Source: an uncultured Synergistia bacterium (GTDB taxonomy: Bacteria > Synergistota > Synergistia > CAYRKT01). From it: 58,766 nt of DNA. Positions 1 through 58,766 of this stretch are shown here, in pieces. A program made the position numbers and the translations under genes. A model generated the notes under the pieces. That model was not told where the DNA came from and ran no database searches. It saw only the letters and a program-made list of their open reading frames with translations. The DNA is taken from contig CAYRKT010000002.1 of the NCBI GenBank assembly GCA_964425005.1, positions 1-58,766 of the forward strand. Reading direction: 5' to 3'. Each line of letters opens with the position of its first letter. Position 1 is the first letter of the stretch.

Positions 1-71
1 CCTATCACTTTTATCACCGCGCGATAGGTGCCGCTGTCTATGTCCGCGAACTCAAACCGCTTCTCCGCCAA
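1..71 (-). CDS. ftsZ: Cell division protein FtsZ, N-terminal fragment (runs off window start)
   Basis: Read by hand: TTG at 71 after GAGGT gives MAEKRFEFADIDSGTYRAVIKVIG. IKVIG opens the FtsZ GTPase domain. Lies directly downstream of ftsA. Not in the ORF track. Confidence 0.8.
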   Translation of the reverse strand, partial: MAEKRFEFADIDSGTYRAVIKVI

Positions 72-112
72 CTTACCTCACCACCTCGCCGCCACACGTC
101 AAGGAGGACCAC

Positions 113-1396
113 CTAGAAGAAATCCCTCAATATCGACAAAACGAAGTCCTTTAACCTGCTCCAGGCGCTGGGCCCACGGTTGGCCTGGACCTGCCTCCTC
201 GGGCTGGAACCCAAGCCACCGCCCCCCAAGACCAGGGCCTCCGGTACCTCGACTGAGGCCTTGAGAAGGCCAACCGCCGAGGAGTACACGGGCTGCATGA
301 GGATGTCGGAAAGCCCCCCGACGCCCACGGGGTAGCCGACCCGCACGGAGACCCCTAACAGCTCCGAGGCGAACTCGTCCACGTAGGGCAGCATCGCACA
401 CCCGCCTGTGACCACGACCCCACCCGGGAGCATGTCCACGCCGGACTTGGATATCTCCTCGGAGACCATGCCCATTATCTCCTCCAGCCTGAAGCTCACG
501 ATCTCGGAGAGCTCCCTCCTCGTCACCACCCTGCTCTTCCTGCTCCCGGGCATGGATATCTCTATCTCCGCGTCCTCGTCGACGAAGTCCTGATGGGCCA
601 CCGCCCACCTCACCTTGAGCTCCTCCGCCGAGGGCAGCGGAACCCGCAGCACACAGGCTATGTCGTTGGTGATGTGATCCCCCCCCAGCGGGACCAGGGA
701 CACATACCTCAGGGTGCCCTGATGAAAGACGGCCACCCCCGTGGTGCCAGCCCCCACGTCCACCACGGCCGTCCCCAGGTACCTCTCCTGGTGCCCCAAA
801 ACGGCGTAGGCCGAGGCCACCGGTTTGAGCAGAAAACCCTCCACCGATAGCCCTGCCCCTTCCACCGCCGATATGACGTTCTTGACGCTGGAGGCCAAAG
901 CGGTGATGACCTGGACCTCCACCTCGAGCCTCACGGCGCTCATCCCCAGCGGGTTGTCTATGCCGCCCTGTCCGTCCACCAGGAACTCCTTGGGCAGCAC
1001 GTGCACCAGGAACCTGTCCGTGGGTATGGGAACGCTGCCGGCCACCTCCACCACGCGCTTCACGTCGTCCTGCGTCACCCTCCTGGCGTCCTTGCCCAGG
1101 GAGATCATGCCCCTGTTGAAGACGCAGCCCACGTCCAGGGCGGAGGAGGTGAGCAAGACCCTGTCGAAGGAGCAGTTGCTCATCCTCCTGGCCTCCTCGC
1201 AGGCCTGACGCACGCAGTTGGTGGCCTCCTCCATGTTCACTATGACACCCTTCTTTATACCCCTAGAGGGAACCGAGCCAACGCCCACCACCTGGGGGGT
1301 GGAACCTATCCCCATCTCGGCCACTACGACGCACACCTTGTTGGTCCCCAGATCCACAGCTACCAAAAGCTCCTCAGCGCCCTTGCCGCGGGGCAT
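113..1396 (-). CDS. ftsA: Cell division protein FtsA
   Basis: 427 aa; VDLGTNKV, VDVGAGTT, GGDHITNDI, VVVTGG actin-fold motifs; dcw position; SD GGGGAG. Confidence 0.97.
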   Translation of the reverse strand: MPRGKGAEELLVAVDLGTNKVCVVVAEMGIGSTPQVVGVGSVPSRGIKKGVIVNMEEATNCVRQACEEARRMSNCSFDRVLLTSSALDVGCVFNRGMISLGKDARRVTQDDVKRVVEVAGSVPIPTDRFLVHVLPKEFLVDGQGGIDNPLGMSAVRLEVEVQVITALASSVKNVISAVEGAGLSVEGFLLKPVASAYAVLGHQERYLGTAVVDVGAGTTGVAVFHQGTLRYVSLVPLGGDHITNDIACVLRVPLPSAEELKVRWAVAHQDFVDEDAEIEISMPGSRKSRVVTRRELSEIVSFRLEEIMGMVSEEISKSGVDMLPGGVVVTGGCAMLPYVDEFASELLGVSVRVGYPVGVGGLSDILMQPVYSSAVGLLKASVEVPEALVLGGGGLGSSPRRQVQANRGPSAWSRLKDFVLSILRDFF

Positions 1397-1426
1397 CCGC
1401 TTCTCCCCCTTCTAGAGCTAAAGGCT

Positions 1427-2191
1427 TCAGCGACCCCTTCTCCTCACCACCACCACGCCCTCGGCGGAGAAATCCACCCTCTCCAGGTCTCCCCTGGCCA
1501 CCGAGGGGGTCTTGAGGAAGGCCCTCAGCACGTCCCCAGCGGAAGAGGCCACCTGATCCGCCGTGAACTGCAGAACGGGCCCACCCTCCACCTCCAGAGC
1601 GACCAAGCCCAACCTCTCGTCCATGGACACGACCTTTACCTCGCCCAGCCCTAGCTCGGACGCGATCCCCACCAGCTCCACGAGGCCCACCCAGAATCGA
1701 CCTCCCAGGAGCCAGGGCCCTCCGCCATCCCTCAGCGCGTCCCCGAAACCCCTGAGCTCGACCAGCCCCTTAGCCCTGTGGGGCGAGTCCTCCCAGGAGA
1801 AACCCTCGCGGTCTACCAACAGCACCCTGTCCCCGCTGGCGACCCAGAAGGCCGGAGAGCGCCACTCCACCCTCACCTCCAGAGCCCTCCAGCCCACCAC
1901 AGCGGAAGCGTCCCTGATGGGGTACCTGGCCCTCAAACCCTCGCACAGCTTAGCCCTGTCGACCAGGAAGAAGTAATCCCTCTCCAGATCCGAAAGAAGA
2001 GTCCATATCATGCCCTCGTCCAACGCCTCAAGGCCCCCAGGGGGTCCCACCGAGACCAGCCTTACCTCCTCCAGCGAGAAGGGCAGGGCCACGTTCACCG
2101 CGTACCATACGGCCCCTCCAGCGGCGGAGAAGATGAGAAACGCAAGGGCTATCAGCGCCAGTTTCGCTCCAACACCATCTCCCTCGCGCAA
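1427..2191 (-). CDS. ftsQ: Cell division protein FtsQ/DivIB-like (TM + POTRA + beta domain)
   Basis: N-terminal TM segment, YPIRDASAVVGWRALEVRVE POTRA-like stretch, VDREG; between murB and ftsA. Confidence 0.7.
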   Translation of the reverse strand: MREGDGVGAKLALIALAFLIFSAAGGAVWYAVNVALPFSLEEVRLVSVGPPGGLEALDEGMIWTLLSDLERDYFFLVDRAKLCEGLRARYPIRDASAVVGWRALEVRVEWRSPAFWVASGDRVLLVDREGFSWEDSPHRAKGLVELRGFGDALRDGGGPWLLGGRFWVGLVELVGIASELGLGEVKVVSMDERLGLVALEVEGGPVLQFTADQVASSAGDVLRAFLKTPSVARGDLERVDFSAEGVVVVRRRGR

Positions 2192-3108
2192 CGCCTCCTC
2201 ACCGTCTCCAGCTCGCCACCCCTGACCTCGATCTCCAGCTCGAGCTCCACGCCGAAGGCCTCCCTGACCCTCTCCCTCACCAACCTTATGAGGGCCAGGA
2301 CGTCGCTGGCCCTGGCGCTGCCCAGGTTGACTATGAAGTTAGCGTGGTTGGGGGAGACCATGGCGTCCCCTATCCTCACGCCCTTGCAGCCGCTCATCTC
2401 TATCAGCCTACCAGCGAAAGCACCGGGCGGGTTCTTGAACACACAGCCAGCGCTGGGGAAGTGATAGGGTTGATGTTTTCGCCTCTCCCAGAAGTAGCGG
2501 AGCTTCTCCTCTATCACCTCGGAGCTGGAGGGCTGAAGCGACAACCCCACCCTCCATATGAACCAGCCCTTGTCCTGGAACGAGGAGGTCCTGTAGCCGA
2601 AGGACAGCTCCTCCCTCTCCAGCCTGATCAACCCGCCGTCCTCGTCCAGGACGTCCACGAAGGAGACCACGTCCCCCAGGGAGTGGGTCTTAGCGCCGGC
2701 GTTTATCCAAACTCCGCCCCCTATCGAGCCCGGTATCCCTATGGCGAACTCCATCCCGGATAGCCTGAGCCTCTTGGACAGCTCTATGACGTCGGAGAGC
2801 GCTACGCCTGCCTCCGCCTCCACCACGTGGGGTCCGGATAGCTTCACCTCCGACATCTTGCCTCCCACCTTCACCACAACCCCAGGGAAGCCTTCGTCCA
2901 GTATGAGGATGTTGGTCCCCCTGCCGAGGAACAGCAAGGGGAGGTCCTCGGCCCTGCAGAACCTGAGGACCTCCCTCACGTCCTCCACCCCGTCGGGGAC
3001 CACCAAGGCGTCGGCCTTCCCTCCGACGCCTATGGAAGTGTGAGGGGCCAGCTCTTCGTCGAGCAAGACCTTCCCTCTCACCAACCTGGAAAGGATAGAG
3101 AGATCCAT
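2152..3108 (-). CDS. murB: UDP-N-acetylenolpyruvoylglucosamine reductase
   Basis: HTSIGVGG, GRGTNIL, GIPGSIGG, SAGCVFKNP, HANFIVN, LELEI motifs. Confidence 0.97.
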   Translation of the reverse strand: MDLSILSRLVRGKVLLDEELAPHTSIGVGGKADALVVPDGVEDVREVLRFCRAEDLPLLFLGRGTNILILDEGFPGVVVKVGGKMSEVKLSGPHVVEAEAGVALSDVIELSKRLRLSGMEFAIGIPGSIGGGVWINAGAKTHSLGDVVSFVDVLDEDGGLIRLEREELSFGYRTSSFQDKGWFIWRVGLSLQPSSSEVIEEKLRYFWERRKHQPYHFPSAGCVFKNPPGAFAGRLIEMSGCKGVRIGDAMVSPNHANFIVNLGSARASDVLALIRLVRERVREAFGVELELEIEVRGGELETVRRRCAREMVLERNWR

Positions 3109-3110
3109 GC

Positions 3111-4547
3111 CTATACCTCCTTAAGCCGACACCAGTCCTCGAAAACCCTGCGAAGCAAAACGTTGACGTCCCCCGCCCCCAGCGACACCACCAGGTCGCC
3201 CGGCATCAGGAGACCAGTAACCCCTCCAGTGTCGCAGTCAACCCCATCTAAAAGTATAATATCCCCTGCCCCTTTCCTACCATATAGGACGTCGAGGAAA
3301 AGCTCCGTCTTTGAGCCGAAGTCCTCAGGCCTCGCCTCGGAGGCGGAGAAGACGGGCAACACGAAGAGGAGGTCTGCTCCCTCCGCCAGGACCTCAGCGA
3401 ACTCAGCGGCGAACCGGGCGAAGCGGCTGAACCTGTGGGGTTGAAAGAGGACCACCAACCTCCTCCCGGGCCAGACCGACCTGGCCGTGGCCAAAGTCCT
3501 CCTGATCTCCGTGGGGTGATGGGCGTAGTCGTCCACGAAGACCACACCCCCAGCCTCGCCCACCACGGTCAGCCTCCTCTTGGCCCCGCGAAAGCCCTCG
3601 AGGGAGCCCAGCGCGCTCGACAGAGGAAGACCCATCGCCGCGACCACAGCCATCGCCGCCAGGGCGTTGAGGACGTTGTGCTCCCCGGGCACTCCGAGCC
3701 TCACCTCCCCCACGGGCGAACCGTCCGCGAGCAGGGTGAAGAGGGCGCTCCTGCCCTCCTGCCTGATCCCCACCGCTCCCAGCCTAGCGCGAGATCCCAG
3801 GGCGTAGTCCAAGAGCGCGAGGTCGGACCTGGCGCGGGAGACCTCCCCCGCGAGCCTGGAGAGCAGCGGATCGTCCCCCCAGTAGACCAAAGCCCCTCCG
3901 CGTTTGGAGTTCATGACGTAGCTCAAGAAGACCTCGTAGATCTGTCCCACGTCGCGGTAGACGTCGGCGTGATCCAGCTCCAGGTTGGTCAAGACGGAGA
4001 TGTAAGGCGAGTATTCGGCCATCTGACGGTCGCTCTCGTCGACCTCGCACACCAGGAGATCGCTGTCCCCCAGCAGCACGTTGGCGCCCCAGCTGGGCAC
4101 CTCTCCTCCCACCAGAGCCGTCAGGTCGAATCCCAGCCCCTTGAGGGCGAACGCGACCATGGAGGTGGTGGTGGTCTTGCCGTGGGTCCCGGAGACCCCT
4201 ATGGACCTCATAGCGTTGAAGACGCGCCCCAGGAAGGAGGACCTGCTCTCGACCGAAAGACCCATCCTGATGGCTGCGACCAGCTCCTCGTTGGACCTGT
4301 CGACGGCCTTGCTGAAGACCACCCTATCGCACCTCTCCAGCACCAGATGCTCGGGGGAGTGCCCCCTGTAGACCCTCACACCCCTCCTCCTCACCGCATC
4401 GGCGTAGCCGTCCTCCACGTCGACGTCGCAGCCGCTCACCTCGAATCCCCAACCCTTCAGGAGAAGGGCGAGCGCGCTCACCCCCGCACCACCCACCCCC
4501 ATCAGGTGATAGTTACCCTCGAAAGACCGAAAGAGCTCAGACCCCAC
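3111..4547 (-). CDS. murC: UDP-N-acetylmuramate--L-alanine ligase
   Basis: HLMGVGGAGVS, GTHGKTTT, EVDESD, DDYAHHPTE, FQPHR. Confidence 0.97.
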   Translation of the reverse strand: MGSELFRSFEGNYHLMGVGGAGVSALALLLKGWGFEVSGCDVDVEDGYADAVRRRGVRVYRGHSPEHLVLERCDRVVFSKAVDRSNEELVAAIRMGLSVESRSSFLGRVFNAMRSIGVSGTHGKTTTTSMVAFALKGLGFDLTALVGGEVPSWGANVLLGDSDLLVCEVDESDRQMAEYSPYISVLTNLELDHADVYRDVGQIYEVFLSYVMNSKRGGALVYWGDDPLLSRLAGEVSRARSDLALLDYALGSRARLGAVGIRQEGRSALFTLLADGSPVGEVRLGVPGEHNVLNALAAMAVVAAMGLPLSSALGSLEGFRGAKRRLTVVGEAGGVVFVDDYAHHPTEIRRTLATARSVWPGRRLVVLFQPHRFSRFARFAAEFAEVLAEGADLLFVLPVFSASEARPEDFGSKTELFLDVLYGRKGAGDIILLDGVDCDTGGVTGLLMPGDLVVSLGAGDVNVLLRRVFEDWCRLKEV

Positions 4548-5622
4548 CTGAAGCGCACCCCCAAACTATCTTCGCCGCCCTCGAAGCCGCATCGGGCACC
4601 ACCAGGGAGTAGGCCCTAAGGCCCATCTCCCGCCTGAGCCCAGGATCCAACATGTCCTTCAGGAGCGAGAGAGCCCTGTCGAAGGTGGAAGGATCCCCCT
4701 CGCGGAGGACCTCCGCCCCCCCGGCCCTCTTGACCATCAGGGCGTTCTCCAGCTGATGCCCGCCGGCGGATCCCTCCCACGGGATCAAGACCGAGGGAAG
4801 CGCGAAGGAGCAGATCTCCGCCAGGGCGCCAGCGCCAGCCCTGCTCAGCACCAGGTCTGAGGCGCAATAGAAGTCGCTCATCTCCTCCAGGAACCCCATG
4901 CACACCACGTTCCCGGGAAGCCCTCGAAGCCTCTCCTCCGGATAAGAGCCCGCCAACAGGAAGGCGACGTCCGAGAGCTCCTTCGCCAGCGAGGAGGCGA
5001 GATCCAGCAGGTAGAGGGAGCCCAGGCTGCCTCCCAGCACCCCCACGCAGAGGCGATACCCCGAAAGGCCAAGCCTCTCCTTCGTCCGAAGCTTCCCCTC
5101 CTCGTCCTCCCTCCTCATCCTCCTGATCGGCATGCCGGAGAGGACGAACTTGGGCCCCCTGTATATGGAGAGGGATTCTCGCCAGGAGAGCAACACCAGG
5201 TGGGCCAGCCTGGAGGAGAGGGAGTTGGAAAGCCCCATCCGCAGGTTCTGCTCGTGGACCAGGCATGGTACCCCCAGGGCCCTGGAGGCCACAGCGAAGG
5301 GGAACCCTATGTAGCCTCCCGTGGTGAAGACCAGATGAGGCCTGTAGCCTCGAAGGACCTCAAGGGCCTCGGCCAGGGACTTGAGGTTCCTCCACGCAGA
5401 TCGAAGGACCTCCCAGGACAACTCCCTCGGGATCCCCCTGGAGCCCACCACCTCGGGCTCTATACCCCTGGCCCTGTAGATGGAGAGCTCCAGCTCCCTG
5501 CCGCTGCAGACGAAGAGGGAGTCGAATTCTCCAAACAGATCCCGCATGGCCTCGAAGACCGCCAGGGCCGGAAGGACGTGGCCGCCCGTTCCGCCTGCCG
5601 CGAAGAGGAAGCGCCTCCTCAC
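4537..5622 (-). CDS. murG: Undecaprenyldiphospho-muramoylpentapeptide beta-N-acetylglucosaminyltransferase
   Basis: GGTGGH, HEQN, GGSLG, RAGA, HQLENA. True start is GTG 5622 (GTGA overlap with ftsW stop, SD GGAGGT); track ORF to 6138 is over-extended. Confidence 0.95.
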   Translation of the reverse strand: MRRRFLFAAGGTGGHVLPALAVFEAMRDLFGEFDSLFVCSGRELELSIYRARGIEPEVVGSRGIPRELSWEVLRSAWRNLKSLAEALEVLRGYRPHLVFTTGGYIGFPFAVASRALGVPCLVHEQNLRMGLSNSLSSRLAHLVLLSWRESLSIYRGPKFVLSGMPIRRMRREDEEGKLRTKERLGLSGYRLCVGVLGGSLGSLYLLDLASSLAKELSDVAFLLAGSYPEERLRGLPGNVVCMGFLEEMSDFYCASDLVLSRAGAGALAEICSFALPSVLIPWEGSAGGHQLENALMVKRAGGAEVLREGDPSTFDRALSLLKDMLDPGLRREMGLRAYSLVVPDAASRAAKIVWGCASGGV

Positions 5623-6770
5623 GGCAGGCCACCTCCCGCTGGGCGATCGCCCGCGCCGAGGGTGGAAAGCCTGAGCAAGAGCCCGACCTTGGCGAAGGAG
5701 GTGACCATGGAGCTCCCGCCGTAGCTCAGGAAGGGCAGGGGTAACCCCGTGAGGGGGAAGAGGGCCGTGACCCCTCCCAGGTTTATCAGCGTCTGAAACA
5801 CAAGCGACACCACCAATCCCGCCCCCAGCAAAAAGGCGAAGCGATCCCTCTGCCTTAAGACCACCAGAGAGGCCCTGACGAAGAGCACGAAGTAGAGGAA
5901 CAGGACGAAGGAGACCGCCAGAAGCCCCATCTCCTCGCCCAAGACCGCCAGGATGAAGTCCGTGTGAGCCGCAGGGAGGTAGTAGAACTTCTGCTTGCTC
6001 TGTCCCAGTCCCACCCCCCAAAGGCCGCCCATGGCGTACGCCAGAAGCCCCTGGACCAGCTGGAACCCGCTGCCGCCGGGGTCGCTCCATGGGTCCCAGA
6101 AGGACATGAAGCGCCTGAACCTGTAGGGCTTCGCCCATATCACCAGGCCGAGCAACAGGGGCGAGAGGGCTATCAGGGACAGGCTACCCAGCAGGTTCCC
6201 TCCAGCCAGGACGTAGAGGGAGAAGGCGGTGGCCCCCAGCCAAACCGCACCACCCAGGTCGGGCTGCAGGAAGACCAGCAGGACAGGAAGGGAGATGGCC
6301 TTGACGGAGGCCCAAAAGCCCTCCCAGGAGGCGAGCTCCCCCTCCGACCTGTCGGAGAAGTACCTGGCGAAGTGCACCGAGAGCAAGAGGGACATGACGT
6401 CTAAGACCTGGAAGCTTCCGCCCACCAAGGGTATCCTTATCCATCGATAGGAACCCCCGTGGTAGAGCCCAAGCCCCGGGACGAAGACGGACAAGCCCAG
6501 GAGGAGGGCCAGGACGCCACAGGCCCTGGCTACCCTTCTCCAGACCTCCATCTCCAGGGAGTAGAAGAAGAACATGGCGAGAAAGCCAACCAGGACCGAC
6601 CTCACCTGCTTGCGAAACAGGGGTTGACCCCCCTCCCCGGGGCTGGCGGAAAGACCGTAGAGCACCACCAGCCCCATCAGGCACAGCGCCAAGACGCAGG
6701 CCCACATCAAGAAGTCGGGCCTGATGTGTCGGAGAGCGCCAGTTTCTACGGCCCTCTCCTCAAAGTCCAT
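5619..6770 (-). CDS. ftsW: SEDS peptidoglycan polymerase FtsW
   Basis: Multi-TM; RWI, QPDLG, GFQL, AHTDFI, GEEMG, PLTGLPLPFLSYGGSS. Confidence 0.96.
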   Translation of the reverse strand: MDFEERAVETGALRHIRPDFLMWACVLALCLMGLVVLYGLSASPGEGGQPLFRKQVRSVLVGFLAMFFFYSLEMEVWRRVARACGVLALLLGLSVFVPGLGLYHGGSYRWIRIPLVGGSFQVLDVMSLLLSVHFARYFSDRSEGELASWEGFWASVKAISLPVLLVFLQPDLGGAVWLGATAFSLYVLAGGNLLGSLSLIALSPLLLGLVIWAKPYRFRRFMSFWDPWSDPGGSGFQLVQGLLAYAMGGLWGVGLGQSKQKFYYLPAAHTDFILAVLGEEMGLLAVSFVLFLYFVLFVRASLVVLRQRDRFAFLLGAGLVVSLVFQTLINLGGVTALFPLTGLPLPFLSYGGSSMVTSFAKVGLLLRLSTLGAGDRPAGGGLP

Positions 6771-8136
6771 GGGCCTCTATCAACCTCCTCACGGCCTCCC
6801 TGAAGGCTTGTCCTCTATGGGCGTAGTTCTTGAACATGTCGAAGCTCGCGCAGGCGGGCGAGAGGAGCACCACGTCGCCGGGTTCGGCCATGGAGAAGGC
6901 CAGCTCCACCGCCTCGTCCATGTCCCTCGCGAGACGAAAGGACGAAAACCCCTCCCTCAGAAGCGCCTCGGAGATGGGCCTGGCCTCCTCCCCTATCAGG
7001 ATGGCCCCCCTGGCCCACCTCTTGACCGCCGAGGCCAGGGGGGAGTAGTCCTCCCCCTTGCCCCTGCCCCCCAGTATCACCACCTTACGCCCCTCGATGC
7101 TCCTCAGGGCCGCCACGGCGGCCGCCACGTTGGTCCCCTTGGAGTCGTCTACGAACCTCACGCCCCTGAAGGTGGAGACCTCCTCCGTCCTGTGGGGAAG
7201 AGGTTTGAACGACCTGAGCGATTCCCCGAAGCCCCCGGGGACGCCCTCCGCCAAGGCCACGGCCGCGCAGGCGTACGAGGCGTTCTCCAGGTTGTGCAGC
7301 CCCAGGAGGGGCAACTCCCCCCTGCGAAAGAGCTCCAAGACCTCGCCTTCCCTCCGAAGCAAGACCTCCTCGTCCGCCCAGAGGATCGAACCCTCCGCGT
7401 CGAGGCTGACTCCTCCCTCGGATCTCAACAGCACCGCCCTTCTGGCCCTGACGGAGGAGCCCACCCTGTGGGCCAGCTCGACGGGGTAAAGGGCCCACTC
7501 GCGGGAGATGCGGATCAGCTTGAGCTTGGCCTCCAGGTAGGCCTCGAAGGAGCCGTGCCAGTCCAGGTGATCCGGCTCCACGTTGGTGAGCACGCCCACG
7601 TCGGGCGCGAAGCTATCCGCCCAGTGGAGCTGATAGCTGCTCACCTCCCACACCACGAAGTCGTAATCGCCGGCGCAGGCGTTGATGGCCGGGTTGCCGA
7701 AGTTCCCCCCCACGAAGACCTCGCCCATGGGTTTCAAAAGATGCCCTATCAGGGCGGTGGTGGTGCTCTTGCCGTTGGTGCCCGTCACGCAGTAAAGCCT
7801 TCGGACGGGGGGGAGCAGGCGCCAAGCCAGCTCCAGCTCCCCCACCAGGGGCACCCCTCTCCTCTCGGCCTCCCTCACGGCAGCGCTCGAGGGGGAGACG
7901 CTGGAGCTCAAAACCATGAGGTCGCAGGAGAAGGCCCTCTCCGAGTGCCCACCCACCTCGAAGGCTACCCCGGCCTCCTCCAGGGAGGCCAGGTTAGCCC
8001 CATCGACCGAGGCGCTCGCCTCGCTCACGAGGACCTCGAGCCCAAGCCTGAGCTTCAGGAACAGGGCCGACGCCGTCCCGCTCTTGCCGGCCCCTACGAC
8101 GGTCACCCTCCTGACGCCTTCGAGGAAATCCCTCAT
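6760..8136 (-). CDS. murD: UDP-N-acetylmuramoyl-L-alanine--D-glutamate ligase
   Basis: GAGKSG, GTNGKSTT, EVSSYQL, DHLDWH, DDSKGTN, LSPACASFD. Start ATG 8136 overlaps the mraY stop. Confidence 0.96.
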   Translation of the reverse strand: MRDFLEGVRRVTVVGAGKSGTASALFLKLRLGLEVLVSEASASVDGANLASLEEAGVAFEVGGHSERAFSCDLMVLSSSVSPSSAAVREAERRGVPLVGELELAWRLLPPVRRLYCVTGTNGKSTTTALIGHLLKPMGEVFVGGNFGNPAINACAGDYDFVVWEVSSYQLHWADSFAPDVGVLTNVEPDHLDWHGSFEAYLEAKLKLIRISREWALYPVELAHRVGSSVRARRAVLLRSEGGVSLDAEGSILWADEEVLLRREGEVLELFRRGELPLLGLHNLENASYACAAVALAEGVPGGFGESLRSFKPLPHRTEEVSTFRGVRFVDDSKGTNVAAAVAALRSIEGRKVVILGGRGKGEDYSPLASAVKRWARGAILIGEEARPISEALLREGFSSFRLARDMDEAVELAFSMAEPGDVVLLSPACASFDMFKNYAHRGQAFREAVRRLIEAHGL

Positions 8137-9128
8137 CGCGCAACCCCCCAGAGGAGGAGCATGCCCACCAGGCAGGACGCCGAATGGCAGAGGAGAAAGC
8201 CCAACACTATGGAGGGCTCGGAGTGACCCTTGAGCTCGAAGTGGTGGTGGAAGGGGCTCATCGAGAAAACTCTGCGGGAGAAGAGGGAAAGGGAGAGCCT
8301 CTGGACGAGCACAGAGGCCGTGTCCCAGACGAAGAGACCGCCCAGGAACAGAAGGAGCCACTCCGAGGAGAGGAGGAAGGAAGATATGCCCAGGACCCCT
8401 CCCAGGAAATGGGACCCCACGTCGCCCATGAAGAGCATGGCCGGATGCCAGTTGAAGACCAGGAAGGCCACCAGGGAGCCCATCACGACCCAGAGGTAAG
8501 GGAGGAGCTCGGATAGCTCCACCTTCCCGCCCCCGCCGAGGAGGAGGAGCGAAGCGAGGCTCAGCAGAGCACCTCCCGCCGCCAAGCCGTCCAGTCCGTC
8601 GGCTATGTTCACGGCGTTGACCGTCCCGACCAGCACGAAAGTCGAGGCGATCAGGCCCAGGACCCCAGCGAGCCCGTGCCCCCCGACCTCCAGGCCCCAG
8701 GAGGGGAGGAGGAACACGCGTTCCTTAAGCCCAGCTCTGACGGCGAACACGGTCAAGGCCAGGGCCACCAGGCACTGCAGGGCGAACTTGCTCCTCTCCG
8801 TCAAACCCTCGCTGGTACCGCTCCTCCACTTCAACAGGTCGTCGAGGAAGCCCACGGCGGAGAAAGCCGAGGTTCCCAGCACCAGGAGGGAGGACCTCGG
8901 CCCCAGGCCCTCGCGGAGGAGACCGAGGACGGCGAAGGCGAGGAGAGCGAGGACGAAGGCCACCCCACCCGCGGTGGGGGTACCGACCTTCTCCCTCAGG
9001 TGCCTCTCGGGGCCGTACCTCTTCAGGTTCTGGTATAGGTATAGCCTGCGCAAAACCAAGATCAGCGCCCAGGAGATGGAGGCGCTGATCGCGAAGGACG
9101 CCCAGAAGTGCAACAGGAAGCCCCTCAT
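8133..9128 (-). CDS. mraY: Phospho-N-acetylmuramoyl-pentapeptide transferase
   Basis: KVGTPTAGG, GFLDD, NAVNIADGLDGLA, FMGDVGS, PFHHHFE. Start ATG 9128 overlaps the murF stop. Confidence 0.96.
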   Translation of the reverse strand: MRGFLLHFWASFAISASISWALILVLRRLYLYQNLKRYGPERHLREKVGTPTAGGVAFVLALLAFAVLGLLREGLGPRSSLLVLGTSAFSAVGFLDDLLKWRSGTSEGLTERSKFALQCLVALALTVFAVRAGLKERVFLLPSWGLEVGGHGLAGVLGLIASTFVLVGTVNAVNIADGLDGLAAGGALLSLASLLLLGGGGKVELSELLPYLWVVMGSLVAFLVFNWHPAMLFMGDVGSHFLGGVLGISSFLLSSEWLLLFLGGLFVWDTASVLVQRLSLSLFSRRVFSMSPFHHHFELKGHSEPSIVLGFLLCHSASCLVGMLLLWGVAR

Positions 9129-10534
9129 TCCACCCCCAGCCTCCCCAACAACTCCTCGAACCTGCAAGACCTGGAGGCCTTGAAGGCCACCGCGCTCCCC
9201 GGAGGGAAGCGCTTCAACAGGTCAGATGGGACCCGATCCCCGTCCGGGTAGAGATCCAGGAAGGCCCCCCTCGGTACCCCCGAGGCGGAAAAGCCCTCCG
9301 AGAACGCCTCTCCCTCGGGGCCCACGAAGACCGCGCCGTCCACCACAAGCCCGGCCTCGAACCCCAGCTCCCTGTGGAAAACCTCGCGCCCTTCCCCCAG
9401 CTCCTTCATGCTGCCGAAGACGACGAAGACCGAAAGCCCCCTATCGTCCTTCAGCTCCCTCAGGAAGGCGAGCAACGCCCTGGCGGACTCGGGGTTGGCG
9501 TTGTAGAAGTCCTCGATCAGCAGCAGGTCGCCTGCCTTCCTGGGCCTTACGCGCATCTCGGGTGGTTCTGCGCCCTCGAGGGAGGCCAAGACCTCCTCGA
9601 AGTCGAAGCCCAGGTTCACCATCGCCGAGGCCGCCAGGGCCACGTTGATGGCGTTGTGGGCGCCCACCAACCGGGTTGATATCCTCCCCCTCCTCCCCGA
9701 GGCCACCTCCTCGAGATCCACCCACAGGCACAGGTCGTCCCCCATGCCCGTCCCGAGAACCCTCACGTGGTCGCCCCAGGCTCCCACGGAGCAGCGCCTG
9801 AAACTCCCATGGGGAACCCCCCGGGCCAACCTCTCGTCGTCGCCGTTGAAGGAAACCCAACCGCCCTCCCTCAAACCCTCCAGGATCTCGAGCTTCGCGC
9901 GAAGGACCCCATCCAGGTCGCCCAGGGCCTCCAGGTGAGCTGGCGCGACCTTGACCAGAACAGCTCCGTCGAGGGGGAAGAGCTCGACCATCCTCCTGAT
10001 CTCCCCGAAACCGCTGGTGCCGAGCTCCAGCACCAGGACGTCCAGCGGAGCTGGAGCGGAGAGCACGGCCAGGGAGATCCCCACCTCCGTGTTGTAGCTG
10101 CGAGGGGTGTGGAAGGCCCTGCACAGGCGCGAAAGCCCCTCGCCCAGGACCTTTTTGGTGGTGGACTTGCCGACGCTTCCGGTGATCCCCACCACCCCGA
10201 AGGGCTTGAGAGAGCCCAGGAGGTATCGCCTGGCGGCCCATATCAGGGACTTGAGGACGTCGGGCACCCTGATCAAGAGAACCTCTGAGAGCCCCTCGGG
10301 CTCGACGGGGAGGCGAAAGCCCTCCTGGACAACCAGGACCTTCGCCCCCCTACTCGCCGCGTCCCCCACGAACAGGTGTCCGTCGCTCCTGCTGCCCCGA
10401 AGGGCGAAGAAACAGGAGTTCGGCCCAGCCATGCGGCTGTCCACCACGAAGGAGGATATCTCCACGTCGAGGAAGGGGCCCTCGACCCTGGAGGGCGCAA
10501 GGAGCTCGATCAGCTCAGACGACCTCAAGGCCAA
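9125..10534 (-). CDS. murF: UDP-N-acetylmuramoyl-tripeptide--D-Ala-D-Ala ligase
   Basis: DSR, DGH, GITGSVGKSTTK, YNTEVG, DFYNANPES, MKELG, KASR. Confidence 0.96.
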   Translation of the reverse strand: MALRSSELIELLAPSRVEGPFLDVEISSFVVDSRMAGPNSCFFALRGSRSDGHLFVGDAASRGAKVLVVQEGFRLPVEPEGLSEVLLIRVPDVLKSLIWAARRYLLGSLKPFGVVGITGSVGKSTTKKVLGEGLSRLCRAFHTPRSYNTEVGISLAVLSAPAPLDVLVLELGTSGFGEIRRMVELFPLDGAVLVKVAPAHLEALGDLDGVLRAKLEILEGLREGGWVSFNGDDERLARGVPHGSFRRCSVGAWGDHVRVLGTGMGDDLCLWVDLEEVASGRRGRISTRLVGAHNAINVALAASAMVNLGFDFEEVLASLEGAEPPEMRVRPRKAGDLLLIEDFYNANPESARALLAFLRELKDDRGLSVFVVFGSMKELGEGREVFHRELGFEAGLVVDGAVFVGPEGEAFSEGFSASGVPRGAFLDLYPDGDRVPSDLLKRFPPGSAVAFKASRSCRFEELLGRLGVE

Positions 10535-12026
10535 GTCCCTCCTCCTCCAGGACCTCCCTCAGGGCCCTCTCCTCGTTGTAGGGCAGGTGCTCGTCCCCGA
10601 CTATCATGTAGCTCTCAGGCCCCTTGCCGGCCAGGAGCAGGACGTCCCCATCCCTGCTGAACCTCACGGCCCGCCTGATGGCCTCCTTCCTGTCTATCTC
10701 TATGGCGTACCTGCCCTGTCCGCCACCCGCCACGACCCCCGCCTCTATGTGCCTCGCTATCTCCATGGGGTCGTCGAATCGAGGGTTGTCCATCGTGATC
10801 ACCACGAAGTCGCACCTCTCGGCGGCGAGCTTGCCCATCTCCCAGGCGTTCCTGAGGTACCTGTCGCCGCCGAAGCCGAACAGGGCCACGAGCCTGCCGC
10901 CCTCTCCCATTGCCTCCCTGGCCGCCGATATGAGCTTCTCCAGCGCGTCCGGGGAGTGGGCGTAGTCTATCACAGCCCAGGCACCGTTGGAGAGCCTCCT
11001 CACCTCCACCCTGCCCGGCACCCTCCTGAGCTCCCTTATGCCCCGCAGGGCCTCTTCCACCGAGAAGCCAAGCCCCCTGGCCAGCGCGTAGGCCGTGAGG
11101 GCGTTGTAGACGTTGTACCTACCTATCATGGGGACCAGGAGCTGGCCGGCGAGGCACCCCCCCTCGAACACCTGCGCCCTCGCCCCCCTCATGTCCACTC
11201 CTTCGACGGCCGCGAAGAAATCCGCCGACGGGTCGAGCAGGGAGAGGGAAAAGGAGGGAAGACCGGCCCTCCTGAGCTCCGAAGACAACCTAGAACCCCA
11301 CTCGTCGTCGACGTTGACCACCCTGACGCCCCCGGGAGCAGTGTAGTCGAAGAACAAGGACCTCTTGGCCTGATAGTAGCCCTCCATCGTCCCGTGGAAG
11401 TCCAGGTGTTCGGGCGTCAGGTTGGTGAAGGCGGAGGCCTCGAAGCTCACGTCCACCAACCTGTCCATCTGGAGCCCATGGGAGGAGGCCTCCATGACGA
11501 AGAAGGTGCACCCCCGATCGACGGCCCTCCTCATCCACCCCTGGACCTCCCAGGACTCGGGCGTCGTCCTGTCCGCCTCCACCTCCTCCTCTCCGTCGGA
11601 GTAGACGACCGTGCCCATGAGCCCTACCTTAAAGCCCAACCCCACGAGGATCGACCTGAGCATGAAGGTGGTGGTGGTCTTCCCGTTGGTCCCCGTGATC
11701 CCGACCACCCTCAGGGCCCTGGACGGACGCCCGCACAGGATGGAGCTCACCCTTCCCATGAACCTGCGCGGGTTCGTCACCACCACCTGAGGCACCCCGT
11801 GCTCCAGAGGTCTTTCCACCACAAGGGCGACGGCGCCACGCTCGAGGGCATCATCGGCCAACTCGTGTCCGTCGAACCTGGCCCCCCTCACGCACACGTA
11901 CATGTAACCCCGCCTCACCTGTGAGGTGTGGTTGGTCACCCCGGTCAACTCCACGTCCGCATCCCCTATCAGTTCAAAGCTTTCTCCTTCCTCCCGCAAG
12001 ACCCTCAGGACGTCGAGGAGCTTCAC
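10515..12026 (-). CDS. murE: UDP-N-acetylmuramoyl-dipeptide--diamino acid ligase (DNPR motif, meso-DAP type)
   Basis: GITGTNGKTT, TTPES, MEASSHG, HLDFH, DYAHSPD, GGDR, DNPR, LAGKG. Start GTG 12026 overlaps the ftsI stop. Confidence 0.96.
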   Translation of the reverse strand: MKLLDVLRVLREEGESFELIGDADVELTGVTNHTSQVRRGYMYVCVRGARFDGHELADDALERGAVALVVERPLEHGVPQVVVTNPRRFMGRVSSILCGRPSRALRVVGITGTNGKTTTTFMLRSILVGLGFKVGLMGTVVYSDGEEEVEADRTTPESWEVQGWMRRAVDRGCTFFVMEASSHGLQMDRLVDVSFEASAFTNLTPEHLDFHGTMEGYYQAKRSLFFDYTAPGGVRVVNVDDEWGSRLSSELRRAGLPSFSLSLLDPSADFFAAVEGVDMRGARAQVFEGGCLAGQLLVPMIGRYNVYNALTAYALARGLGFSVEEALRGIRELRRVPGRVEVRRLSNGAWAVIDYAHSPDALEKLISAAREAMGEGGRLVALFGFGGDRYLRNAWEMGKLAAERCDFVVITMDNPRFDDPMEIARHIEAGVVAGGGQGRYAIEIDRKEAIRRAVRFSRDGDVLLLAGKGPESYMIVGDEHLPYNEERALREVLEEEGLGLEVV

Positions 12027-13735
12027 GGCGAGCTCAAACCCCCTTCGAACCTGGCCACCTCTCTGACGACCCTCGAGAAGAGCGGAGCCACGATCTCGCT
12101 GGCCAGCACGATCCCGCCCCTGGGCCTCCCCATCACGAGCAGGAGCAGATGTCTGGGCTCCTCCGCTGGCCAAAACCCGACAAAGGATATCACATATCTA
12201 TCGGTATATCTACCCTCCTCAGCTATCTGCGCCGTGCCCGTCTTCCCGCCCACCTCCAGGCCCTCCACGGCGGCCTTCCGCGCCGTGCCTACCTGCACGA
12301 CCCTCCTGAGCATCCTCCTCAGCTCGGCGGAGACCTCGGGACTTATGACCTGTCTCCTCTCCATGGGCGCTGGCGAGAACCTCTCCTCCCCGAGGACACC
12401 CTCCACCACCCTGGGCCTCACCAGGAAGCCCCCGTTCACCAGGGCGCAGTAAGCAGCGGCTAGCTGAACGGGCGTGACCGCGAACCCATGGCCTATGCCC
12501 ACCAGGGCCCTGGTCGCCCCGAACCACTCCCTGAAGGGCGGAAGCAAGCCCACCTCCTCGCCGGGCAGCTCCACGCCCGTCCTGGACCCGAAGCCGAAGG
12601 CCCTAAGGTACTCGTACACCCACCTGTCCTCAACCCTCAGCCTGGCCTCGATAGCCCCCGCGTTGCACGAATACATCAACACCTCCTCCAGCGAGACCCG
12701 ACCGTGGGAGTGGATGCACCTTATCCTGGTCCCGGCGTACTCGTAGTAGCCAGGGCAGTAGAAGCTCTCCCTCCCGGAGAGCTTGCCCAGCTCAAGGCCT
12801 ATAGCCGCCACCAGCGGCTTCACCGTAGAGCCGGGCTCGTAGACCCGCGATACGGCGTTGTTCCTCCTGTGCTCAGGGGGGAAATCCCACCAGCTGTTGG
12901 GATCGAAGGAGGGATAGCTGGCCATAGCGAGTATCCTGCCGTCGACGGCGCTCATCAGGATCCCCGCCCCCCACTCGGCACCGTTGGAGGAGCAGGCCTC
13001 CGACAGCTCCTTGTCGAGGAAGTGCTGATACCTGAAGTCCAGGGTCAGCTGCAGCCCCCTTCCCCCTAGACCCCCCGCGTCGGGGGGGCTCGCCAGGGCC
13101 CTCCCGACGATCCGGCCCCTCGCGTCCCTGAGGAGCTTGTAGAGGTAAACCCTGGAGGACAGGAACGAGTCCCACTCGAACTCCAGGCCCTCGAGCCCCT
13201 GGTCGTCCAGGCCGCAAAACCCCAGCACATGCGCCCCCACCGGGCCGAAGGGGTAGAAGCGCTTGCGCTCCTCCATCACGTAAAGGCCCCTGACGTCGGC
13301 CGAGAGCACCGCCGAGGCCAGGGACTGATCCACCCTCCTCTTGATCCATACGAACTTCCTCCCCTCCCTCCTGGCCTCGTCGATCGCCCTGAGGGCCTCT
13401 TCCCCGAAGGCGGACCTGAACCACTGAGCGCCCGCCGGGTCGAGCTGGACCTCGCCGGGGACCGCATACACGCTGGGGGATGGGACGCTGGAGGCCACGA
13501 CCAAGCCGTTCCTGTCGAAAATGAAACCCCTGTCGCTCCTCAAGGCCACCCTGCTCCAGTACTGGCCCTTGAGGGCCTCCTCTATCCTGGGGTCAGGTCT
13601 CAGATGCAGGGAGAGGCACCTGAGGAATATCGAGAAGAACAGGAGCCCGCAGAGCGAGAGCAAAACCCCGAAGCGAAACTTGGAGCCCTCGGAGGCCAGG
13701 CCCTCCGCAGAGCCGCCTCCCCAGGGAAGAGGCAC
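12023..13735 (-). CDS. ftsI: Class B penicillin-binding protein FtsI/PBP2b
   Basis: RGFIFDRNG, RFYP, GLEGLE, SxxK (STVK), SxN (SCN), KTG (KTGT); no PASTA domain. Confidence 0.94.
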   Translation of the reverse strand: MPLPWGGGSAEGLASEGSKFRFGVLLSLCGLLFFSIFLRCLSLHLRPDPRIEEALKGQYWSRVALRSDRGFIFDRNGLVVASSVPSPSVYAVPGEVQLDPAGAQWFRSAFGEEALRAIDEARREGRKFVWIKRRVDQSLASAVLSADVRGLYVMEERKRFYPFGPVGAHVLGFCGLDDQGLEGLEFEWDSFLSSRVYLYKLLRDARGRIVGRALASPPDAGGLGGRGLQLTLDFRYQHFLDKELSEACSSNGAEWGAGILMSAVDGRILAMASYPSFDPNSWWDFPPEHRRNNAVSRVYEPGSTVKPLVAAIGLELGKLSGRESFYCPGYYEYAGTRIRCIHSHGRVSLEEVLMYSCNAGAIEARLRVEDRWVYEYLRAFGFGSRTGVELPGEEVGLLPPFREWFGATRALVGIGHGFAVTPVQLAAAYCALVNGGFLVRPRVVEGVLGEERFSPAPMERRQVISPEVSAELRRMLRRVVQVGTARKAAVEGLEVGGKTGTAQIAEEGRYTDRYVISFVGFWPAEEPRHLLLLVMGRPRGGIVLASEIVAPLFSRVVREVARFEGGLSSP

Positions 13736-13758
13736 TCCCCCACCACCCTCTCCCGCCT

Positions 13759-14151
13759 TCAGTCTTTGGCCTCAGCCCTCCTGCCGCCGAGGATCTCGAG
13801 CCCTCCGCGAGAGGCCATGGCCCCAGCCTCGCCCGACCCCCTTCGCTCGACCGAGACCACGCCCTTAGGGGACGAGCGAACCATCTTCAGCTCGAGCTTG
13901 GCCTTCTCCTCTATCCGAGCGAAACAGCGAAGGGCCTCGAGCTGCGCCCGAAGGGTGAGCTCCTCCCTCCGAAGCCCCTCCCTTTCCTCGATCAAACTCC
14001 ATATCCTCCTCTCCAGAAAGAGGGCCTCGAGCCTGAGGGATATCAGGTTAAGGGAGAGCAAGAAGACAGCAAAACCCACAAAGACGAAGGAAAGCCTCCC
14101 TGCGGAGCGCCCCGCGCGCACGGCAAGCCTGAGCAACAAAGCCCCCAGCAA
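13759..14151 (-). CDS. ftsL: FtsL-like septal protein
   Basis: Single TM then coiled coil ending ARIEEKAKLELKMV; sits between rsmH and ftsI. Confidence 0.65.
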   Translation of the reverse strand: MLGALLLRLAVRAGRSAGRLSFVFVGFAVFLLSLNLISLRLEALFLERRIWSLIEEREGLRREELTLRAQLEALRCFARIEEKAKLELKMVRSSPKGVVSVERRGSGEAGAMASRGGLEILGGRRAEAKD

Positions 14152-14152
14152 C

Positions 14153-15082
14153 TCAACCCCTCCCTCCCGAGACCCCGACTCTGCGTAAGGCCCTGAGCTT
14201 CGCGCTCCGAGCCCTCCTGTTGCGGGAGAGCTCGGCCTCCGACGGCTCTATGGGCTTCTTCGTCAGGAGAACGTATGCCCCCGAGGCCGAAGCCTCGCGG
14301 AAAGCCCTCTTGACCAGCCCGTCCTCCAGGGAGTGGTAGGAGATCACCGCCATCCTCCCTCCGGGCGAGAGAACCCTCAAAGCAGCCTCAAGCCCCCTCT
14401 TAAGCTCCCCCATCTCGTCGTTGACGTATATGCGAAGGGCCTGAAAGGTCCTCCTGGCCGGGTGCTTCCCGCAGGCCCTCTGAGCGGGCTTGGGTATCGC
14501 CTCCCTGATCAGGGAGACCAGCTCCCCCGTGGTCCTTATAGGGGCTTCCTCTCGCCTCCTCACCACCGCCCTGGCTATCCTCCTGGCCCACCTCTCCTGC
14601 CCATACCTCCAGAGGATCGAGGCTATATCCTCCTCCGAAAGGTGGTTCAACGCCCAGGAGGCGTCGAACTCGCACCCCTCGCCCATCCTCATGTCGAGGG
14701 GCCCGTCCAGGTCGAAGCTGAACCCTCGCTCACCGTCCTCCAGCTGCATGGAGGAGACCCCCAGGTCGAAGACGACCACGTCGACCGAGCGAAAACCAGC
14801 GGCCTCGACCGCCTCCTCGAGGCGGGAGAAGGGGGCGCAGAAGAAGTGGAGGCTAGCGCCAGGGAACTCCCTCCTGAGCCTGAAGGAGGCGGCCTCGAGG
14901 GCGAGCGGATCTCTGTCCATCCCTATCAGGGCGCAAGAGGCCCCGCACCTCGAGAGCAAGGCCCTCGCGTGCCCTCCCCCCCCGAGCGTGGCATCCAGCA
15001 CTACCTCCCCAGCCCTGGGGGACAACAGTTCGCACAGCTCCTCGACCATCACAGGCGCGTGCGAAAGCTCAGCGTATCTCAA
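14153..15082 (-). CDS. rsmH: 16S rRNA m4C1402 methyltransferase
   Basis: HAPVM, DATLGGGGH, DLGVSSMQ, PLDMRM, FQALRIYVNDE, ISYHSLED, NRRARSAKLR. Start TTG 15082 with SD AGGAGG. Confidence 0.96.
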   Translation of the reverse strand: MRYAELSHAPVMVEELCELLSPRAGEVVLDATLGGGGHARALLSRCGASCALIGMDRDPLALEAASFRLRREFPGASLHFFCAPFSRLEEAVEAAGFRSVDVVVFDLGVSSMQLEDGERGFSFDLDGPLDMRMGEGCEFDASWALNHLSEEDIASILWRYGQERWARRIARAVVRRREEAPIRTTGELVSLIREAIPKPAQRACGKHPARRTFQALRIYVNDEMGELKRGLEAALRVLSPGGRMAVISYHSLEDGLVKRAFREASASGAYVLLTKKPIEPSEAELSRNRRARSAKLRALRRVGVSGGRG

Positions 15083-15503
15083 GGGCAGAGACCTCCTCCA
15101 GGATGTCGGAGAGCCTGCCATAGGTTTCCTCCCTGTAGTTCCTCCAGACCTCCAGGTTCCACACCTCGACCTTGACGCCTGCCCCGATGACGGCGACCTT
15201 GCCCTCCAACATCGCGTGCTCCCTCAGGTGCGAGGGGAGGAGCACCCTCCCCTGCTCGTCCACGGATAGCTCCACCGCGCTGGAACACAGCATCCTGATC
15301 AGATCCCTGGACGCCTTCCTGCTGGAGGGCAAACTGCTGTACCTCTCTAAAACCTCCCTCCAAGTGGAGGCCGGGTATATCTCGACGCACCTCTCGAAGC
15401 CCATGGTCGCCACGGGCTCGTCTCCCAGCTCGGCCCTGAACCTCGCCGGCAGGACGAGCCTGCCCTTCGAGTCTATGGAGTGCTCGTGGAAGCCCAGGAA
15501 CAA
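15069..15503 (-). CDS. mraZ: Division/cell wall cluster repressor MraZ
   Basis: HSIDSKGRLVLPARFR and DEQGRVLLP repeats; first gene of dcw. Confidence 0.96.
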   Translation of the reverse strand: MFLGFHEHSIDSKGRLVLPARFRAELGDEPVATMGFERCVEIYPASTWREVLERYSSLPSSRKASRDLIRMLCSSAVELSVDEQGRVLLPSHLREHAMLEGKVAVIGAGVKVEVWNLEVWRNYREETYGRLSDILEEVSALEIR

Positions 15504-15509
15504 AGTCCA

Positions 15510-15533
15510 CCACTCCCTACCACTTTATACCAC
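15510..15533 (-). promoter_or_regulatory. MraZ operator: three GTGG direct repeats at 10-bp period, enclosing a TATAAA -10-like box
   Basis: Minus strand reads GTGGtataaaGTGGtagggaGTGG immediately 5' of mraZ; matches known MraZ box architecture. Confidence 0.75.
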
Positions 15534-15706
15534 AAGATGGATAAAAGAGCACCGGCGAAATTTCAAAACTTGCTCTGCGCCCTCCGGGTTGGCGGCAGAG
15601 AGGGGACCCGAGCCCTAAAGCGAGGCTGAACCAGTAGAGCCATCCGAGAGGCCCTGGAAAACCCGCTGGGGCAGGCGCCGGGAGGAGAATCTGGGAGGGG
15701 TGCTTG

Positions 15707-16050
15707 GGGGCGGAAGCCATCCGTAAGCCGGGTTCTGTCGAGGACAGCCATCCATCTGGGGCGCGAGTCGCCTCGCGCCTCCTGCGGCCAGACCCGGGGA
15801 TCAGCGGGCCACCTCATCTCCCCCTATTCGGCCTTGCTCCGGGTGGGGCTTGCCAAGCGCACCGGTCGCCCGATGCCTGGTGAGCTCTTACCTCACCTTT
15901 TCACCCTTGCCAGGGACCCCTGGCGGTCTCTTTTCTGTGGCGCTATCCCGGGGTCGCCCCCGCCGGGCGTTACCCGGCACCCTGCCCTGTGGAGCCCGGA
16001 CTTTCCTCTGCCCGCGCAGCGGCAGCGGCTGTCTGGATCGCTTCCGCCCC
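15707..16050 (-). ncRNA. rnpB: RNase P RNA (bacterial type A)
   Basis: GAGGAAAGUCCGGGC, GCCACAGAAA, GGUGAAA, GGUAAGAGC, GAGCAAG, ACAGAACCCGGCUUA; 5' GGGGCGGAAGCGAUCC pairs with 3' GGAUGGCUUCCGCCCC (P1). Confidence 0.97.
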
Positions 16051-16079
16051 TTGGATTGTCATTCGAGCAAAATTATAAT
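16051..16079. promoter_or_regulatory. Overlapping divergent sigma70-type promoter elements for cheR (+) and rnpB (-)
   Basis: Plus strand: TTGGAT(16051)-17 bp-TATAAT(16074). Minus strand: TATAAT at 16077-16072 within the palindrome ATTATAAT, with no good -35. Confidence 0.55.
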
Positions 16080-16113
16080 CTAAACCTGAGCTGAAGGGAG
16101 AGGGGGGCGGAAT

Positions 16114-16917
16114 TTGCTGGAGGAAAAGGACTACCCGGCTCCGCCAGAGTACGTGGATTTCAAGAGGAAGGTGAGGAGCCTCACCGGGGTGGACCTGGAC
16201 GCCTACAAGTACCAGATCCACAGGCGGGTCCACATGCTGATGCAGAGGTGGGGCATGAGGAGCTACGACGACTACTTCAACGCCATAAAGAACGACGAGA
16301 AGAGGCTTCGAGAGTTCCTGGATTACCTGACCATAAACGTATCCGAGTTCTTCCGAAACCCGAACAAGTTCGAGGAGCTGGAGGCCAGGGTCATCCCCAT
16401 GCTCCTGGAGGGAAAGGCCAGGAGACAGCTCAAAGCCTGGAGCGCCGGGTGCGCCACGGGGGAGGAGCCTTACTCTCTCGCCATCATCTTCGAGGACCTG
16501 GGCATAGCCAGGGAGCCCAGGATCCTGGCCACGGACATAGACAAGACGGCTTTGGCCATAGCCCAAAAGGGGATCTACGCCAAGAAACAGCTGGCAAACG
16601 TGAGCCAGGAGAGGATCGCCAGGCACTTCACCCCCCTGGGGGACGACCTCTACGAGGTGAAGCCCCACGTCAAAGATAGGGTCAGGTTCCAGCAACAAGA
16701 TCTCCTCAAAGACCCCTTCGACAAGGACTTCGACCTGATCCTGTGCCGAAACGTGGTGATATACTTCAGGCCCGAGGCCAAGGACATGCTGTACAGGAAG
16801 TTCCAGGAGGCCCTGCGCCCCGGCGGCGTACTCATGGTGGGAGGGACCGAGCAGATCTTCAACTACCGGGAGCTGGGCTTCAAGAGCGCAGGCCCTTTCC
16901 TCTACCAGAAAGCATGA
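16114..16917 (+). CDS. cheR: Chemotaxis protein-glutamate O-methyltransferase
   Basis: TINVSEFFRN, WSAGCATGEEPYS, ATDID, ILCRNVVIYF. Confidence 0.95.
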   Translation: MLEEKDYPAPPEYVDFKRKVRSLTGVDLDAYKYQIHRRVHMLMQRWGMRSYDDYFNAIKNDEKRLREFLDYLTINVSEFFRNPNKFEELEARVIPMLLEGKARRQLKAWSAGCATGEEPYSLAIIFEDLGIAREPRILATDIDKTALAIAQKGIYAKKQLANVSQERIARHFTPLGDDLYEVKPHVKDRVRFQQQDLLKDPFDKDFDLILCRNVVIYFRPEAKDMLYRKFQEALRPGGVLMVGGTEQIFNYRELGFKSAGPFLYQKA

Positions 16918-16948
16918 GGCCGAGGCTTCCGCCTCGGCCCTTTCTCCC

Positions 16949-17464
16949 TCAAAGCCCGTAGGACCTGGCCAGCTCCTCGTAGGCCAGGACGTGCTCCTTA
17001 AGGTGCTTCAGCTCCTCCTCGGTGAGCTCCCTCACCACCTTGGCGGGGGCCCCGATTATCAAGCTCCGGGGGGGAAACCTCTTGCCCCCGGTCACCAGGG
17101 CCTTCGCGCCCACTATGGAGAACTCCCCTATCTCAGCTCCGTCCAGCACCACAGCCCCCATCCCTATGAGGGAACCCCTCCTCACGATGCAGCCGTGGAG
17201 GATCGCCGAGTGCCCCACCGTCACGTCCTCCTCCACTATCACCGGGAGCTCCCTCGTCACGTGGACCGCCACCAGGTCCTGGAGGTTGGACCTCTTGCCC
17301 ACGTAGATCCGGTTCAGATCTCCCCGAAGCACAGCCCCGAACCAAACGCTGCTCCCCTCGTCCAGCTCCACGTCGCCTATCAGCGAGGCGTTGGGGGCCA
17401 CGAAGGCCGCCTTAGCGATCTTGGGCATCTTACCCCCGTGCTCGTGTATGGCCAAGTGGATCAC
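16949..17464 (-). CDS. Gamma-class carbonic anhydrase family (YrdA/PaaY-like hexapeptide protein)
   Basis: IGDV, WFGAVLRGD, NLQD..H, VGHSAILHG with three His metal ligands. Confidence 0.9.
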   Translation of the reverse strand: MIHLAIHEHGGKMPKIAKAAFVAPNASLIGDVELDEGSSVWFGAVLRGDLNRIYVGKRSNLQDLVAVHVTRELPVIVEEDVTVGHSAILHGCIVRRGSLIGMGAVVLDGAEIGEFSIVGAKALVTGGKRFPPRSLIIGAPAKVVRELTEEELKHLKEHVLAYEELARSYGL

Positions 17465-17467
17465 CCC

Positions 17468-18103
17468 TCAGCGAGATCTAACTATCTCCTTTATGCGCAT
17501 CAGACGGCTCAGGTTAGACCTCTCCATCTCGTCGAGCTTCATCGTTATGTACCTTATGGTCTCCTGAAAGCCCGGGATGAGGACGTACTCGAGGGCGTTG
17601 ACCCTCCTCCTGGTCTTCTCGATCTCCACCGCCATCAGCTTCAAGGACTTCTCGAGCTGGGCGAGCTCCAACAACCTCGGCAGGAGCTCCGAGAAGCGCC
17701 TCACGGCCTCGTCCAGCTCGGCGGAGGTGAAGGCGAAGCTGTAGGCCAAAGGCCTCCCCTCGGTCCTCTCGAAGGAGTAGCGAGGCACGTGCACGCTCAT
17801 CACGTTCTGGTAGTGGACCGAGGCCTTAACCCTGGTCATGGGGACCACGAAGGCCTGCTCTATCGCCTCCCTGGAGCTGAAGGACCTGGCCATCACGAAG
17901 GCCCTGAGGCTCTTTATCAGCTCCTCCTCCACCTGGGCCCTGAGCTCCCAGGCCCTCCGGGCCAGGGCTATGAACTCCTTGATCAGGGCATCCTGCTTGT
18001 CCTTGAGGAGCTTATGACCCCTCTGAGCCACCAGAAGCCTCTTCTTGAGGCGCTGGAGCTCCATCCGGTTGGGGTTGACCTGGACCAGCCTCGCCATCTC
18101 CAT
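17468..18103 (-). CDS. ntpD: V/A-type ATP synthase subunit D
   Basis: VNPNRMEL, RGHKLLKDK, EIEKTRRRVNALE. Confidence 0.96.
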   Translation of the reverse strand: MEMARLVQVNPNRMELQRLKKRLLVAQRGHKLLKDKQDALIKEFIALARRAWELRAQVEEELIKSLRAFVMARSFSSREAIEQAFVVPMTRVKASVHYQNVMSVHVPRYSFERTEGRPLAYSFAFTSAELDEAVRRFSELLPRLLELAQLEKSLKLMAVEIEKTRRRVNALEYVLIPGFQETIRYITMKLDEMERSNLSRLMRIKEIVRSR

Positions 18104-18110
18104 CTACCCC

Positions 18111-19511
18111 TCAGGCGGCCTCTTTCGCCTTGCCCAGGCGCGGCTCCAGGTACTTCTTTATGTACTCGTCGCGGACGCGCTTTAGCTCCCTGACCGGCAG
18201 TATGGTCAGGAGATCCCAGCCCAGGTCCAACGTCTCGAATATGCTCCTGTTCTCGTACTCGCCCTGCCTGACGTACTTGTCCTCGAACTCGTCGGCGAAC
18301 CTAGCGAAGGCCTTGTCCACCTCGGTCAGAGCCCCCTCGCCCAAGATCACCGCCAGCTCCTTGGCCTCCTTGCCCCTGGCGTAGGCGGCGAATATCTGGT
18401 TGAGCAAGTCGGCGTGGTCCTCCCTGGTCTTGCCCCTCCCTATCCCCTTGTCCTTAAGCCTAGATAGGCTCGGGAGCACGTCTATGGGCGGATAGATCCC
18501 CTTCCTGTGAAGACCCCTGCTCAGGATTATCTGCCCCTCCGTGATGTAGCCGGTGAGGTCGGGGATGGGATGGGTCTTGTCGTCTTCCGGCATGGTGAGG
18601 ACCGGGATCTGGGTGATGGAGCCCTTCTTACCCCTGATCTTGCCGGCCCTCTCGTACATGGTGGCCAGGTCGGTGTAGAGATAGCCCGGATAGCCCCGCC
18701 TGCCCGGCACCTCCTTCCTGGCGGCCGATATCTCCCTCAGGGCCTCGCAGTAGTTGGTCATGTCGGTGAGTATCACCAGCACGTGCATGTCCAGCTCGAA
18801 GGCCAGATACTCGGCGCAGGTCAGGGCCAACCTCGGGGTGGCTATCCTCTCGATGGCTGGGTCGTCGGCGAGGTTTATGAAGAGGACCGTCCTCTCGATG
18901 GCTCCGGTCCTCCGGAAGTCCTCCATGAAGAAGTTGGCCTCCTCGAAGGTTATCCCCATCGCGGCGAAGACCACGCCGAAGGCCTCGTGGCCCTCCAGGA
19001 CCCTCGCTTGCCTGGCTATCTGGGCGGCCAGCCTGTTGTGGGGCATGCCAGCGCCGGAGAATATGGGCAGCTTCTGCCCCCTCACCAGCGGGTTCATCCC
19101 GTCTATGGCCGAGACCCCCGTCTGTATGAACTCCGAAGGGTAGTCCCTGGAGTAGGGGTTGATGGGGTATCCGTTGATGTCGAGCATCTTCTCGGGGATT
19201 ATCCTGGGACCGCCGTCGATGGGATCTCCGCGACCGTTGAAGACCCTTCCCAGCATCTGCCTGCTCACCGGTAGCTCCAAGACCTTTCCCAGGAACCTGA
19301 CGGAGGTCTCCTTGACGTCTATCCCCGAGGTCCCCTCGAAGACCTGCACCAGGGCCCTGTCGGTGGTGACCTCCAGGACCCTGCCTCTCCTGGTCTGTCC
19401 GTCGGCCAGCTTGATCTCCACCAGCTCGTCGTACCTGACGTCGGCCACCTTCTCGACCACCAGAAGGGGGCCCGCCAAGCCGCTTATGGTCCTGTACTCC
19501 TTAGGCAACAT
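18111..19511 (-). CDS. ntpB: V/A-type ATP synthase subunit B
   Basis: [38 protein letters not shown]. Confidence 0.97.
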
Positions 19512-21285
19512 TAGCCTCGCCCCCCACCGAGATGAGCGTGTCCATCTCCCTCTCGATGTCCTCGAGCAGCTGATCTATCTTGGAGAGCTCGCCCTCGGGT
19601 ATGTAGCGCATCCTCGCTATCCTCTCCCTTATGGGGTGCTCCTCTATCGCCTTGAAGGGCACCCCAGCGTCCAGCGCCTTCATGGCCAGGTGGTGGAAGG
19701 TGAGGATGACCTTGAGCATCTTGTACTGCTTGTCCATGGAGGCGTAGGTGTCCACCTCGTGGAACGCGTTCTGGTGCAGGAAGTCCTCCCTGATGGACCG
19801 GGCCGTCTCGAGGAGCATCCTGTCCTTCTTGGACAGCGCGTCTATGCCCACGAGCCTCACTATCTCCTTGAGCTTGTCCTCCTCCTCAAGGATGGACATG
19901 GCCTCGGTCCTGTTCCTGCTCCAGCCCTCGAACTTCCTGTCCCAGTAGGCGCCCACCTCCTCGGCGTAGAGGGAGTAGCTCAAAAGCCAGTTTATGGCCG
20001 GGAAGTGGCGCTGGTAGGCCAGGTTGGCGTCGAGCCCCCAGAAGACCTTGGTGACCCGCAGGGTGTTCTGGGAAACCGGCTCGGAGAGGTCTCCGCCCGG
20101 GGGAGAGACCGCCCCGATGACGCTGACGGAAGCCTCCCTCCCGTCGCTCCCGAGGCATATGACCCTACCGGCCCTCTCGTAGAAGGAGGCCAACCTCGTG
20201 CCCAGGTAGGCCGGGTAGCCCTCCTCGCCGGGCATCTCCTCGAGCCTTCCAGATATCTCCCTCAAGGCCTCGGCCCACCTGGAGGTGGAGTCCGCCATCA
20301 AGGCGACCGAGTAGCCCATGTCCCTGAAGTACTCTGCTATGGTTATGCCCGTGTATATGCTCGCCTCCCTGGCGGCCACCGGCATGTTGGAGGTGTTGGC
20401 TATCAGCACCGTCCTCTTCATCAGGGGCTCGCCGGTGGTGGGGTCCTTGAGCTCGGGGAACTCCAGGAGCACGTCGGTCATCTCGTTGCCCCGCTCACCG
20501 CATCCGATGTAAACTATTATTCTGGCGTCGGTCCACTTGGCCAGCTGGTGCTGTATGACGGTCTTGCCGCTGCCGAAGGGCCCGGGCACGCAGGCCGTCC
20601 CGCCCTTGACCAGGGGGAAGAAGGTGTCCACCACCCTCTGGCCGGTGGTGTGGGGCGCCTCGGGGCGAAGCCTCCTGGCCACAGGCCTCTGAAGCCTGAC
20701 CGGCCAGCGCTGGAGCATCCTTATCTCCACCTCGCCCTCCCCGGTGTCCACCACGGCCACCACGTCCTCGACGGTGAACTCCCCCTTCCTCACGTCCACC
20801 ACCGTACCGCTCACGCCGGGGGGCACCAGGATGTAGTGGTCCACCAACACCGTCTCCTTGACCACCCCTACCCTGTCCCCGGAGACCACCTTCTGCCCCA
20901 CCTTAACCAGGGGCTCGAAGAACCACTTGGCCTTCCTGTCCAGAGCGGGCACCGAAACCCCCCTGGCTATGAAGGGAGACCCGGTGACCTCCTCGATCAG
21001 GTTCAGGGGCCTCTGGATGCCGTCGTATATCTGACCCACCAGGCCAGGCCCCAGCTCCACGCTGAGGGGCTCGCCCGTGGAGACCACGGGCTCCTTCGGC
21101 CTCAGGCCTGAGGTCTCCTCGTAGACCTGGATGTAGGCCTGATCCCCTCTGAGCTCTATTATCTCGCCCACCAGGCCCATCTCGCCGACCTTCACCACGT
21201 CGTACATCTTGGCTCCCGTCATTCCCGAGGCCACCACGAGGGGCCCTGATATCTTGGATATGAAGCCCGCCACCTTTCCCTCCAT
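19501..21285 (-). CDS. ntpA: V/A-type ATP synthase subunit A (catalytic)
   Basis: P-loop [27 protein letters not shown]; no intein. Confidence 0.98.
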
Positions 21286-21309
21286 CCGACAACACCGCCT
21301 CCCAAGGCC

Positions 21310-21651
21310 TCACCTGTTGACCCTGAATATGTTTATGCCAACGGCCTCCTCGACGCTGCGCTCTATGGACCTGAGGCCGATGCCGGCAGAACCCCTTATG
21401 CCGGGCAGAGGGACCACACAGGCCCTCTCGGTCCTGTTCACCTCCTCGGCCTCCTCGGCCACCCTCTCGAAGATCCGCTCGGCCAGGAAGATCACGTCGT
21501 AACCCTCTTTCAACAGCCTCCGAAGCACCGACAGGACCTCGTCCCTCGTGGCCGAATCCTCCAGGAGGTCGACCACGTCGACCCCCACGCCCTTGAAGGG
21601 CAACACCGACTCGTACCCGCCGACGGCCACGAACTTCAGCTCCCTACTCAA
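21310..21651 (-). CDS. ntpF: V/A-type ATP synthase subunit F
   Basis: 113 aa; VGGYESVLPFKGVG...IERSVEEAVGINI; between C and A. Confidence 0.88.
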   Translation of the reverse strand: MSRELKFVAVGGYESVLPFKGVGVDVVDLLEDSATRDEVLSVLRRLLKEGYDVIFLAERIFERVAEEAEEVNRTERACVVPLPGIRGSAGIGLRSIERSVEEAVGINIFRVNR

Positions 21652-22645
21652 GGTACCTTAACCTCCTCCTGATCTCCTCGGGGGAGACGCCGTTCCTCTT
21701 GCCCACCATTATGGCCCTGAGGTTGTAGATCTCGATCCGCTTCCAGTGGAGGTAGGCCACCAGAGGACCTCCGCCGAAAGCCGAAAATCGAGCCCTCGAC
21801 AGGAAGGAGAGCATGTGCCTGTCCAGGGCCAGCTCCAAAGCCCCTAGATCGCCCCCCAGGCCGCATATCTCCTCCACCAGAGCGGAGAGGGGCGTGTGAA
21901 AGAAGGCCTTAGGCCACGCGGGGACCTGCTCGGGGAAGACGCCGGTGAAGAGGTGGGTCGGCAATGCTCCCACCCTCACCAGCCGCTGGCTCAAAGAGCC
22001 CACGTCCGCCCCAGCGACCTTCAACCTGAAGGCGGTCCTCAGGTTCTCGAGGTCCGCCCTGAGCCTCACGTAGCCAACCGCGAAGGGCTCGCCAGAGGCG
22101 AAGGCCAGGGAGGACATGTACTCGAACATAGCCCCGTCCAGGAAGGCCTCCATATGGGGCACGGAGTCGACGCTCCACTCCAGATGCCCCTCCAGCGAGG
22201 AGGCCATGGCGGGGGGAAGATCCCTCAGAGAACCGGACTCGACGGCGTACAACAGCGCCTCAGGGCTCACCGTGCCCCCCGGCAGCATCCTCCTGAGCAG
22301 ATCGCTCCTGTTCACCCCCTCCCCTCCAGCCAACCTCCCCTTGAGGAGGACCCGGAGGTTGTGGAAGTCCAGCTCCGCCCTGAAGAGGTCCGTCAAAGCC
22401 CTGTTGGGAGATATGGAGCCGAACTCATCGAGGGTCCAAAGCCACTCCCTGTGCAGGACCCCCTCGGAGTCCGATCCCAGCTCGGGGAACCACCTGCCGT
22501 AAGGGGTCTCCCCCATCAACGACATCATCTCCTCGAAGGAGCCGGCTTCGGCCAGACGGAAGAGGGAGGCCCTGTCCAGGAGCTTCACCTCCGCGGCCCT
22601 CAGCCTTCCGTTGAGATACCCATAGTCCAGCTCGCCCACTGCCAA
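21644..22645 (-). CDS. ntpC: V/A-type ATP synthase subunit C
   Basis: YGYLNGRLR, DFHNLRVLLK, DLENLR, EIYNLR repeats. Confidence 0.9.
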   Translation of the reverse strand: MAVGELDYGYLNGRLRAAEVKLLDRASLFRLAEAGSFEEMMSLMGETPYGRWFPELGSDSEGVLHREWLWTLDEFGSISPNRALTDLFRAELDFHNLRVLLKGRLAGGEGVNRSDLLRRMLPGGTVSPEALLYAVESGSLRDLPPAMASSLEGHLEWSVDSVPHMEAFLDGAMFEYMSSLAFASGEPFAVGYVRLRADLENLRTAFRLKVAGADVGSLSQRLVRVGALPTHLFTGVFPEQVPAWPKAFFHTPLSALVEEICGLGGDLGALELALDRHMLSFLSRARFSAFGGGPLVAYLHWKRIEIYNLRAIMVGKRNGVSPEEIRRRLRYLE

Positions 22646-22659
22646 GGCCTCACCCCCTC

Positions 22660-23241
22660 TCAGGAGAAGAGCTTGGCGGCCACCTTAGGCTCCAGCTCCT
22701 CCCTGAGCGAGTCGAAGAGCCTCTCGACGGAGCAGTCGTAGGAGATCTGGCCGCAATCAACCCTGAACCCCCCGGAGAAGTTGCCGCGCGACGGAGAGAG
22801 GACGAAGGAGGTGCCGTTCCTCCTGTTGAAGCCCTCGACGAAGGAGGCGTCCAAGCGCCGCTCCTCCTTGGCCAGGGTGATGACCCCGGATTTGGCCTCC
22901 GAGGCCACCTTAGATAGGAGCGACTCCACCAGGGAGAGGTATTCCTTCTCCCCCATGGACACGACCATCCTGGCCGCCATCTCGAAGACCTCGTCCAAGA
23001 GCCCCCTCTGGGCTGCCAGGAGCTCCTTCTTGGCCTCCAAGGAGGCTACGATCTTGCCCCTCCGATGGAACTCCTCCGACTCCCTCCTGGCCCTCTCCGC
23101 GTAGCGCTCCCTGAGCGAGGAGGCCTCCTGCTCGGCCTCCCCCACTATCCTGGAGGCCTCGGCGTTAGCCCGCTCCAGGAGCTCGTTGACCTTGTCCTTC
23201 GCCTCGCTCAATATCTTCTGCTTTATCTTCTCAACAGCCAT
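22660..23241 (-). CDS. ntpE: V/A-type ATP synthase subunit E
   Basis: N-terminal coiled coil, GGFRV, DCSVE; operon position. Confidence 0.9.
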   Translation of the reverse strand: MAVEKIKQKILSEAKDKVNELLERANAEASRIVGEAEQEASSLRERYAERARRESEEFHRRGKIVASLEAKKELLAAQRGLLDEVFEMAARMVVSMGEKEYLSLVESLLSKVASEAKSGVITLAKEERRLDASFVEGFNRRNGTSFVLSPSRGNFSGGFRVDCGQISYDCSVERLFDSLREELEPKVAAKLFS

Positions 23242-23269
23242 CGAAGCTCCCCCCGATAAGGACGAGTCC

Positions 23270-23743
23270 TCAGAGGGAGATGCTGTTGAGCAGGATTATG
23301 GTTATGAGCAGGCTCAAGACGGCGTAGGTCTCCACCATCGCCGGGATGACGACGGCCTTACCGGTCTCCTCGGGCCGCTTGGCTATCATCTGGATGCAGG
23401 CCGCGGAGGCCCTGCCCTGAAATATGGCCGAAAGGAGGCCCACCAGGCCGACGGGCAGGCAGGCGAAGAATATGGCCAACCCCTGGAAGAGCGAGACCTG
23501 AGCCGGGGTTCCGCCGAGAAGGCCCAACTTCAGCATGACGAAGAAGGCGGCGAGAAGACCGTATATCCCCTGCGTCCCCGGCAGAACCTGGAGCAGCAGG
23601 ACCAAGCCGAACTTGTTGGGGTCCTCCGTGAGGACTCCAGCGCCCACCTCGCCGGCTATGCCCACGCCCCTGGCAGAACCTATGCCGGCCGCCAGAGCAG
23701 CCACCACAGCACCGCCTATAGCCACCAACATCCCGAGTTCCAT
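23270..23743 (-). CDS. ntpK: V/A-type ATP synthase subunit K (4-TM proteolipid, Na+-binding signature)
   Basis: GIGSARGVG, LPGTQGIYG, SAIFQG, MVETYA. Confidence 0.95.
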   Translation of the reverse strand: MELGMLVAIGGAVVAALAAGIGSARGVGIAGEVGAGVLTEDPNKFGLVLLLQVLPGTQGIYGLLAAFFVMLKLGLLGGTPAQVSLFQGLAIFFACLPVGLVGLLSAIFQGRASAACIQMIAKRPEETGKAVVIPAMVETYAVLSLLITIILLNSISL

Positions 23744-23782
23744 CCGCGCATCCCTCCTACGGCAAAACGATATAGACTGGGT

Positions 23783-25747
23783 TTAAACGCGAAACCTCAC
23801 GTACCTTCCGGCCAGAGCGAACGGCTTGAAGGGCTTGCCGCCGCCTTCGTAGAACTTGCTGAAGAACTCCACGTACTGCAGACGGGTGGTGTGGACGAAG
23901 GAGCCCAGCAGGTTGACCGCCAGGTTGAAAACGTGACCACCCACCAGCAGAAGCGCCGCCACCGCGAAGCCCACCACTGGGATCCCCCACGTGAGCGACA
24001 CCAACATGTTGACTATCATGGCCACCGCGGAGGTGGTCATGCCGAGGGCCAAGAGCCTGCTGTAGGAGAGCACGTCCCCCAGGAAACCCGTTATGTTGTA
24101 AAGCGACAAAACCCCTATGGCCAACCTCTTTACGGGGTTTCTGTGCCCTCTACCGGCAGAAAAGACTATCACCAATGCCCCCAGGGCCGCCAGGGCTTTG
24201 CCCATCGAGCCGAAGGAGCCACCCAAGACTCCGACCTCGTGCAAACCGAAGCACAGAAGGCCCACCACGAAGAGGAACCAGGAGAGGTGGTCGTAGACCC
24301 CCTCGAGCCACATCCCCCTGGAGGCCTTGCTGTAGAAGCCCACCAGGACCCCCACCAGGACGTGGACAACCCCTATGGCCAGGGCCAGCACGAGCAACTG
24401 TATGGTGTCCTTGAGCGGGTCGAAGAGGGCTATCGAGTTCTTGAGCGGGACGAACCACGAGAGGAAGGGCAAAACCTCGGCCAGGTTGCCCATCCAGCTG
24501 CCGAACAGAGCCCCCATCACTACGGTGGCGCCGCCGGAAAGGGCAAACATGGAGAGGAACCTCCCCTTATCGCCCCCCAGGTCGTACCTCAAGACCAGAT
24601 AGCCCAGGATCAAGGCTATAAGCCCGCCGTAGACCGCGTCGCTGTAGCAGAAGCCGAAGATGAAGGGGAAGAAAAGGGACAGCAGAGGAGAAGGGTCGAA
24701 GGTGCCGTACCTGGGCAAGCCGTAGAGCTTGACCAGGATCTCGTAGGGCCTGGCCCACCTGCCGTTCTCCAGGTGGACCGGTATATCTTCGCCCTCCTCG
24801 GGCTCGACCTCCAGTATCTCCAGGGAGTCGCGATACAACCTGCCCAGCTCCGATCTCAGAATGGGCAGATCCCTGGCCAGGACCCAGCCCTCGAGGAAGG
24901 CCACGTGGTCGGTGGAGCGGATGGAGCTCCTCACAGACGACTGCTCGACCAAGGAGGAGTAATAGTCGTAGGCCTCCTCCACCAGATCCCTCAGGGATAG
25001 AGCCGCCTCCTTTATCCTCTCCTCCAGCGCCCCCTTCCTCTGGCACAGCTCCGAGATCTCCCTCTCCACCTGGGACAGGGCCTCTCGAGGAAGACCCCTG
25101 CGCCTGACCTCCACGGATCCTACCTCCACGGAGCCCAAGATCTCCCTGACCTTCGCCTCCTCGGAGAGGTGGTAGACCAGGGCGAAGTAGACCGTGTCTC
25201 CGTCCCTGGAGGCCTCCAGAACCTGAGCGCACTCCAGGGCGGCTATCCTTCCGGACAAGGCGGAGAACACGGCTAAGTCGGAGCTCAAGAGCGAGGCCCT
25301 CGCGTGCCTGGTACCCGAGACCGCCAGGGAGAGGTCCATCTGGAGGGACGAGAAACGAAGTAGGACAGACCTCTCCGCTTCCAGGGACGACAGCTGAGAG
25401 GAGATGTGAGACAGCTCCCTCTCCATCTCCCTGAGCTCCGCTATCCTGTCGAAGAGCCCCTCCTCCTTTATCCTCCCGGCCACCTCCGGGAGCCCCACGA
25501 CCCTGGAAGGACCCGCAAGCCTCTCGGCCAGCGAGGATCTCCTGGGGGCGAACCTGTCTAAGACCTCCAGGGCGAACTTCACCTCCGACAGGGCCGACTC
25601 CAACTCCTTCGCCCTCCGTTCGGAGAGCGCCTCCCCGGAGTGGAGCTTGACCTCCATCACCCCTAAGGATTGAAGGTCTCCGATCAGGGACTCCTCGACG
25701 CTCCTGTGGAACACCAAGAGCAGCTTCCTAACCTCTGCCACCGCCAT
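23783..25747 (-). CDS. ntpI: V/A-type ATP synthase subunit I
   Basis: 654 aa; YGLPRYGTFDP, GFCYSDAVYG, DVLSYSRLLALG, HTTRLQYVEFF. Confidence 0.96.
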   Translation of the reverse strand: MAVAEVRKLLLVFHRSVEESLIGDLQSLGVMEVKLHSGEALSERRAKELESALSEVKFALEVLDRFAPRRSSLAERLAGPSRVVGLPEVAGRIKEEGLFDRIAELREMERELSHISSQLSSLEAERSVLLRFSSLQMDLSLAVSGTRHARASLLSSDLAVFSALSGRIAALECAQVLEASRDGDTVYFALVYHLSEEAKVREILGSVEVGSVEVRRRGLPREALSQVEREISELCQRKGALEERIKEAALSLRDLVEEAYDYYSSLVEQSSVRSSIRSTDHVAFLEGWVLARDLPILRSELGRLYRDSLEILEVEPEEGEDIPVHLENGRWARPYEILVKLYGLPRYGTFDPSPLLSLFFPFIFGFCYSDAVYGGLIALILGYLVLRYDLGGDKGRFLSMFALSGGATVVMGALFGSWMGNLAEVLPFLSWFVPLKNSIALFDPLKDTIQLLVLALAIGVVHVLVGVLVGFYSKASRGMWLEGVYDHLSWFLFVVGLLCFGLHEVGVLGGSFGSMGKALAALGALVIVFSAGRGHRNPVKRLAIGVLSLYNITGFLGDVLSYSRLLALGMTTSAVAMIVNMLVSLTWGIPVVGFAVAALLLVGGHVFNLAVNLLGSFVHTTRLQYVEFFSKFYEGGGKPFKPFALAGRYVRFRV

Positions 25748-26063
25748 ACCTGGAGACCACCTCCGAGGCGAGCCACCTGGCCACGGCCTCCATCCTGGAC
25801 CTGGCCCTCTCGATCAAGACCTCCCTCTCCTTCCTGGCCTCCTCCAGCATCCTCTCGGCCTCCTTGGCCGCGCTCTCCTCCGCTCTCCTCAGGGCCTCGG
25901 CGAGCTTCGCCGACTCTTCCCTCTCCACCGCCTCCAGGAGCTTCGAGGCCTTGACCCGCGACTCCACCACTATCCTGCTGGCCTTCTCCTTGGCCTCCTC
26001 CAGCATTCGCCTGGCCTCCTCCTCGGCGGCCTGGATCTCAGCCATCACGTCAGCGGAGACCAA
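25728..26063 (-). CDS. V/A-type ATP synthase subunit H/G (peripheral stalk)
   Basis: A/E/K/R-rich coiled coil, first gene of the operon; TTG 26063 follows SD AAGGAGGTG. Confidence 0.8.
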   Translation of the reverse strand: MVSADVMAEIQAAEEEARRMLEEAKEKASRIVVESRVKASKLLEAVEREESAKLAEALRRAEESAAKEAERMLEEARKEREVLIERARSRMEAVARWLASEVVSRYGGGRG

Positions 26064-26101
26064 CCTTTCGCACCTCCTTTCACAAACAAAAGACACGGAG
26101 T

Positions 26102-26130
26102 ATTATAAATTCCCCTGACCTCAGCTTCAA
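26102..26130 (-). promoter_or_regulatory. sigma70-type promoter of the ATPase operon
   Basis: TTGAAG(26130-26125)-17 bp-TATAAT(26107-26102). Confidence 0.8.
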
Positions 26131-26153
26131 CCGAGGACGTCCCAAACGACCTC

Positions 26154-26172
26154 AAAACAACGAGACTCGTTG
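26154..26172 (-). terminator. Possible weak terminator after queA (or an operator)
   Basis: CAACGAG-A-CTCGTTG inverted repeat (26158-26172) followed by TTTT on the minus strand. Confidence 0.35.
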
Positions 26173-26186
26173 ACTAAATTATTTCG

Positions 26187-27203
26187 CTAAACGAGGATCA
26201 TGGCGTCCCCAAAGCTGAGGAAGCGATATCGACAGGAGATGGCCTCCGCGTAGGCCCGCATCACCAGCTCGTAGCCGCCGAAGGCGCAGACCAGCATCAG
26301 AAGGGTCGAGCGGGGCATGTGGAAGTTGGTTATCATGGCGTCCACCACCTTGAACTCGAACCCAGGGTAGATGAAGAGATCCGTCTCCCTCCACCTCTCC
26401 TCGAAGCCAAAGAGGCCGCAGTGCTCCAGGACCCTGACCACGGTGGTACCTACCGCCACCACCCTTCCGCCCTTCGCCTTGACCCCCTCGATGGCTGAGG
26501 CGGTCTCCCCGGGGACGAAGAACCTCTCCCGGTGCATCCTGTGAACCCTTATGTCGGGGGACTCCACCGGCCTGAATGTCCCCGGCCCCACATGGAGGGT
26601 CACGCAACGCACCAGCACGCCCCTCGCCTTGAGCTTATCTAGGAGCTCCTCCGTGAAGTGCAGGCCGGCGGTGGGAGCGGCCACCGAGCCCAACGCGCGA
26701 CCGTACACGGTCTGATACCTGTCAGGCGGTCCCCCGTAATCCTTTATGTAGGGGGGGAGCGGGACCTCCCCTCTCTCCTCTAACAGGGAGAGCACGTCCT
26801 CGCGGGGGAAGCGCACGACCCTCAGCCCGTCAGGCAGCACCTCCTGGACCTCGATCTCGACCTCGTCCAGGTACAGCCTTTCCCCCTTCCTGGCCCTCCT
26901 CCCGGGCCTCACCATCGCCGACCAGAGGCCTGGTCCCACCTCTTCCACCAACAGGACCTCCACCGCTCCTCCGGAGATCCTCCTGGCCCTGAGCCTGGCG
27001 GGGATCACCCTCGAGTCGTTGAGCACCAGGAGATCCCCATCCCGCAGGACCTCGGGAAGGTCGGCGAAGGCCCTGTGGGATATGGACCTCGAAGCCCTGT
27101 CCACCACCATCAGCCTGGAGGCATCCCTCTGGGGCAAAGGGGTCTGGGCCACCAGCTCCGGAGGCAAGGAGTAGTCGTAAGCCTTCAGGTCGAAGAGGTC
27201 CAT
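26187..27203 (-). CDS. queA: S-adenosylmethionine:tRNA ribosyltransferase-isomerase
   Basis: YDYSLPPELVAQ, NDSRVIPAR, PLPPYI, YQTVY, AAPTAGLHF, GTTVVR, TNFHMP, SFGDAM. Confidence 0.97.
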   Translation of the reverse strand: MDLFDLKAYDYSLPPELVAQTPLPQRDASRLMVVDRASRSISHRAFADLPEVLRDGDLLVLNDSRVIPARLRARRISGGAVEVLLVEEVGPGLWSAMVRPGRRARKGERLYLDEVEIEVQEVLPDGLRVVRFPREDVLSLLEERGEVPLPPYIKDYGGPPDRYQTVYGRALGSVAAPTAGLHFTEELLDKLKARGVLVRCVTLHVGPGTFRPVESPDIRVHRMHRERFFVPGETASAIEGVKAKGGRVVAVGTTVVRVLEHCGLFGFEERWRETDLFIYPGFEFKVVDAMITNFHMPRSTLLMLVCAFGGYELVMRAYAEAISCRYRFLSFGDAMILV

Positions 27204-27224
27204 ACCCCCCTCCAAGGAGAGCCA

Positions 27225-28574
27225 TCACCTCTTGCCCACCACTGTGCCCGGGAAGTAAAAGCCCAGTATATCCCTGTAGCTTTTGCCCATCTCCGCCAGG
27301 GCCCTGGCGCCCCACTGGCTCATCCCCACCCCGTGCCCCCAGCCGCGCCCCTCGAAGACGAAGGAGCGCCCCCTCTGGGGCGTTTTCCGCTGCGCCCGCT
27401 CGCCCTTCGGCTCCTCGGGGGGAGCCAGATCCCCCTGCAATATGCCGTAGGCCTCGTAGAGCTTCTCCACTATCTCGTCGTAGGAGAGGCCCGCCTCCAT
27501 AAGCTCCCTCACGTTCACCCTGCCCCGAACGGGCCTGGACGAAGGAGGAGAGACCCCAGAAGGTGGCTCCCCGGACCCGGAGGGGGAGCCCACGCCTCTC
27601 ACCTCGAAGGCAGTGCTCTTCAAGACCGAGTAGCCCAGGATCTGCCTGAACCTGGAGGCGGGCATCTCCACCCTCCCCCTGGAGCCGGAGACGGCTACCC
27701 TCACTGCCCTGAAGCCCCACTCGTCTCTCTTGGTCACCTCCACCGAGTGGGGCAGGCCCACGTCGTACCCAGCGCCCGAGAGGGCTTCGCCCACCTCGGC
27801 GGCCGAGATCTCGAGCCTCCAGCTGCTGTGGGGCGAACGAACCCGGTGGTAGAATTCCTCCTTAACCCCTCTCAGATAGGGCACGTCCTCCCCCCAGATG
27901 GACTTCGCCGAGGAGGTATAGCCCCCGCTGTCGGAGTGGTAGAAGACCTTGGCCAAAGCCCCTCCGTAGGTCAGGACCTCGCCCCAGGTGGCCTCCACGG
28001 CCCTGTTGAGCCTCTCGTCCTCCGCAGAGGCCCCCCGATACTCCTGGCAGTGGACCGAGGCGCAGAGGTCGAAACCGTCCTTCCTGTGTCTTCCCAGGTT
28101 CGCCACGGCATAGGTCCTGGCCACCACCGCCTGGGCCTTCAAGACCTCCATCGGCCAGGAGGGGTTAACCTCCATCTTGAGAACCCCCTTGACGTAGTCC
28201 TCCAACGAGACCACGTTCACGAGGACCAGCCCCTTCTCGCCGGCTAACACCTCGAAGTGACCGCGGTAGCTCCTCCCACCGTAGACGATGAGCCCTCCCC
28301 TGGGGGGCATCACCTTGACCGAATCCCCCAAGACCCTACCCCTCACCGACACCCGACCGCCCGCCAGGGAGAGGGAGACCTCCCTCTCGGACAGCACAGC
28401 CCTGCCCTGGTGCAAAACGCTCAGCTTCCCGGAGCTGGCGCTAAGCTCCAGGGACGGGCGCACCGCGATGCCCACCCTGACCTCTCCGGGGGCAGCCTCG
28501 GAGGGCCCAGCCACGAGGAGCAGCGAACAAAGGACCATAGACGAAAGGAAAGAAAAGAGGCGCAACGGGCTCAC
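27225..28574 (-). CDS. SpoIID/LytB-family peptidoglycan lytic transglycosylase with N-terminal signal/TM
   Basis: LEDYVKGV..E, KAQAVVARTY, CQEY, FYHSDSGG, GWGHGVGMSQWGA; contains a Pro/Ser-rich insertion. Confidence 0.9.
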   Translation of the reverse strand: MSPLRLFSFLSSMVLCSLLLVAGPSEAAPGEVRVGIAVRPSLELSASSGKLSVLHQGRAVLSEREVSLSLAGGRVSVRGRVLGDSVKVMPPRGGLIVYGGRSYRGHFEVLAGEKGLVLVNVVSLEDYVKGVLKMEVNPSWPMEVLKAQAVVARTYAVANLGRHRKDGFDLCASVHCQEYRGASAEDERLNRAVEATWGEVLTYGGALAKVFYHSDSGGYTSSAKSIWGEDVPYLRGVKEEFYHRVRSPHSSWRLEISAAEVGEALSGAGYDVGLPHSVEVTKRDEWGFRAVRVAVSGSRGRVEMPASRFRQILGYSVLKSTAFEVRGVGSPSGSGEPPSGVSPPSSRPVRGRVNVRELMEAGLSYDEIVEKLYEAYGILQGDLAPPEEPKGERAQRKTPQRGRSFVFEGRGWGHGVGMSQWGARALAEMGKSYRDILGFYFPGTVVGKR

Positions 28575-28801
28575 CTCCTGAAGAGGAGGTTCAAGATCAG
28601 CGTCAAGACCAGGCTTAAGACCAGGCTCGTGGCTATGGGGAAGTAGAGAACGAACCCCCTCCTCTCCAGCACCACGTCGCCAGGCAGCCTGCCAAGTCCC
28701 AGGCCGCCAAGGCGCCCCAAGAGCATCAAGGCCAGGCCCACCACTAGCAGAAGAAGCCCTGCAAACGCCAGCAACCTGCCGAGACCCTGAAGATCCGACA
28801 T
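28571..28801 (-). CDS. DUF2905 family small membrane protein
   Basis: GRLPGD..FPIATSLVLS pattern; typical ruvB-DUF2905-spoIID-queA synteny. Confidence 0.85.
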   Translation of the reverse strand: MSDLQGLGRLLAFAGLLLLVVGLALMLLGRLGGLGLGRLPGDVVLERRGFVLYFPIATSLVLSLVLTLILNLLFRR

Positions 28802-28933
28802 CTCATCCCCTGACCCCCATAGGTCAGGCGTTCACCCCCTTCGAGCAGCACCAGATGGGATCTCCGAGCGCACGACCCGACTAACTCGCTCGCCCCACGG
28901 TCCCCAAACGCCCGGCCCCCGTCCCAAAGGGCT

Positions 28934-29896
28934 TCAAGGAGCCACCTGCGGCGAGGACGGGGACAACCCCAGGTGGAGGTAGGCCCTCTCGGTGGCCCTT
29001 CTCCCCCTGGGCGTCCTGTCTATTAGGCCCAGCTCCACCAGGTAGGGCTCGTACACCTCCTCTATGGCGCTCGGGTCCTCCTGGAGGTACGAGGCGAGCG
29101 CCTTGAGCCCCACGGGGCCACCCCCGAACCGGTCTATTATGGCCGAGAGCAGCCGCCTGTCCATTTCGTCCAGTCCCAGGTCGTCCAGGCCCATCATCCG
29201 CATGGAGGCCCTCACTGCCGCCGCGTCCAGCCGCGTCCACCCCTCCACCTGAGCGTAATCCCTTACCCTCCTCACCATCTTCCCGGCTATCCTGGGGACC
29301 CCCCTGGAGCGCCTGGCTATCTCCTCCACAGCCGACTCCTCGAGCTCCATGCCCAGGGATCGGGCCACCCTCCTCACTATCTCCATCATCTCCTCGAGCG
29401 GGTAGAAGCTCAGGTGCTCGACTATGCCGAAACGGGACCTGAGCGGAGGGCTCACCAGGGCCAGCCTCGTGGTGGCCCCAACCAAGGTGAAGGGCTTTAT
29501 CGGGACGCGAACGCTCCTGGCCCCTATCCCCTTGCCGACCAGGACGTCTATCTGGAAGTCCTCCATGGCCACGTAGAGCACCTCCTCCACGGGCTTGGGC
29601 AACCTGTGGATCTCGTCCAGGAAGAGAACGTCCCGCTCCTCCAGGGAGGCCAAGATGGAGGCCACATCCCCCGGCCTGGTCAGGACCGGACCGGAGGTCA
29701 ACCTGATGCCCACGCCCATCTCGTTGGCCAATACGGTGGCCAGCGTGGTCTTACCGAGACCCGGCGGACCGCAGAGCAGGACGTGGTCCAGCGGCTCCCC
29801 CCTCGCCCTGGCGGCCTCCACGTAGACCCTGAGCTTCTCGCAAACCCTCCTCTGCCCCACGAAATCGGAGAAAGCTTTGGGCCTAAGGGAACTCAT
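28934..29896 (-). CDS. ruvB: Holliday junction branch migration ATPase RuvB
   Basis: LRPKAFSDFVGQ, GPPGLGKTT, DEIHR, GATTR, RTPRGR. Confidence 0.97.
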   Translation of the reverse strand: MSSLRPKAFSDFVGQRRVCEKLRVYVEAARARGEPLDHVLLCGPPGLGKTTLATVLANEMGVGIRLTSGPVLTRPGDVASILASLEERDVLFLDEIHRLPKPVEEVLYVAMEDFQIDVLVGKGIGARSVRVPIKPFTLVGATTRLALVSPPLRSRFGIVEHLSFYPLEEMMEIVRRVARSLGMELEESAVEEIARRSRGVPRIAGKMVRRVRDYAQVEGWTRLDAAAVRASMRMMGLDDLGLDEMDRRLLSAIIDRFGGGPVGLKALASYLQEDPSAIEEVYEPYLVELGLIDRTPRGRRATERAYLHLGLSPSSPQVAP

Positions 29897-30495
29897 GTCT
29901 GCCTAGAAGCAGCCTCCTTCAAAGCAGCCCTTATCAAACCCTCCACGGAGCGAGCCTCGTCTGGGGTGACCTTACCCAGAGCCCCCTCCAGGAGGGAGAT
30001 GGCCTCCTTCCTCTTGAAGCCCAGGGAGATGAGCCCCTCCAGGGCCTCCTCGGGATCAAAGGGAAGCTCGTACGCCTTAAGCCTAACGGGCGCCAGCTTG
30101 GCGAGCTTGTCCTCCAGCTCCACACAGAGCTTGCGAGCGCCCTTCGGGCCAACCCCCGGGACGGAGGAGAGCAAAGACGCGTTCTTCGAGCACAAAGCCT
30201 CGAGCAGCGCCTCGTATCCCAGGTGGGAGAGCAGGGACAACGCCTGTCTCGGCCCGACCCCCTTGACAGAGATGAGCATCCTGAAGAGATCCCTCTCCTC
30301 CCTGGAGGAGAAACCGAACAACCTGAAGCCCTCCTCGCCCACCGACAGGTGAGCGTACAGGGACAGCACATCACCCCTCCTCGCGGCGGAGGAGACCGCG
30401 GAGGGAACCTCCACGCACAGCCCCAAGCCCCCCACCTTCACCACCAGCCTGCCCGGCGCGACCAAAAGGACCTCGCCCTCTACGAGCTCTATCAA
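29893..30495 (-). CDS. ruvA: Holliday junction DNA-binding protein RuvA
   Basis: LFGF, SVKGVGP, PGVGPKGA HhH motifs, EALEGLISLGF. Confidence 0.96.
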   Translation of the reverse strand: MIELVEGEVLLVAPGRLVVKVGGLGLCVEVPSAVSSAARRGDVLSLYAHLSVGEEGFRLFGFSSREERDLFRMLISVKGVGPRQALSLLSHLGYEALLEALCSKNASLLSSVPGVGPKGARKLCVELEDKLAKLAPVRLKAYELPFDPEEALEGLISLGFKRKEAISLLEGALGKVTPDEARSVEGLIRAALKEAASRQT

Positions 30496-30986
30496 CCGAC
30501 GACCCCCTTGAGCCTGTGGAGGGCAAGCCCACCCACCGCGACGGCCACGGCGTCCAAGGCGTCCGGGCTTCTGGGGAGCCTCTCCTCCCCGAGGCCCAGG
30601 ATGAGGCTCACCCCCCTCCTTACCTCCTCCTTGGACGAGTTGCCGTGGGCGCAGACCGCTGACTTCACCTGCTTAGGGGACAGCTCGACCAGCTCACAGC
30701 CGATCTCGAAGGAGGCGAGCAACACCACGCCCCTCACCTGCCACACCAAGGCTGCGCTGCTCGCGTTGCGACCGTAGAGCAGGCTCTCCACGCACACCAG
30801 GTCCGGGGACCACCTCTCCCCCAGGGAGATCACCAGGGCTCTGGTCCTGGCCAAGAAGGCGGGAAAGGGCTCTCCCTCCCCTCGAAGTAGCCCCACCTCC
30901 AGCAGGGATATGGAGGGTCCGTCCTCCTCGACCACGGCGAAGCCCAGGTTCCTGACCCCAGGGTCCACGCCCAGAGCCCTCTTCAT
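30492..30986 (-). CDS. ruvC: Holliday junction resolvase RuvC
   Basis: LGVDPG, VES, SPKQVK, DALDAVAVA. Start ATG 30986 overlaps the yebC stop. Confidence 0.93.
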   Translation of the reverse strand: MKRALGVDPGVRNLGFAVVEEDGPSISLLEVGLLRGEGEPFPAFLARTRALVISLGERWSPDLVCVESLLYGRNASSAALVWQVRGVVLLASFEIGCELVELSPKQVKSAVCAHGNSSKEEVRRGVSLILGLGEERLPRSPDALDAVAVAVGGLALHRLKGVVG

Positions 30987-31735
30987 CTGGCCTCCAAGCG
31001 GTTCAAGACCTCCTCGGGCACGTCGAAGTTGGAGTAGACCCTCTGCACGTCGTCGTGCTCCTCGAGGGCATCCAGGAGCCTTATCAACCTCTCGGCCACG
31101 GACTCGTCCACCTGCACCACGTTGGAGGGCTCGTAAGAGATATCCGCCCTCCTGACGCCTATCCCCGCGCTCCTGAAGCGCTCGGAGGCCACGTTCAGAT
31201 CTCTGGGGTCGACGTAGACCGTGAAACCCTCCGACGGATCTCCCTTGACGTCCTCGGCCCCTACCTCCAGGGCGACCTCCATAACCCTGTCCTCGTCTAA
31301 GCCGGGCTCGACCTCGATCACACCCCTGCGCTGGAAGATCCAGGAGACGCAACCTGCCTCCCCCAGGGAACCCCCGTTGCGAGCGAATATCGTCCTTATC
31401 TCCGTGGCCGTCCTGTTCCGGTTGTCCGTCATGGCCTCCACCATGATGGCCACGCCGCCCGGCCCGTAACCCTCGTAGACCACCTCTTCGTAGGAGGCCC
31501 CCTCTATCTCGCCCGTGCCCCTCTTTATGGCCCTCTCCACGTTCTCGCTGGGGAGGTTGAACTCCTTAGCCCTCTCTATCGCCGCCTTCAGCCGAGGGTT
31601 GGTCTCCGGATCGCCCCCGCCCTCCTTGGCCGCAACTATTATGGCCCTGACCAGCTTCTGGAAGATCTTGCCCTTCTTGGCATCCTGAGCGGCCTTGCGG
31701 TACTTTATGTTGGCCCACTTGGAGTGTCCAGCCAA
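30983..31735 (-). CDS. yebC: YebC/PmpR family protein
   Basis: MAGHSKWANIK, GGGDPETNPRL, YEGYGPGG, DDVQRVYSN; TTG start 31735. Confidence 0.96.
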   Translation of the reverse strand: MAGHSKWANIKYRKAAQDAKKGKIFQKLVRAIIVAAKEGGGDPETNPRLKAAIERAKEFNLPSENVERAIKRGTGEIEGASYEEVVYEGYGPGGVAIMVEAMTDNRNRTATEIRTIFARNGGSLGEAGCVSWIFQRRGVIEVEPGLDEDRVMEVALEVGAEDVKGDPSEGFTVYVDPRDLNVASERFRSAGIGVRRADISYEPSNVVQVDESVAERLIRLLDALEEHDDVQRVYSNFDVPEEVLNRLEAR

Positions 31736-31779
31736 AGAGATCCCCCCTCTTAAAGAGACGACAAAGGTCGAAAAGGGGC

Positions 31780-31808
31780 TTACCCCTTCAGGACCCAATA
31801 AGTATAAT
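31780..31808 (+). promoter_or_regulatory. Probable promoter for crcB (AT-rich divergent intergenic region)
   Basis: TTACCC-17 bp-TATAAT(31803-31808); TATACT on the opposite strand faces yebC. Confidence 0.45.
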
Positions 31809-31843
31809 AGAAAACCCATGGCGGAAAAAGGAGGGCGCCGTCG

Positions 31844-32224
31844 TTGGCCAAAAAGCTCGTGTTGTTGTTCCTGGCCGGAGGCCTTGGCTCTTTGGTCCGC
31901 TACGGGGTCTCGAGCGCCTTCCAGAGGCTCGAGGGCTTGGACTTCCCGATGGGCTCGCTGGTGGTAAACCTGCTGGGGTGTTTCCTGGCCGGTTTCCTGT
32001 GGAGCTACTTCGAGAGGGTGTACGTCCCATCCCACCTAAGGACCATGTGGATGGTGGGCTTTTTGGGGGCGATGACCACCTTCTCCACCCTGATGCTCGA
32101 GACCGCCAACATGCTCCGCACCTCGGAGGAGGCGGCGGCCATCCTGAACCTCGTGCTGCACAACGGGCTCGGCCTGCTATCGATCTGGGGCGGCATAGCG
32201 TTGGCCAAGGCCCTCCTGGCCTGA
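31844..32224 (+). CDS. crcB: Fluoride channel Fluc/CrcB
   Basis: GGLGSLVRY, VNLLGC, GFLGAMTTFST. Confidence 0.95.
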   Translation: MAKKLVLLFLAGGLGSLVRYGVSSAFQRLEGLDFPMGSLVVNLLGCFLAGFLWSYFERVYVPSHLRTMWMVGFLGAMTTFSTLMLETANMLRTSEEAAAILNLVLHNGLGLLSIWGGIALAKALLA

Positions 32225-32241
32225 GGCGGGGGTGGTGTCTC

Positions 32242-32592
32242 TTGAAGATAGAGGGCGAGGCCATGCTGGTCAGGATATTCGTGGGAGAGGACGACCAGAA
32301 GAACGGCAGGCCTCTGTTCGAGGTGATAGTGGAGGAGGCCAGAAGGCGCAACATGGCTGGGGCCACGGTGATAAGGGGCATCATGGGGTTTGGGGCGGAC
32401 AGCAGGCTCCACTCGACCAAGATACTTCAGCTCTCGGAGGACCTGCCGATGGTCGTGGAGATAGTCGACAAGGAGGAGCGCATAAGGGACTTCCTCCCTT
32501 TCCTGGACGAGGTGGTGGAGGAAGGACTCGTCACCCTGGAGAAGGTCCACGTGGTGGCCTACAGGCACAAGGAGAGCAAGAAGCCCCTCTGA
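32242..32592 (+). CDS. DUF190 family (PII-like) protein
   Basis: RIFVGE, GATVIRGIMGFG, LSEDLPMVVEIVD; usual crcB partner; TTG start 32242. Confidence 0.9.
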   Translation: MKIEGEAMLVRIFVGEDDQKNGRPLFEVIVEEARRRNMAGATVIRGIMGFGADSRLHSTKILQLSEDLPMVVEIVDKEERIRDFLPFLDEVVEEGLVTLEKVHVVAYRHKESKKPL

Positions 32593-32647
32593 CGAAGGCC
32601 TAACCGAAGCGCACAGGCGAGAGAACGCCCGGCCCGGAACAAAAAAT

Positions 32648-32723
32648 TGGCTCCCCGGGCAGGACTCGAACCTGCAACCTAGTGGTTAACAGCCACCCGC
32701 TCTGCCGGTTGAGCTACCGGGGA
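32648..32723 (-). tRNA. tRNA-Asn (GTT)
   Basis: Cloverleaf, anticodon arm GGTGG-CTGTTAA-CCACT, CCA encoded, U1-A72. Confidence 0.97.
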
Positions 32724-32762
32724 ACCAGCGACGCCCAACTCGTCAACAACGCTTTTATCGTG

Positions 32763-32837
32763 TGGAGGCGGCACCCGGAATCGAACCGGGGAATAAGGGA
32801 TTTGCAGTCCCCTGCCTTACCACTTGGCTATGCCGCC
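32763..32837 (-). tRNA. tRNA-Cys (GCA)
   Basis: GGGGA-CTGCAAA-TCCCT arm, CCA encoded. Confidence 0.97.
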
Positions 32838-32852
32838 TAACCTCCAAAAGAA

Positions 32853-32927
32853 TGGAGCGGAAGACGGGATTTGAACCCGCGGCCCCCACCTTGGCAAGGT
32901 GGTGCTCTACCCCTGAGCTACTTCCGC
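32853..32927 (-). tRNA. tRNA-Gly (GCC)
   Basis: CCACC-TTGCCAA-GGTGG arm, CCA encoded. Confidence 0.97.
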
Positions 32928-32945
32928 TCACCCCTAGAACCTTTA

Positions 32946-33021
<76 letters not shown>

Positions 33022-33035
33022 TTACCCTCTTTTTA

Positions 33036-33113
33036 TGGCGGGGCTGACGGGACTTGAACCCGCGGCCTCTGACGTGACAGGCCAGCGCTCTGACCGTGCT
33101 GAGCTACAGCCCC
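33036..33113 (-). tRNA. tRNA-Asp (GTC)
   Basis: CTGGC-CTGTCAC-GTCAG arm, CCA encoded. Confidence 0.96.
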
Positions 33114-33126
33114 GCGATCTCTGCGT

Positions 33127-33201
33127 TGGTGGGCAGAACAGGACTCGAACCTGTGACCCCCTGCTTGTAAGGCAGGTGCTCTCCCTCTGAGCTATCCGCC
33201 C
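33127..33201 (-). tRNA. tRNA-Val (TAC)
   Basis: CCTGC-CTTACAA-GCAGG arm, CCA encoded. Confidence 0.97.
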
Positions 33202-33220
33202 CACCTCGACGACGCTATAA

Positions 33221-33249
33221 AGTATAATTGCCGCCCCCCCTCCTGTCAA
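33221..33249 (-). promoter_or_regulatory. Strong sigma70-type promoter of the tRNA operon
   Basis: TTGACA(33249-33244)-17 bp-TATACT(33226-33221). Confidence 0.85.
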
Positions 33250-33269
33250 TAACGCGAGGCCAGCTCGCG
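33247..33269 (-). terminator. Possible terminator after panE
   Basis: CGCGAG/CTCGCG hairpin followed by TTATTG on the minus strand. Confidence 0.35.
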
Positions 33270-33280
33270 GGAACGAGATC

Positions 33281-34225
33281 TCACCTCAGGTCAAGGCAGA
33301 TCCTCCCGTACCCCTTCTCCACGAACCTGATGAGCTCGACGACGGCGGCGTTGACGGGGGTGGGAACGCCCACCCTGGATCCCCTTTCGACCACCTGACC
33401 GTTTATGGCGCCTATCTCCGTCCTCCTGCCGAAGAGGACGTCCTGGAGCATGGAGGACCTGTTCTTGCCCGTCCTCCTGGCCACCTCCAGCACCTCCTCG
33501 AACGCCCTCTCCTCGTCGAAGTGGTAGCCCTCCGCCCTGGCCACGGCCACAGCCTCGGCCACGAGGCTCCTGGCCACGGCCCTCAGGTGCTCCTCCGAGG
33601 CCACCATGCCGTTCTCCACCGCCAGAAGGGCGGTCAGGGGGTTTATGGCGGCGTTGACGAAGAGCTTCTCCCACAGGAGAACCCTTGGATCCTCCACCAC
33701 CTCCGGCTCGAGGCCCGCCTCCCTCATCAGGTCCTCCACCCATCCGAGGGACGAGGGGCTCAGGCCCTTGCTCCACGGCCCGAAGCGGGTCCTCCCCCTT
33801 CCGGCCAACCTCACCCTCCCCGGCCCCAGGTAAGTGGCGCCGAAGGTGGTGGTGCCGCATATAACCCGCTCGTCCCCCACGACCGAGGCGACGATCTCCG
33901 CGTTCCCCATGCCGTTTTGAAGGCTCATCGCGAAGCCCCCCTCGCCCAGGAGATCCCTCAGGAGAGGAGCCACCTCGGCGGTGGAGTAGGACTTGACGAA
34001 GACCAGGACCAGGTCGAAGGTGCCCAGGCCGAAGGGTTCCGAGGCGGCGGAGACCTCGAAAACCTCCGCTCCCCCCTCGGGGAGCTCCAGCGCGAGGCCG
34101 TCCCTTCGGATGGCCTCCACGTGCTCCCTGTTCACGTCCAGCAGGACCACGTCCGCTACCCTCGAGAGCAGCGCCCCGTAGACGCTGCCCATCGCGCCCG
34201 CCCCAACCACGGCCACCCTTTTCAT
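33281..34225 (-). CDS. panE: 2-dehydropantoate 2-reductase
   Basis: VGAGAMG, VKSY, LQNGMG, WEKLFVNAAINPLTA, SSMLQD, EIGAING. Confidence 0.95.
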   Translation of the reverse strand: MKRVAVVGAGAMGSVYGALLSRVADVVLLDVNREHVEAIRRDGLALELPEGGAEVFEVSAASEPFGLGTFDLVLVFVKSYSTAEVAPLLRDLLGEGGFAMSLQNGMGNAEIVASVVGDERVICGTTTFGATYLGPGRVRLAGRGRTRFGPWSKGLSPSSLGWVEDLMREAGLEPEVVEDPRVLLWEKLFVNAAINPLTALLAVENGMVASEEHLRAVARSLVAEAVAVARAEGYHFDEERAFEEVLEVARRTGKNRSSMLQDVLFGRRTEIGAINGQVVERGSRVGVPTPVNAAVVELIRFVEKGYGRICLDLR

Positions 34226-35070
34226 CCCAGATACTCCTTCTCGAGCAACCTAGCCGTCTCCTCGGACATGGAGAAGCTGTGCTCAGGACCGGGGAAGACG
34301 CCGCTCCTCACCTCGTCCCTGTAGACCGACAGGGCTCTAACCGCCTCCTCGTAGAGGGAGGCATACGCCTTCACGAACTTGGGCCTAAAGCGCTTGAACA
34401 GGCCGAGCATGTCGTGCAACACCAGGACCTGCCCGTCGCAGTCCGGCCCAGCCCCTATCCCTATGGTGGGTATCCTAAGCCTCCTGGTGATGACGGAGGC
34501 CAGGGGGGCAGGGATGCACTCCAGGACCAAAGAGAAAGCCCCGGCCTCCTCCAGCGCCAGGGCGTCCTCGACTATGGCCCTCGCGGAGTCCAGGTCCTTG
34601 CCCTGCACCTTGAACCCCCCCAGCATGGTGGCGCTCTGAGGGGTTAGCCCTATGTGCCCCATCACGGGGATGCCGGCGGCGGTTATGGCCCTCACCCTGT
34701 CCGCCACCCTCCTGCCACCCTCCAGCTTCACCGCGTCGACCCCGCCCTCCTTCACGAGCCTGCCGGCGTTCCTGACGGCCTCCTCCGCGGAGACCTCGTA
34801 GCTCATGAAGGGCATGTCCCCCACCACGAAGGCGTGCCTGTTGCCCCTCACCACGCACTGGCAGTGGTATATCATCTGCTCCATCGTGACGGGTACCGTT
34901 CCGGACTGTCCCTGAACCACCATGCCCAACGAGTCTCCCACCAGGATGAGGTCCACGTCGGCGTCGTTCACGGCGCACGTCATCGGGAAGTCGTAGGAGG
35001 TGACCATCACTATCTTCTGCCCGCTCGCCTTCTTCTCCATCAGCTCGCCTATGGTGACCTTGCCCCTCAC
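34222..35070 (-). CDS. panB: 3-methyl-2-oxobutanoate hydroxymethyltransferase
   Basis: ILVGDSLGM, GDMPFMSY, VKLEGG, GHIGLTPQ, GIGAG..DGQVLV; GTG start 35070. Confidence 0.96.
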   Translation of the reverse strand: MRGKVTIGELMEKKASGQKIVMVTSYDFPMTCAVNDADVDLILVGDSLGMVVQGQSGTVPVTMEQMIYHCQCVVRGNRHAFVVGDMPFMSYEVSAEEAVRNAGRLVKEGGVDAVKLEGGRRVADRVRAITAAGIPVMGHIGLTPQSATMLGGFKVQGKDLDSARAIVEDALALEEAGAFSLVLECIPAPLASVITRRLRIPTIGIGAGPDCDGQVLVLHDMLGLFKRFRPKFVKAYASLYEEAVRALSVYRDEVRSGVFPGPEHSFSMSEETARLLEKEYLG

Positions 35071-35114
35071 CCGAACACCCCCTCCGCTCGAGATCTCTGC
35101 GCAAAGCTGATAAG

Positions 35115-35123
35115 ATGATACCA
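35115..35123 (-). promoter_or_regulatory. Possible internal extended -10 promoter for panBE
   Basis: TGgTATCAT in the ogt-panB gap; no -35 match. Confidence 0.35.
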
Positions 35124-35126
35124 CAG

Positions 35127-35636
35127 CTAGGGGCGAGGCGAGCCTCGAGGGTTGGAGGCCTCGAACTCCAGCAGGGCACCCTTCAGCCCTTCGCCGCCGG
35201 CGCCCATGTACCCGCCCAGGCTCCCCTTGCCGACCACCCTGTGGCAGGGCACGAACAGGGGCCAGGGGTTTCGCCTGAGGGCGGATCCCACTGCTCGGGG
35301 GGAGGTGCCCAGGCGCCTCGCCAGGTCCCCGTAGGTGACGAGCCCACCCCAGGGGACGTCGAGCACGGCCCTGTAGACCTCCAGGTCGAAAGGGCGAGGG
35401 GAGCCCAGGAGCCTCAAGGAGGGAGAGCCACCGGACCAGTGCTCTTCCCAGGCGGAGGCCAACGAGCTGGGGAGAGCGCCGCTCGACGTAGGCGGGGTCG
35501 AGCCCACGTAGGAGAGGGAGACCAGGCCGTCGCCTGAACGGGACCAGAGGGCGACCCAGAAGCCGACGGGCGAGCTCAGGCTCAAGGCCACAAAGTCGTC
35601 CGGCGGGCAGCAGAGCCGATCAAAGAGGACCCTCAT
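35127..35636 (-). CDS. ogt: Methylated-DNA--protein-cysteine methyltransferase
   Basis: VTYGDLA, RAVG, NP....PCHRVV active site, GGYMG. Confidence 0.93.
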   Translation of the reverse strand: MRVLFDRLCCPPDDFVALSLSSPVGFWVALWSRSGDGLVSLSYVGSTPPTSSGALPSSLASAWEEHWSGGSPSLRLLGSPRPFDLEVYRAVLDVPWGGLVTYGDLARRLGTSPRAVGSALRRNPWPLFVPCHRVVGKGSLGGYMGAGGEGLKGALLEFEASNPRGSPRP

Positions 35637-36684
35637 CCTCCTTCACCACCTCTTCCTCTATCCTCTCGATCTCCTCCTCCACCTTGGAGGCACCCTTGTA
35701 GCCGATGAGGCTCAGGATCACCAGGCCCCCCAGCGTTATGGGCAGGTAGTCGGTGAGCAACCTGCTGGAGAGGAACACCACGCCCGAGGCGTGAAAGGGG
35801 ATGACGCTGCTGAAGAGCCAGACGCCGCCCCCCTCGGCCACGCCGCTGCCGCCGGGGGTGGGGGTGAGGTAGAGGACGAACATCAGGAGCGACTGCAGCA
35901 CGAAGGCTTTCCGGAGGTCCAGCGGATAGCCGAAGGCCCTCGCCACCAGGGGGAGGACCGAGAACCAGAAGAAGAGATACAGGACCGACAGGATGACCAC
36001 GAAGGCGGTCAGAAGCGGACTCTCCAGGAAGAAGGACCTGAAGTGGACGCTGTAGTTGTCTATCTCCGCGAAGAGGAAGCGGACGATCCTCATCACGCTC
36101 CAACCGCCGAACAGCTTGAGCCTCCTCAGGGTCAGAAGGGCGTAGAGGGTGATCCTCTTGAGGAGCCTCGGCATCAGCATGGACAGCACCACGAAGCCCC
36201 AGATCAGGCCGAAGGCGACGGATATGGAGTAGAACAGCTTCCCCAGGACCTTGCCCCTGACGAACTCCGGGTACAGAGCCATCCCCAGGAGCCCGACCAA
36301 GCCCACCATGAGCAGGGTGATCATGGACCTCAGCAGGACCAACGAGACCCCCTTGCCCAGGGGGACGCCCTTCCTGTGCAGGTAGAAGACCAGGAAGGGC
36401 GCGCCTCCCCCCTGAAAGGGGGTCACGGCGCACCCGAAGTAGTTCAACCAGACCATCCTCAGGCCGTCCAGGATCGTCATCCGCCCTCCCCCCTTGGCCA
36501 CCAGGAGCTTTATCCTCCAGGCGTCCACCAGCCAGCACGAGACCAGCGAGGCCAGCGAGGCCAAGATCCACCGGGGGTCAGATCGAAGCAAGGCCAGGGC
36601 GCTCCTCCTGTCGAAGGTCAAGAGGTATATGATCAGCACCGAGGACAGGGTGAGGAGGAGAAACAACCTGAGCCCCCTTCTCAT
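35620..36684 (-). CDS. UPF0104 / lysylphosphatidylglycerol synthase TM-region (flippase-like) membrane protein
   Basis: Multi-TM; TPFQGGG and PTPGGSGVAE motifs; ATG 36684. Confidence 0.85.
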   Translation of the reverse strand: MRRGLRLFLLLTLSSVLIIYLLTFDRRSALALLRSDPRWILASLASLVSCWLVDAWRIKLLVAKGGGRMTILDGLRMVWLNYFGCAVTPFQGGGAPFLVFYLHRKGVPLGKGVSLVLLRSMITLLMVGLVGLLGMALYPEFVRGKVLGKLFYSISVAFGLIWGFVVLSMLMPRLLKRITLYALLTLRRLKLFGGWSVMRIVRFLFAEIDNYSVHFRSFFLESPLLTAFVVILSVLYLFFWFSVLPLVARAFGYPLDLRKAFVLQSLLMFVLYLTPTPGGSGVAEGGGVWLFSSVIPFHASGVVFLSSRLLTDYLPITLGGLVILSLIGYKGASKVEEEIERIEEEVVKEDEGPL

Positions 36685-36712
36685 CAAAGCACCTCCGCCG
36701 CCGACCCGAGGT

Positions 36713-37195
36713 TCAGGAGCCCACCGCCCGATAGATGAGATCCACCAGGTTGCCACCCACGAAGGCGACGCCGGCGTACCTCACGAACCTGCCGAACAGG
36801 CAGACCAGCGCGAAGGGCAAAGGCCTCATCCTCAAAACCCCCCCCATCAAAACGAACAGGCTGAAGGGGAGGGGTGTCACGGCCCCCACAAGTATGGCCA
36901 GCACGCCCCACCTCTGGTAGTAGCGCGAGGCCCTCTCCACCTTCTCCCGGGGGAAGAACCTCAACGCCAGGGGATAGCCGTACCTCCTGCCCAGAGCGTA
37001 GGAGAGCAAAGCCCCCGAGAAGGACCCAAGGGTCGAGGTCACGGTCAAGGCCAGAGGGTCGTAAAAGGAGGAGAAGAGGAGTATCAAAACGTCGGGCGGC
37101 AGGGGGAAGAACATCGCCTCCAGCAGCGCGTTCGCCCCGAGCCCCAGAAGCCCCAAGGAGGCCAGATGCGACTGGAGGAAGCCCAGCTGCTCCAC
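36713..37195 (-). CDS. DedA/VTT (YqaA-like) membrane protein
   Basis: EAMFFPLPPD, GSFSGALLSY, TPLPFSLF, GRFVRY. Confidence 0.88.
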   Translation of the reverse strand: MEQLGFLQSHLASLGLLGLGANALLEAMFFPLPPDVLILLFSSFYDPLALTVTSTLGSFSGALLSYALGRRYGYPLALRFFPREKVERASRYYQRWGVLAILVGAVTPLPFSLFVLMGGVLRMRPLPFALVCLFGRFVRYAGVAFVGGNLVDLIYRAVGS

Positions 37196-37201
37196 GGGAG
37201 A

Positions 37202-37801
37202 TCACTGAACGCCCAAGGAAGCCATCGACCTAAGGGCCTCCACGTAGTCCAGCAATCGGGCCACCGCAGGGGCCACCTCCTCCCTCAGCTCGAAGGCCAC
37301 GTCGTCGTACCTGCCCTCCCTCATGTAGCCCACGAGCGCCTCCAGGTCACGCACCAGCCTGTCCTTCAGCTGTCCGAGGGCTCCATCCCCCACCTCCCGG
37401 TCCTCCACCCGGAGCAGGATCTGGGCGTTCTGGATGACCTGGACGACCCAGCCGAGCCCCTCCGTGGCCTGGGTTATAAGCTTGAACGACTTCTCCAGCT
37501 GGCCCTCGTCTATGGCGTCGGCTATGACTTTGAGCCCGTTGGCCAGGACGGGAACGTAGCGGGCGCACTCCTCCAGGGCCTCCCTCACCAGCTCCCTCAC
37601 GTTCCTCGTCTCCACCAGGAGCTGCTCCATCTCCTCCAGGGCGAAGACCTCCTCCTCCGTGACGGGGCGGCTCCCGTCGCTCAAACCCACTATCACCCTG
37701 CCGCCTCGCAAGACGGCGGCCTTGAGCTCATCCAGCCACCCCCGATCAGCCCCCGGAGGCACCTCCTTCCAGAGTTTTCCGTCCACGAAGACCTTGGTCA
37801 T
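37202..37801 (-). CDS. Hypothetical protein (short beta N-domain + helical bundle)
   Basis: 199 aa ORF with typical codon usage, in-operon spacing after guaB; no recognised catalytic motif. Confidence 0.8.
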   Translation of the reverse strand: MTKVFVDGKLWKEVPPGADRGWLDELKAAVLRGGRVIVGLSDGSRPVTEEEVFALEEMEQLLVETRNVRELVREALEECARYVPVLANGLKVIADAIDEGQLEKSFKLITQATEGLGWVVQVIQNAQILLRVEDREVGDGALGQLKDRLVRDLEALVGYMREGRYDDVAFELREEVAPAVARLLDYVEALRSMASLGVQ

Positions 37802-37840
37802 CCGCGCATACCCTCTTTCGAACCGTTTTGGGCTTAGCCC

Positions 37841-39313
<1,473 letters not shown>

Positions 39314-40258
39314 TCACAAGAGGGATATCTTCCTGAGGGTGGACTCGGAGGTCACCCTTCCCACCACCATGACGTCCGGCAGCACCGACATGACCTTCCT
39401 CATGAGGGTTCTGTCCACGAACATCAGCATCCCCAGGCCCATGTTGAAGGTGGAAAGGGCCTCTTCCTCCTCGACCCAGTTCAGGATCCACCTGAACTCG
39501 TCCCGAAGCTCGAACTCGAGGACGTAACCCCTGTCCTCGCCGAGGATCCTCCGAAGGGCCCTGATCAACCCACCGCCCGTGACGTGGGCGCAGGCCTTGA
39601 CGAAGTCGAACGCCCTGGGCAACTCCGAGTATATCCTGGTCCCGACGAGCAGGTCGAAGGGGAGATCGCCCAGGGATATCCCCTTCTCCCTCAGAAGGCG
39701 CCTTATGAGGCTGAAGCCGTTGGAGTGAAAGCCCGAGGAGGGCAGCGCCAGGATCACGTCCCCCTCGAGGACCCGTCCCACCTCCATCGGCCGGCAGAGG
39801 ACCCCTATGCAGAAGCCCACCGCCTCCATCTCGTCCCCGTAGAGGTCGGGCATCTCGGCCGTCTCCCCTCCCACCAGGGCCACCCCAACCTCCGACAGGA
39901 CCTCCTTGAGGGCGGAGGCGAAGTCGTAAAGATCCCGATCTATCCTCCCCACGCCCAGGTAGTCCATGAAGGCTATGGGCTTTCCCCCCGCAGCCACCAC
40001 GTCGTTGTAGTTCATGGCCACCAGGTCCAGGGCGGCATCCCTCCACCTCTTGTGGAGTCGATGGAGCATCATCTTGCTCCCCACCCCGTCGGCGGAGACC
40101 ACCAACTTAGAGGAAGGGAGCTCCAGGATGGAGGCGTATCCGGCCCTGTCCCTCTTCACCCAGCCGGGCAAGGCTCCCCCCGAGATGAAGGCCGAGAACT
40201 CATCCCCTCTTCCCACGTCCACTCCAGAACCCGAATAGGTGAAACCCCTCTCGTCCAT
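39314..40258 (-). CDS. purM: Phosphoribosylformylglycinamidine cyclo-ligase (short form)
   Basis: YSGSGVD, DGVGSK, GGETAEMP, SSGFHSNGFS, HVTGGG, TFNMG. Confidence 0.95.
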   Translation of the reverse strand: MDERGFTYSGSGVDVGRGDEFSAFISGGALPGWVKRDRAGYASILELPSSKLVVSADGVGSKMMLHRLHKRWRDAALDLVAMNYNDVVAAGGKPIAFMDYLGVGRIDRDLYDFASALKEVLSEVGVALVGGETAEMPDLYGDEMEAVGFCIGVLCRPMEVGRVLEGDVILALPSSGFHSNGFSLIRRLLREKGISLGDLPFDLLVGTRIYSELPRAFDFVKACAHVTGGGLIRALRRILGEDRGYVLEFELRDEFRWILNWVEEEEALSTFNMGLGMLMFVDRTLMRKVMSVLPDVMVVGRVTSESTLRKISLL

Positions 40259-40267
40259 CCAGCGACC

Positions 40268-41485
40268 CTACCTCCGAAAGAGAGCTATGTCCTTTCTGTA
40301 GAAGAGCCCATCCCCTTTGACCTCGGCCGCGAGCTCGTAGGCCTCAGCTCTCGCCTCCTCGAGGCTGTCGCCCAGCCCGACGCAGTTGACCACTCTGCCG
40401 CCGGACACAGAAAGCCCCTCCTCCCCCCTCTCGACGCCGGCGAAGAAGTAGAGCCCCTCCTCGGGGACCATCACCCTCTGACCCCTCCTCGGGCTCAAGG
40501 GGTATCCCTCAGAGGCCACCACCACGTCCACGGCGAAGCCAGAGGGGGAAGGCGACCTCGAGGGCCTTCCCTCGAAGTTGGCCGAGATCACCGATTCCAC
40601 GAAGGCCAGGGGGTCCAGGGGCACGATGACCTCCGTCTCCGGATCCCCCATGCGGACGTTGTACTCCAGGACCTTGGGCCCCTCCTCCGTGAGCATCAAG
40701 CCCACGTACAGGAAACCCCTGTAGCTCTTCCCGTCCCTCCTAAGCCCGAAGAGCGTCCTGTCGACTATCTCCTCCACGCGCGCCACCAGGCCGGGCTCCA
40801 TCCGAACCGGGGCCCAGCAACCCATGCCCCCGGTGTTGGGCCCCCTGTCCCCGTCGAAGGCCCTCTTGTAGTCCCTGGCGAAGGGGAGGAGCGCGAAACC
40901 CCTATCCCCCACCACGCATATGGCCGAAAGCTCCTCCCCGGGCAGGAACTGCTCCACCACCAGAGCCCCGGACACCCCCCTCAGCAGCTCGCCCCTCATC
41001 AACCTGGCACCCTTCTCCAGGGCCTCCCCCCTGTCCTCCAGCACCAGCACGCCCTTTCCCCCAGCCAGGGGGTCGGCCTTGAGCACGTAGGGCGGGCCGA
41101 AGCGATCCATCGCCTCCGGAAGGCCGGCGGGGTCCTCCACCACGACGAAAGGGGCTGTGGGTATCCCGTGTCTCTCCATGAACCCCTTGGCGAAGGCCTT
41201 GGAGGACTCTAGCCTAGCCGCGTCCTTGAGGGGAGCGAAGACCTTTTTCCCTCCCACGTCCGCGACCCCCGAGGCTATCACGTCCTCCGGTCCGGGCACC
41301 ACCAGGTCGAAGAGGTCCAGAGAGCCCCTCAGGAAGCCCAGGAGGTCGCCTCCCGGGTCCAGGTTTCGCCCATCCCTGGAGGTACCCCCGTTGCCGGGGG
41401 CGAAGAACACCTCGTGTCCCGCCCTCGCGAACGCCCAGCCCATGGCGTGCTCCCTTCCCCCGGAGCCGAGGATCAAAACCCTCAC
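40268..41485 (-). CDS. purD: Phosphoribosylamine--glycine ligase
   Basis: GSGGREHA, APGNGG, LAGGKGV, DYKR..DGD.GPNTGGMG, EYNVRMGDPE. Confidence 0.97.
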   Translation of the reverse strand: MRVLILGSGGREHAMGWAFARAGHEVFFAPGNGGTSRDGRNLDPGGDLLGFLRGSLDLFDLVVPGPEDVIASGVADVGGKKVFAPLKDAARLESSKAFAKGFMERHGIPTAPFVVVEDPAGLPEAMDRFGPPYVLKADPLAGGKGVLVLEDRGEALEKGARLMRGELLRGVSGALVVEQFLPGEELSAICVVGDRGFALLPFARDYKRAFDGDRGPNTGGMGCWAPVRMEPGLVARVEEIVDRTLFGLRRDGKSYRGFLYVGLMLTEEGPKVLEYNVRMGDPETEVIVPLDPLAFVESVISANFEGRPSRSPSPSGFAVDVVVASEGYPLSPRRGQRVMVPEEGLYFFAGVERGEEGLSVSGGRVVNCVGLGDSLEEARAEAYELAAEVKGDGLFYRKDIALFRR

Positions 41486-42120
41486 GACCTCACCCTCCCT
41501 TCAGGTCGATCCAGGAACTTGAAGACCCGCCCCTCCACGGTCCAGGCCCTGAGGAGGAGATCCCTTATCGCCACGGGATACCACCGGTGCTCCAGGCGAT
41601 GTATGGCCCTCTCGAGCTCCTCCAGGGTCCACTCCTCGCGCACGCGGATCGCCCTCTGGAGCACGATCGGGCCGGTGTCCACCCCCTCGTCCACCAGGTG
41701 CACCGTTATGCCGGTGACCTTGACCCCGTGGCGGTAGGCCTGCCCTATGGCGTCCATCCCTGGGAAGGAGGGCAAGAGGGCCGGATGGAGGTTGACCACC
41801 CTCGGGTAGAAGGCCCTAACCAGAGGAGGGGGGAGGACCCTCATGAAACCGGCGAGCACCACCAGGTCGGACCTTCGGGAGCTCAGGACCTCCAGGAGCT
41901 CATCGCTCCAGCTCCTCCCGAGCCTGAGGAGGGGAACCCCCAACCTCCTCGCCCTATCCTCGGCCGGACAGGGTCTGTCCACTATCAGCCCGAGGAGCTT
42001 CGCCGGTATCGAACCCTCGGCGCAACGCCTGGCTATGACCTCGAAGTTGGAACCCCTCCCCGAGGCCAAGACCCATATGCTCATCTCCCCGGAGAACCCG
42101 AGGCAGCTAGAGCCCCTCAT
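41482..42120 (-). CDS. purN: Phosphoribosylglycinamide formyltransferase
   Basis: LASGRGSNF, LAGFMR, NLHPALLP, GITVHLVDEGVDTGPI; alternative start ATG 42084. Confidence 0.95.
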   Translation of the reverse strand: MRGSSCLGFSGEMSIWVLASGRGSNFEVIARRCAEGSIPAKLLGLIVDRPCPAEDRARRLGVPLLRLGRSWSDELLEVLSSRRSDLVVLAGFMRVLPPPLVRAFYPRVVNLHPALLPSFPGMDAIGQAYRHGVKVTGITVHLVDEGVDTGPIVLQRAIRVREEWTLEELERAIHRLEHRWYPVAIRDLLLRAWTVEGRVFKFLDRPEGRVRS

Positions 42121-43426
42121 GGGGATACTCCCCCGTGAAGCAGGCCGTGCAGACCTGAGAGCAACCCAGGGCCTCGAGGAGCCCCTCCACGCTCAGATAG
42201 GCCACCCTGTCGGCCCCCACGACGGAGGCTATCTCCCCAGGGCTCATCGAGGAGGCCAAGAGTTCCCTGCCCCTGGCGGTGTCTATGCCGTAGTAGCACG
42301 GACACCTCACCGGGGGGGAGTGGATGGCCACCGAGACCTCACGGGCCCCCGCCTCCCGGAGCATGGAAACTATGGTGCCCATGGTGGTGCCCCTCACTAT
42401 GGAGTCGTCCACCACTATCACCGATCTGCCCCTCACCACGTCCTCTATGGGCAAAAGCTTCCTCCTGACCGCCTCCTTCCTCCCGGAGGGCATGATGAAG
42501 CTCCTCCCCAGGTACCTGTTCCTCATCAGGCCCAGGTCCAGCGGCAGGCCCGAGGCGAAGGAGAAGCCCAGCGCCCCCGAGATGCCGGAGTCCAGCACCG
42601 GCACCACCAGATCGCCCTCCAGAAGGCTTTCCCTGTACAGGCGCTCTCCCATCCTGAAGCGGGAGACGTGGACGTTGAGCCCCATGAAGGAGGAGTCTGG
42701 CCTGGCGAAGTATATGTACTCGAAGGAGCAGAACCTGCTGGGGAAGTCGGCGAACCTCCTCTCCGCCACGCCGTCCCTCGACAGGACCAGGGCCACCCCC
42801 CTCTCCAGCTCCCTTATGTCCGACGCCCCCACCACCTTCAGAGGTGCGTCCTCCGAGCAGACCAGGTACCCTTCGCCGAGCCTGGCCCAGAAGAGGGGCC
42901 TGAACCCGAAACCGTCCCTGGCGGCGAGGAGGAAGTCGTCGTGGAATAGCAATATGGAGTAAGCGCACCTGACCTGCGAGAGGGCCCACAGGCAGGACTC
43001 CACGGGGTCGTCGAAGGGTGCCATCGATATAAGGTGAAGGAATATCTCCGTGTCGGAATCGGTGAAGAAGACCGCCCCCTTCTCCAACAACCAATCCCTC
43101 CACCTGCGGGCCTCGGTAACGGTGCCGTTGTGGGCCACCGAGAAGGTCCCCTTCCTGGTGTCGGCCGTTATGGGCTGCACGTTCCTCGGGTTGCTCCCGC
43201 CCACGGTGGAGTACCTCACGTGACCTATGCCCCTTGAGCCGTCGATCGCGGCGGAGGGGGTTATCACCGAGTCCACCAGCCCCATGCCCTTGACGGACGC
43301 AAAGCCCTCCAGCACCACCCCAGCGCTCTCCTGCCCCCTGTGCTGAAGACCCTGCAAGAGGTCGTGGAGTATCCAGTAGGCGCCCTCCACGTTCCAGGCC
43401 GCCGCCACCCCGCAGAGCTCCCTCAA
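42107..43426 (-). CDS. purF: Amidophosphoribosyltransferase (Fe-S type)
   Basis: LCGV, LQHRGQESAG, GHVRYST, HNG, VVDDSIVRGTT, CSFE, CYYGID, CTAC. Confidence 0.97.
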   Translation of the reverse strand: MRELCGVAAAWNVEGAYWILHDLLQGLQHRGQESAGVVLEGFASVKGMGLVDSVITPSAAIDGSRGIGHVRYSTVGGSNPRNVQPITADTRKGTFSVAHNGTVTEARRWRDWLLEKGAVFFTDSDTEIFLHLISMAPFDDPVESCLWALSQVRCAYSILLFHDDFLLAARDGFGFRPLFWARLGEGYLVCSEDAPLKVVGASDIRELERGVALVLSRDGVAERRFADFPSRFCSFEYIYFARPDSSFMGLNVHVSRFRMGERLYRESLLEGDLVVPVLDSGISGALGFSFASGLPLDLGLMRNRYLGRSFIMPSGRKEAVRRKLLPIEDVVRGRSVIVVDDSIVRGTTMGTIVSMLREAGAREVSVAIHSPPVRCPCYYGIDTARGRELLASSMSPGEIASVVGADRVAYLSVEGLLEALGCSQVCTACFTGEYPHEGL

Positions 43427-45246
43427 GAGATCTCACCCACCTCTTCCCAGGGCAGATCCAACCCCTCAAGCTCCCCCTCGGGCGAGACGGCCAGGAAGGT
43501 CTGGTCGAAGCCCCTGGGGATCGGGCGAAGGACCTTCAGCGAAAGCCCCATGGACCTCAGGACGTCCCTCAAGGTGGCGCTGGGGAAGGAGCTCGGGGCC
43601 ATCAGGAAGCAACCCCTGTCCCTCAGAACCTCCATACCCCTCCAGACCCTCGCCTCCCTGGAGGGATCGAAGCCCTCGAAACCCACCCTGAAGACCTTGC
43701 CCCGCGGAGGCCTTCGCGACACCCCGTACACGTCCTCCACCGCGCCGACCGCCCCAACTATGAGCGTGGGGGGTATGGGCGTCCCCTCGAAGGTGTTGTA
43801 GAGGGAGGCGTTCCCGGACACCACCGGCAACCCGAGCTGCCTGCAGGCGTCTTCCAGACCCCTCATGGTGAGGGCAAGCCCAAGGGGGTCCACGTCGGGA
43901 TCGCCGTAGTTCAGCCCATCGGTGACCCCCACCGGTCTGGCCCCCACGGAGACGAGCTTCCTGCAGGCCTCGAAGAGGGCCACGAAGGAGGCCCAGTAGG
44001 GGGAGGACTCGGCCAAATCCTCCCTGCTGTGGACGCAAACGGCGACGCCCCTTCGAGAGCCCTTGACCCTCAAGACGGCGGGACCCAGCCCGGGGGGCAG
44101 GACCGTGTCGTTGCCCACCATGTAGTCGTAGCGGCTGAATATCGGCGCGGCGCTCTCGTCCTCGAAGCCGAAGGATACCCTGAGGGAGCTGAGGGGAGGG
44201 GGACTCACCTCCAGGGCCTCCTCCGCCGGCGCCTCGAGGAGGGCCCTAACCGGCACCTCCAGGAGCACCTCCCCTCCGAACACAGCCCTGTAGAGTCCGG
44301 ATCGATCGAGCCTGGCCACCACAGCGCCGTAGAGCATGTGCTCCCTCGCTATCTCCAGGACCCTCCCCGCCCTGTCGGGGGTGGTGACCACCGCCATCCT
44401 CTCCTGGCTCTCGCTCAGGAGGACCTCCCATCCCTCCATGTCGGGCTCCCTTAAGGGCACCGCGTCCAGGTGAACGGTGCCCCCAAGCCCCCCCTTGCCC
44501 ATCAGCTCGCAGGTGGCCATGAGCACTCCCCCCGCTCCCAGGTCCTGCGCCCCGTCCACCAGACCCTCCGACCGCATCTGGAGGAAGGCCTCGATGAGGA
44601 GCTTCTCCGCGAAGGGATCCCCCACCTGGATGTTGATCCTCTCGTGCTCGCCCGAGAGGTCCCTGGAGGCGAAGGAGGCCCCGTGTATGCCGTCCCTCCC
44701 CGTGAGCCCCCCGAACACCACTATTACCTGATCGGGCGAGGTAGCCCTCGAGGGGACCACCTCCGAACCCCTGCCGACCCCCAGCGCCATGGCGTTGACC
44801 AGCGGGTTGTGCCTGAAGCGCGAGGATACGCGGAGCTGACCGCCCACCGTGGGGACCCCTATGGCGTTGCCGTAGTCCCCGATGCCGGCCACGATCCCGT
44901 CTATCACCCTGTGCATGTGCAGGGAGTCCAGGATGGCCACCGGCCTCACGCCCATGGCCAACACGTCCCTTATTATGCCCCCCACCCCCGTGGCAGCGCC
45001 GTTGTAGGGCTCGACGGCGCTGGGGTGGTTGTGGCTCTCTATCTTGAAGACGCACACCAGCCCTTCGCCCAGCTCGACTACGCCCGCGTTGACCTCCCGG
45101 GAGACGCCGGGCAATCGAGATATGTAGGCCCTGGTGTGGGAGTAACCGCAGTGCTCGCTCCAGGCCACCTCGAAGGCGTGTCTCTCCACGGGGGATGGCT
45201 CTCTGCCGAGGACCTCGACCAGATGGGATAGATACCTCAAGGACAT
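43423..45246 (-). CDS. purL: FGAM synthase subunit PurL (very short, 607 aa)
   Basis: WSEHCGY, ESHNHPS, GAATGVGGIIRD, GRDGIHGA, QDLGAGG, LSESQERM, VSGNASLYN. Confidence 0.96.
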   Translation of the reverse strand: MSLRYLSHLVEVLGREPSPVERHAFEVAWSEHCGYSHTRAYISRLPGVSREVNAGVVELGEGLVCVFKIESHNHPSAVEPYNGAATGVGGIIRDVLAMGVRPVAILDSLHMHRVIDGIVAGIGDYGNAIGVPTVGGQLRVSSRFRHNPLVNAMALGVGRGSEVVPSRATSPDQVIVVFGGLTGRDGIHGASFASRDLSGEHERINIQVGDPFAEKLLIEAFLQMRSEGLVDGAQDLGAGGVLMATCELMGKGGLGGTVHLDAVPLREPDMEGWEVLLSESQERMAVVTTPDRAGRVLEIAREHMLYGAVVARLDRSGLYRAVFGGEVLLEVPVRALLEAPAEEALEVSPPPLSSLRVSFGFEDESAAPIFSRYDYMVGNDTVLPPGLGPAVLRVKGSRRGVAVCVHSREDLAESSPYWASFVALFEACRKLVSVGARPVGVTDGLNYGDPDVDPLGLALTMRGLEDACRQLGLPVVSGNASLYNTFEGTPIPPTLIVGAVGAVEDVYGVSRRPPRGKVFRVGFEGFDPSREARVWRGMEVLRDRGCFLMAPSSFPSATLRDVLRSMGLSLKVLRPIPRGFDQTFLAVSPEGELEGLDLPWEEVGEIS

Positions 45247-45255
45247 CTACCTCCC

Positions 45256-45909
45256 CTAGAGGAGGGAAGACAGGTGCTCCATCATCGACCGGAAGAGGGC
45301 GATCCCGTCCGTCCCGCCCAGGATCTCCTCGCAGGCCCTCTCAGGGTGCGGCATCATGCCCAGGACGTTTCCGGCCTCGTTGGCCACAGCGGCTATACCC
45401 TCCTCGGAGCCGTTGACGTCGTGGACGTACCTCATCACCACCCTGACGTCCCCGCCGCCCCTGTAGTATCTGCCGAACCCGTTGGCTATGGGCAAAGATA
45501 TCCTCTGGCCTGGACGGTAGCACCTGGTGAAAGGGGTGCTCGCGTCCTCGACCAGCAGGTCCACCCAACGACAGCTGAAGAGGCCGTCCTCGTTCTGCAG
45601 GAGAGCTCCTGGCAAAAGCCCCATCTCGACCAGTATCTGAAAGCCGTTGCACACCCCGAGGACCAAGGCGCCTCTTTCAGCCTCCTCCCTTATCCGATGG
45701 GATATCTCCTCCCTGGCGGCCACAGCTCCGGGCCTCAGGTAGTCGCCGTAGGAGAACCCACCGGGTACCGCGATGACCGGATATCCCCTCAGCTCCCCCT
45801 TGAGCCCCACGAAACGAGGCCTGAAGCCCGACAGCTCCAGCGCGTAGAACATGTCCCTGTCGCAGTTGGAGCCGGGGTACACCACCACGGCCACGTCCAG
45901 GGACCTCAT
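45256..45909 (-). CDS. purQ: FGAM synthase glutaminase subunit PurQ
   Basis: PGSNCDRD, GGFSYGDYLR, GVCNGFQ, MMPHPER. Confidence 0.97.
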   Translation of the reverse strand: MRSLDVAVVVYPGSNCDRDMFYALELSGFRPRFVGLKGELRGYPVIAVPGGFSYGDYLRPGAVAAREEISHRIREEAERGALVLGVCNGFQILVEMGLLPGALLQNEDGLFSCRWVDLLVEDASTPFTRCYRPGQRISLPIANGFGRYYRGGGDVRVVMRYVHDVNGSEEGIAAVANEAGNVLGMMPHPERACEEILGGTDGIALFRSMMEHLSSLL

Positions 45910-46154
45910 AGGGCCAACACCTCGTAGTCCTCCACCACGGGGTTCACCAGCATCTCGCTGCAGGCCCTCTCCACCACTCCCCTGGCCTCCTCCTCCGAGA
46001 GGGCTTCCACCTCCAGCAGTATGGCCTTGCCTATCCTCAGCCTCTCCACCGGAAGGCCCTTCTCCTCCTTGAGGACCCTCCTTATGGTCTCCCCCCTGGG
46101 ATCCCTCACGTGCCCCTTGAGCTGGACGTTGACTAGGAAAGCAAACCTCTGCAT
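45906..46154 (-). CDS. purS: FGAM synthase subunit PurS
   Basis: DPRGETI, RIGK, LVNPVVEDY. Confidence 0.93.
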   Translation of the reverse strand: MQRFAFLVNVQLKGHVRDPRGETIRRVLKEEKGLPVERLRIGKAILLEVEALSEEEARGVVERACSEMLVNPVVEDYEVLAL

Positions 46155-46834
46155 ATCCCCAGGACCTCCCTGTAGACCGGCATGGGATCGCCCAGATCCC
46201 TCCTGTACACGTCCTTGTCCAGGATGGCCCCCTCCCTCCTGAGCCTCATGGAGTCGGGGGAGAGCTCATCCCCTAGGAGGATCCTCCCCTCGGCGTTCCT
46301 TCCGACCTCGAACTTGATGTCCCAAAGCTCCAACCCAGCCCGCTCGAAGAGGTCTCTGAGGGAGCGGGCGGCGTCCAGGGCGAGCTCGGCGGCCTCCTCG
46401 ACCTCCTTCTCCTCCATGAGCCCTAGCTCCAGAAGGTGAGCCCCACAGAGCATCGGGTCGTGTCTGGCGTCGTCCTTCAGGAAGAACTCCAGGAGGGGCC
46501 TCTTGAACGGCTCCCCCTCGAGCCCTCCGTAGCGCCTTATGAAGGAGCCGCTCCTCCTGAACCTGACCACCACCTCCACGGGCACCATGGAGAGCCTGAT
46601 GGCCCTTATCCTGTTGGGGGGCAGGTACTCCAGGAAGTGGTTCGCCACCCCCATGGCCTTCAGATACCTCATCAGCAGGGCCGTCATCTCAGCGCAGATG
46701 GCCCCCTTGCCGGCCATCACGTCGTGCTTGGCCCCATCCCCGGCGGTGATGTCGTCCTTGAAGGTCAGCACGACGGTCCCGTCGCCTAAGTCCTCCACCA
46801 CCTTCGTCTTGCCCTCGTAGGACATCTCCTCCAC
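46133..46834 (-). CDS. purC: SAICAR synthetase
   Basis: YEGKTK, FKDDITAG, PVEVVVR, DIKFEVG, DELSPDSMR, DKDVYR. Confidence 0.96.
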   Translation of the reverse strand: MEEMSYEGKTKVVEDLGDGTVVLTFKDDITAGDGAKHDVMAGKGAICAEMTALLMRYLKAMGVANHFLEYLPPNRIRAIRLSMVPVEVVVRFRRSGSFIRRYGGLEGEPFKRPLLEFFLKDDARHDPMLCGAHLLELGLMEEKEVEEAAELALDAARSLRDLFERAGLELWDIKFEVGRNAEGRILLGDELSPDSMRLRREGAILDKDVYRRDLGDPMPVYREVLGICRGLLS

Positions 46835-46855
46835 TCCCCTTCAGGAACAAGGAAG

Positions 46856-46885
46856 ATGATACACCAAAGGAATCGAGGCTTTCAA
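46856..46885 (-). promoter_or_regulatory. Probable promoter of the pur operon
   Basis: TTGAAA-18 bp-TATCAT; leader too short for a purine riboswitch. Confidence 0.6.
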
Positions 46886-46903
46886 CAAAGGGGGGCCACC
46901 CTA

Positions 46904-46932
46904 TTGACAAAAAAGTATTTAAATACCAAAAT
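46904..46932 (+). promoter_or_regulatory. rrf2-hcp promoter with palindromic operator in the spacer
   Basis: TTGACA-17 bp-CAAAAT; perfect 12-bp palindrome GTATTTAAATAC at 46915-46926. Confidence 0.65.
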
Positions 46933-46950
46933 ACAACTGAGGTGGTGGAC

Positions 46951-47382
46951 GTGCCGTTGAGGTTGGTCAGCGAGGCTTCGAGCATGGCGCTGCACGCCCT
47001 GAGGCTCCTGATGGAGGGGCCGATGACCGTGGACGAGATGGCCTCCCGGATGGGCGCCTCCAGGAACCATCTGGCGAAGGTGATGATGGAGCTGAGGAGG
47101 AGGGGGATAGTCCGCTCCAGGAGGGGACCCAGAGGGGGATTTGAGCTGGCCAGAGACCCAGGGGCCATAAGCGTCTTAGAGGTGGTGGAGGCCGTGGAGG
47201 GCAGGTTCGACGCGTCCGGCTGCCCCCTCGGCTTGCCCGGCTGTCCCTTCGCCCGCTGTCTCTTCGGGGCTCTCAGGGAGATCTCAGTCAAGGTGAGGTC
47301 CTTCATGGAGGGGACCACCATATCCCAGCTGGGAGGTGTCGAGGTTGGCGAGGAGGATCGAGATAGACGAGGATCTCTGTGA
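46951..47382 (+). CDS. Rrf2 family Fe-S transcriptional regulator (NsrR-like by context)
   Basis: S.RGPRGGFELARDP..ISVLEVVEAVEG; three C-terminal Cys (C-x6-C-x4-C); GTG 46951 after SD GAGGT. Confidence 0.92.
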   Translation: MPLRLVSEASSMALHALRLLMEGPMTVDEMASRMGASRNHLAKVMMELRRRGIVRSRRGPRGGFELARDPGAISVLEVVEAVEGRFDASGCPLGLPGCPFARCLFGALREISVKVRSFMEGTTISQLGGVEVGEEDRDRRGSL

Positions 47383-47983
47383 CGGCTGCGGGCGTTGCGT
47401 AGAAGCCTGCGCCGAAGGGGCGATAGCTCTGGTGGACGGCAAGGCCAAGGTCGTCGACCAGGGGGCATGCGACTTCATGGGGGCCTGCGTGGGAAGCTGC
47501 CCAAGGGGGGCGATAAGGATCTACGAGGAGAGCCCTTGCCCCTGCGCAGAGGGGAGGGAAGCGCGCCCGGCTCAGATGACCACGGGCGGGAACGAGGGAA
47601 GGGGGTTGGGCCCTGGGAGCTGGCCCATAAAGCTCAGGCTGATCCAGCCCAGCGCTCCTCAGCTCCTGGGCTCCGACCTGCTGATCTTCGCCGATTGCGC
47701 CTGTTTGGCCACGCCCGAGTCCCACGAGATTTCCAGGTCCAAGGTGCCCCTGATGGCCTGCCCCAAGTTCGACCCCCCGGAGGGGGTGTGGGACAAGCTA
47801 TCCCAGATCGTCGAAAGGGCCAAACCCAGATCGGTAACCGTGGTCTTCATGGAGGTCCCATGCTGCCACGGCGCGCTAGAGTTCGCCAGGAAGGCCTGCA
47901 GGGGCAAAACCCCCTTGAGGTGGATCATGGTTGGGGTAGACGGAAGGATCAGGGAGGCGAACCTATCGCACCCGGAGCTCTGA
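47336..47983 (+). CDS. 4Fe-4S ferredoxin-domain protein of the hcp-associated family
   Basis: CDGCGRCVEAC, CDFMGACVGSCP, WPIKL, ADC, CPKFD, MEVPCC. Confidence 0.85.
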   Translation: MSRLARRIEIDEDLCDGCGRCVEACAEGAIALVDGKAKVVDQGACDFMGACVGSCPRGAIRIYEESPCPCAEGREARPAQMTTGGNEGRGLGPGSWPIKLRLIQPSAPQLLGSDLLIFADCACLATPESHEISRSKVPLMACPKFDPPEGVWDKLSQIVERAKPRSVTVVFMEVPCCHGALEFARKACRGKTPLRWIMVGVDGRIREANLSHPEL

Positions 47984-48023
47984 GAGGGGGCGATGGGATC
48001 TCAGCGCGAGGAGGTAGAGGAGG

Positions 48024-49685
48024 ATGAGCATGTTCTGCTACCAGTGCGAGCAGGCGGCGAAAGGCGAAGGGTGCACCTCCTACGGGGTGTGCGGGAAGGA
48101 CCCCGAGACGGCGGCCCTGCAGGACCTGCTGGTCCACCTCTCCAAGGGCATAGCCTCTTACGCCTGGGAGGCCAGGAGGCGCACGGGGGCCTTCGACCCC
48201 GAGGTGGACAGATTTCTCCTGGAGGCCCTCTTCACCACGGTGACCAACGTGAACTTCGACCCCAAACCCATAGCCGAGATGATATGGAAGGCCAGGGAGA
48301 TGCTGGAGAGGGCGAAGGAGCTCTGCGAAGGAAGCCACCTCGGCTCAACCTCTCTGCCCGAGGTGGCCCTGAAGCTTGGGGCCTTCGAGCCGGCGAGCGA
48401 CGTGCAGGGACTGGTGCGGCAGGCCCAGGAGGCCTCGATCGAGAGGAGCATAGAGAGGATGGGGGAGGTAAGGGCTGGCCTCGCCTGGATGGGGATATAT
48501 GGGCTCAAGGGCGCGGCTGCCTACGCGGACCACGCCGCCATACTGGGCAAGAGCGACCCCGAGGTGATGGGAGAGTTCCAGAGGCTTCTGAGCGAGCTAT
48601 CCCGCGAAGAGCTACCCTTGGAGGACCTCGTGAGGCTAAACCTGGAGGTGGGGGCTCTAAACCTCAGGGCGATGGAGATGCTGGACGAAGCCAACAGGAG
48701 CTACGGGGATCCCTCCCCCACCAGGGTCAGGATCACCCCCATTAGGGGTAAGGCCATCTTGGTGTCAGGACACGACCTGAGGGACCTCCACGAGCTCCTG
48801 GAGCAGACCAGGGGCAAGGGGATAAACGTCTACACCCACGGGGAGATGCTCCCCGCCCACGGGTATCCGAAGCTCAGGGCCTACCCGCACCTGGTGGGAA
48901 ACTACGGAGGAGCCTGGCAAGACCAGCAGAGGGAGTTCGACGAGTTCAAGGGGGCTATCCTGATGACCACCAACTGCCTCCAAAAGCCCAGGGAGTCCTA
49001 CAGGCACAGGATCTTCACCACCGGACTGGTGGGCTGGCCCGGAGTGAGGCACATCCCCTGGAAAGGCAACGCCAAGGACTTCTCTCCGGTGATCGAAGCA
49101 GCGCTCGCGGAGCCGGGATTCGAGGAGGACGAACCCGACAGGAGGATCTGGGTGGGGTTCGGCCACGGCTTCCTGCTATCTAAGGCCAAAGAGATCTTGG
49201 AGCTGATCGAGAGGGGCAAGGTGAGACACATATTCCTGATAGGTGGCTGCGACGGAGCCAAGCCCGGCAGGAACTACTACACGGAGCTGGCCCAAAGGGT
49301 GCCCGAGGACTGCCTCATCCTCACCCTGGCCTGCGGCAAATACCGCTTCAACAAGCTGGACTTCGGGGAGATAGATGGGCTCCCCAGGCTGATGGACGTA
49401 GGGCAGTGCAACGACGCTTACTCCGCCGTCAAGGTGGCGCTCGAGCTGTCCAAAGCCCTGGGCAAGTCGGTGAACGAAATCCCCCTGTCCCTGATCCTCT
49501 CCTGGTACGAACAGAAGGCGGTGGCCATCCTGCTCACCCTCCTGCACCTGGGGATCAAGGGCATCAGGCTAGGTCCCTCCCTTCCCGCCTTCGCCAAGCC
49601 ACCCGTCCTGGGCTTCCTGAGGGAGAGCTTCGACCTCAAACCCATCAGCACCCCGGAGGAGGACCTGAGGGATATCCTGGGCTAG
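48024..49685 (+). CDS. hcp: Hybrid cluster protein (class I spacing)
   Basis: MFCYQCEQ, C-x2-C-x8-C-x5-C, SGHDL, THGEMLPAH, TNC, GGCDG, GQCNDAY, WYEQKA; 553 aa. Confidence 0.97.
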   Translation: MSMFCYQCEQAAKGEGCTSYGVCGKDPETAALQDLLVHLSKGIASYAWEARRRTGAFDPEVDRFLLEALFTTVTNVNFDPKPIAEMIWKAREMLERAKELCEGSHLGSTSLPEVALKLGAFEPASDVQGLVRQAQEASIERSIERMGEVRAGLAWMGIYGLKGAAAYADHAAILGKSDPEVMGEFQRLLSELSREELPLEDLVRLNLEVGALNLRAMEMLDEANRSYGDPSPTRVRITPIRGKAILVSGHDLRDLHELLEQTRGKGINVYTHGEMLPAHGYPKLRAYPHLVGNYGGAWQDQQREFDEFKGAILMTTNCLQKPRESYRHRIFTTGLVGWPGVRHIPWKGNAKDFSPVIEAALAEPGFEEDEPDRRIWVGFGHGFLLSKAKEILELIERGKVRHIFLIGGCDGAKPGRNYYTELAQRVPEDCLILTLACGKYRFNKLDFGEIDGLPRLMDVGQCNDAYSAVKVALELSKALGKSVNEIPLSLILSWYEQKAVAILLTLLHLGIKGIRLGPSLPAFAKPPVLGFLRESFDLKPISTPEEDLRDILG

Positions 49686-49692
49686 GCGGATA

Positions 49693-49730
49693 GGTCGACC
49701 CGGCGCGGAGAGGCCCGCGCCGGGTCGACC
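49693..49730. terminator. 16-bp perfect hairpin between convergent hcp and HATPase genes
   Basis: GGTCGACCCGGCGCGG-agaggc-CCGCGCCGGGTCGACC; no U tract on either strand. Confidence 0.6.
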
Positions 49731-49740
49731 CGCACGGCGC

Positions 49741-50322
49741 TCAGACGTGGATCGATCCCGAAGCCTTAACCCTCGCCTCCGAGGCCAGGCGCTCGATCTC
49801 CTCCAGGGAGCGGCGAAGGAGGGACAGGACCTCCGGGTGATCGTAGAGTTCGTCCCCCAACTCTTCCCTGATCTCGGAGGTGTCCAAGACGAACTCCTCC
49901 GAGTCGACGCGCCGAACGAACCTGAAGTCCACGTCCCTGTGGGCGCATATGCCCACCATCAGGGTGGAGACCAGATCCCCAAGGGGAGGCCTGTCCACGT
50001 GATCGAGGGAGAAACGAGCCCGCACCTCCGTCCCCTCGCCGGGCCTGGAGTTGAGTTCGAAGCTTCCGGCGCAGTGCTCCGCCGAGGCCCTGAGCAGAGG
50101 AAGGCCAAGGCCTACCCCTATCCTCTTCTTCCTCCCGGTGTAAAAGGGGTCCAAGGCCTTACAGGCCTCCTCCTCCGACATCCCGCAGCCGTCGTCCTTG
50201 ACGGCTATCTCCAGGTAGCCGGAACTGTGGTCCTCGAAGACCTCCACGGTTATGCGCTTAGCCCCAGCGGAGGCGCTGTTCTCTATGAGGTCCAGCACGT
50301 GCATGGACAGGTCCCTCATCAT
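49741..50322 (-). CDS. HATPase_c (histidine-kinase-like ATPase) of the hydrogenase-associated type
   Basis: MHVLDLIENS, DDGCGM, DPFYT, GLGLPL, RPPLGDL; no HisKA or receiver domain. Confidence 0.85.
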   Translation of the reverse strand: MMRDLSMHVLDLIENSASAGAKRITVEVFEDHSSGYLEIAVKDDGCGMSEEEACKALDPFYTGRKKRIGVGLGLPLLRASAEHCAGSFELNSRPGEGTEVRARFSLDHVDRPPLGDLVSTLMVGICAHRDVDFRFVRRVDSEEFVLDTSEIREELGDELYDHPEVLSLLRRSLEEIERLASEARVKASGSIHV

Positions 50323-50344
50323 CAAGGCGGAGACCACCCCCGCT

Positions 50345-50698
50345 CTAGGACCTAAGCCCCCTTATCCCCATGGAGTAGAGCCTTCCCACCGCCTCGAAAG
50401 CGGGAAGCGGCGTCCTTATGAGGGTGAGCCCCCTCTCCCTGGCCTTCTCCACCACCGAGGGCTCCACAGAGGCGCCGTCGGCCACCACCAGCGCGGAGGC
50501 CTCCACCAGCAACGCCACAGCCACGGCGTTTATGTGGCTCTGCACGGTGACCCACAAGACGCCGGGAGCACCCCTCTTCATCACGTCGCTCATGAGGTCC
50601 GAGGCTATGCCGTAGGAGACCTCGACGGAGCCCTCTTCGCCACCGGCCAGGACCTCCCCCTCTAAGGCCCTCAACAACTCGGTCAGCTCGAGCTTCAA
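50345..50698 (-). CDS. DRTGG-domain protein
   Basis: SDLMSDV, WVTVQSHINAVAVA, AFEAVGRLY. Confidence 0.85.
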   Translation of the reverse strand: MKLELTELLRALEGEVLAGGEEGSVEVSYGIASDLMSDVMKRGAPGVLWVTVQSHINAVAVALLVEASALVVADGASVEPSVVEKARERGLTLIRTPLPAFEAVGRLYSMGIRGLRS

Positions 50699-50716
50699 AC
50701 CGACACCCCCATGGAC

Positions 50717-52039
50717 CTACTTCTCGAGCGGAAGCTTTATCATCTCCAGTATCTCCCTCGTCAGATCGCCCACCCTGCGCCTCTGCTCGTAGACGCAGTC
50801 GGTGACCTTGCCCTGTCCTCTCACCACGTCCTCCGCCAGCGCCCTGCAGGAGGGCCTCCCGCAGAAGCCGCAGTTTATCCCGGGCAACCTGTCGTGGACT
50901 ATCTGGAGCTGGTGGAGCTTCTCCATCGACTCCCGGAGGTCCGAGGACAGAGGCAGCCTCGGCCTGGCCCGGATGGGAAACTCCAGCGAGGTGAAACCCC
51001 TGGCGTGGAGCTCCTCCAGGAGGGATAACCTCTCCTCGGAGGGATTCCAGTCGGGCACCCGGTGGGGCACGGTCTGGGAGGCTATGAAGCGAGACTCACC
51101 CGCGAGTATCCCCCCCACGCACCCCTTGTCGCAGACCCTGCCCTCCACGTAGTCGACCCCTCTGAGCTTGCCCAGCTCCACCTCCTCCACCACCTCCATC
51201 ACGTTCCTCATCCCCGAGACCACCACCGCCCTGAAGGGCTCCCCGTTGCCGAAGATCCTCCAGAACATGGAGAGGTGGTCGGACTCACCCCCCAGCACCG
51301 CCCACCTGATCCACCGGGAGAAGTCGGAGGACGGGAGGCTGTCGCCGACGCTGGGCCTCTTGGCCAGGTTCACTATATCCCTGTAGACCCAGTTCATCCC
51401 CACCGCGTAAGACATGTGGCTGGCCCTTCTGCCCTCCGGATACTTGGCCATGCCGATCTTCGCCGGGCAGGGGGAGACGAAGACGAAGGGCTTCCCTCCC
51501 ACCCCCCTGGACTCCGAGAGGGCAGCGGCCACCTCTAGGGGATTCTCCACCGGAGTGAGCCTGGAGACCAACGAGGGATACTTGACCTGGACCAGCCTCA
51601 AGACGGCGGGACAGTAGACGGATATCATCGGCCTGGACTCCCTCGGAACGCTCAGGACGTGCTTCACCGTGGCGAAGGCCACCAGATCATAGGCTATCTC
51701 CATCTCCTCTATCAAGTCCTTGTAGCCCAGGGCGCCCATCAAGGAGGAGACCTCCCTGGGGTCCTGGAGGTGGGCGAACTGGGTGTACATCACGGGATCG
51801 CAGATCAGCACTCTGTCGGAGGTGCTGTTCCTCAGTATCTCCCACTCGTCCTCCTCCACCGCTATGAAGTCAGAACAAACCCTCTTGCACTCCCCGCAGT
51901 TTATGCACAGCTCGGGGATGATCTTCAAAAACCCGCTGTACCACCTCATGGCCTCGGTGGGACAGGCCTTTATGCAGTTTATCCCCTCCTTGCAGTACTT
52001 GCCCACAGGCCTAATCACGACACCGTGTCTGTCGGTCAA
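50717..52039 (-). CDS. [FeFe]-hydrogenase-like Fe-S protein (ferredoxin + degenerate H-domain + C-terminal FeS domain), likely sensory
   Basis: C..G..C...CP and CINCGEC...C; P1 SVYCPA, P2 SPCPAK, P3 EGRVCDKGCVGG; LPGINCGFCGRPSC...C. Confidence 0.8.
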   Translation of the reverse strand: MTDRHGVVIRPVGKYCKEGINCIKACPTEAMRWYSGFLKIIPELCINCGECKRVCSDFIAVEEDEWEILRNSTSDRVLICDPVMYTQFAHLQDPREVSSLMGALGYKDLIEEMEIAYDLVAFATVKHVLSVPRESRPMISVYCPAVLRLVQVKYPSLVSRLTPVENPLEVAAALSESRGVGGKPFVFVSPCPAKIGMAKYPEGRRASHMSYAVGMNWVYRDIVNLAKRPSVGDSLPSSDFSRWIRWAVLGGESDHLSMFWRIFGNGEPFRAVVVSGMRNVMEVVEEVELGKLRGVDYVEGRVCDKGCVGGILAGESRFIASQTVPHRVPDWNPSEERLSLLEELHARGFTSLEFPIRARPRLPLSSDLRESMEKLHQLQIVHDRLPGINCGFCGRPSCRALAEDVVRGQGKVTDCVYEQRRRVGDLTREILEMIKLPLEK

Positions 52040-52054
52040 AGCGACCTAACCCCC

Positions 52055-52498
52055 CTACCCCTCCATAATCCTGACCGAGGCCCAGAGCTTCGTCCCCCGG
52101 CCGACCTCGCTCTCGATGCGCATCTCGTCGGAGTTCTTCTTTATGTTGGGAAGGCCCATCCCCGCCCCGAACCCCAGCTCCCTTATGTGGTCGGGCGCCG
52201 TGGAGTACCCCTCCTTCATGGCCAGCTCTATGTCCTCTATGCCCGGGCCGTCGTCCTCAGCCAGTATAACTATCTCGTCAGGGTAGACCAAAGCCTTCAA
52301 GGTCCCTCCCCCCGCGTGGATCACCAGGTTCATCTCCGCCTCGTAGGCTATGACGGCAACCCGCCGGTATATCTCCGGCGAGAGGCCCAGCATCTTGAGG
52401 ACTTCCTTTATCTGGGTGGAGGCGAGTCCAGCGCCGACGAAATCCCCACCCTTGACGTCGAACTCCACGGAGTAGACCAGCTTCTTGGAGGAGGACAT
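52055..52498 (-). CDS. RsbT-like anti-sigma Ser/Thr kinase (HATPase_c)
   Basis: YEAEMNLVIHAGGG, DDGPGIEDIELAMKEGYST, GAGMGLPN. Confidence 0.9.
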   Translation of the reverse strand: MSSSKKLVYSVEFDVKGGDFVGAGLASTQIKEVLKMLGLSPEIYRRVAVIAYEAEMNLVIHAGGGTLKALVYPDEIVILAEDDGPGIEDIELAMKEGYSTAPDHIRELGFGAGMGLPNIKKNSDEMRIESEVGRGTKLWASVRIMEG

Positions 52499-52510
52499 GC
52501 CCTTTAAGAG

Positions 52511-52879
52511 CTAAAACACCCTATCCCTGCACACCAAGCAGGGCGAAAGCCCCTCGGCGTAGAGCCTTCCACACGCCTCGAACATGGTCATGGGCGTGAG
52601 GAGCAAGGGCACGCCCAGAGCGGAAGCCGACCTCACCACGTCCTCCGAGGGGACCTTACCCCTCACGAACAGGACGGCGGGCACGTCCAGCATGTGCACA
52701 GTCCTCATCAGCTGGATGTGCGTGAGGCCGGTTATCAACAGGGTTCCAGCGCAGGCGAAGGCCAGGATGTCGCTCAGCAGGTCACAGGCGTAGGCGTTGG
52801 GGACAGCTATGGAATCCAGCTTGTCCTCGCAACACAGCACCTTGGCCCCTACCAATTCCCTCACCGTAGAGAGCAACAA
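52511..52879 (-). CDS. DRTGG-domain protein
   Basis: CDLLSDIL, LITGL, FVRGK, MFEACGRLY. Confidence 0.87.
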   Translation of the reverse strand: MLLSTVRELVGAKVLCCEDKLDSIAVPNAYACDLLSDILAFACAGTLLITGLTHIQLMRTVHMLDVPAVLFVRGKVPSEDVVRSASALGVPLLLTPMTMFEACGRLYAEGLSPCLVCRDRVF

Positions 52880-52952
52880 AGGAGACCCTCCCCCCCTTGT
52901 CCTGATGACCGAAGGAGCCCTTCAACTTCCGAACCACCGGGCGCCAAGCCCT

Positions 52953-52980
52953 ATTTTAAAGATTGTGAAAGATAAATCAA
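52953..52980 (-). promoter_or_regulatory. Promoter of the DRTGG/kinase/hydrogenase-like operon, with a Rex-like half-site
   Basis: TTGATT-16 bp-TAAAAT; TTGTGAA at 52963-52969 lies in the spacer. Confidence 0.55.
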
Positions 52981-53030
52981 GCCCGATTTGGCCCGGGGGC
53001 CCAAAACGCCTCGAGCTGGGCCTCACCCCC

Positions 53031-53059
53031 TTGACTGGGCCTCTCGGGGCGGATAAAAT
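53031..53059 (+). promoter_or_regulatory. sigma70-type promoter of the T-box/lysW operon
   Basis: TTGACT-17 bp-TAAAAT. Confidence 0.85.
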
Positions 53060-53084
53060 CCTCTCACGAAAGCCGAACAAGCCC

Positions 53085-53337
53085 GGCGATGACCGAGGGA
53101 GGGTCTTTCCCAGAAGCCCAACAGAGAGGGGGCTCCACCGGCTGAGAGGGCCCCTGGGGTGGGGGTTAGATCCAAAGCCCTCGCGAGCCTCGGCCGAAAG
53201 GGTTCTCCCGGAGTAGGCCGCGGGGGGCTCCCGTTAAAGGGCCGACGAGGGGAAGAGGGGGGACGCAAGGGTTTCTTCTCTTCCACTAGGGTGGTACCGC
53301 GGGCCGAAAGCTCGTCCCTAGAGGGACGAGCTTTTTT
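53085..53337 (+). ncRNA. T-box riboswitch (transcriptional), probable Lys (AAA) specifier
   Basis: K-turn GGC-GAU-GA/GA-GCC, AG bulge CAGAGAG, GCUGAG distal loop, stem II with GAA/AGUA S-turn, CCGUUA box, stem III, AGGGUGGUACCGCG (53288-53301), terminator. Confidence 0.92.
53310..53337 (+). terminator. T-box attenuator terminator
   Basis: GCTCGTCCC-TAGA-GGGACGAGC-TTTTTT; its 5' strand is shared with the antiterminator. Confidence 0.9.
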
Positions 53338-53378
53338 GTTTAGGTCGACCCAGCGCGAGGAGGTGTTCTGAGGTGGAG

Positions 53379-53555
53379 ATGACGAGGATCGAGGCGATGT
53401 GCGAGGTGTGTGGAGGGGAACTGGAGATCGGGTCCGGCGTGGAGCTGGGCGAGATAGTGGTATGCTCCGACTGCGGGACGGAGCTGGAGGTGGTCTCGTT
53501 GGATCCTGTGGTCCTGGAGAGGGCCCCCGAGGTCCAGGAGGACTGGGGGGAGTAA
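53379..53555 (+). CDS. lysW: Amino-group carrier protein LysW
   Basis: CEVC...CSDC zinc ribbon, GEIV.C..CG.ELEV, acidic, C-terminal EDWGE. Confidence 0.96.
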   Translation: MTRIEAMCEVCGGELEIGSGVELGEIVVCSDCGTELEVVSLDPVVLERAPEVQEDWGE

Positions 53556-53561
53556 GGGGGC

Positions 53562-54410
53562 ATGAGGCCCTCGCTGGTGGTCCTAAACGACGTCTTCTCC
53601 TTCGAGACCAGGCTGCTCCTGGAGGCAGCCGACTCGGTCGGCGTGAGCTGCAGGACCGTGGAGGTCTCCTCGGGCCTCTGGTTCGACCAGCTGGACCCCG
53701 CGCTTCCCTGTTGGAACCTCATCTCGTCGCCGGTGGCCAGGGCTGCGGTGTCCTCCTCCCTTCGCGGGCGAGGGCTTAAGCCCTTGAACCTCGCGTTAGC
53801 CGAAGGGAGCGCCGTCGACGTGGCCTCTACCCTGCACGACCTAAGCCTCGAGGGCCTCACCAGCGAGGTCTTCCTGCTCTTCCGCGAGCCCCAGGTCAAG
53901 GAGCTCATCGCCCAGGGGAGGTTGAGGTACCCCTTCTGGATAAGAGGGAGCAGGCGAGGGAGGGGGGACATCAGGACCCTGGTCAGGAGCGAGGCCGCCC
54001 TGGAGGCGGTGCTGGAGCACCGGGAACACCTGGTCGACGAGCCCTTCGTGGTCCAGGTCCACCCCGAGGCGGACGCCATGGCCAGGCTGACCATCATAGG
54101 GAGCAGGAGGTTCTGGAGCCAGGGGGCGATATCCCCCAGCGGCAGACATGCTCTAGCGCCGTGCGACGAGACGGAAGAGCTCTCCGACATCGCAGCGAGG
54201 TTGTGCCGATACCTGCGGGACAGGTTCGGGACCCCACTCTGGGCCCAGTTCGACCTGCTCATCTCGCGAGGAGGAAGGGGATTTTGGGTCTTCGACCTCT
54301 CGGATCTGCCCGAGCTGATGCCCCTAAAGGATAGGAGGGCTGAGCTGGTGGAGGCTCTGGCCTCGGTCGTCGAGGAGGTGATGGCCGATGGAGGAGGGCA
54401 AACCCTCTAA
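53562..54410 (+). CDS. Highly diverged LysX/RimK-like ATP-grasp protein (probable pseudo-enzyme)
   Basis: Position right after lysW; E.RLLLEAA..G, EAVLEHRE, FDL..S..G, PEL resemble LysX; the DK, KP..GSWG, NT.RG and EVN motifs are absent. Confidence 0.7.
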   Translation: MRPSLVVLNDVFSFETRLLLEAADSVGVSCRTVEVSSGLWFDQLDPALPCWNLISSPVARAAVSSSLRGRGLKPLNLALAEGSAVDVASTLHDLSLEGLTSEVFLLFREPQVKELIAQGRLRYPFWIRGSRRGRGDIRTLVRSEAALEAVLEHREHLVDEPFVVQVHPEADAMARLTIIGSRRFWSQGAISPSGRHALAPCDETEELSDIAARLCRYLRDRFGTPLWAQFDLLISRGGRGFWVFDLSDLPELMPLKDRRAELVEALASVVEEVMADGGGQTL

Positions 54411-54501
54411 ACGCTCGGTCAGCGCGTCGTCGAGGACGTTCGAGGGAGGGCCGGGACCAGGGCGTGCTGGTCCCTAGGGGGTCTTCTTGCGCCCTCGTCC
54501 C

Positions 54502-54536
54502 GGCCCGCAGGCTTCAGCTTGCGGGCCTCGTCTTTT
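54502..54536 (+). terminator. Possible intercistronic terminator/attenuator hairpin
   Basis: GGCCCGCAGGC-TTCA-GCTTGCGGGCC followed by TCGTCTTTT. Confidence 0.4.
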
Positions 54537-54551
54537 CGGAGGTGAGCGGGG

Positions 54552-55295
54552 TTGAACGAGGTGACCTTGGAGGGCGAGATAGTCGAGATAGGACCGGATC
54601 GCATAAGGGTCAGGGGCGTGGACATAGAGGAGCTCATAGAGGGCTGGAGCTACCCGGAGGTCTTTTGGTTTCTGCTCACCGGCAGGAGGCTGAGCTCGAG
54701 GGAGAGGAGGATGCTCGAGGCCATACTGGTGGCCATGTGCGACCACGGCCCAACGCCTCCCAGCACCCAGGCGGCCAGGCTCGTGGCCTCCACCGGCTCC
54801 CCCATGCACGCGGCCCTGGCGGCAGGGCTCTTGGGCTTCGGAGATCACCACGCCGGGGCCATAGAGCTGGCCATGAGGGTGCTCCAGGAGGCGGTGCGAT
54901 CTGCGGAGCTCGGCAGAGACGAGCTCAAAGGGACGGCGGAGAGGCTCGTGGAGGACTTCCTGGACAGAGGGGAAAGGGTGCCGGGCTTCGGACACAGGTA
55001 CCACAGGAGGGATCCCAGACCCCCTGCCCTGGTCAGGTTGGCCGAGAGGCTCTCCATGGTGGGACCCCACCTGAGGCTCGCCCTGGAGATGGAGGAGGTC
55101 CTCCTGTCCAGGAAGGGCATAAGGATGAACATCGACGGGGCGAGCGGGGCGATCCTGAGCGACATGGGGCTCTCGTGGCGCGTAGGCAGAGGGGTCTTCG
55201 CCCTGGGAAGGATGTCGGGCCTGATAGCGGAGGTTATGGTGGAGATATCGTGCTACAAGCCGTTCAGGAAGTTCCACGAGATAAAGGCCAGTTGA
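54552..55295 (+). CDS. Citrate synthase-fold protein (short citryl-CoA lyase / archaeal citrate synthase-like)
   Basis: 247 aa; DHGPTPPSTQAARL, GDHHAGAIE, PGFGH, DPR, MNIDG (His-His-Asp triad intact); TTG after SD GGAGGTG. Confidence 0.9.
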   Translation: MNEVTLEGEIVEIGPDRIRVRGVDIEELIEGWSYPEVFWFLLTGRRLSSRERRMLEAILVAMCDHGPTPPSTQAARLVASTGSPMHAALAAGLLGFGDHHAGAIELAMRVLQEAVRSAELGRDELKGTAERLVEDFLDRGERVPGFGHRYHRRDPRPPALVRLAERLSMVGPHLRLALEMEEVLLSRKGIRMNIDGASGAILSDMGLSWRVGRGVFALGRMSGLIAEVMVEISCYKPFRKFHEIKAS

Positions 55296-55315
55296 ACGAG
55301 GAGGTGCCAGGGAAC

Positions 55316-56344
55316 TTGAAGGTGGCTGTATTCGGAGCGTCCGGGTTCGTGGGAGGAGAGCTCTTGAGGCTCATAGCCCTCCATCCGCAGATGGAGCTCT
55401 CGGCGGCGTCCTCCAACACCTTCGCCGGGGAGATGGTCTGGACGAGGCACCCGCACCTCAGGCCCGTATACCCCTCCTTGAAGTTCTGCGCGCCCGAGGA
55501 GGCCATTGGAGCGGACTTCGACCTGGCCTTCCTGGCCCTGGAGCACGGGAGGTCCGCCGAGGTCGCGGGGAAGATCCACGACAGCGGCAGGCTCGTGGTG
55601 GATCTGAGCGCAGACCTCAGGCTCAAGGACCCCGAGGCCTACAGGAGGTGGTACGGCAGGAATCACCCAAGGCCGGACCTCCTCTCCAGGGCCGTCTACG
55701 GGCTTCCAGAGCTGCACCGCGAGGAGCTCAAGGGGGCGACTTTGGCCTCCGGGGTGGGCTGCAACGCCACCGCCGTGAACCTGGCGCTCAAGCCCCTCAA
55801 GGGCCTCCTTCGGGAGGTCGTGGCCGACGTGAGGGCTGGCTCTTCCGAGGGAGGAGCTCGTCCCAGCGAGGGCTCCCATCACCCCATAAGGAGCAGGGCC
55901 CTCAGGCTCTACTCCGTGGGGAAGCACAGGCACATGGCCGAGGTGTGCCAGGAGATGGAGCTCCCAGAGGAGGCTATATCCTTCTCCGTCACGGCGGTGG
56001 AGCTGGTGAGGGGGGTTCAGGCGGTGGTCAGGTGCAGGCTGAGCGAGCGCCTGACCGAGAAGGAGCTGTGGGGGCTCTTCAGGAACGCCTACAAGGGAAG
56101 CCCCTTCGTCTCCCTGTGCCCCGCCAACCCACCCCACCTACGACTGCCGGACCCCAGGTGGGTCACGGGCAGCAACCACGCCATGATAGGCTTCGTCCAG
56201 GAGGGGGAAGATCGGGTGGTGGTGGTCTCGGTGCTGGACAACCTCGTCAAGGGCTCCGCCGGGACGGCCGTGGCCTGCGCCAACCTGATGGTGGGCCTGC
56301 CGGAGGAGACCGGCCTGAACCAAAGCCCCATATTCCCTGTATGA
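55316..56344 (+). CDS. lysY: [LysW]-aminoadipyl/glutamyl-phosphate reductase (LysY/ArgC family)
   Basis: GASGFVGGELLRL, DLSADLR, AVYGLPE, GCNAT, GSSEGG, DNLVKGSAG; TTG 55316 after SD GAGGAGGTG. Confidence 0.92.
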   Translation: MKVAVFGASGFVGGELLRLIALHPQMELSAASSNTFAGEMVWTRHPHLRPVYPSLKFCAPEEAIGADFDLAFLALEHGRSAEVAGKIHDSGRLVVDLSADLRLKDPEAYRRWYGRNHPRPDLLSRAVYGLPELHREELKGATLASGVGCNATAVNLALKPLKGLLREVVADVRAGSSEGGARPSEGSHHPIRSRALRLYSVGKHRHMAEVCQEMELPEEAISFSVTAVELVRGVQAVVRCRLSERLTEKELWGLFRNAYKGSPFVSLCPANPPHLRLPDPRWVTGSNHAMIGFVQEGEDRVVVVSVLDNLVKGSAGTAVACANLMVGLPEETGLNQSPIFPV

Positions 56345-56352
56345 AGGAGGCG

Positions 56353-57168
56353 ATGGGGGTGCTGGTGGTCAAGATAGGCGGGGGAAGGGGGAACAGGCTG
56401 GACGAGCTCTGCAAGGAGGTCAAAGCCCTCTGGGAAGAGGGCGAGAGGCTGGTGCTGGTCCACGGGGTGAGCGACGCCATGGACGCCCGCTCGGCGGAGC
56501 TCGGCCTGGAGCCCAGGTACCTCGTGAGCCCCAGCGGGTTCAGGAGCAGGTTCGTCGGGGAGAGGGAGAGGGACGTCTACCTGGGCGTTTGCCTCGAGGT
56601 CGGCGCGAGGATCTGCTCCACCCTGCACGCCATGGGGGTCAGGGCCGTCGCCCTCTGGGGAGGTAGCGGAGCCCTCGCCGAGGGAGAGAGGAAGGAGGCG
56701 CTCCGCTACGTGGAGAACGGCAAGGTCAAGGTGGCCAAGGGCAACTGGAGCGGGGTGGTGAGGTCCGTGAACGCCAGGGTGATCGAGGTCCTGCTGGAGG
56801 GGGGCTTTCTGCCGGTGGTCTCCCCCGTGGCCGTGACGCCGGAGGGATTGCCCCTCAACGTGGACGGCGACAGGATGGCAGCGGCCATCGCCTCGGCCCT
56901 GAGGGCCGAGGCCCTGGTGATCCTCTCCAACGTCCCCGGGCTCCTGGAGCGCCTGGAAGACCCAGGGAGCCTGGTCAGGAGGATACCCTTCGAGGACCTG
57001 GAGGACTACGACGGCCTCGCCAAGGGGAACATGAAGAGAAAGCTATTGGCCGCGAGGGAGGCCTTGGAGGGCGGGGTGGAGAAGGTGATCATCTCGGACA
57101 GCAGGGTGGAAAGACCGATAGGGTCCGCCCTGGCGGGAGGTGGGACCTGGATATGTCGAGCTTTCTAG
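56353..57168 (+). CDS. lysZ: [LysW]-aminoadipate/glutamate kinase (LysZ/ArgB family)
   Basis: VVKIGG, LVHG, SPSGFRSR, NVDGDRMAA, LSNVPGLL, GNMKRKL. Confidence 0.92.
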   Translation: MGVLVVKIGGGRGNRLDELCKEVKALWEEGERLVLVHGVSDAMDARSAELGLEPRYLVSPSGFRSRFVGERERDVYLGVCLEVGARICSTLHAMGVRAVALWGGSGALAEGERKEALRYVENGKVKVAKGNWSGVVRSVNARVIEVLLEGGFLPVVSPVAVTPEGLPLNVDGDRMAAAIASALRAEALVILSNVPGLLERLEDPGSLVRRIPFEDLEDYDGLAKGNMKRKLLAAREALEGGVEKVIISDSRVERPIGSALAGGGTWICRAF

Positions 57169-58325
57169 ATATAGAATCGCGCTTCGGACCCGGCATAACC
57201 GCCACCAGGGAGGTCTGCCTGGTGAGGGGAGAGGGGTCGTGGGCCTTCGACGAGTCCGGGAGAAGGTACCTGGACTTCAGCATGGCCCACGGATCGGTGG
57301 CCCTAGGACACGCCCATCCAGCCGTGGCATCGGCGATGAAGAGGGCGCTCGAGGAGGGGATCTTGAACTGCGGGATGGGCTTCTCCTCCCCCTTCAGGGC
57401 CAGGTTGCTCGAGAGGCTTTGTCAGGGTCTGGGAGGCAAGTTCCGGGGCTTTCTCGCCAACTCGGGCGCGGAGGCGATAGAGACCGCCATAAAGCTGTGC
57501 GCCCTAAAGAGGCCCGGCAGGAAGAGGTTCGTGGCCCTCAGGAGGTCCTTCCACGGCAGGACCCTGGGGGCTTCGTCCCTTACCTTCAACCCCAACTACA
57601 AGAGGGGGTTGGAGCACCTCCTGCTCGAGGTGGACTTCATCAGACCCATCGAGGAGGACCTGGACAGGGTCGACGAGGGGGTGGCCGCGGTCTTCGTAGA
57701 GCCGGTCCAGGGGGAGGGCGGCGTATATCCCCTGCCCCCCGACTTCCTCAGGGCCCTCAGGTCCCGCTGCGACGAGGTGGGTTCCCTGCTGGTGGCCGAC
57801 GAGGTCCAGTGCGGCTTCTTCAGGTGCGGTTCTCTGGCCCTGTCCGTCGAGGACGGCATATCCCCCCACGTGGTCTGCCTGGCCAAGGGGATGGCGAACG
57901 GCATCCCCATAGGGGCGTGCCTGTGGAGGGAGGAGCTAGGCCCCCTACCCCCCAAGGTCCACGGGACCACCTACGGCGGAAACCCGCTGGTCTGCGCCGT
58001 GGCCCTCGCCGTACTGGACGTAGTCGAGGAGGAGCGCCTGGGCGAAAGGGCCACCAGGATGGGGCGAGGGCTCATCTCCCTGATCGAGGAGGCCAGGCAC
58101 CCCCGCGTCAAGGAGGTAAGGGGGAGAGGACTCCTGGTTGGGGTGGAGCTCACAGGGCCAGTCGCGGAGGAGGTGGTCAGATCCCTCCAGGGGAAGGGAG
58201 TCCTGGCGCTCACCACCTCCAACAGGTCGGTGGTTAGGTTCATGCCGTCCCTCCTGGTCTCCGAGGAGGAGCTCGAGCTCGCCGCCTCCGCCCTGCTCAG
58301 CGCCCTCGACGAGTTGGAGCGATGA
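57153..58325 (+). CDS. lysJ: [LysW]-aminoadipate-semialdehyde transaminase (LysJ/ArgD, class III PLP)
   Basis: YLDF, LGHAHP, NSGAEAIE, SFHGRT, EPVQGEGG, DEVQ, LAKG, HGTTYGGNP. Confidence 0.92.
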   Translation: MSSFLDIESRFGPGITATREVCLVRGEGSWAFDESGRRYLDFSMAHGSVALGHAHPAVASAMKRALEEGILNCGMGFSSPFRARLLERLCQGLGGKFRGFLANSGAEAIETAIKLCALKRPGRKRFVALRRSFHGRTLGASSLTFNPNYKRGLEHLLLEVDFIRPIEEDLDRVDEGVAAVFVEPVQGEGGVYPLPPDFLRALRSRCDEVGSLLVADEVQCGFFRCGSLALSVEDGISPHVVCLAKGMANGIPIGACLWREELGPLPPKVHGTTYGGNPLVCAVALAVLDVVEEERLGERATRMGRGLISLIEEARHPRVKEVRGRGLLVGVELTGPVAEEVVRSLQGKGVLALTTSNRSVVRFMPSLLVSEEELELAASALLSALDELER

Positions 58326-58766
58326 GGCCCACAGGCCCCTTCGAAGCAGAGGCCGTAGAGCTCCTGAAGGCCCTGGTGGAGACGGAAAGCCCCACCGGCC
58401 GCGAGGACGAGGCCGTAGGGCTCTTCGTCGAGGCGGCCAGGTCCATGGGGCTTGAGGCCGGCAGGGACGAGGCGGGAAACGGCGTGGCCGCAAAGGGCGA
58501 AGGAGGAAGGCGCATCTACCTGGTAGGCCACATAGACACGGTCCCGGGGAGCATACCCGTGAGGATCGAGGGAGGGGAGCTCTGGGGGAGGGGAAGCGTG
58601 GACGCCAAGGGGGCGCTGGCGGCCATGCTGGTGGCCCTCGCGAGGGCCAGCCTGAGGCCAGGCCTGGAGGTGCGCCTGTTCGCCTGCGTCGACGAGGAGG
58701 GAAGGAGCAGGGGGGCAAGGCACCTCCTGGGGTCCGCGCCGGAGCCAGAGGGGGTCGTGGTGGGAG
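58322..58766 (+). CDS. lysK: [LysW]-lysine/ornithine hydrolase LysK (M20 family), truncated by window end
   Basis: ATG 58322 overlaps the lysJ stop; SPTGRE, GHIDTVPG, LWGRGSVDAKG, DEEG. Not in the ORF track because it has no stop in the window. Confidence 0.9.
   Translation, partial: MRPTGPFEAEAVELLKALVETESPTGREDEAVGLFVEAARSMGLEAGRDEAGNGVAAKGEGGRRIYLVGHIDTVPGSIPVRIEGGELWGRGSVDAKGALAAMLVALARASLRPGLEVRLFACVDEEGRSRGARHLLGSAPEPEGVVVG

Follow-up and report, generated by a model that had tools for sequence, protein, structure and literature searches.

The murE gene in the stretch of DNA analysed here (58,766 nucleotides from an uncultured Synergistia bacterium, hereafter the window) is predicted to encode a working, vertically inherited Synergistia MurE with a meso-DAP-type pocket, and the window also carries a LysW operon. 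In the explanation that we favour, as a whole and with moderate confidence, lysine is made via LysW, a DAP-like residue serves the wall only, and MurE is of the DAP type; we infer that the substrate of this MurE is meso-DAP and that the product of the operon is lysine. The supposed paradox of a DAP-type MurE beside LysW was not borne out, since the pairing proved to be common in Synergistota.

Translation of the minus strand over positions 10515-12026 gave an uninterrupted MurE of 503 amino acids. Pfam domains placed its gene within a full dcw cluster, between ftsI and murF, with the following features.

12023-13735, minus strand: ftsI (PBP transpeptidase), directly upstream of murE; PF00905 at 214 bits
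10515-12026, minus strand: murE; NF001126 (NCBIfam equivalog of the DAP-adding ligase) at 429 bits against a cut-off of 373, TIGR01085 at 421 bits against a cut-off of 257
11673-11693, minus strand: ATP P-loop GTNGKTT of MurE, residues 112-118
10860-10871, minus strand: GGDR codons, residues 386-389, with the Arg aligned to E. coli Arg389
10779-10790, minus strand: DNPR codons, residues 413-416, part of the pocket that receives the distal carboxylate and amine of DAP
10614-10628, minus strand: GKGPE, residues 467-471, aligned to E. coli G464...E468
113-10534, minus strand: remaining dcw genes, downstream of murE, each of them (listed below) assigned by Pfam domains
9125-10534, minus strand: murF
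8133-9167, minus strand: mraY
6760-8361, minus strand: open reading frame containing murD, with an over-extended N-terminus
5619-6770, minus strand: ftsW
4537-6138, minus strand: open reading frame containing murG, with an over-extended N-terminus
3111-4547, minus strand: murC
2152-3108, minus strand: murB
113-1396, minus strand: ftsA

The GGDR and DNPR motifs had been reported in the original prediction, and the coordinates of DNPR (10779-10790) are exact. In a MAFFT alignment that included the MurE of E. coli K-12, both motifs share their columns with the GGDR and DNPR of the E. coli enzyme, and chance occurrence is of no concern because these are conserved alignment columns within a full-length family match. 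All six of the E. coli DAP-contact positions, a list based in part on the 1E8C structure paper, are kept; those outside DNPR, equivalent to Arg389, Gly464 and Glu468, lie in GGDR and GKGPE, which align to GGDR and GKGHE of E. coli. The list was also drawn from PMC3829189, according to which the Asn and Arg of DNPR contact the free carboxylate of mDAP. In this pocket, the distal carboxylate and amine of the diamino acid would be gripped by the Arg of GGDR, by three residues of DNPR (Asp, Asn, Arg) and by two of GKGPE (Gly, Glu).

The top PDB matches of the protein are DAP-adding MurEs, and its C-terminal segment reached its highest scores, 74-49 bits, with those of M. tuberculosis and E. coli, and scored lower against the Lys-adding enzymes of S. 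aureus (46 bits) and T. maritima (42 bits). With the meso-DAP MurEs (EC 6.3.2.13) of E. coli (1E8C) and M. tuberculosis (2WTZ/2XJA) it shares the P-loop, GGDR, DNPR and GKG.E, a full-length family match and the ftsI-murF position, although it matches these chains only moderately well (240-270 bits) and, unlike in those systems, DapA, DapF, Ddh and LysA could not be recognised in the genome of the window, so that its substrate supply may differ.

The value of DNPR as an informative motif was upheld by comparison with outgroup MurEs, which were taken from bacteria that have a kinase closely related to the LysZ of the window. Their motif is EDHR in Thermus, EDSR in a MAG of the Thermaceae, and EDPR in members of the Caldilineaceae and Dormibacteria, and the EDxR-type enzymes form one separate clade (support 100/99). 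The possible refutation that ornithine-type MurEs commonly carry DNPR was put to the test and failed. The window's MurE falls within the Synergistia clade (support 96/92), on a long branch (1.26 vs a median of 0.33), and lacks Thermus-type features, having GGDR rather than AGER and DNPR rather than EDxR and standing outside the EDxR clade. The expectation of ornithine walls in LysW users agrees with the MurE motif of the Thermus type but does not hold generally.

At the other end of the window, the LysW operon is arranged as follows.

53080-53322, plus strand: T-box leader, 5' of lysW; RF00230 over the full model at 65.7 bits (E 4e-14), under the Rfam gathering score of 93 and found only at the E-value threshold
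53373-53555, plus strand: lysW, amino-group carrier protein; TIGR01206 at 74 bits vs a cut-off of 53
53562-54410, plus strand: gene in the LysX position; no NCBIfam family match (nothing at E 0.001)
54552-55295, plus strand: citryl-CoA-lyase / citrate-synthase-fold gene, within the operon; NF004866 at 289 bits
55304-56344, plus strand: lysY; TIGR01850 at 336 bits
about 56353-57168, plus strand: lysZ; NF010659 at 297 bits vs a cut-off of 223
57153-58325, plus strand: lysJ; ArgD/LysJ family, below the LysJ-specific cut-offs
58322-58765, plus strand: 148-codon open frame ended by the contig edge, a probable lysK

The operon is thus present as predicted, with a LysW that has a zinc ribbon and the C-terminal EDWGE and with lysY, lysZ and lysJ downstream. 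By our reading of the leader, the T-box specifier is probably AAA (Lys), which disfavours the proposal that the main role of the operon is to make ornithine or arginine. A side role in ornithine or arginine synthesis is conceivable because LysZ and LysY are the sole ArgB and ArgC homologues of the genome. LysW, LysY, LysZ and LysJ are shared with Thermus, whose LysZ is 45% identical to that of the window, and LysA is absent in both. In contrast to the Thermus lysine system, the window operon contains no HMGL-family homocitrate synthase (in the whole genome, LeuA, HMG-CoA lyase and OadA alone turned up), and it has the citrate-synthase-fold gene and an unrecognisable LysX; the Thermus MurE, which reads AGER...EDHR, belongs to another clade than the DNPR-type MurE of the window.

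The check proposed in the original prediction, a search for dapA, dapB, dapL, dapF and lysA, revealed no recognisable DAP route in the genome, a hot spring MAG of 119 contigs with a completeness of 95%. When the whole genome was searched with the families of dapF, lysA and ddh, there was no match, or one of only 21 bits, and tblastn with the DapF, LysA, canonical DapA and Ddh of relatives returned noise or an aldolase gene only, with no remnants; mpl, for tripeptide salvage, was also absent. That aldolase gene (contig 5, 6028-6924) is the single DHDPS-family gene of the genome. Among PDB matches it is closest to human 4-hydroxy-2-oxoglutarate aldolase (HOGA1; 219 bits, vs at most 146 against DHDPS), and it carries Ser, Asn and Asn at the positions of DHDPS Thr44, Thr45 and Arg138. 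With canonical DapA defined by Thr44, Tyr133, Arg138 and Lys161, the gene was rejected as such, because it is without Arg138 and Thr44/45 and because HOGA1 is its best match; moreover, the aldolase-type paralogue occurs alongside canonical DapA in genomes G012, G020 and G062. The DapB-like gene (contig 52, 7944-8741) scored 125 bits vs a cut-off of 122 and all of its PDB matches are DapB, but it is of a paralogue class that co-occurs with canonical dapB in genome G003. The DapL-like match is unspecific, falling below its cut-off at scores that E. coli and Thermus controls also reach, and TIGR03540 was rejected as DapL evidence because E. coli, Thermus and Deinococcus controls match it at 1e-90. 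For annotation this means that the "DapA" genes below cut-off in these genomes are of the hydroxy-oxoglutarate-aldolase type, and that the sub-cut-off "DapL" matches are uninformative. Asd and aspartokinase are present. Gene order in relatives gave no sign of a concealed dap operon either: in eight of them dapF stands next to unrelated genes, in eight the DapB-like gene lacks conserved neighbours, and in four asd belongs to a thrC-thrB-AK-asd operon.

Across the phylum, LysW was present in 52 of the 121 sampled Synergistota genomes. The MurE motif, read in 21 LysW-positive genomes including that of cultured Thermanaerovibrio velox, was DNPR in 17 and DNAR in 4. LysA was absent or represented merely by a sub-cut-off paralogue in 25 of the 121 genomes; 18 of these 25 carry LysW, and 14 of those 18 retain DapF. 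T. velox Z-9701T (G013) shows this pattern as well. This species and its congeners resemble the window's genome in that they have a DNPR MurE and a DapB-like paralogue, lack LysA and canonical DHDPS, and carry LysW within about 3-4 kb of a LysZ-like kinase. They differ in that DapF is retained and even the aldolase-type DapA homologue is missing, and their MurEs are only 43-45% identical to that of the window. The literature that we found reports no wall chemistry for T. velox and holds nothing relevant on LysW/aminoadipate in Synergistota or on the wall diamino acids of Synergistaceae.

Our favoured explanation corresponds to the first option of the original prediction, a DAP route for the wall beside LysW for lysine. 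The phylum pattern of LysW with DNPR MurE, lost LysA and DapF retained in 14 of 18 genomes fits this option best, whereas no DAP route is recognisable in this genome itself. The two tasks of the usual DAP pathway would have been divided in this lineage: protein lysine would be built on the LysW carrier under the control of a lysine-tRNA-sensing T-box, LysA having been lost, and the wall residue would be a DAP-like compound used in peptidoglycan only.

Three other accounts of the wall residue were weighed against this one. That an ordinary DAP supply was overlooked, with dapF (perhaps also DHDPS) in the unassembled 5% or with the aldolase-like, DapB-like and aminotransferase genes being divergent but working DapA, DapB and DapL, appears quite unlikely. 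The incomplete, fragmented MAG, the DapF of most LysA-less, LysW-positive relatives, and the Asd and aspartokinase of the genome are consistent with it, as is genome G084, in which Ddh is accompanied only by aldolase-like and DapB-like genes, a hint that these could feed tetrahydrodipicolinate. However, the tblastn searches for dapF, lysA, ddh and canonical dapA turned up no fragments, the aldolase lacks the DapA residues and coexists with canonical DapA elsewhere, and the aspartokinase-asd pair of relatives belongs to the thrC-thrB operon. Furthermore, complete Thermanaerovibrio genomes are devoid of any DHDPS-family gene; the assemblies G004 and G013, of one contig each, lack PF00701 altogether, and G022 and G080 (one or two contigs) have the aldolase-type paralogue only. 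Alternatively, the DNPR pocket might receive not meso-DAP of the cell's own making but an isostere (for example meso-lanthionine, the case in Fusobacterium), LL-DAP, or DAP scavenged from neighbouring necromass; we consider this distinctly improbable. The failure to find DHDPS, DapF and Ddh was counted in its favour, as was the fact that Synergistota are fermenters of amino acids and peptides. Studies cited in PMC6721243 indicate that LL-DAP enters the walls of E. coli dapF mutants and that lanthionine substitutes for DAP in F. nucleatum, which offers, as an analogy only, a Gram-negative-type wall whose position-3 DAP isostere is made outside the DAP pathway. The absence of Mpl argues against salvage of tripeptides. 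Growth of T. velox has been reported with yeast extract as its source of carbon, and yeast is not known to make DAP, which was likewise counted against this supply.

The remaining account, in which MurE adds L-lysine or L-ornithine from the LysW operon despite its DNPR pocket and no DAP is needed, is very improbable. This option of the original prediction retains some weight because no DAP supply was found, and it draws on the ability of LysW systems to yield both lysine and ornithine (PMC12998189), the lack of ArgB and ArgC homologues other than LysZ and LysY, the long branch of the window's MurE, and the observation that the specificity of S. aureus MurE is not set by the motif alone (PMC3829189). 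What tells against it is that none of the six DAP contacts has been lost and that MurEs of the Thermus type, with EDxR, belong to a different clade. In addition, the DNPR enzyme of V. spinosum has neither Lys nor Orn activity (PMC3681970), the introduced Arg of S. aureus MurE A409R hampers lysine use, with a Km above 20 mM (PMC3829189), and relatives with the same MurE type as the window retain DapF or Ddh.

In the textbook view, the DAP pathway of bacteria serves both lysine and the wall, and the textbook alternative is that of Thermus and Deinococcus, which combine aminoadipate/LysW lysine with an ornithine wall. In this genome and in about two fifths of the sampled Synergistota, LysW coexists with a DAP-type MurE, and it usually accompanies the loss of LysA, so that there seems to be a third arrangement, in which lysine and wall are uncoupled; we found no paper that describes such uncoupling. 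Our results also expose a gap, in that several complete genomes have a DAP-type ligase and no recognisable DHDPS. A possible though doubtful reading of this gap is that those Synergistota with a fully DAP-type MurE but without DHDPS and LysA, this MAG and cultured Thermanaerovibrio among them, obtain the wall diamino acid by an undescribed route, be it a new DAP pathway, the use of an isostere (lanthionine, for example), or the acceptance of LysW-derived lysine or ornithine by the DNPR pocket. If true, this would mean new peptidoglycan biochemistry in a whole phylum for which we found no reported wall composition.

The murE gene is part of a complete dcw cluster ordered ftsI, murE, murF, mraY, murD, ftsW, murG, murC, murB, one unassigned ORF and ftsA, and translation of its open frame gave a protein of 503 residues that begins at a GTG codon overlapping the ftsI stop.

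10515-12026, minus strand: murE
10860-10871: GGDR motif, MurE residues 386-389
10779-10790: DNPR motif, MurE residues 413-416

The DNPR coordinates of the original prediction proved exact, and GGDR was present as it had described. The protein also contains the P-loop GTNGKTT and the stretches EASSHG and NLTPEHLDFHG, and nothing in its sequence suggests that murE is decaying.

The window's MurE scored 429 bits on NCBIfam NF001126 (2,6-diaminopimelate ligase equivalog; cut-off 373), 421 bits on TIGR01085 and only 278 bits on the L-lysine ligase model NF010628 (cut-off 536). Diaminopimelate (DAP)-adding enzymes were its top solved-structure relatives; residues 380-475 alone matched those of M. 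tuberculosis, a related mycobacterial entry and E. coli at 74-49 bits, and the lysine-adding enzymes of S. aureus and T. maritima at 46 and 42 bits. Alignment with E. coli K-12 MurE, numbered on the 495-residue sequence and therefore one higher than in structure papers, placed the GGDR Arg in the column of Arg389, the DNPR Asp, Asn and Arg in those of Asp413, Asn414 and Arg416, and the Gly and Glu of GKGPE in those of Gly464 and Glu468. The DNPR Asn and Arg bind the free carboxylate of mDAP, and S. aureus MurE has Ala in place of this Arg (PMC3829189). The DNPR enzyme of V. spinosum uses meso-DAP, with LL- and DD-DAP at <1% of the meso-DAP rate, and neither Lys nor Orn (PMC3681970).

Named genomes with a kinase related to the window's LysZ were collected with LysZ as query and then searched for MurE.

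Residues at the GGDR and DNPR positions of outgroup MurEs, read from the alignment
Thermus composti: AGER; EDHR
Thermaceae MAG: AGER; EDSR
Caldilineaceae MAG: not GGDR; EDPR
Dormibacteria MAG: not GGDR; EDPR
Entotheonella, Phycisphaerales MAG, Bacillota MAG and Acetomicrobium: GG(D/E)R; DNPR

Ornithine occurs in Thermus walls. A preprint states that Deinococcus walls contain it as well (bioRxiv 10.1101/2021.12.28.474397). The concern that ornithine- or lysine-adding MurEs commonly carry DNPR was not borne out, as the Thermus-type enzymes read EDxR and the four EDxR sequences formed one clade in a maximum-likelihood tree (support 100/99); thus, the motif discriminates. The window's MurE fell inside the Synergistia clade (96/92), apart from the EDxR clade, and was therefore not acquired from one of the LysW/ornithine lineages; its branch is long (1.26, versus a median of 0.33).

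The host genome is a 1.78-Mb Synergistota MAG (62.6% G+C, 95% complete, 119 contigs) and the sole member of its family in the genome collection searched; the names of the loci nearest to its LysZ agree with this phylum. The search for dapA, dapB, dapL, dapF and lysA suggested with the original prediction revealed no recognisable DAP route in this genome. Profile searches of this genome returned no match for dapF or lysA and only 21 bits for ddh, tblastn with relatives' proteins revealed no fragments of these three genes, and Mpl was not found. The sole gene of the dihydrodipicolinate synthase (DHDPS) family, a DapA match on contig 5 (165 bits; cut-off 206), is of the aldolase type: its closest solved relative is human 4-hydroxy-2-oxoglutarate aldolase (HOGA1; 219 bits, and at most 146 for any DHDPS), and it has Ser, Asn and Asn at E. 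coli DapA Thr44, Thr45 and Arg138. The same Ser-Asn...Asn paralogue coexists with canonical dapA-dapB in three sampled genomes (G012, G020 and G062). Arg138 of DapA binds aspartate semialdehyde. The contig 5 gene (C5:6028-6924, minus strand; locus L001:1474-2370) adjoins a glutamate dehydrogenase gene, and this aldolase-type paralogue, nearly universal in sampled Synergistia, could have a role in hydroxyproline or glyoxylate metabolism. The DapB match was borderline (125 bits; cut-off 122): its PDB matches were all DapB, and its class, 46-53% identical across the phylum and without conserved neighbours, occurs beside canonical DapB in G003. The DapL match (447 bits; cut-off 593) was discarded as evidence, since E. 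coli, Thermus and Deinococcus controls match at 1e-90 and this score range is uninformative. Aspartokinase and Asd are present, and are explained by threonine synthesis because relatives encode them within a thrC-thrB-AK-asd operon.

The LysW operon lies at the end of the contig.

53080-53322: T-box leader upstream of lysW
53373-53555: lysW
53562-55295: gene in the LysX position and citrate-synthase-fold gene

LysW ends in EDWGE and scored above the TIGR01206 cut-off. After it come, in order, a gene in the LysX position, for which the NCBIfam search gave no family match, a citryl-CoA-lyase/citrate-synthase-fold gene (NF004866, 289 bits), lysY (TIGR01850, 336 bits), lysZ and lysJ; the last frame, 148 open codons interrupted by the contig end, is probably lysK, judged by position only. 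LysZ scored 297 bits on NF010659, "[LysW]-aminoadipate kinase" (cut-off 223), and family searches of the genome did not find an HMGL-family homocitrate synthase. The T-box leader matched the full RF00230 model at 65.7 bits (E 4e-14), which is below the Rfam gathering score of 93, so that standard annotation would miss it. The specifier loop may be read as presenting a lysine codon with the usual purine: its unpaired stretch would close with AAA and then G, provided that the basal helix is lengthened by the two inserted G-C pairs. The genome encodes no homologue of ArgB other than LysZ and none of ArgC other than LysY, so the operon may have a side role in ornithine synthesis. The third amino-acid-kinase match is a carbamate kinase, arcC (443 bits; C1:134449-135324, minus strand; locus L017:1435-2388), and the cell probably breaks arginine down instead of making it by the classical route.

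We surveyed a sample of 121 Synergistota genomes, which are kin, so that the counts stand for lineages rather than for independent events. DapF was detected in 108, LysA above cut-off in 91, a LysZ-like kinase (E <= 1e-50) in 58, and LysW in 52, within a few kb of the kinase in the genomes whose positions were compared. In 25 genomes LysA was missing or represented only by a paralogue of 155-172 bits, which other genomes carry in addition to true LysA; LysW was present in 18 of these 25, versus 34 of the 96 LysA-positive genomes, and 14 of the 18 retained DapF (exceptions G000, G008, G010 and G039). Among 40 MurE sequences read from 36 genomes, 34 had DNPR, 5 DNAR (four members of a second class of the phylum and G009) and 1, a tandem paralogue, DNPK; of these genomes, the 21 that carry LysW all had DNPR or DNAR. 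The cultured species Thermanaerovibrio velox Z-9701T (G013; PMC3910556) has a DNPR MurE, DapF, a LysZ-like kinase and a LysW match 1.6 bits below cut-off, and LysA was not found; its congener G004, which we take to be T. acidaminovorans, has the same pattern. Thus, the pairing of a DAP-type MurE with LysW, singled out as striking in the original prediction, is real and is no oddity: much of the phylum shares it, cultured species included.

The second class (G002, G005, G008 and G010; loci L036-L039) combines DNAR with GGNR, yielded no DapB match in any of the four genomes, and has the LysZ (about 290 bits) and LysW (83-91 bits) most similar to those of the window. Tandem murE pairs occur in G051 (L054/L055), G094 (L048/L049), G021, G025, G032, G067 and G095; the second copies of G051 and G094, the two that were read, have GASGES instead of GGDR, that of G051 also DNPK for DNPR, and the substrate of this extra ligase may differ.

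An ordinary DAP route might have escaped notice, through gaps in the assembly or because its enzymes have diverged. The gap is not solely an assembly artefact: neither Thermanaerovibrio assembly (one contig each) has a PF00701 gene, and G022 and G080 (one or two contigs) have the aldolase-type paralogue only. By a rough estimate, which takes dapF to be present in 14 of 18 comparable relatives and a present gene to be missed in 5-10% of cases, dapF is quite likely to be truly absent from the host. G084 and G102 have Ddh without canonical DapA, G084 with a DapB-like gene as well, so that the aldolase-like and DapB-like pair might feed tetrahydrodipicolinate after all. All of the absences reported here were judged from profile and BLAST searches, in genomes that are drafts or samples, and we consider a hidden route unlikely. 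Some relatives' DapF matches lie in open frames of ~1,350-1,410 residues (for example G112:C41, G118:C30, G073:C1:1039309 and G056:C136) and could be domains of fusion proteins instead of free-standing DapF. Tandem full-length dapF pairs occur in G022 (C1:1723837-1725503) and G080 (C1:1958150-1959828; L149, L150), in which LysA and canonical DHDPS were not found.

The acid that fills the pocket might instead be LL-DAP, an isostere of DAP or DAP scavenged from elsewhere, which we regard as quite unlikely; PMC6721243 cites Fusobacterium walls with lanthionine and E. coli dapF mutants that incorporate LL-DAP. That the pocket accepts lysine or ornithine from the LysW route seems distinctly improbable, the V. 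spinosum enzyme using neither (PMC3681970). Our literature search found no reported wall chemistry for T. velox or other Synergistota.

MurE and LysW are each of already known kinds; no description of their combination with LysA loss and no recognisable DHDPS was found in the literature search. Altogether, we favor, as reasonably probable, the reading that this MurE is an ordinary DAP-type enzyme and that its lineage has separated the supply of lysine from that of the wall: lysine would come via LysW, and a DAP-like residue would be reserved for peptidoglycan.

Follow-up and report, generated by a model that had tools for sequence, protein, structure and literature searches.

The window, as we call the whole 58,766-nucleotide stretch of DNA analysed here (contig CAYRKT010000002.1 of an uncultured Synergistia bacterium), carries towards its end a promoter, a T-box leader and an intrinsic terminator, followed by the genes of a LysW-type biosynthetic operon (Table 1). 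The operon opens with lysW, which encodes a zinc-ribbon carrier protein ending in an acidic EDWGE C-terminus that is invariant in our alignments, and runs through an open reading frame at the lysX position (ORF2), a citryl-CoA-lyase-like gene, lysY, lysZ and lysJ to lysK. In the related locus L001 the operon continues with a full-length [LysW]-lysine hydrolase gene (lysK; NF003367, 363.2 bits against a cut-off of 363), two subunit pairs of the homoaconitase/IPM-isomerase family and one gene of the homoisocitrate/isopropylmalate dehydrogenase family, the models for which cannot separate Lys from Leu enzymes.

Table 1. Predicted elements of the leader and genes of the operon (positions in the window).
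Feature	Position	Strand	Detail or basis
Sigma-70-type promoter	53031..53059	+	-35 TTGACT 53031-36; 17-nt spacer; -10 TAAAAT 53054-59
Stem I (tRNA anticodon- and elbow-binding domain)	53085..53189	+	Rfam alignment; RNAalifold and pair counts, 19 leaders
K-turn, 5' strand	53085..53092	+	GGC 53085-87 (C-stem), GAU bulge 53088-90, GA
Helix below specifier loop, 5' strand	53094..53099	+	CGAGGG; pairs with 53178-53183
Distal Stem I platform	53122..53147	+	AG bulge CAGAGAG 53122-28; distal loop CACCGGCUGAGA 53136-47
Specifier codon AAA (Lys)	53174..53176	+	AAA/AAG at homologous position in 27/27 loci
Purine 3' of specifier	53177..53177	+	G; G or A in every leader
Helix below specifier loop, 3' strand	53178..53183	+	CCCUCG; pairs with 53094-53099
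K-turn, 3' strand	53185..53189	+	GA, then GCC 53187-89
Stem II with GAAA/AGUA S-turn	53191..53220	+	Rfam alignment, RNAalifold, covariation
Stem IIA/B pseudoknot and F-box	53221..53243	+	Per-leader complementarity
Stem III	53250..53285	+	Rfam alignment
Antiterminator	53286..53321	+	Fold -15.3 kcal/mol; 7-nt T-box bulge UGGUACC 53292-98
Intrinsic terminator	53306..53341	+	13-bp stem 53306-53335 and U-run
lysW, amino-group carrier protein	53373..53555	+	60 aa; TIGR01206 76.5 bits (cut-off 53.2); PF21344
ORF2, lysX position, very divergent LysX-like protein	53562..54410	+	hhalign to LysX profile: probability 88.9%, E 2.4e-6
Citryl-CoA-lyase-like gene	54552..55295	+	NF004866 289 bits (cut-off 245); closest solved structure 6hxp_A, E 1e-48
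lysY/argC-type reductase	55307..56344	+	TIGR01850 338.7 bits; start codon approximate
lysZ, [LysW]-aminoadipate kinase	56398..57168	+	NF010659 281 bits (cut-off 223); start codon approximate
lysJ-type aminotransferase	57153..58325	+	argD/LysJ family matches, all below curated cut-offs; family-level assignment
lysK, [LysW]-lysine hydrolase, N-terminal part	58323..58766	+	tblastn 97% identity to L001 copy; runs off window

Judging from its gene content, the operon is of the lysine type rather than the ornithine type. The preliminary description of this DNA, made from the sequence alone, had placed a LysW operon under T-box control, and the presence of lysW downstream (TIGR01206), the lysine-type kinase and the conserved gene context all agree with this. 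ORF2 has no Pfam or NCBIfam match and is linked to LysX only by the hhalign comparison of Table 1, a PDB sequence search with it gave chance hits only, and just two relatives were found among 5.8 billion proteins; its AlphaFold (AF2) model is poor (pLDDT 43), and several positions that are invariant in three aligned Synergist LysX proteins appear by eye to be replaced in it, so that ORF2 may not be a working LysX. The LysX-family ligases of the Chloroflexi and Synergist operons score 344-345 bits in Chloroflexi and 288 bits in L083, which pass the cut-off of 275.6, and 274.5 bits in L012 and 255.2 bits in L099, just below it. In addition, no LeuA-type homocitrate synthase was seen in the window lineage, the citryl-CoA-lyase-like gene being present instead. 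With ORF2 doubtful and no LeuA-type enzyme seen, the pathway can be assigned less completely in the window than in Synergistales, the T-box operons of which read lysW-X-Y-Z-J-K, and in Chloroflexi, the T-box operons of which begin with homocitrate synthase.

A T-box leader below the Rfam gathering score

The leader aligns with the entire Rfam covariance model of the T-box family (RF00230, model positions 1-219 of 219, at 53080-53322 on the + strand) with a score of 65.7 bits (E = 4.9e-14 in a local scan and 4.8e-12 over both strands of the 58.8-kb window). Because this is below the gathering score of 93 bits, default annotation misses the leader: a default Rfam scan of the window did not report the T-box, which was matched only with permissive filters. 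The low score accompanies a reduced specifier loop and long GC-rich insertions in a leader of 67% GC, which is a co-occurrence and not a demonstrated cause. Scans of the leader and of the window matched no other Rfam family to the leader; the lysine riboswitch (RF00168) gave no match at E up to 10 in the leader region (52850-53450) or, at E up to 0.01, anywhere in the window, and the leader contains no run of Lys codons. Single-sequence minimum-free-energy folding of Stem I alone or of the whole leader yielded non-T-box folds that were no better than those of shuffles, and Stem I was not recovered. Such folding is uninformative for an RNA as GC-rich as this one, and comparative analysis was therefore used.

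The leader is a genuine T-box riboswitch. Every T-box element listed in the preliminary description was found in the sequence at the coordinates given, and the span named there (53031-53337) is accurate, reaching from the -35 hexamer into the U-run of the terminator. The promoter matches 10 of 12 hexamer positions, two such sites being found where 0.1 were expected in shuffles, and both hexamers are kept in L001. The terminator fold (-21.7 kcal/mol; z = -6.2, reached by 0/200 shuffles) is stronger than that of the antiterminator, and the two folds are mutually exclusive, as they have 53310-53318 in common. UGGU, found at 53292-95 and in the leaders of all 27 loci considered below, is predicted from the general T-box mechanism to bind the 3'-terminal ACCA of a tRNA having A73; it had been read earlier as fitting an A73 discriminator, as would be expected for bacterial tRNA-Lys. 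No tRNA-Lys gene was found in the window or in the 26 related T-box loci.

Conserved structure and the predicted Lys specifier

The arrangement of a T-box with lysW is recurrent in several lineages and not unique to the genome of the window. In addition to the window, 26 loci have a T-box before lysW or before a lysW-containing lysine operon; they come from Synergistales, two unplaced lineages, Chloroflexi and metagenomes, and the resulting 27 loci fall into ~11 sequence groups, with scores on RF00230 of 50-78 bits, all below 93. The relatives of ORF2, used as a route to orthologous loci, led to L002, which lacks a leader, and to L001, which is 98% identical. Three further candidates (L061, L113 and L116) were rejected as T-boxes, since a palindromic hairpin was all that made them fit the core pattern. 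PurL, compared in order to place the window lineage, is only 54-58% identical to Thermotogota and unnamed sequences. The lysW genes that follow argH in Anaerolineae loci have no T-box, and the Synergist lysW loci without a T-box have no lysine riboswitch at threshold.

Covariation, which had been named beforehand as a check of the fold, was scored for 44 pairs in 19 non-identical homologous leaders and, together with RNAalifold, supports it: 92.6% of cells were paired, whereas shuffles gave 77.4% and sliding the partners by 1-3 columns gave no more than 53.6%, and compensatory changes occurred in 30 of the 44 pairs, the observed value being reached by 0/500 shuffles. The helices of Stem I are 82.5-100% paired, most of their pairs with compensatory changes. 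At its base, the K-turn is formed by GGC and GCC and by the sheared pairs G53091.A53186 and A53092.G53185; its GCGAUGA recurs in all leaders, either unchanged or with a conservative substitution (GCGAGGA, GCCAUGA), its 3' GAGC is invariant in the alignment, and the C-stem (helix 1) covaries. The helix GAGGG 53095-99 : CCCUC 53178-82 of the preliminary description is real and is lengthened to 6 bp by C53094-G53183. All five of its aligned pairs (columns 12-16 / 104-108) show compensatory changes, with GC, CG, UA and AU pairs represented, and its sequence differs by group (CGAGGG, GCGAG, ACAGG, CCGGG, UCAGG, GCGGA, CCGAG, UGCAGG, GAGG).

AAA or AAG followed by a purine stands immediately 5' of this K-turn-proximal helix in each of the 27 loci, at the position that TBDB uses for calling specifiers (PMC7778990). 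Loss of AAA/AAG in orthologous leaders, named in advance as evidence against a Lys specifier, was thus seen in none of them. The base 5' of the codon varies among C, U and G, and the neighbouring reading frames are therefore unconserved. The specifier loop itself is unusually small, a single A (53100) facing AAAG below a predicted GGGUC:GAUCC helix in the window and 1-2 nt facing 4-6 nt in the Synergist-type leaders, and the AGUA/GAA S-turn, which as a rule assists in presenting the codon, is absent from both, while it is present in the Chloroflexi Lys T-boxes. This S-turn is common among T-boxes but is not known to be universal, and is treated here as typical rather than defining. In view of this reduced loop without its usual S-turn, the term "canonical" in the preliminary description is an overstatement.

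The columns of the two distal motifs are nearly invariant in the 19 leaders and align to the Rfam consensus AGAGA / GGUGNRA; in known T-boxes such motifs make up a platform for the tRNA elbow, and they are predicted to do so here. Stem II comprises helices 7 and 8, and all six pairs of helix 7 show compensatory changes. In the pseudoknot, CGG 53221-23 pairs with CCG 53231-33 (IIA) and GGCUC 53226-30 with GGGCC 53239-43 (IIB), the F-box being CCGUUA 53231-36. Because counting columns of the MAFFT alignment gave weaker, only moderate support here (76% paired), a per-sequence complementarity test was substituted; it found 5-10 nt of loop-to-downstream complementarity in each leader, with a sequence that differs between lineages. 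A hairpin of variable length occupies the Stem III position in all leaders. The antiterminator core GGGUGGUACCGCG is invariant in the 19 leaders, and helix 10 covaries.

Taken with the lysine-type operon, the codon and its purine in all 27 loci, the covarying helix and a natural substitution in L001 (C53093G, which turns a C.C mismatch of the Lys register into a G-C pair) agree with the Lys specificity first proposed for this leader. We are highly confident that it is a T-box riboswitch of class I, acting by transcription attenuation and specific to tRNA-Lys, with tRNA binding, charge sensing and read-through ascribed to it from the known mechanism of T-boxes. Starting near 53066, the transcript would fold Stem I, bent by its K-turn, so that the specifier could pair with the UUU anticodon of tRNA-Lys and the distal AGAGA / GGCUGAGA platform could stack on the tRNA elbow. 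If that tRNA is uncharged, its free ACCA end would pair with UGGU and stabilise the weaker antiterminator, and RNA polymerase would read through into lysW, the lysX-like ORF2, the citryl-CoA-lyase-like gene, lysY, lysZ, lysJ, lysK and further genes. If it is lysylated, the amino acid would block this contact, the terminator would form, and transcription would stop before lysW. A fall in lysyl-tRNA charging would thus induce lysine synthesis by the LysW/alpha-aminoadipate pathway.

Alternative readings

A T-box-like sequence that is in decay or arose by chance, and that regulates nothing, would explain the sub-threshold score, 65.7 bits against 93, and would fit a Stem I that folds singly no better than shuffles. 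We hold this to be highly improbable, given an E-value of 4.8e-12 over the whole window, a full set of intact modules, a strong terminator, and the same architecture with compensatory changes before lysine operons in ~11 sequence groups, every one of which scores below threshold as well. A functional T-box specific for Arg is the reading against which the preliminary description had itself cautioned: CCGAGG 53093-98 would pair with CCUCGG 53188-93 and expose CGA 53184-86, making the operon a LysW (ArgW) module for ornithine/arginine. The complementarity is indeed present in the window, the models for the reductase and the aminotransferase do not tell Lys from Arg, lysW directly follows argH in the Anaerolineae loci, and LysW homologues serve arginine synthesis in some organisms. 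The Arg helix would, however, remove the 3' strand of the K-turn and occupy the 5' strand of Stem II, two elements that show both conservation and covariation, and its first pair is broken by the very substitution at C53093 that repairs the Lys helix in L001. CGA or an equivalent helix occurs in none of the 26 related leaders (0/26), in which the invariant G-GAGC of the K-turn takes the corresponding place. Moreover, the kinase scores above the cut-off of the [LysW]-aminoadipate kinase equivalog but does not reach those of the models for bifunctional aminoadipate/glutamate kinases, genes of the homoaconitase and homoisocitrate-dehydrogenase families lie in the same operon in L001, and the arg-linked lysW loci are those without a T-box. 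The Arg reading is almost certainly wrong.

The specifier would be CAA (Gln) in a purely positional Rfam alignment, which treats GCC as an insertion, places CAA followed by A at the consensus codon and aligns eight loop positions as G-A-U-C-C-A-A-A; in L012 and in the L101 group, one more pair (U.G or U-A) might also be added to the helix, leaving CAA followed by G. We give Gln next to no chance, because the supposedly inserted GCC pairs with GGG 53097-99, because the variable base before AAA would make the codon CAA, UAA or GAA, of which UAA is a stop codon with no matching tRNA, and because the gene context is that of lysine. A leader that responds to tRNA-Lys but also to uncharged tRNA-Asn, as a member of the AAN codon box, would let the operon answer a broader starvation. 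The lysK T-box of B. cereus, the only Lys T-box studied experimentally, is partly induced by depletion of tRNA-Asn (PMC2916919), for which reason strict specificity should not be assumed, and a reduced loop without an S-turn might discriminate the third position less well. We nevertheless consider such promiscuity unlikely, as the third codon position is a purine in 27/27 loci, arguing for selection of Lys over Asn. Going beyond the Lys-specific T-box that we favour, the window-type and Synergist-type leaders might form a structural subclass, reading the codon from a minimal internal loop of 1-2 nt opposite 4-6 nt without the Stem I S-turn, and in the deep, barely sampled lineage of the window such a leader might at the same time control an alpha-aminoadipate pathway of variant form, where a stand-alone citryl-CoA-lyase-type enzyme takes over from the LeuA-type homocitrate synthase and LysX is replaced by, or has degenerated into, ORF2. 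We offer this combination tentatively, as something rather doubtful.

Comparison with known systems and implications

The mechanism is an ordinary one, that of the known T-box family, and not a new one. Like the RF00230 reference members (B. subtilis tyrS and glyQS), the window leader lies upstream of amino-acid genes and has the K-turn, a codon with a 3' purine, the distal AG bulge and loop, the Stem II S-turn, the IIA/B pseudoknot, Stem III, and an antiterminator with a 7-nt UGGN bulge in competition with an intrinsic terminator; it differs from them in its sub-threshold score, its reduced specifier loop without an S-turn and its 67% GC. Such a loop lends itself to testing how much of Stem I decoding needs. 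At the Rfam gathering threshold, annotation misses the regulon, as shown for the window and as the scores of the 27 loci indicate, and its members would be picked up by a model built for them or by a lower cut-off used together with gene context. Independent evidence that these LysW clusters make lysine and not ornithine also comes from the Lys codon, a question that protein models alone often cannot decide.

The lysine riboswitch (L-box, RF00168) is found on genes of the DAP pathway and of transporters and senses free lysine. It resembles the window leader as a cis-acting leader over lysine supply genes, and differs in responding to free lysine rather than to tRNA charging. The lysine (AAA) cluster of Thermus thermophilus is reportedly under leader-peptide attenuation, to our knowledge the only regulation known for the LysW/alpha-aminoadipate pathway. 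Both systems act on the same pathway by premature termination in a 5' leader and ultimately report the availability of lysyl-tRNA, but in Thermus the sensor is a ribosome that stalls at the Lys codons of a leader peptide, whereas the window RNA, with no Lys-codon run, would bind the tRNA directly. That tRNA-sensing control of a LysW pathway had not been described was already suggested in the preliminary description; our literature search likewise found no paper linking a T-box to the LysW carrier pathway. PMC9413887, considered as evidence for T-boxes in Synergistetes, deals with the HisR repressor and was discarded. The RegPrecise table contains no Lys T-box in Chloroflexi, nor, among the rows listed, in Deinococcus-Thermus, including Thermus. 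According to our results, four bacterial groups or more (Synergistales, Chloroflexi and two unplaced lineages) have the pathway under a predicted control that senses tRNA-Lys directly.

Few T-box specificities are as rare as Lys (PMC7778990). The known cases are lysK of B. cereus/B. thuringiensis and lysS of C. beijerinckii and S. thermophilum (PMC2916919), and a Lys permease of B. halodurans (PMC2494555). Going by their published descriptions, they share with the window the Lys specifier and the transcription-attenuation design, but they control a second LysRS copy or a transporter, while the T-box of the window controls a LysW/alpha-aminoadipate biosynthetic operon; a biosynthetic target is thereby added to a very short list that held only spare LysRS genes and a permease. 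Close parallels are the T-boxes of the Chloroflexi loci L040 and L066, upstream of hcs-hacA-hacB-lysW-lysX-lysK, which have a Lys specifier (AAG followed by G), UGGU and the same pathway in common with the window. Unlike the window leader, they have a canonical S-turn specifier loop, they score higher (61-78 bits), and they regulate the pathway from its homocitrate synthase end, whereas the T-box of the window lies directly at lysW.

The T-box element and its operon

Upstream of lysW lies a genuine T-box of the transcriptional type, which carries a Lys specifier and precedes a LysW-type lysine operon; we infer the regulatory function of the T-box, and the proposed mechanism is the established T-box one. 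Run with permissive filters, the Rfam T-box model RF00230 matched 53080-53322 (plus strand) from its first position to its last (1-219) at 65.7 bits (E 4.9e-14 in the local scan and 4.8e-12 over the whole window). The match upholds the T-box identity proposed in the preliminary description, though it does not reach the curated gathering threshold of 93. Because of this shortfall, a scan of the window at default Rfam settings reported RNase P RNA and six tRNAs only, and not the T-box. The C-stem, bulge, sheared pairs, specifier helix, AAA with its purine, and UGGU named earlier were all found at their positions when the sequence was read. The terminator fold (-21.7 kcal/mol, z = -6.2) is more stable than the antiterminator fold (-15.3 kcal/mol), in which the 7-nt bulge UGGUACC is unpaired and with which it shares 53310-53318. 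By default, therefore, the leader is "off," which fits a T-box.

Features of the window, with strand and basis of assignment
Feature	Position	Strand	Basis
RNase P RNA	15709-16044	-	Rfam scan
Six-tRNA cluster	32648-33201	-	Rfam scan
Cluster divergent from T-box promoter	49741-52879	-	Pfam labels from L001 gene list
Promoter TTGACT-17-TAAAAT	53031-53059	+	sequence motif
C-stem	GGC 53085-53087 / GCC 53187-53189	+	read from sequence
GAU bulge	53088-53090	+	read from sequence
Sheared pairs	G53091.A53186, A53092.G53185	+	read from sequence
Helix framing specifier	C53094-G53099 with C53178-G53183	+	read from sequence
AAA, then G53177	53174-53176	+	read from sequence
UGGU	53292-53295	+	read from sequence
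Terminator, 13 bp with U-run	53306-53341	+	sequence/hairpin
lysW	53373-53555	+	TIGR01206, 76.5 bits
ORF2 (282 aa, lysX position)	53562-54410	+	no family match
Citryl-CoA-lyase-like gene, stand-alone	54552-55295	+	NF004866, 289 bits; closest solved structure 6hxp_A, E 1e-48
argC/lysY-type reductase	downstream of citryl-CoA-lyase-like gene	+	protein family match
Kinase	downstream of lysY-type gene	+	passes [LysW]-aminoadipate kinase equivalog, 281 bits (cut-off 223)
lysJ-type aminotransferase	downstream of kinase	+	protein family match
M20 peptidase, start only	last gene of window	+	protein family match

The continuation of the operon was read in the contig of L001 (14762-20849), a 98%-identical relative, and comprises a [LysW]-lysine hydrolase (lysK; 363.2 bits, cut-off 363), followed by an HD-domain ORF, two consecutive large/small subunit pairs of the homoaconitase/isopropylmalate-isomerase family, and a gene of the homoisocitrate/isopropylmalate-dehydrogenase family. 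This content fits the alpha-aminoadipate route to lysine rather than an ornithine module and, together with the lysW and kinase matches, it bears out the claim that a LysW operon lies under the T-box.

The citryl-CoA-lyase-like gene sits between ORF2 and lysY within the operon; by tblastn of 82 loci it was found only in L001 and L002, and it is absent from the gene lists of L163 and L164, two T-box loci. In the window lineage the operon showed no homocitrate synthase of the LeuA type, and we speculate that the lyase-like protein might supply the homocitrate-forming step. ORF2 has no Pfam or NCBIfam match, has two relatives only among 5.8 billion proteins, and is linked to LysX only by comparing profiles (probability 88.9%). 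Inspection by eye suggests that ORF2 has other residues at several of the positions that Synergist LysX proteins conserve, and ORF2 may be a ligase that has degenerated or been put to another use. The LysX of L163 and L164 is also atypical, with just a weak pre-ATP-grasp match.

The window (64% GC) belongs to a deep, barely sampled lineage: its PurL (43423-45246, minus strand) has no relative above 58% identity outside its own lineage, the named best matches being Thermotogota, and its LysY is closest to Synergistales (52-56%). A dcw cell-division cluster, V-type ATPase subunits, and purine genes are also carried. The cluster divergent from the T-box promoter encodes two HATPase_c proteins, a DRTGG-domain protein, a DRTGG-like ORF, and a [FeFe]-hydrogenase-like large-subunit protein with an FeS domain, and looks like a hydrogenase-type sensory module.

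Related leaders and the specifier

Homologous leaders were gathered because single-sequence folding of the GC-rich leader was uninformative. A genome collection scanned with a LysW alignment gave 80 loci, among which five Synergistales/Acetomicrobium loci have a T-box core 75-120 nt upstream of lysW; the LysW of these loci, used on a metagenome collection, yielded 16 further T-box leaders. Two further T-box loci, L163 and L164 in a 48%-GC genome, were reached through the closest outside LysW (69% identity). In total, 27 loci, window included, combine a Lys T-box with the LysW pathway. The arrangement is common, not universal: six Synergist lysW loci lack a T-box, and no Rfam family matches them. 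Pattern searches for the T-box core also picked up a perfect palindrome with a T-run behind it, GGAGGTACCGCG...CGCGGTACCTCC, in L061 (~2070-2115) and, ~258 nt upstream of lysW, in L113 and L116; it was rejected as a T-box and looks like an ordinary terminator belonging to the gene upstream. In five metagenome leaders (L101, L124, L125, L126, and L147) the K-turn-like motif GCGAUGA occurs a second time, ~52 nt upstream of Stem I (in L101, one copy is at ~368 and one at 421).

In an alignment of 19 non-identical leaders, RNAalifold recovered the K-turn stem, the helices below and above the specifier, the distal hairpin, Stem II, and the antiterminator. Pair counts on the explicit structure gave 92.6% paired cells; column shuffles gave 77.4%, and sliding partners by 1-3 columns gave no more than 53.6%. 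Compensatory changes occur in 30 of 44 pairs (5/5 in the helix framing the specifier), and none of 500 shuffles reached the observed values. The covariation sought across orthologous leaders is thus present. Most leaders also have 5-10 nt of Stem IIA/B pseudoknot complementarity of lineage-specific sequence (GGCUC:GGGCC, GGAUCC:GGAUCC, GAGGC:GCCUC, GGACAG:CUGUCC), with a weaker column-wise count (76% paired in an unrefined alignment); the best scripted match was no better than shuffles in L012, L092, and L121, and GACCC:GGGUC was found by eye in L012.

Specifier loop (3' side) and adjoining helix strand in representative leaders
Leader	Loop	Helix
Window	CC-AAA-G	CCCUCG
L007	UC-AAA-G	CUCGC
L091	CG-AAA-G	CUCGC
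L024	CC-AAA-A	CCCGG
L077	CU-AAA-A	CCUGA
L012	CC-AAG-G	CCUGU
L094	CC-AAG-G	UCCGC
L126	CC-AAG-A	CUCG
L163	AU-AAA-G	CCUGCA

In every leader, AAA or AAG plus a purine forms the four nucleotides directly 5' of the K-turn-proximal helix, in agreement with the Lys specifier first proposed. The preceding base varies (C, U, or G); this variation and the synonymous AAA/AAG switch single out the Lys frame, and the neighboring frames (CAA, UAA, GAA) were rejected as not conserved across leaders. TBDB calls specifiers at this position, and Lys is among the rarest T-box specificities, with AAA the preferred codon (PMC7778990). G53099-C53178 is one extra base pair relative to most relatives; were it open, the window frame would be AAG followed by C, Lys all the same. 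UGGU is found in all leaders and predicts an A73 discriminator.

The preliminary description had also raised a CCGAGG/CCUCGG pairing, which would expose CGA and make the T-box Arg-specific with an ornithine/arginine role. We reject it: the pairing occurs in no related leader and would abolish the K-turn and the Stem II 5' strand, both conserved and covarying, and in L001 the change of C53093 to G breaks this helix, while the C.C mismatch of the Lys register becomes a G-C pair. Gene context points the same way. In three Anaerolineae loci (L004, 2280-3873; L023, 8417-10153; L033, 8240-10159) lysW lies immediately downstream of argH (argininosuccinate lyase; 572-603 bits), pointing to an ArgW-like role for the carrier tied to arginine, and no T-box or leader RNA was found at argH-lysW. 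The T-box Synergist clusters are instead self-standing lysW-lysX-lysY-lysZ-lysJ-lysK; their LysX scores 255-288 bits (cut-off 275.6, passed by L083 alone), and the one Synergist kinase scanned, that of L083, passes the [LysW]-aminoadipate kinase equivalog.

Stem I styles and comparison with known systems

In the window, GGGUC (53101-53105) is able to pair with GAUCC (53169-53173), with a lone A (53100) then facing AAAG (53174-53177) in an internal loop. The specifier loop of the Synergist-type and L163 leaders is likewise 1-2 nt opposite 4-6 nt (alignment columns 17-18 and 98-103). Whereas the textbook T-box has an AGUA/GAA S-turn in Stem I, none of the window-type, Synergist-type, or L163 leaders has one there; the Stem II S-turn is kept. 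This reduced loop adds interest to the group and, with GC-rich insertions, is probably the cause of the low RF00230 scores. Every leader tested, those of the window, L007, L024, L077, L163, L040, and L066 among them, aligned over the full model but scored 50-78 bits, short of 93. The whole Lys/LysW group thus lies systematically under the annotation threshold, and a default Rfam scan would miss its remaining members as it missed that of the window.

Published Lys T-boxes precede lysK/lysS in four species (PMC2916919) and a Lys permease (PMC2494555). The RegPrecise survey describes T-boxes as restricted to Firmicutes, Actinobacteria, Chloroflexi, Deinococcus-Thermus, and Geobacter; it lists no Lys T-box for its five genomes of Chloroflexi, nor in the Deinococcus-Thermus entries examined (PMC3766115, Table S2). 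A full-text literature search turned up no paper that connects T-boxes with the LysW carrier pathway, in agreement with the earlier view of such control as undescribed; T-box databases such as TBDB, or older surveys, may already list some of these leaders. The one match to both "T-box" and "LysW" was discarded, lysW there being the name of an unrelated transporter. A Lys-biosynthetic T-box target is rare and apparently undescribed.

Two Chloroflexi loci, L040 and L066, have T-boxes ~3 kb upstream of lysW (78 and 61 bits) that keep the canonical AGUA...GAA S-turn, with GAA-A-AAG-G and then CCUC on the 3' side of the specifier loop, that is, Lys, and with UGGU. Homocitrate synthase (454-458 bits, cut-off 413.55), both homoaconitase subunits, lysW, lysX, and lysK ([LysW]-lysine hydrolase) are encoded downstream of the T-box (L040, 5039-10351; L066, 6752-12106). 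With the Synergist-type and window-type leaders, tRNA-Lys control of the alpha-aminoadipate/LysW pathway is therefore predicted in at least four groups and two Stem I styles. The gene order in L040 and L066 is that of the Thermus lysine cluster, which is controlled by leader-peptide attenuation, whereas the Chloroflexi loci have in its place a T-box with predicted tRNA sensing.

Follow-up and report, generated by a model that had tools for sequence, protein, structure and literature searches.

The stretch of DNA analysed here (58,766 nt from an uncultured Synergistia bacterium, hereafter the 58.7-kb window) ends in a lysine-biosynthesis locus organised as one 13-gene operon of ~11 kb for the alpha-aminoadipate/LysW route (Table 1). 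A lysine-specific T-box leader is followed by lysW, a LysX-derived ORF (ORF2), a citrate-synthase-fold gene, lysY, lysZ, lysJ and lysK, and all the genes named in an earlier sequence-only reading were found on the plus strand where that reading had placed them. Its statement that the operon runs on past the window end is borne out by contigs 99.9-100% identical to the window, two of which (L002 and L003, 99.93% identical) supplied the 3' part: lysK, 359 aa in full, precedes an HD-domain gene, two LeuCD/homoaconitase-type pairs (AcnL1/S1 and AcnL2/S2) and one homoisocitrate/isocitrate-dehydrogenase-type gene, and a convergent selB adjoins the operon end. All 13 ORFs are uninterrupted in seven independent assemblies, and the closest relatives of the operon genes are Synergistota. 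The operon is ordinary in most of its parts; its two oddities are a citrate-synthase-type gene in place of the usual first enzyme and a LysX-like ORF that lacks the motifs of its family.

Table 1. Features of the lysine operon within the window
Feature	Coordinates	Strand	Basis
Sigma-70-like promoter candidate, TTGACT-17-TAAAAT	53031..53059	+	consensus match only, just 5' of leader
T-box leader, lysine (AAA) specifier, T-box sequence AGGGUGGUACCGCG	53080..53335	+	RF00230
lysW, amino-group carrier protein, 60 aa	53373..53555	+	TIGR01206, PF21344
LysX-derived ORF (ORF2), 282 aa, probable pseudoenzyme	53562..54410	+	remote LysX homology, ATP-grasp motifs absent
Intergenic hairpins; terminator-like stem with T-rich tail as second hairpin (54502-54527)	54451..54537	+	structure kept in L093
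Citrate-synthase-fold gene, citryl-CoA lyase family, 247 aa, TTG start	54552..55295	+	PF00285, NF004866
lysY, [LysW]-aminoadipyl-phosphate reductase, ArgC family	55316..56344	+	TIGR01850, 338.7 bits vs 233.6
lysZ, [LysW]-aminoadipate kinase	56341..57168	+	NF010659, 285 bits vs 223
lysJ, class-III aminotransferase, ArgD/LysJ type	57153..58325	+	PF00202, 296 bits
lysK 5' part, [LysW]-lysine hydrolase, M20 family	58322..58766	+	NF003367, 150 bits on 148 aa

T-box control of the operon, proposed in the sequence-only reading, is upheld and can now be assigned to lysine. The leader aligns with Rfam RF00230 over the full model (positions 1-219, T-box sequence included) at 65.7 bits (E 7e-14 over 901 nt), which does not reach the gathering score of 93. 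Like other leaders of this family it combines a Stem I with K-turn and specifier loop, a T-box sequence with the UGGN bulge, and a terminator (hairpin 53306-53335, then a T run) competing with the antiterminator; it differs in being GC-rich, and the T-box is genuine despite its sub-gathering score. The lower helix of Stem I is immediately preceded by AAA and a purine in five leaders, those of the window and of its relatives L011, L013, L051 and L057. With this AAA specifier the T-box is lysine-specific and the operon is switched on by uncharged tRNA-Lys, whereas lysine-biosynthesis operons are more usually controlled by a lysine riboswitch. The promoter candidate matches the consensus at 10 of 12 positions (three such sites occur, where shuffled sequences would be expected to give 0.2).

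The carrier and the four enzymes LysY, LysZ, LysJ and LysK, already judged intact, are canonical. LysW is a small zinc ribbon with two CxxC pairs and the acidic C-terminus EDWGE, scoring 76.5 bits with TIGR01206 (cut-off 53.2) and 65.6 bits with PF21344 (against 27; E 3e-18), and its dN/dS is 0.03 in comparison with L093, a relative of 81% identity. lysY has an alternative start at 55292, overlapping the stop codon of the citrate-synthase-fold gene, and LysJ reaches 270-320 bits with the LysJ and ArgD models, under their equivalog cut-offs. Subfamily models assign the two tail pairs to the homoaconitase/LeuCD-type hydro-lyases (large subunits 403 and 510 bits with NF001614, cut-off 385; small subunits 130 and 184 bits with TIGR02087, cut-off 109). 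The loop of AcnS2 agrees with that of small subunits encoded in other lys clusters; that of AcnS1 is distinct. The tail dehydrogenase matches Pfam Iso_dh and scores 305 bits with TIGR02088 (against 409.8), isocitrate and homoisocitrate models fitting it about equally well.

ORF2 has no Pfam match, RimK included, and fails the RimK family model TIGR00768 (17.1 bits vs 143.4); a search of 1.84 billion representative proteins turned up no relative of it. Scored with a local HMM made from 32 LysX proteins it reaches 17 bits, with only the N-terminal and central parts aligning and no detectable similarity in the C-terminal catalytic half. BLASTP nevertheless finds the LysX of Dethiosulfovibrio (E 2e-6, 22% identity, collinear over 226 aa), and hhalign aligns ORF2 with LysX at 94.6% probability over 250 columns. 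This remote homology, together with its length and its position after lysW, indicates that ORF2 shares descent with LysX. The ATP-grasp motifs KP-GSWGR, QEY, HWITNTARGG and the E-x-N of D...E-x-N are altered or absent: the ORF has WIRGSRRGRGD and QVH, no HWITNTARGG and no alignable E-x-N, and the only candidate kept among the magnesium ligands is Asp245. The loading ligase had been described as looking dead and labelled 'pseudo-lysX', a label that is only half right: the motifs are missing, but the ORF is uninterrupted, its codon-position GC is of coding type, and its dN/dS of 0.21 (0.03 for lysW, 0.075 for the N-terminus of the citrate-synthase-fold gene) shows that it is under purifying selection. 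We favour a LysX descendant that would no longer ligate and would be retained for some non-catalytic function, LysW binding being the simplest. The loading of LysW would then fall to an active LysX/ArgX paralogue; neither the operon nor the 58.7-kb window encodes a canonical LysX, and one may be encoded elsewhere in the genome.

The most durable alternative is that ORF2 continues to load LysW through a strongly altered ATP-grasp site, which would make a second ligase unnecessary. Purifying selection fits this, as do the close coupling to lysW (a 6-nt gap with a Shine-Dalgarno site), the want of another LysX in the window, and the persistence of altered charged positions (Lys replaced by Arg128, an Arg/Gly-rich loop, Trp185, Asp245). 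We nevertheless regard it as unlikely, given the unrecognisable catalytic half, the lost QEY, HWITNTARGG and magnesium-ligand motifs, and an evolution three to seven times faster than that of the neighbouring genes. A sister lineage, L011, also argues against it: its LysX, in the same position, is more plainly dead, having lost the glycine loop and the ATP-binding lysine as well.

The second oddity, recognised in the sequence-only reading as an embedded citrate-synthase-fold gene, proves to be of the citryl-CoA-lyase type. It matches PF00285 (E 2.5e-43) and NF004866 'citryl-CoA lyase' (PRK06224 family; 289 bits, cut-off 245), and its closest solved relative is 6HXP, the Hydrogenobacter citryl-CoA lyase (E 1e-48). 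The catalytic residues His100, His148 and Asp195 and the substrate arginines Arg156, Arg220 and Arg239 are invariant in the alignment. A survey of gene order located the gene at the same point on two other Synergistota-like contigs: L174 has it between lysX and lysY, and in L066 it immediately precedes lysY; the LysX of L174 is canonical (256 bits on the C-terminal half, all motifs present). These two copies are only 47-48% identical to that of the window, no residue signature common to the three lys-linked genes was found, these genes do not form one clade in a rough NJ tree, and the nearest relatives of the window copy (60% identity) sit in non-lysine contexts. Methanogen homologues lie near a PrpD-family dehydratase gene at 30 of the 44 loci with enough flank. 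The hairpins 5' of the gene match no Rfam family; their structure is kept in L093, with a better T run, and analogous hairpins occur at the same place in L174 and L066.

The usual aminoadipate-supply genes had been described as missing from the head of the operon. This holds for the LeuA-type (TIGR02146/HMGL-like) homocitrate synthase, absent from the 13 operon genes and from the 58.7-kb window (tblastn with the L077 homocitrate synthase, E 1e-3), but the homoaconitase-type pairs and the dehydrogenase are encoded in the operon's tail. Reading on downstream thus revealed these genes and neither a homocitrate synthase nor a canonical LysX within the operon, and only the condensing enzyme of the aminoadipate supply is absent from it. 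In lys clusters of other phyla (L049, L076, L083, L030, L084 and L077) a TIGR02146-type homocitrate synthase is encoded directly 5' of a single aconitase pair and dehydrogenase. A LeuA-type synthase may lie elsewhere in the genome.

Gene context makes a different entry chemistry for the C6 acid, with the active ligase elsewhere, the best reading of the locus, and it is also from gene context that we infer the substrate of the citrate-synthase-fold enzyme. Embedded in a biosynthetic lysine operon, this enzyme is expected to work in the condensing direction, probably on 2-oxoglutarate. In the pathway we propose, the 247-aa protein would replace the LeuA-type synthase and condense acetyl-CoA with 2-oxoglutarate to homocitrate or homocitryl-CoA; as the product of an si-type enzyme, this would differ from the usual (R)-homocitrate in stereochemistry or esterification. 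The divergent extra pair AcnL1/S1 would dehydrate it to cis-homoaconitate, from which AcnL2/S2, the orthologous pair, and the dehydrogenase would lead on to 2-oxoadipate. That all three elements hold together (citrate-synthase-fold entry enzyme, AcnL1/S1 acting on its product, and dead LysX retained with the ligase elsewhere) has, in our estimate from the sequences, nearly an even chance. More tentatively, and with somewhat less than an even chance, a citryl-CoA-lyase-type enzyme may have replaced the LeuA-type homocitrate synthase as alpha-aminoadipate entry in a group of Synergistota, yielding a product other than (R)-homocitrate to which a second Fe-S hydro-lyase pair became dedicated, while LysX became a conserved pseudoenzyme in the same lineage. 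Besides the lack of a shared residue signature, the scattered placement of the lys-linked copies, the non-lysine contexts of the nearest relatives and a probable diaminopimelate branch (see below), further points count against the proposed pathway: L066 and L174 have no aconitase genes near the operon, and the characterised citryl-CoA lyase acts by cleaving citryl-CoA, without release of a free acid, which leaves a thioesterase step unaccounted for.

A rather improbable alternative makes the citrate-synthase-fold enzyme a small citrate synthase/citryl-CoA lyase that supplies 2-oxoglutarate, with AcnL1/S1 isomerising citrate, a bifunctional isocitrate/homoisocitrate dehydrogenase oxidising the product, and a LeuA-type synthase encoded elsewhere starting the aminoadipate branch. 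The enzyme shares its oxaloacetate-binding arginines and catalytic residues with the whole family, including the methanogen and Hydrogenobacter members, two aconitase-type pairs and one dehydrogenase would suit two successive rounds, the dehydrogenase matches both models about evenly, and bifunctional homoisocitrate/isocitrate dehydrogenases are known in Thermus and Pyrococcus. But L066 and L174 link the gene to lysYZJK alone and have neither aconitase nor dehydrogenase genes nearby; other lys clusters encode the committed homocitrate synthase and not 2-oxoglutarate supply; and amino-acid fermenters of the Synergistota can derive 2-oxoglutarate from glutamate.

It is more doubtful still that the citrate-synthase-fold gene is a passenger outside lysine synthesis, or that the operon is decaying or non-functional. 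A terminator-like hairpin does part lysW and ORF2 from the remaining genes, and the closest homologues of the gene occur in unrelated contexts. MurE carries the DNPR motif, and therefore a diaminopimelate branch probably exists and the host may not depend on this operon. Against both stand the intact ORFs, the strong family scores, the low dN/dS at the N-terminus of the citrate-synthase-fold gene, an insertion point that recurs in L066 and L174, and the conserved T-box. Finally, the sequence-only suggestion that the citrate-synthase-fold enzyme, by itself or together with ORF2, constitutes a new CoA-ester-based LysW attachment is very improbable, even though both odd genes adjoin lysW in the window and canonical ligase motifs are absent, since L174 pairs the gene with a fully canonical upstream LysX and L011, with its dead LysX, lacks the gene, the two features therefore being independent, and since citrate-synthase chemistry makes C-C bonds, not amides.

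The favoured reading, a citrate-synthase-fold entry enzyme beside a retained LysX pseudoenzyme, can be set against several known systems. With the Hydrogenobacter thermophilus citryl-CoA lyase (6HXP) and the corresponding module of ATP-citrate lyase the window protein shares the short citrate-synthase fold without N-terminal part and the catalytic His/His/Asp, whereas its Arg239 (motif FRK) is Ser in the Hydrogenobacter enzyme and neither the operon nor the 58.7-kb window shows a succinyl-CoA-synthetase-like gene that could encode a citryl-CoA synthetase partner. The methylcitrate cycle (PrpC with PrpD, or AcnD/PrpF, then aconitase) likewise couples a citrate-synthase-family condensing enzyme to an extra dehydratase beside a standard aconitase-type enzyme; here the extra dehydratase would be a LeuCD-type Fe-S pair, not PrpD/AcnD, and the proposed substrates are C7 tricarboxylates. 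The need of PrpC for PrpD/AcnD may explain the extra pair by analogy only. The lysW-lysX-lysY-lysZ-lysJ-lysK clusters of other Synergistota (e.g., Dethiosulfovibrio peptidovorans) have the same six-gene core in the same order, several with lysine T-box leaders, but unlike the window operon they encode a canonical LysX and contain no citrate-synthase-fold, HD, aconitase or dehydrogenase genes. The LysW pathway of Thermus thermophilus (hcs, hacAB, hicdh, lysW, lysX, lysZ, lysY, lysJ and lysK) shares the EDWGE carrier and the kinase, reductase, aminotransferase and hydrolase families, as well as a homoaconitase-type pair and a beta-decarboxylating dehydrogenase in the same operon; in contrast with it, the window operon has a citryl-CoA-lyase-type gene instead of the LeuA-type homocitrate synthase, its LysX has degenerated, and it adds a second aconitase-type pair, an HD-domain gene and a lysine T-box.

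The 3' end of the window carries a lysine operon of the amino-group-carrier type, which the sequence-only reading had singled out as atypical. We confirmed its layout: lysW, a 282-aa LysX-like ORF (hereafter ORF2), a 247-aa gene of the citryl-CoA lyase family with a citrate-synthase fold, lysY, lysZ, lysJ, and lysK up to codon 148. LysW contains the two CxxC pairs, ends in EDWGE, and passes TIGR01206; LysY (TIGR01850, 339 bits) and LysZ (NF010659, 285 bits) pass their NCBIfam cut-offs, and LysJ and the partial LysK fall into the NCBIfam families expected of them. Eleven public contigs encode the window LysJ protein, six of which were examined; over the overlap, two are 100% identical to the window and four 99.93–99.98%. 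Samples with identical contigs are JGI 3300022541 and 3300009585 and SRR27730015-19. Two contigs, L002 and L003, run beyond the window end and reveal the operon tail: lysK (359 aa), an HD-domain gene (182 aa), two pairs of aconitase-type large and small subunits (AcnL1/S1, 424 and 171 aa; AcnL2/S2, 419 and 170 aa), and an Iso_dh family gene (349 aa), followed by convergent selB and selA. Since the gaps or overlaps between these tail genes measure 4–13 nt, the whole constitutes one 13-gene operon. The pathway is a known one, with two real oddities: its entry enzyme may be non-homologous to the usual one, and a dead ligase has been conserved.

Positions of the operon features in the window and of related features in other retrieved loci (L-numbers)
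Feature	Locus	Position	Strand	Remark
Promoter-like site	window	53031-53059	+	sequence match
T-box leader	window	53080-53322	+	Rfam
Terminator of T-box leader	window	53306-53335	+	
lysW	window	53373-53555	+	
ORF2	window	53562-54410	+	LysX position
Spacer	window	between ORF2 and citrate-synthase-fold gene	+	141 nt, two GC-rich hairpins
Citrate-synthase-fold gene	window	54552-55295	+	
lysY, lysZ, lysJ, lysK 5' part	window	up to window end	+	
Antisense ORF	window	53318-54262	-	314 aa, rejected
HATPase_c, DRTGG, hydrogenase-like genes	window	49741-52879	-	
murE	window	10515-12173	-	
HD-domain gene	L002	12246-12794		
Lysine T-box leaders (AAA) before lysW	L011; L013; L051; L057	7549-7835; 1984-2224; 3014-3249; 5661-5896		
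Hairpin between lysX and citrate-synthase-fold gene	window; L093; L174; L066	54451-54537; 1084-1224; about 600-690; 27-68		
49-56-aa ORF	L174; L066	692-841; about 119-289		absent from window
Closest citrate-synthase-fold homologues	L008; L009	10805-11491; 10825-11511		Synergistota
Methanogen homologue cluster	L010	2784-6843		
Tandem LysX paralogues	L053; L075; L081	6000-7675; 5982-7657; 6004-7679		

The aminoadipate-supply genes, previously reported as missing, are in part present beyond the window end. The isomerase and dehydrogenase steps are represented in the tail: both aconitase-type large subunits fall within the aconitase/isopropylmalate-dehydratase/homoaconitase subfamily (403 and 510 bits versus a cut-off of 385), the small subunits of both pairs match LeuD/HacB-type models, and the dehydrogenase lies nearest the isopropylmalate/homoisocitrate group, with a score under the cut-off of that group (all NCBIfam). 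The AcnS2 loop reads GKYT-YTVKDP, as it does in the small subunits of the L076 and L083 lys clusters, whereas the divergent first pair has NRYL-HLIRPE. The condensing enzyme is indeed missing: there is no HMGL/LeuA-type gene among the operon's genes, and tblastn with the bona fide homocitrate synthase of locus L077 (TIGR02146, 445 bits) found no homocitrate synthase in the 58.7-kb window. The HD/HDIG-domain gene, located between lysK and the first aconitase-type pair, has a counterpart in none of the other lys clusters surveyed.

The operon is preceded by a T-box leader that Rfam aligns over the full model (65.7 bits, E 7e-14; gathering score 93 not reached), with the T-box sequence AGGGUGGUACCGCG followed by a terminator. 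Leaders 5' of lysW in L011, L013, L051, and L057 also match the model (50-72 bits); since such scores lie under the gathering threshold, routine annotation would miss these Synergistota leaders. In the Stem I fold, AAAG forms the 3' side of the specifier loop, directly before the lower helix, and all five leaders have AAA plus a purine at this junction. We therefore rejected CCA (Pro) and CAA (Gln) as specifiers, against which the UGGU bulge, suited to a tRNA with discriminator A, also argues. As discriminator A fits tRNA-Lys, the operon is predicted to be induced by uncharged tRNA-Lys. This predicted lysine T-box settles that the LysW clusters of the Synergistota type serve the synthesis of lysine, not arginine.

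The protein encoded in the lysX-lysY interval passes the NCBIfam 'citryl-CoA lyase' subfamily model (289 bits versus 245), and among solved structures it is closest to 6HXP, the citryl-CoA lyase of Hydrogenobacter (E 1e-48). His100, His148, and Asp195, equivalent to the catalytic His/His/Asp of citrate synthase, are invariant across the family, as are the substrate arginines Arg156, Arg220, and Arg239. Its closest homologues (60% identity, Synergistota) are not beside lys genes and are followed by a PRK07475 Asp/Glu-racemase-superfamily gene annotated as 'hypothetical'. The next closest (~50% identity) occur in Methanobacteriales and other methanogens; of the 44 loci with enough flank there, 30 have a gene for a PrpD-family dehydratase ~2 kb upstream. 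These conserved clusters (L010, and 30/44 among L094-L173) also contain a gene of 299 aa and a class-I fumarase/tartrate-dehydratase alpha-type gene, and point to a hydroxy-tricarboxylate pathway that is as yet uncharacterised. When metagenomes were scanned with the family alignment, the loci recovered were chiefly of the methanogen type, and none had lys genes. The gene holds the lysX-lysY slot in at least two further lineages: in L066 (an uncultured Synergistaceae, 47% identity) it lies directly 5' of lysY-Z-J-K at the contig start, and in L174 (48% identity) the order is canonical lysX, terminator-like hairpin, 49-aa ORF, citrate-synthase-fold gene, lysY-Z-J-K. It is thus present regardless of the state of LysX. 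In a rough NJ tree the lys-linked genes are not one clade, and a search for residues unique to the three lys-linked proteins was uninformative, yielding no specificity signature. Nothing relevant turned up in literature searches on LysW in Synergistota, on citryl-CoA lyase and homocitrate, or on the methanogen homologues.

A GC-rich terminator-like hairpin followed by a T run separates lysX (or ORF2) from this gene in every lineage where the gene is lys-linked, and in clusters devoid of it (L011, L012) lysX and lysY abut. In the window the terminator-like stem spans 54502-54527. The hairpin could be a leader not yet recognised, or a partial terminator that keeps the ratio of carrier to enzymes high; Rfam has no family for the window hairpins or for the L174 leader. 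L174 and L066 also share a small conserved ORF of 49-56 aa ending in HLGRDGEWW, whose stop codon and the ATG of the citrate-synthase-fold gene overlap (ATGGTGGTGA). A role as lysine attenuator peptide was ruled out, as it has no lysine codons.

ORF2 has no Pfam match and scores only 17 bits with the RimK family model. A word-index search recovered two close relatives (98% and 81% identity), a HMMER profile search of 1.84 billion representative proteins only its own cluster, and a comparison with PDB sequences only noise; an AlphaFold2 model built from a three-sequence alignment was unusable (pLDDT 43). ORF2 can be aligned with the canonical Dethiosulfovibrio LysX (BLASTP E 2e-6, collinear over 226 residues) and with 32 LysX sequences from related loci (hhalign probability 94.6% over 250 columns), which identifies it as a LysX descendant. 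The similarity is restricted to the N-terminal and central domains. The LysX motif v-l-K-P-v-v-G-S-W-G-R is replaced by W-I-R-G-S-R-R-G-R-G-D and Q-E-Y by Q-V-H, H-W-I-T-N-T-A-R-G-G is absent, and the E-x-N magnesium-ligand strand is not alignable. We rejected a dead pseudogene because ORF2 is intact in all seven assemblies, its codon-position GC (0.64/0.47/0.86) resembles that of its neighbours, and its dN/dS against the 81% relative L093 is low (0.21; lysW 0.03, 5' end of the citrate-synthase-fold gene 0.075). The ORF antisense to lysW and ORF2 (GC3 0.87) is a shadow and not a gene, since it shares its third codon positions with the genes on the sense strand. L011, a more distant relative (LysZ 53% identical) with the same selB/selA synteny and the order T-box-lysW-X-lysYZJK, encodes an X protein that reaches only 87 bits against the LysX HMM and in which the lysine that binds ATP, the glycine loop, the E-x-N ligands, and the HWITNTARGG segment have all been lost. 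Wherever this region is visible in the other LysW loci surveyed, LysX is canonical. A catalytically degenerate LysX therefore appears to have been retained by selection on both sides of a deep split, as expected of a pseudoenzyme. It would be the first reported in an amino-group-carrier pathway and raises the question of what loads LysW. The window contains no active LysX paralogue, and the simplest answer would be one elsewhere in the genome. Lys clusters of other phyla contain tandem LysX paralogues, one ~29% and the other ~39% identical to the Dethiosulfovibrio LysX, so that duplication and divergence of LysX are common.

The step lacking a dedicated gene is the Claisen condensation of acetyl-CoA with 2-oxoglutarate. 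We tentatively propose, at somewhat less than even odds, that the citrate-synthase-fold protein is the condensing enzyme and that a dedicated dehydratase handles its product, because its family carries out this chemistry on oxaloacetate, its gene is co-regulated under lysine starvation, and it recurs with lysYZJK. With si-citrate synthase geometry, the product from 2-oxoglutarate would be (S)-homocitrate and not (R)-homocitrate; alternatively, a lyase-type member might release the CoA ester. Either would need its own dehydratase, a possible role for the extra aconitase-type pair, much as the methylcitrate made by PrpC requires PrpD or AcnD, and the PrpD-family genes near the methanogen homologues agree with this idea. 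From there, AcnL2/S2 and the dehydrogenase would lead to 2-oxoadipate in the usual way, aminoadipate would come from an aminotransferase encoded outside the operon, and LysW, LysZ, LysY, LysJ, and LysK would complete the route. The main rival, which we consider unlikely, is a small citrate synthase that feeds 2-oxoglutarate while a LeuA-type synthase is encoded elsewhere in the genome; together with an active LysX elsewhere, this would leave an ordinary lysine operon, oddly arranged. Loading of LysW by the citrate-synthase-fold enzyme, also suggested by the sequence-only reading, is disfavoured, since L174 combines the gene with a canonical lysX whereas L011 has a dead LysX directly followed by lysYZJK. 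That interpretation is partly supported, among other points by the missing condensing enzyme and the lost ligase motifs.

The remaining window is ordinary chromosome, with the dcw cell-wall cluster, RNase P RNA, V-type ATPase genes, ruvB, pan genes, and the pur operon, and its best hits point to a Synergistota-like source. A sensory [FeFe]-hydrogenase-like module (Fe_hyd_lg_C and FeS domains) with HATPase_c and DRTGG genes lies divergently beside the lysine operon, and genes for a hybrid-cluster protein and an Rrf2 regulator are found further upstream. MurE has the DNPR motif typical of meso-diaminopimelate-adding ligases; therefore, the organism probably makes meso-diaminopimelate for its wall while keeping the aminoadipate route to lysine.

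To our knowledge, all known 2-oxoacid chain elongations (leucine, aminoadipate lysine, coenzyme B, and citramalate isoleucine) start with a LeuA/HMGL-fold synthase, and the citrate-synthase fold is known for citrate and methylcitrate only. A homocitrate synthase with this fold, if confirmed, would mirror the LeuA-fold enzyme that acts as Re-citrate synthase and provide a function for the large 'citryl-CoA lyase' family, so far uncharacterised, found in Synergistota and methanogens. A GTDB scan with the LysZ alignment retrieved at least 80 loci, those listed including neither the window's species nor the L011 genome; where supply genes are clustered, they adjoin or sit inside lysWXYZJK (L049, L076, L083, L030, L084, and L077, from Chloroflexota, Deinococcota, and others). 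In this usual pattern (e.g., L049, L076, L077), a LeuA-type homocitrate synthase carries out the condensation, accompanied by one aconitase-type pair and usually one dehydrogenase, absent in some loci, whereas the window operon has a citrate-synthase-fold enzyme in that place, two aconitase-type pairs, one dehydrogenase, and an additional HD-domain gene.

Follow-up and report, generated by a model that had tools for sequence, protein, structure and literature searches.

A highly diverged, probably inactive LysX homologue retained in the lysX position of a lysine operon

In the stretch of DNA analysed here (58,766 nucleotides, referred to as the window), the lysX position behind lysW holds a conserved protein that appears shorn of most of the ligase machinery, and the same holds for the corresponding position in a sister lineage. 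We call the two genes X and X'. With confidence slightly better than even, we take X to be a LysX-derived protein that would no longer act as a canonical ATP-dependent ligase and would be kept for a non-catalytic role linked to LysW, the ligase itself being encoded elsewhere.

In lysine biosynthesis with LysW as carrier protein, the carrier is loaded by LysX, an ATP-grasp enzyme of the RimK family that joins 2-aminoadipate to the C-terminal Glu of LysW, and LysX is regarded as absolutely required for this step. An inactive X would point either to an accessory role in binding LysW or to an unknown way of charging LysW, and ATP-grasp pseudoenzymes would gain a clean bacterial example. An active X would define a minimal or alternative set of residues for ATP-grasp ligation. 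We tentatively propose, giving the proposal a little less than even weight, that X and X' represent a class of LysW partners not recognised before, derived from LysX but without ligase activity, in the lysine operons of a clade sister to Synergistota or, equally novel, that X charges LysW without the canonical Lys/Glu/Asn set. Should such a class of partners exist, the charging of LysW would fall to a relocated ligase or a non-orthologous one, and the carrier-protein pathway would include an accessory non-catalytic component.

Gene content of the lysW-X locus

X is the open reading frame at 53562-54410 on the forward strand and encodes 282 aa. Its ATG start is preceded by AAGGGGG and lies 6 nt downstream of the lysW stop codon. 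Its GC3 is 0.855, compared with 0.85-0.90 in the neighbouring genes. An antisense frame of 314 aa that overlaps it (53318-54262) was rejected as a high-GC artefact, since the GC3 of X equals that of its neighbours.

The upstream gene, lysW (53373..53555, forward strand), encodes an amino-group carrier protein of 60 aa with the C-terminus EDWGE, recognised by PF21344 (E 3e-18) and TIGR01206 (76.5 bits; cut-off 53.2). Downstream of X, all on the forward strand, are a citryl-CoA-lyase-like gene of the short citrate-synthase family, ccl (54552..55295; PF00285, E 2.5e-43; NF004866, 289 bits with a cut-off of 245); lysY, the [LysW]-aminoadipyl-phosphate reductase of the ArgC family (55292..56344; TIGR01850, 338.7 bits); lysZ, the [LysW]-aminoadipate kinase (56341..57168; NF010659, 289.6 bits with a cut-off of 223); and lysJ, a class-III aminotransferase (57153..58325; PF00202, E 4e-88, and LysJ/ArgD models). 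The start of lysY was taken from the 350-aa gene call (P0123) in L001, a 33-kb contig which is 98% identical to the window and extends 6 kb further, and the 275-aa gene call of lysZ comes from the same contig. Beyond lysJ, L001 carries lysK, a gene for an HD protein, two aconitase large/small pairs and a gene of the isocitrate-dehydrogenase family (Iso_dh).

The locus thus groups together much of the aminoadipate pathway to lysine, for which the aconitases and the Iso_dh enzyme are needed; no homocitrate synthase was seen here. The gene order is lysW-X-(ccl)-lysY-Z-J, in which X fills the lysX slot of lysWXYZJK-type operons and ccl is an insertion missing from the sister-lineage and Synergistota operons. 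A partnership between ccl and X, by analogy with citryl-CoA synthetase and lyase, was considered and dropped because X is LysX-like rather than SucC-like and the sister lineage lacks ccl. The window also encodes RuvB, SpoIID, Pur enzymes and a V-type ATPase subunit, which marks the organism as a bacterium. It is present in hot-spring metagenomes, one of which has it on a 43-kb contig at 47x depth.

Regulatory signals around lysW and X

A T-box leader RNA precedes lysW (53080..53322, forward strand). It matches the full RF00230 model (1-219) with 65.7 bits and E 2e-13, a score below the Rfam gathering score of 93. Stem I with its specifier loop, the T-box sequence and the terminator/antiterminator pair can be recognised, together with all of the conserved boxes (AGAGA, GNUGA, AGUA, CCGUUA and UGGUACCGCG). 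The terminator hairpin (53306..53335, forward strand) has 13 pairs followed by the T-run TTGTTTAGGT and overlaps the 3' side of the antiterminator. At 53174-53176 the leader carries the codon AAA followed by G. The same AAA-G occurs in the T-boxes upstream of lysW in the sister lineage and in two Synergistota relatives (L047, L050 and L053; four of four lineages with the window) and in each of them immediately precedes the 3' strand of the helix at the base of Stem I. We read this AAA as a lysine specifier. A candidate sigma-70-like promoter (53031..53059, forward strand; TTGACT-17-TAAAAT) lies further upstream with 10/12 consensus matches. It is a consensus match only, in a search that gave 2 sites compared with 0.1 expected in shuffles. 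The layout of the DNA suggests that lysW and X belong to a unit induced by uncharged tRNA-Lys, that is, by lysine starvation.

Between X and ccl there is a terminator-like hairpin with a T-run (54502..54527, forward strand; 11 pairs, including 9 G-C). The locus of the 81% orthologue of X (L002) has this hairpin too, with stem and loop altered in sequence and the T-run lengthened, and the folding z-score of the spacer is -2.6. Because this conserved hairpin separates X from ccl, lysW and X may form a tighter expression unit in the window lineage.

Homology of X to LysX

Standard family models barely recognise X. Pfam assigned it to no family at E<=0.01, with no ATP-grasp or RimK match, and the NCBIfam model TIGR00768 gave a weak 17.1 bits (E 0.0028; cut-off 143 bits) restricted to the N-terminal 165 residues; apart from this sub-cut-off match, no family or defence model matches X. 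LysX HMMs give X 8-19 bits, compared with >400 for their members. A phmmer search of the PDB returned nothing relevant. Among 5.8 billion proteins searched with a word index, the only relatives were the 98% and 81% orthologues, and an exhaustive profile search of 1.84 billion representative proteins retrieved only X itself and no relative outside its own species group. For the neighbouring genes, a scan of genome contigs with LysZ placed the closest genomes at no more than 49% identity and a metagenome scan with a LysY alignment gave relatives at only 41%. As the family models miss X, lysine biosynthesis will be scored as incomplete when pathways are reconstructed from such genomes.

The relationship to LysX emerges from comparison with a canonical set of lysX genes located between lysW and lysY in loci of Synergistota, Thermus, Entotheonella and Bathyarchaeia. 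Aligned to 15 canonical LysX with hhalign, X is matched over residues 4-237 with a probability of 96.7%, E 3.4e-10 and 23% identity, and tblastn with X against Synergistota LysX gives 27-28% identity over residues 15-157. PF22626 (LysX_preATP_grasp) and PF08443 (RimK) were found in the canonical neighbours, most of which also have PF02955. AF2 modelling from the three-sequence alignment of X was useless (pLDDT 43). With a LysX alignment the pLDDT rose to 58, the C-terminus remaining unresolved, and the top fold matches of this model were ArgX and LysX (TM 0.64-0.67), a result that is not independent of the alignment. To judge from these alignments, X is a real but extremely diverged LysX homologue at the edge of detection.

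Changes in the active site of X

Residues were mapped in Thermus numbering using hhalign and an alignment that included X'. The Thermus LysX motifs in PDB 3VPD/1UC8 are CGDKWATS, VVLKPVIGSWGRL, LEHKE, YIQEYV, HWITNTARGG, AVDLFES and LVNEVNHTMEF. The preliminary description of this gene had given them accurately, and all the changes that it listed are present: DK to DV, KP-GSWG to RG-RGRG, QEY to QVH, deletion of the TNTARGG loop and EVN to DLS.

In the ATP site, D88-K89 of the Thermus protein corresponds to D86-V87 of X, K129-P130 to R128-G129, the lid G133-S-W-G-R to R132-G-R-G-D and Q169-E170-Y to Q165-V166-H167. All 37 canonical LysX compared have the ATP-phosphate lysines K89 and K129, the GSWGR lid and the Q-E of the adenine hinge, and X has V87, R128, RGRGD and Q165-V166 in their place. 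At the Mg2+-ligand positions, X still has Asp for D237 (D231; Glu in P0002, the 81% orthologue) and has D245-L-S247 for E249-V-N251, so that the set D237/E249/N251 reads D231/D245/S247 under the preferred alignment, chemically similar and not identical. D178 is lost (M173 in hhalign, a gap in the multiple alignment). In the amino-acid substrate site, R55 is replaced by L53 and R194 by A189, the loop HWITNTARGG is shortened to SPSGRH, and R10, E13 and W199/T201/N202 are also gone. LEHKE has become LEHRE and MEF has become PEL. X retains N76, Y123-P124, the LEH(K/R)E helix, Q165, R175 and D231. Altogether it keeps 16 and changes 42 of the 58 near-invariant positions, defined as those at least 95% conserved among 37 bacterial and archaeal LysX.

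Substrate specificity in this family is associated with a five-residue signature at positions 182/192/203/258-259, which is F-I-T-NS in LysX, I-Y-V-GF and Y-I-T-NA being also known (Shi et al., PMC12998189). X retains none of the signature residues; it has T177, P254 and L255 at Thermus 182, 258 and 259, the assignment of positions 192 and 203 depending on where the loop deletion is placed. R180 of Thermus LysX, equivalent to R173 of T. kodakarensis LysX/ArgX and R189 of RimK, holds the C-terminal residue, Glu in the carrier (PMC10375531). This Arg is kept: R175 of X aligns with it and is conserved in all three X sequences.

An alternative alignment of the C-terminal part, in which GGRGFWVFDL lies on GGGVVAVDL, was obtained with MAFFT when the sister protein was omitted and with hhalign in global mode. 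It was rejected; it needs an insertion of 17-20 residues and leaves no second Mg-ligand strand. The preferred placement requires an insertion of only 2-3 residues, preserves the strand-turn-strand hairpin, is recovered when X' is included and agrees with AF2 strands at 227-235 and 240-242 in a low-confidence model.

On these alignments most of the canonical chemistry is gone from X, namely K89, the hinge Glu, the Gly-rich loop, R55 and the TNTARGG loop, and to this extent the earlier view that the protein has lost its chemistry stands. That loss may not extend to five of the most universal ATP-grasp positions, at which X has conservative residues (R128, R175, D231, D245 and S247); the 81% orthologue shares them, apart from E in place of D231. 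From composition alone the probability of retaining these five by chance is about 5e-5, a rough value since the alignment favours matches.

Such conservation fits the alternative that X is still an active LysW:2-aminoadipate ligase with a heavily rebuilt site (Arg replacing the Lys of the strand, Asp/Ser as ligands of the metal and a lid of Arg and Gly), in which case its fast divergence would represent lineage-specific adaptation and not loss of function. Q165 and three Gly of the lid are likewise kept and conserved in the 81% orthologue. X is moreover the sole RimK-like gene in the operon, stands in the ancestral position after lysW within a T-box-led unit and would serve a loading step that is indispensable in a pathway whose lysW, lysY, lysZ and lysJ genes are under strong purifying selection. 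Against this, the replacements of K89 and of E170 by Val are radical and affect positions invariant in 37 LysX, and X fits none of the three known signatures. Furthermore, canonical binding of aminoadipate by X would not be possible because R10, E13, R55, R194, W199/T201/N202 and the whole amino-acid loop have gone. We regard X as probably inactive as a canonical ligase, and an active ligase as unlikely while still deserving serious consideration.

Selection and rate of divergence

Comparison of X with its 81% orthologue gives dN 0.118, dS 0.57 and dN/dS 0.21, with 69 non-synonymous differences seen and about 250 expected under neutrality. The dN/dS of the neighbours is 0.05 for lysW and 0.075 for ccl, dS ranging from 0.45 to 0.57 across the three genes, and the dN of X is 3-5 times that of these neighbours. 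In this analysis, which uses only two diverged X sequences, purifying selection on X is 3-4 times more relaxed than on its neighbours. The two X genes differ by one in-frame codon indel and contain no stops. The frame is intact in the window, in L001, in L002 and in the 43-kb contig (47x). Strain fragments of low coverage, which add little, have indels only between genes. X is a protein under purifying selection and not a pseudogene, as the preliminary description had argued; the dN/dS comparison that it proposed as a check revealed neither neutral evolution nor frequent frameshifts.

A decaying pseudogene, or a frame held open only for translational coupling, could account for the raised dN of X, and no transcript was found in the metatranscriptome run X16, which contained no contig spanning lysW-X and is uninformative about expression. 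This explanation is already contradicted and we consider it highly improbable: a dN/dS of 0.21 at dS 0.57 rejects neutrality, no copy has stops or frameshifts, and GC3 and the ribosome-binding site are normal.

The divergence of X from LysX can be calibrated on the neighbouring genes. Across the canonical lineages, the identities of LysX and LysY are correlated (r 0.82). From LysY, 48-52% identity would be predicted between X and Synergistota LysX, compared with the 22-28% found (z -4 to -5). By this calibration the erosion of X is far beyond what divergence alone would give. LysW (with its EDWGE tail), LysY, LysZ and LysJ are strongly conserved, and X and X' have diverged far faster than these four proteins.

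A second degenerate copy in a sister lineage

The LysY of the window has its closest counterpart in the protein database, at 60% identity, in GCA_054025675.1, a lineage of 35% GC represented by L047, L048 and L049. Here the operon order is lysW, X', lysY-Z-J-K, without ccl. X' (L047:9172-9981; P0243/P0244) encodes 269 aa and occupies the same lysW-X'-lysY slot behind a Lys T-box. In a tree of concatenated LysY, LysZ and LysJ, the window and L047 are sisters in 90% of 200 neighbour-joining bootstraps and together are sister to Synergistota. The Synergistota relatives, including L050 (Thermosynergistes) and L053, have canonical LysX.

Homology of X' to LysX is clear in hhalign (probability 99%, E 4e-18, 76 bits), its only family-model match being a weak one to PF22626. 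K129 has become Ile, the Gly-rich loop is gone, E249 and N251 have both become Lys, D237 is Glu, and a 17-residue deletion removes the D178/R180 hairpin. X' keeps QEY, HW..N, R55 and E13, all of which are lost in X, and retains 16/58 near-invariant positions. Judged by these substitutions X' cannot be an ATP-grasp ligase and is clearly dead. A catalytic LysX is thus dispensable at this locus in the clade, which argues against X itself being an active ligase.

The presence of a second degenerate copy in the sister-lineage slot also bears on the coding status of X. An open frame of 269 codons at 35% GC has a chance probability of 3e-9, which is hard to reconcile with decay. Non-synonymous differences are few in the 5-kb cluster of the sister lineage and 4 of them lie in X', as a pseudogene might be expected to show; the dN/dS of X' is uninformative, with only 5 substitutions.

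X and X' are themselves only 22% identical, compared with 54% expected (z -6.3), and BLASTP finds a single weak local match, confined to the ALEAVLEHRE helix. Five canonical positions are kept by both proteins and 4.4 would be expected by chance. There is no sign of a retained surface shared by X and X', because the positions that they keep overlap no more than chance.

Comparison with ligases and pseudoenzymes

The reference structures are those of T. thermophilus LysX (1UC8/1UC9/3VPD), S. tokodaii ArgX (3VPB/3VPC) and the enzyme of T. kodakarensis (5K2M). X resembles LysX/ArgX in its homology over residues 4-237, in its length (282 aa compared with 280-281 aa) and in its operon slot directly after lysW. 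It differs in failing every curated family model, in having 42 of 58 near-invariant positions changed, in lacking K89, E170, the GSWGR lid, R55, R194 and the TNTARGG loop, and in having D/S in place of E/N as Mg ligands. With X' it shares the slot between lysW and lysY, the Lys T-box, descent from LysX and the same number of retained positions (16/58). In X', unlike X, Lys replaces both E249 and N251 of the Mg-ligand set and Ile replaces K129. The two proteins carry different deletions, that of X' removing the D178/R180 hairpin and that of X the TNTARGG loop.

Catalytically inactive ATP-grasp relatives exist, for example the TTL-like domain of TTLL12. Like this and other pseudoenzymes, X has the fold of an enzyme family, replaced catalytic residues and a conserved, presumably functional sequence. 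TTLL12 is eukaryotic and belongs to the tubulin-ligase branch, whereas X is bacterial and its probable inactivity is deduced from its residues. X combines the two features of a pseudoenzyme, replacement of key catalytic residues (five of them only conservatively) and purifying selection. The literature that we searched contains no report of an inactive LysX or ArgX in a carrier-protein pathway.

A possible role for X

The reading that we favour, a LysX derivative retained for a LysW-linked, non-catalytic role, supposes that X descends from LysX and still occupies the ancestral slot, that the constraint of the ligase chemistry has been released and that canonical ATP-dependent ligation of aminoadipate to LysW is no longer carried out by X. 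A second ligase would have been present in the common ancestor of both lineages or acquired by it, after which the copy in the operon would have been freed from catalytic constraint and kept by both descendants for some other reason. This history supports the retained non-catalytic role suggested in the preliminary description. The putative task of X would be to bind the acidic tail of LysW or to pass LysW on to a partner. Three parts of X are candidates for the contact, namely R175, loop 128-136 with its many Arg and the ALEAVLEHRE helix, which is conserved; that they bind LysW is proposed by inference only.

A new biochemical role with no LysW partner is another option. The remnant acidic and Arg-rich pocket could bind a new ligand, such as a nucleotide, a phosphorylated compound or lysine for feedback, X acting as a sensor or another kind of enzyme. 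The pocket does look remodelled rather than randomised, with an acidic triad D/D/S, four Arg in the lid and no signature residues; purifying selection acts on the protein sequence, and the chance-level sharing of canonical residues between X and X' fits lineage-specific functions. Nothing points to a particular ligand, however, X matches no family or defence model, and the tight lysW-X unit between the T-box and the terminator-like hairpin argues for a role linked to LysW. We consider such a new role improbable.

Under the LysW-linked, non-catalytic reading the real ligase would be a RimK-family paralogue located elsewhere in the genome and already present in the common ancestor. The L047 lineage needs another ligase because X' cannot be one and the pathway requires charged LysW. 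By parsimony, the window lineage would also have another ligase because the two lineages are sisters and both have an aberrant LysX. A direct action of LysZ on the C-terminal Glu of LysW, without any ligase, was considered and dropped because LysW would be consumed.

The LysX HMM found no second LysX-like gene in the 58.8-kb window, in the extra 6 kb of L001 or in L047-L049, the only other ATP-grasp match in this search being PurD at 40268-41485. This result favours an active X and weighs against the favoured reading, since X may be the only candidate for an essential step within the approximately 65 kb examined. The conservative replacements at the five universal ATP-grasp positions of X and the lack of a retained surface in common with X' weigh against it as well. 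Ligase paralogues are nevertheless plausible, as illustrated by the more basal genome L051, where lysW stands between two RimK-type genes.

Other LysX-type and LysW-type genes

A second degenerate LysX homologue, X', occupies the position between lysW and lysY in the sister lineage GCA_054025675.1 (269 aa; L047:9172-9981, and also L048 and L049), a genome of 35% GC. Both of its Mg-ligand positions are Lys, the ATP lysine is replaced by Ile, and the hairpin carrying D178 and R180 (Thermus LysX numbering) has been removed by a 17-residue deletion. Two RimK-type LysX paralogues, one on each side of lysW (L051:3129-3965 and 4129-5004), are found in GCA_001443005.1, which is basal to the clade formed by Synergistota and the window lineage. 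This pair is a possible model for an ancestral redundancy that would have allowed one copy to degenerate. In the Thermus loci compared, two adjacent lysW-like reading frames lie upstream of lysX (L009:7586-7729 and 7894-8049; L011:7503-7655 and 7820-7975).

Control and composition of the lysine operon

In the window, lysW is preceded by a T-box leader and terminator (53080-53335, +; RF00230-type match), and T-box leaders also lie ahead of lysW in the X' lineage (L047:8618-8904) and in two Synergistota loci with canonical LysX (L050:73-308 and L053:3418-3658). All four matches score 50-66 bits, below the Rfam gathering score of 93. Each of the four lineages has AAA (Lys) as its specifier, with G as the next base, from which it appears that uncharged tRNA-Lys controls the carrier-protein lysine operon in the window clade and in Synergistota. 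Neither a leader peptide nor a lysine riboswitch appears to be the mode of control of these operons.

The 141-nt spacer 3' of X, the degenerate LysX homologue of the window, is structured (54411-54551) and includes a terminator-like, G+C-rich hairpin with a T-run (54502-54527, +). This is retained in the contig carrying an 81%-identical X orthologue (L002), where stem and loop letters differ and the T-run is longer. Transcription of lysW-X may terminate at this hairpin, or the hairpin may dampen read-through into ccl-lysYZJK. The ccl gene, a short citrate-synthase-family member resembling citryl-CoA lyase (54552-55295, +; NF004866, 289 bits), lies within the lysine operon only in this lineage among the operons compared. 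On the 98%-identical 33-kb contig extending past the window (L001), the 10 kb downstream contain lysK, HD, two aconitase L/S and Iso_dh genes and no HMGL-type homocitrate synthase.

An antisense ORF overlapping X (314 aa; 53318-54262, -) was rejected as a high-GC artefact, since the GC3 pattern marks the + frame as the coding one. In lysJ, one very high-depth contig (808) from DNA run X3 joins 57568 to 57785, omitting 216 nt; it is probably an aminotransferase fragment from another organism or an assembly chimera.

Divergent upstream genes

Upstream of the lys operon and divergent from it, HATPase_c, DRTGG and Fe-hydrogenase-large-subunit-like/FeS genes form a cluster (49741-52879, -), adjoined by a hybrid-cluster protein gene (48024-49685). 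Together with an Rrf2 regulator and a ferredoxin located further upstream on L001, these look like a redox or nitrosative-stress module.
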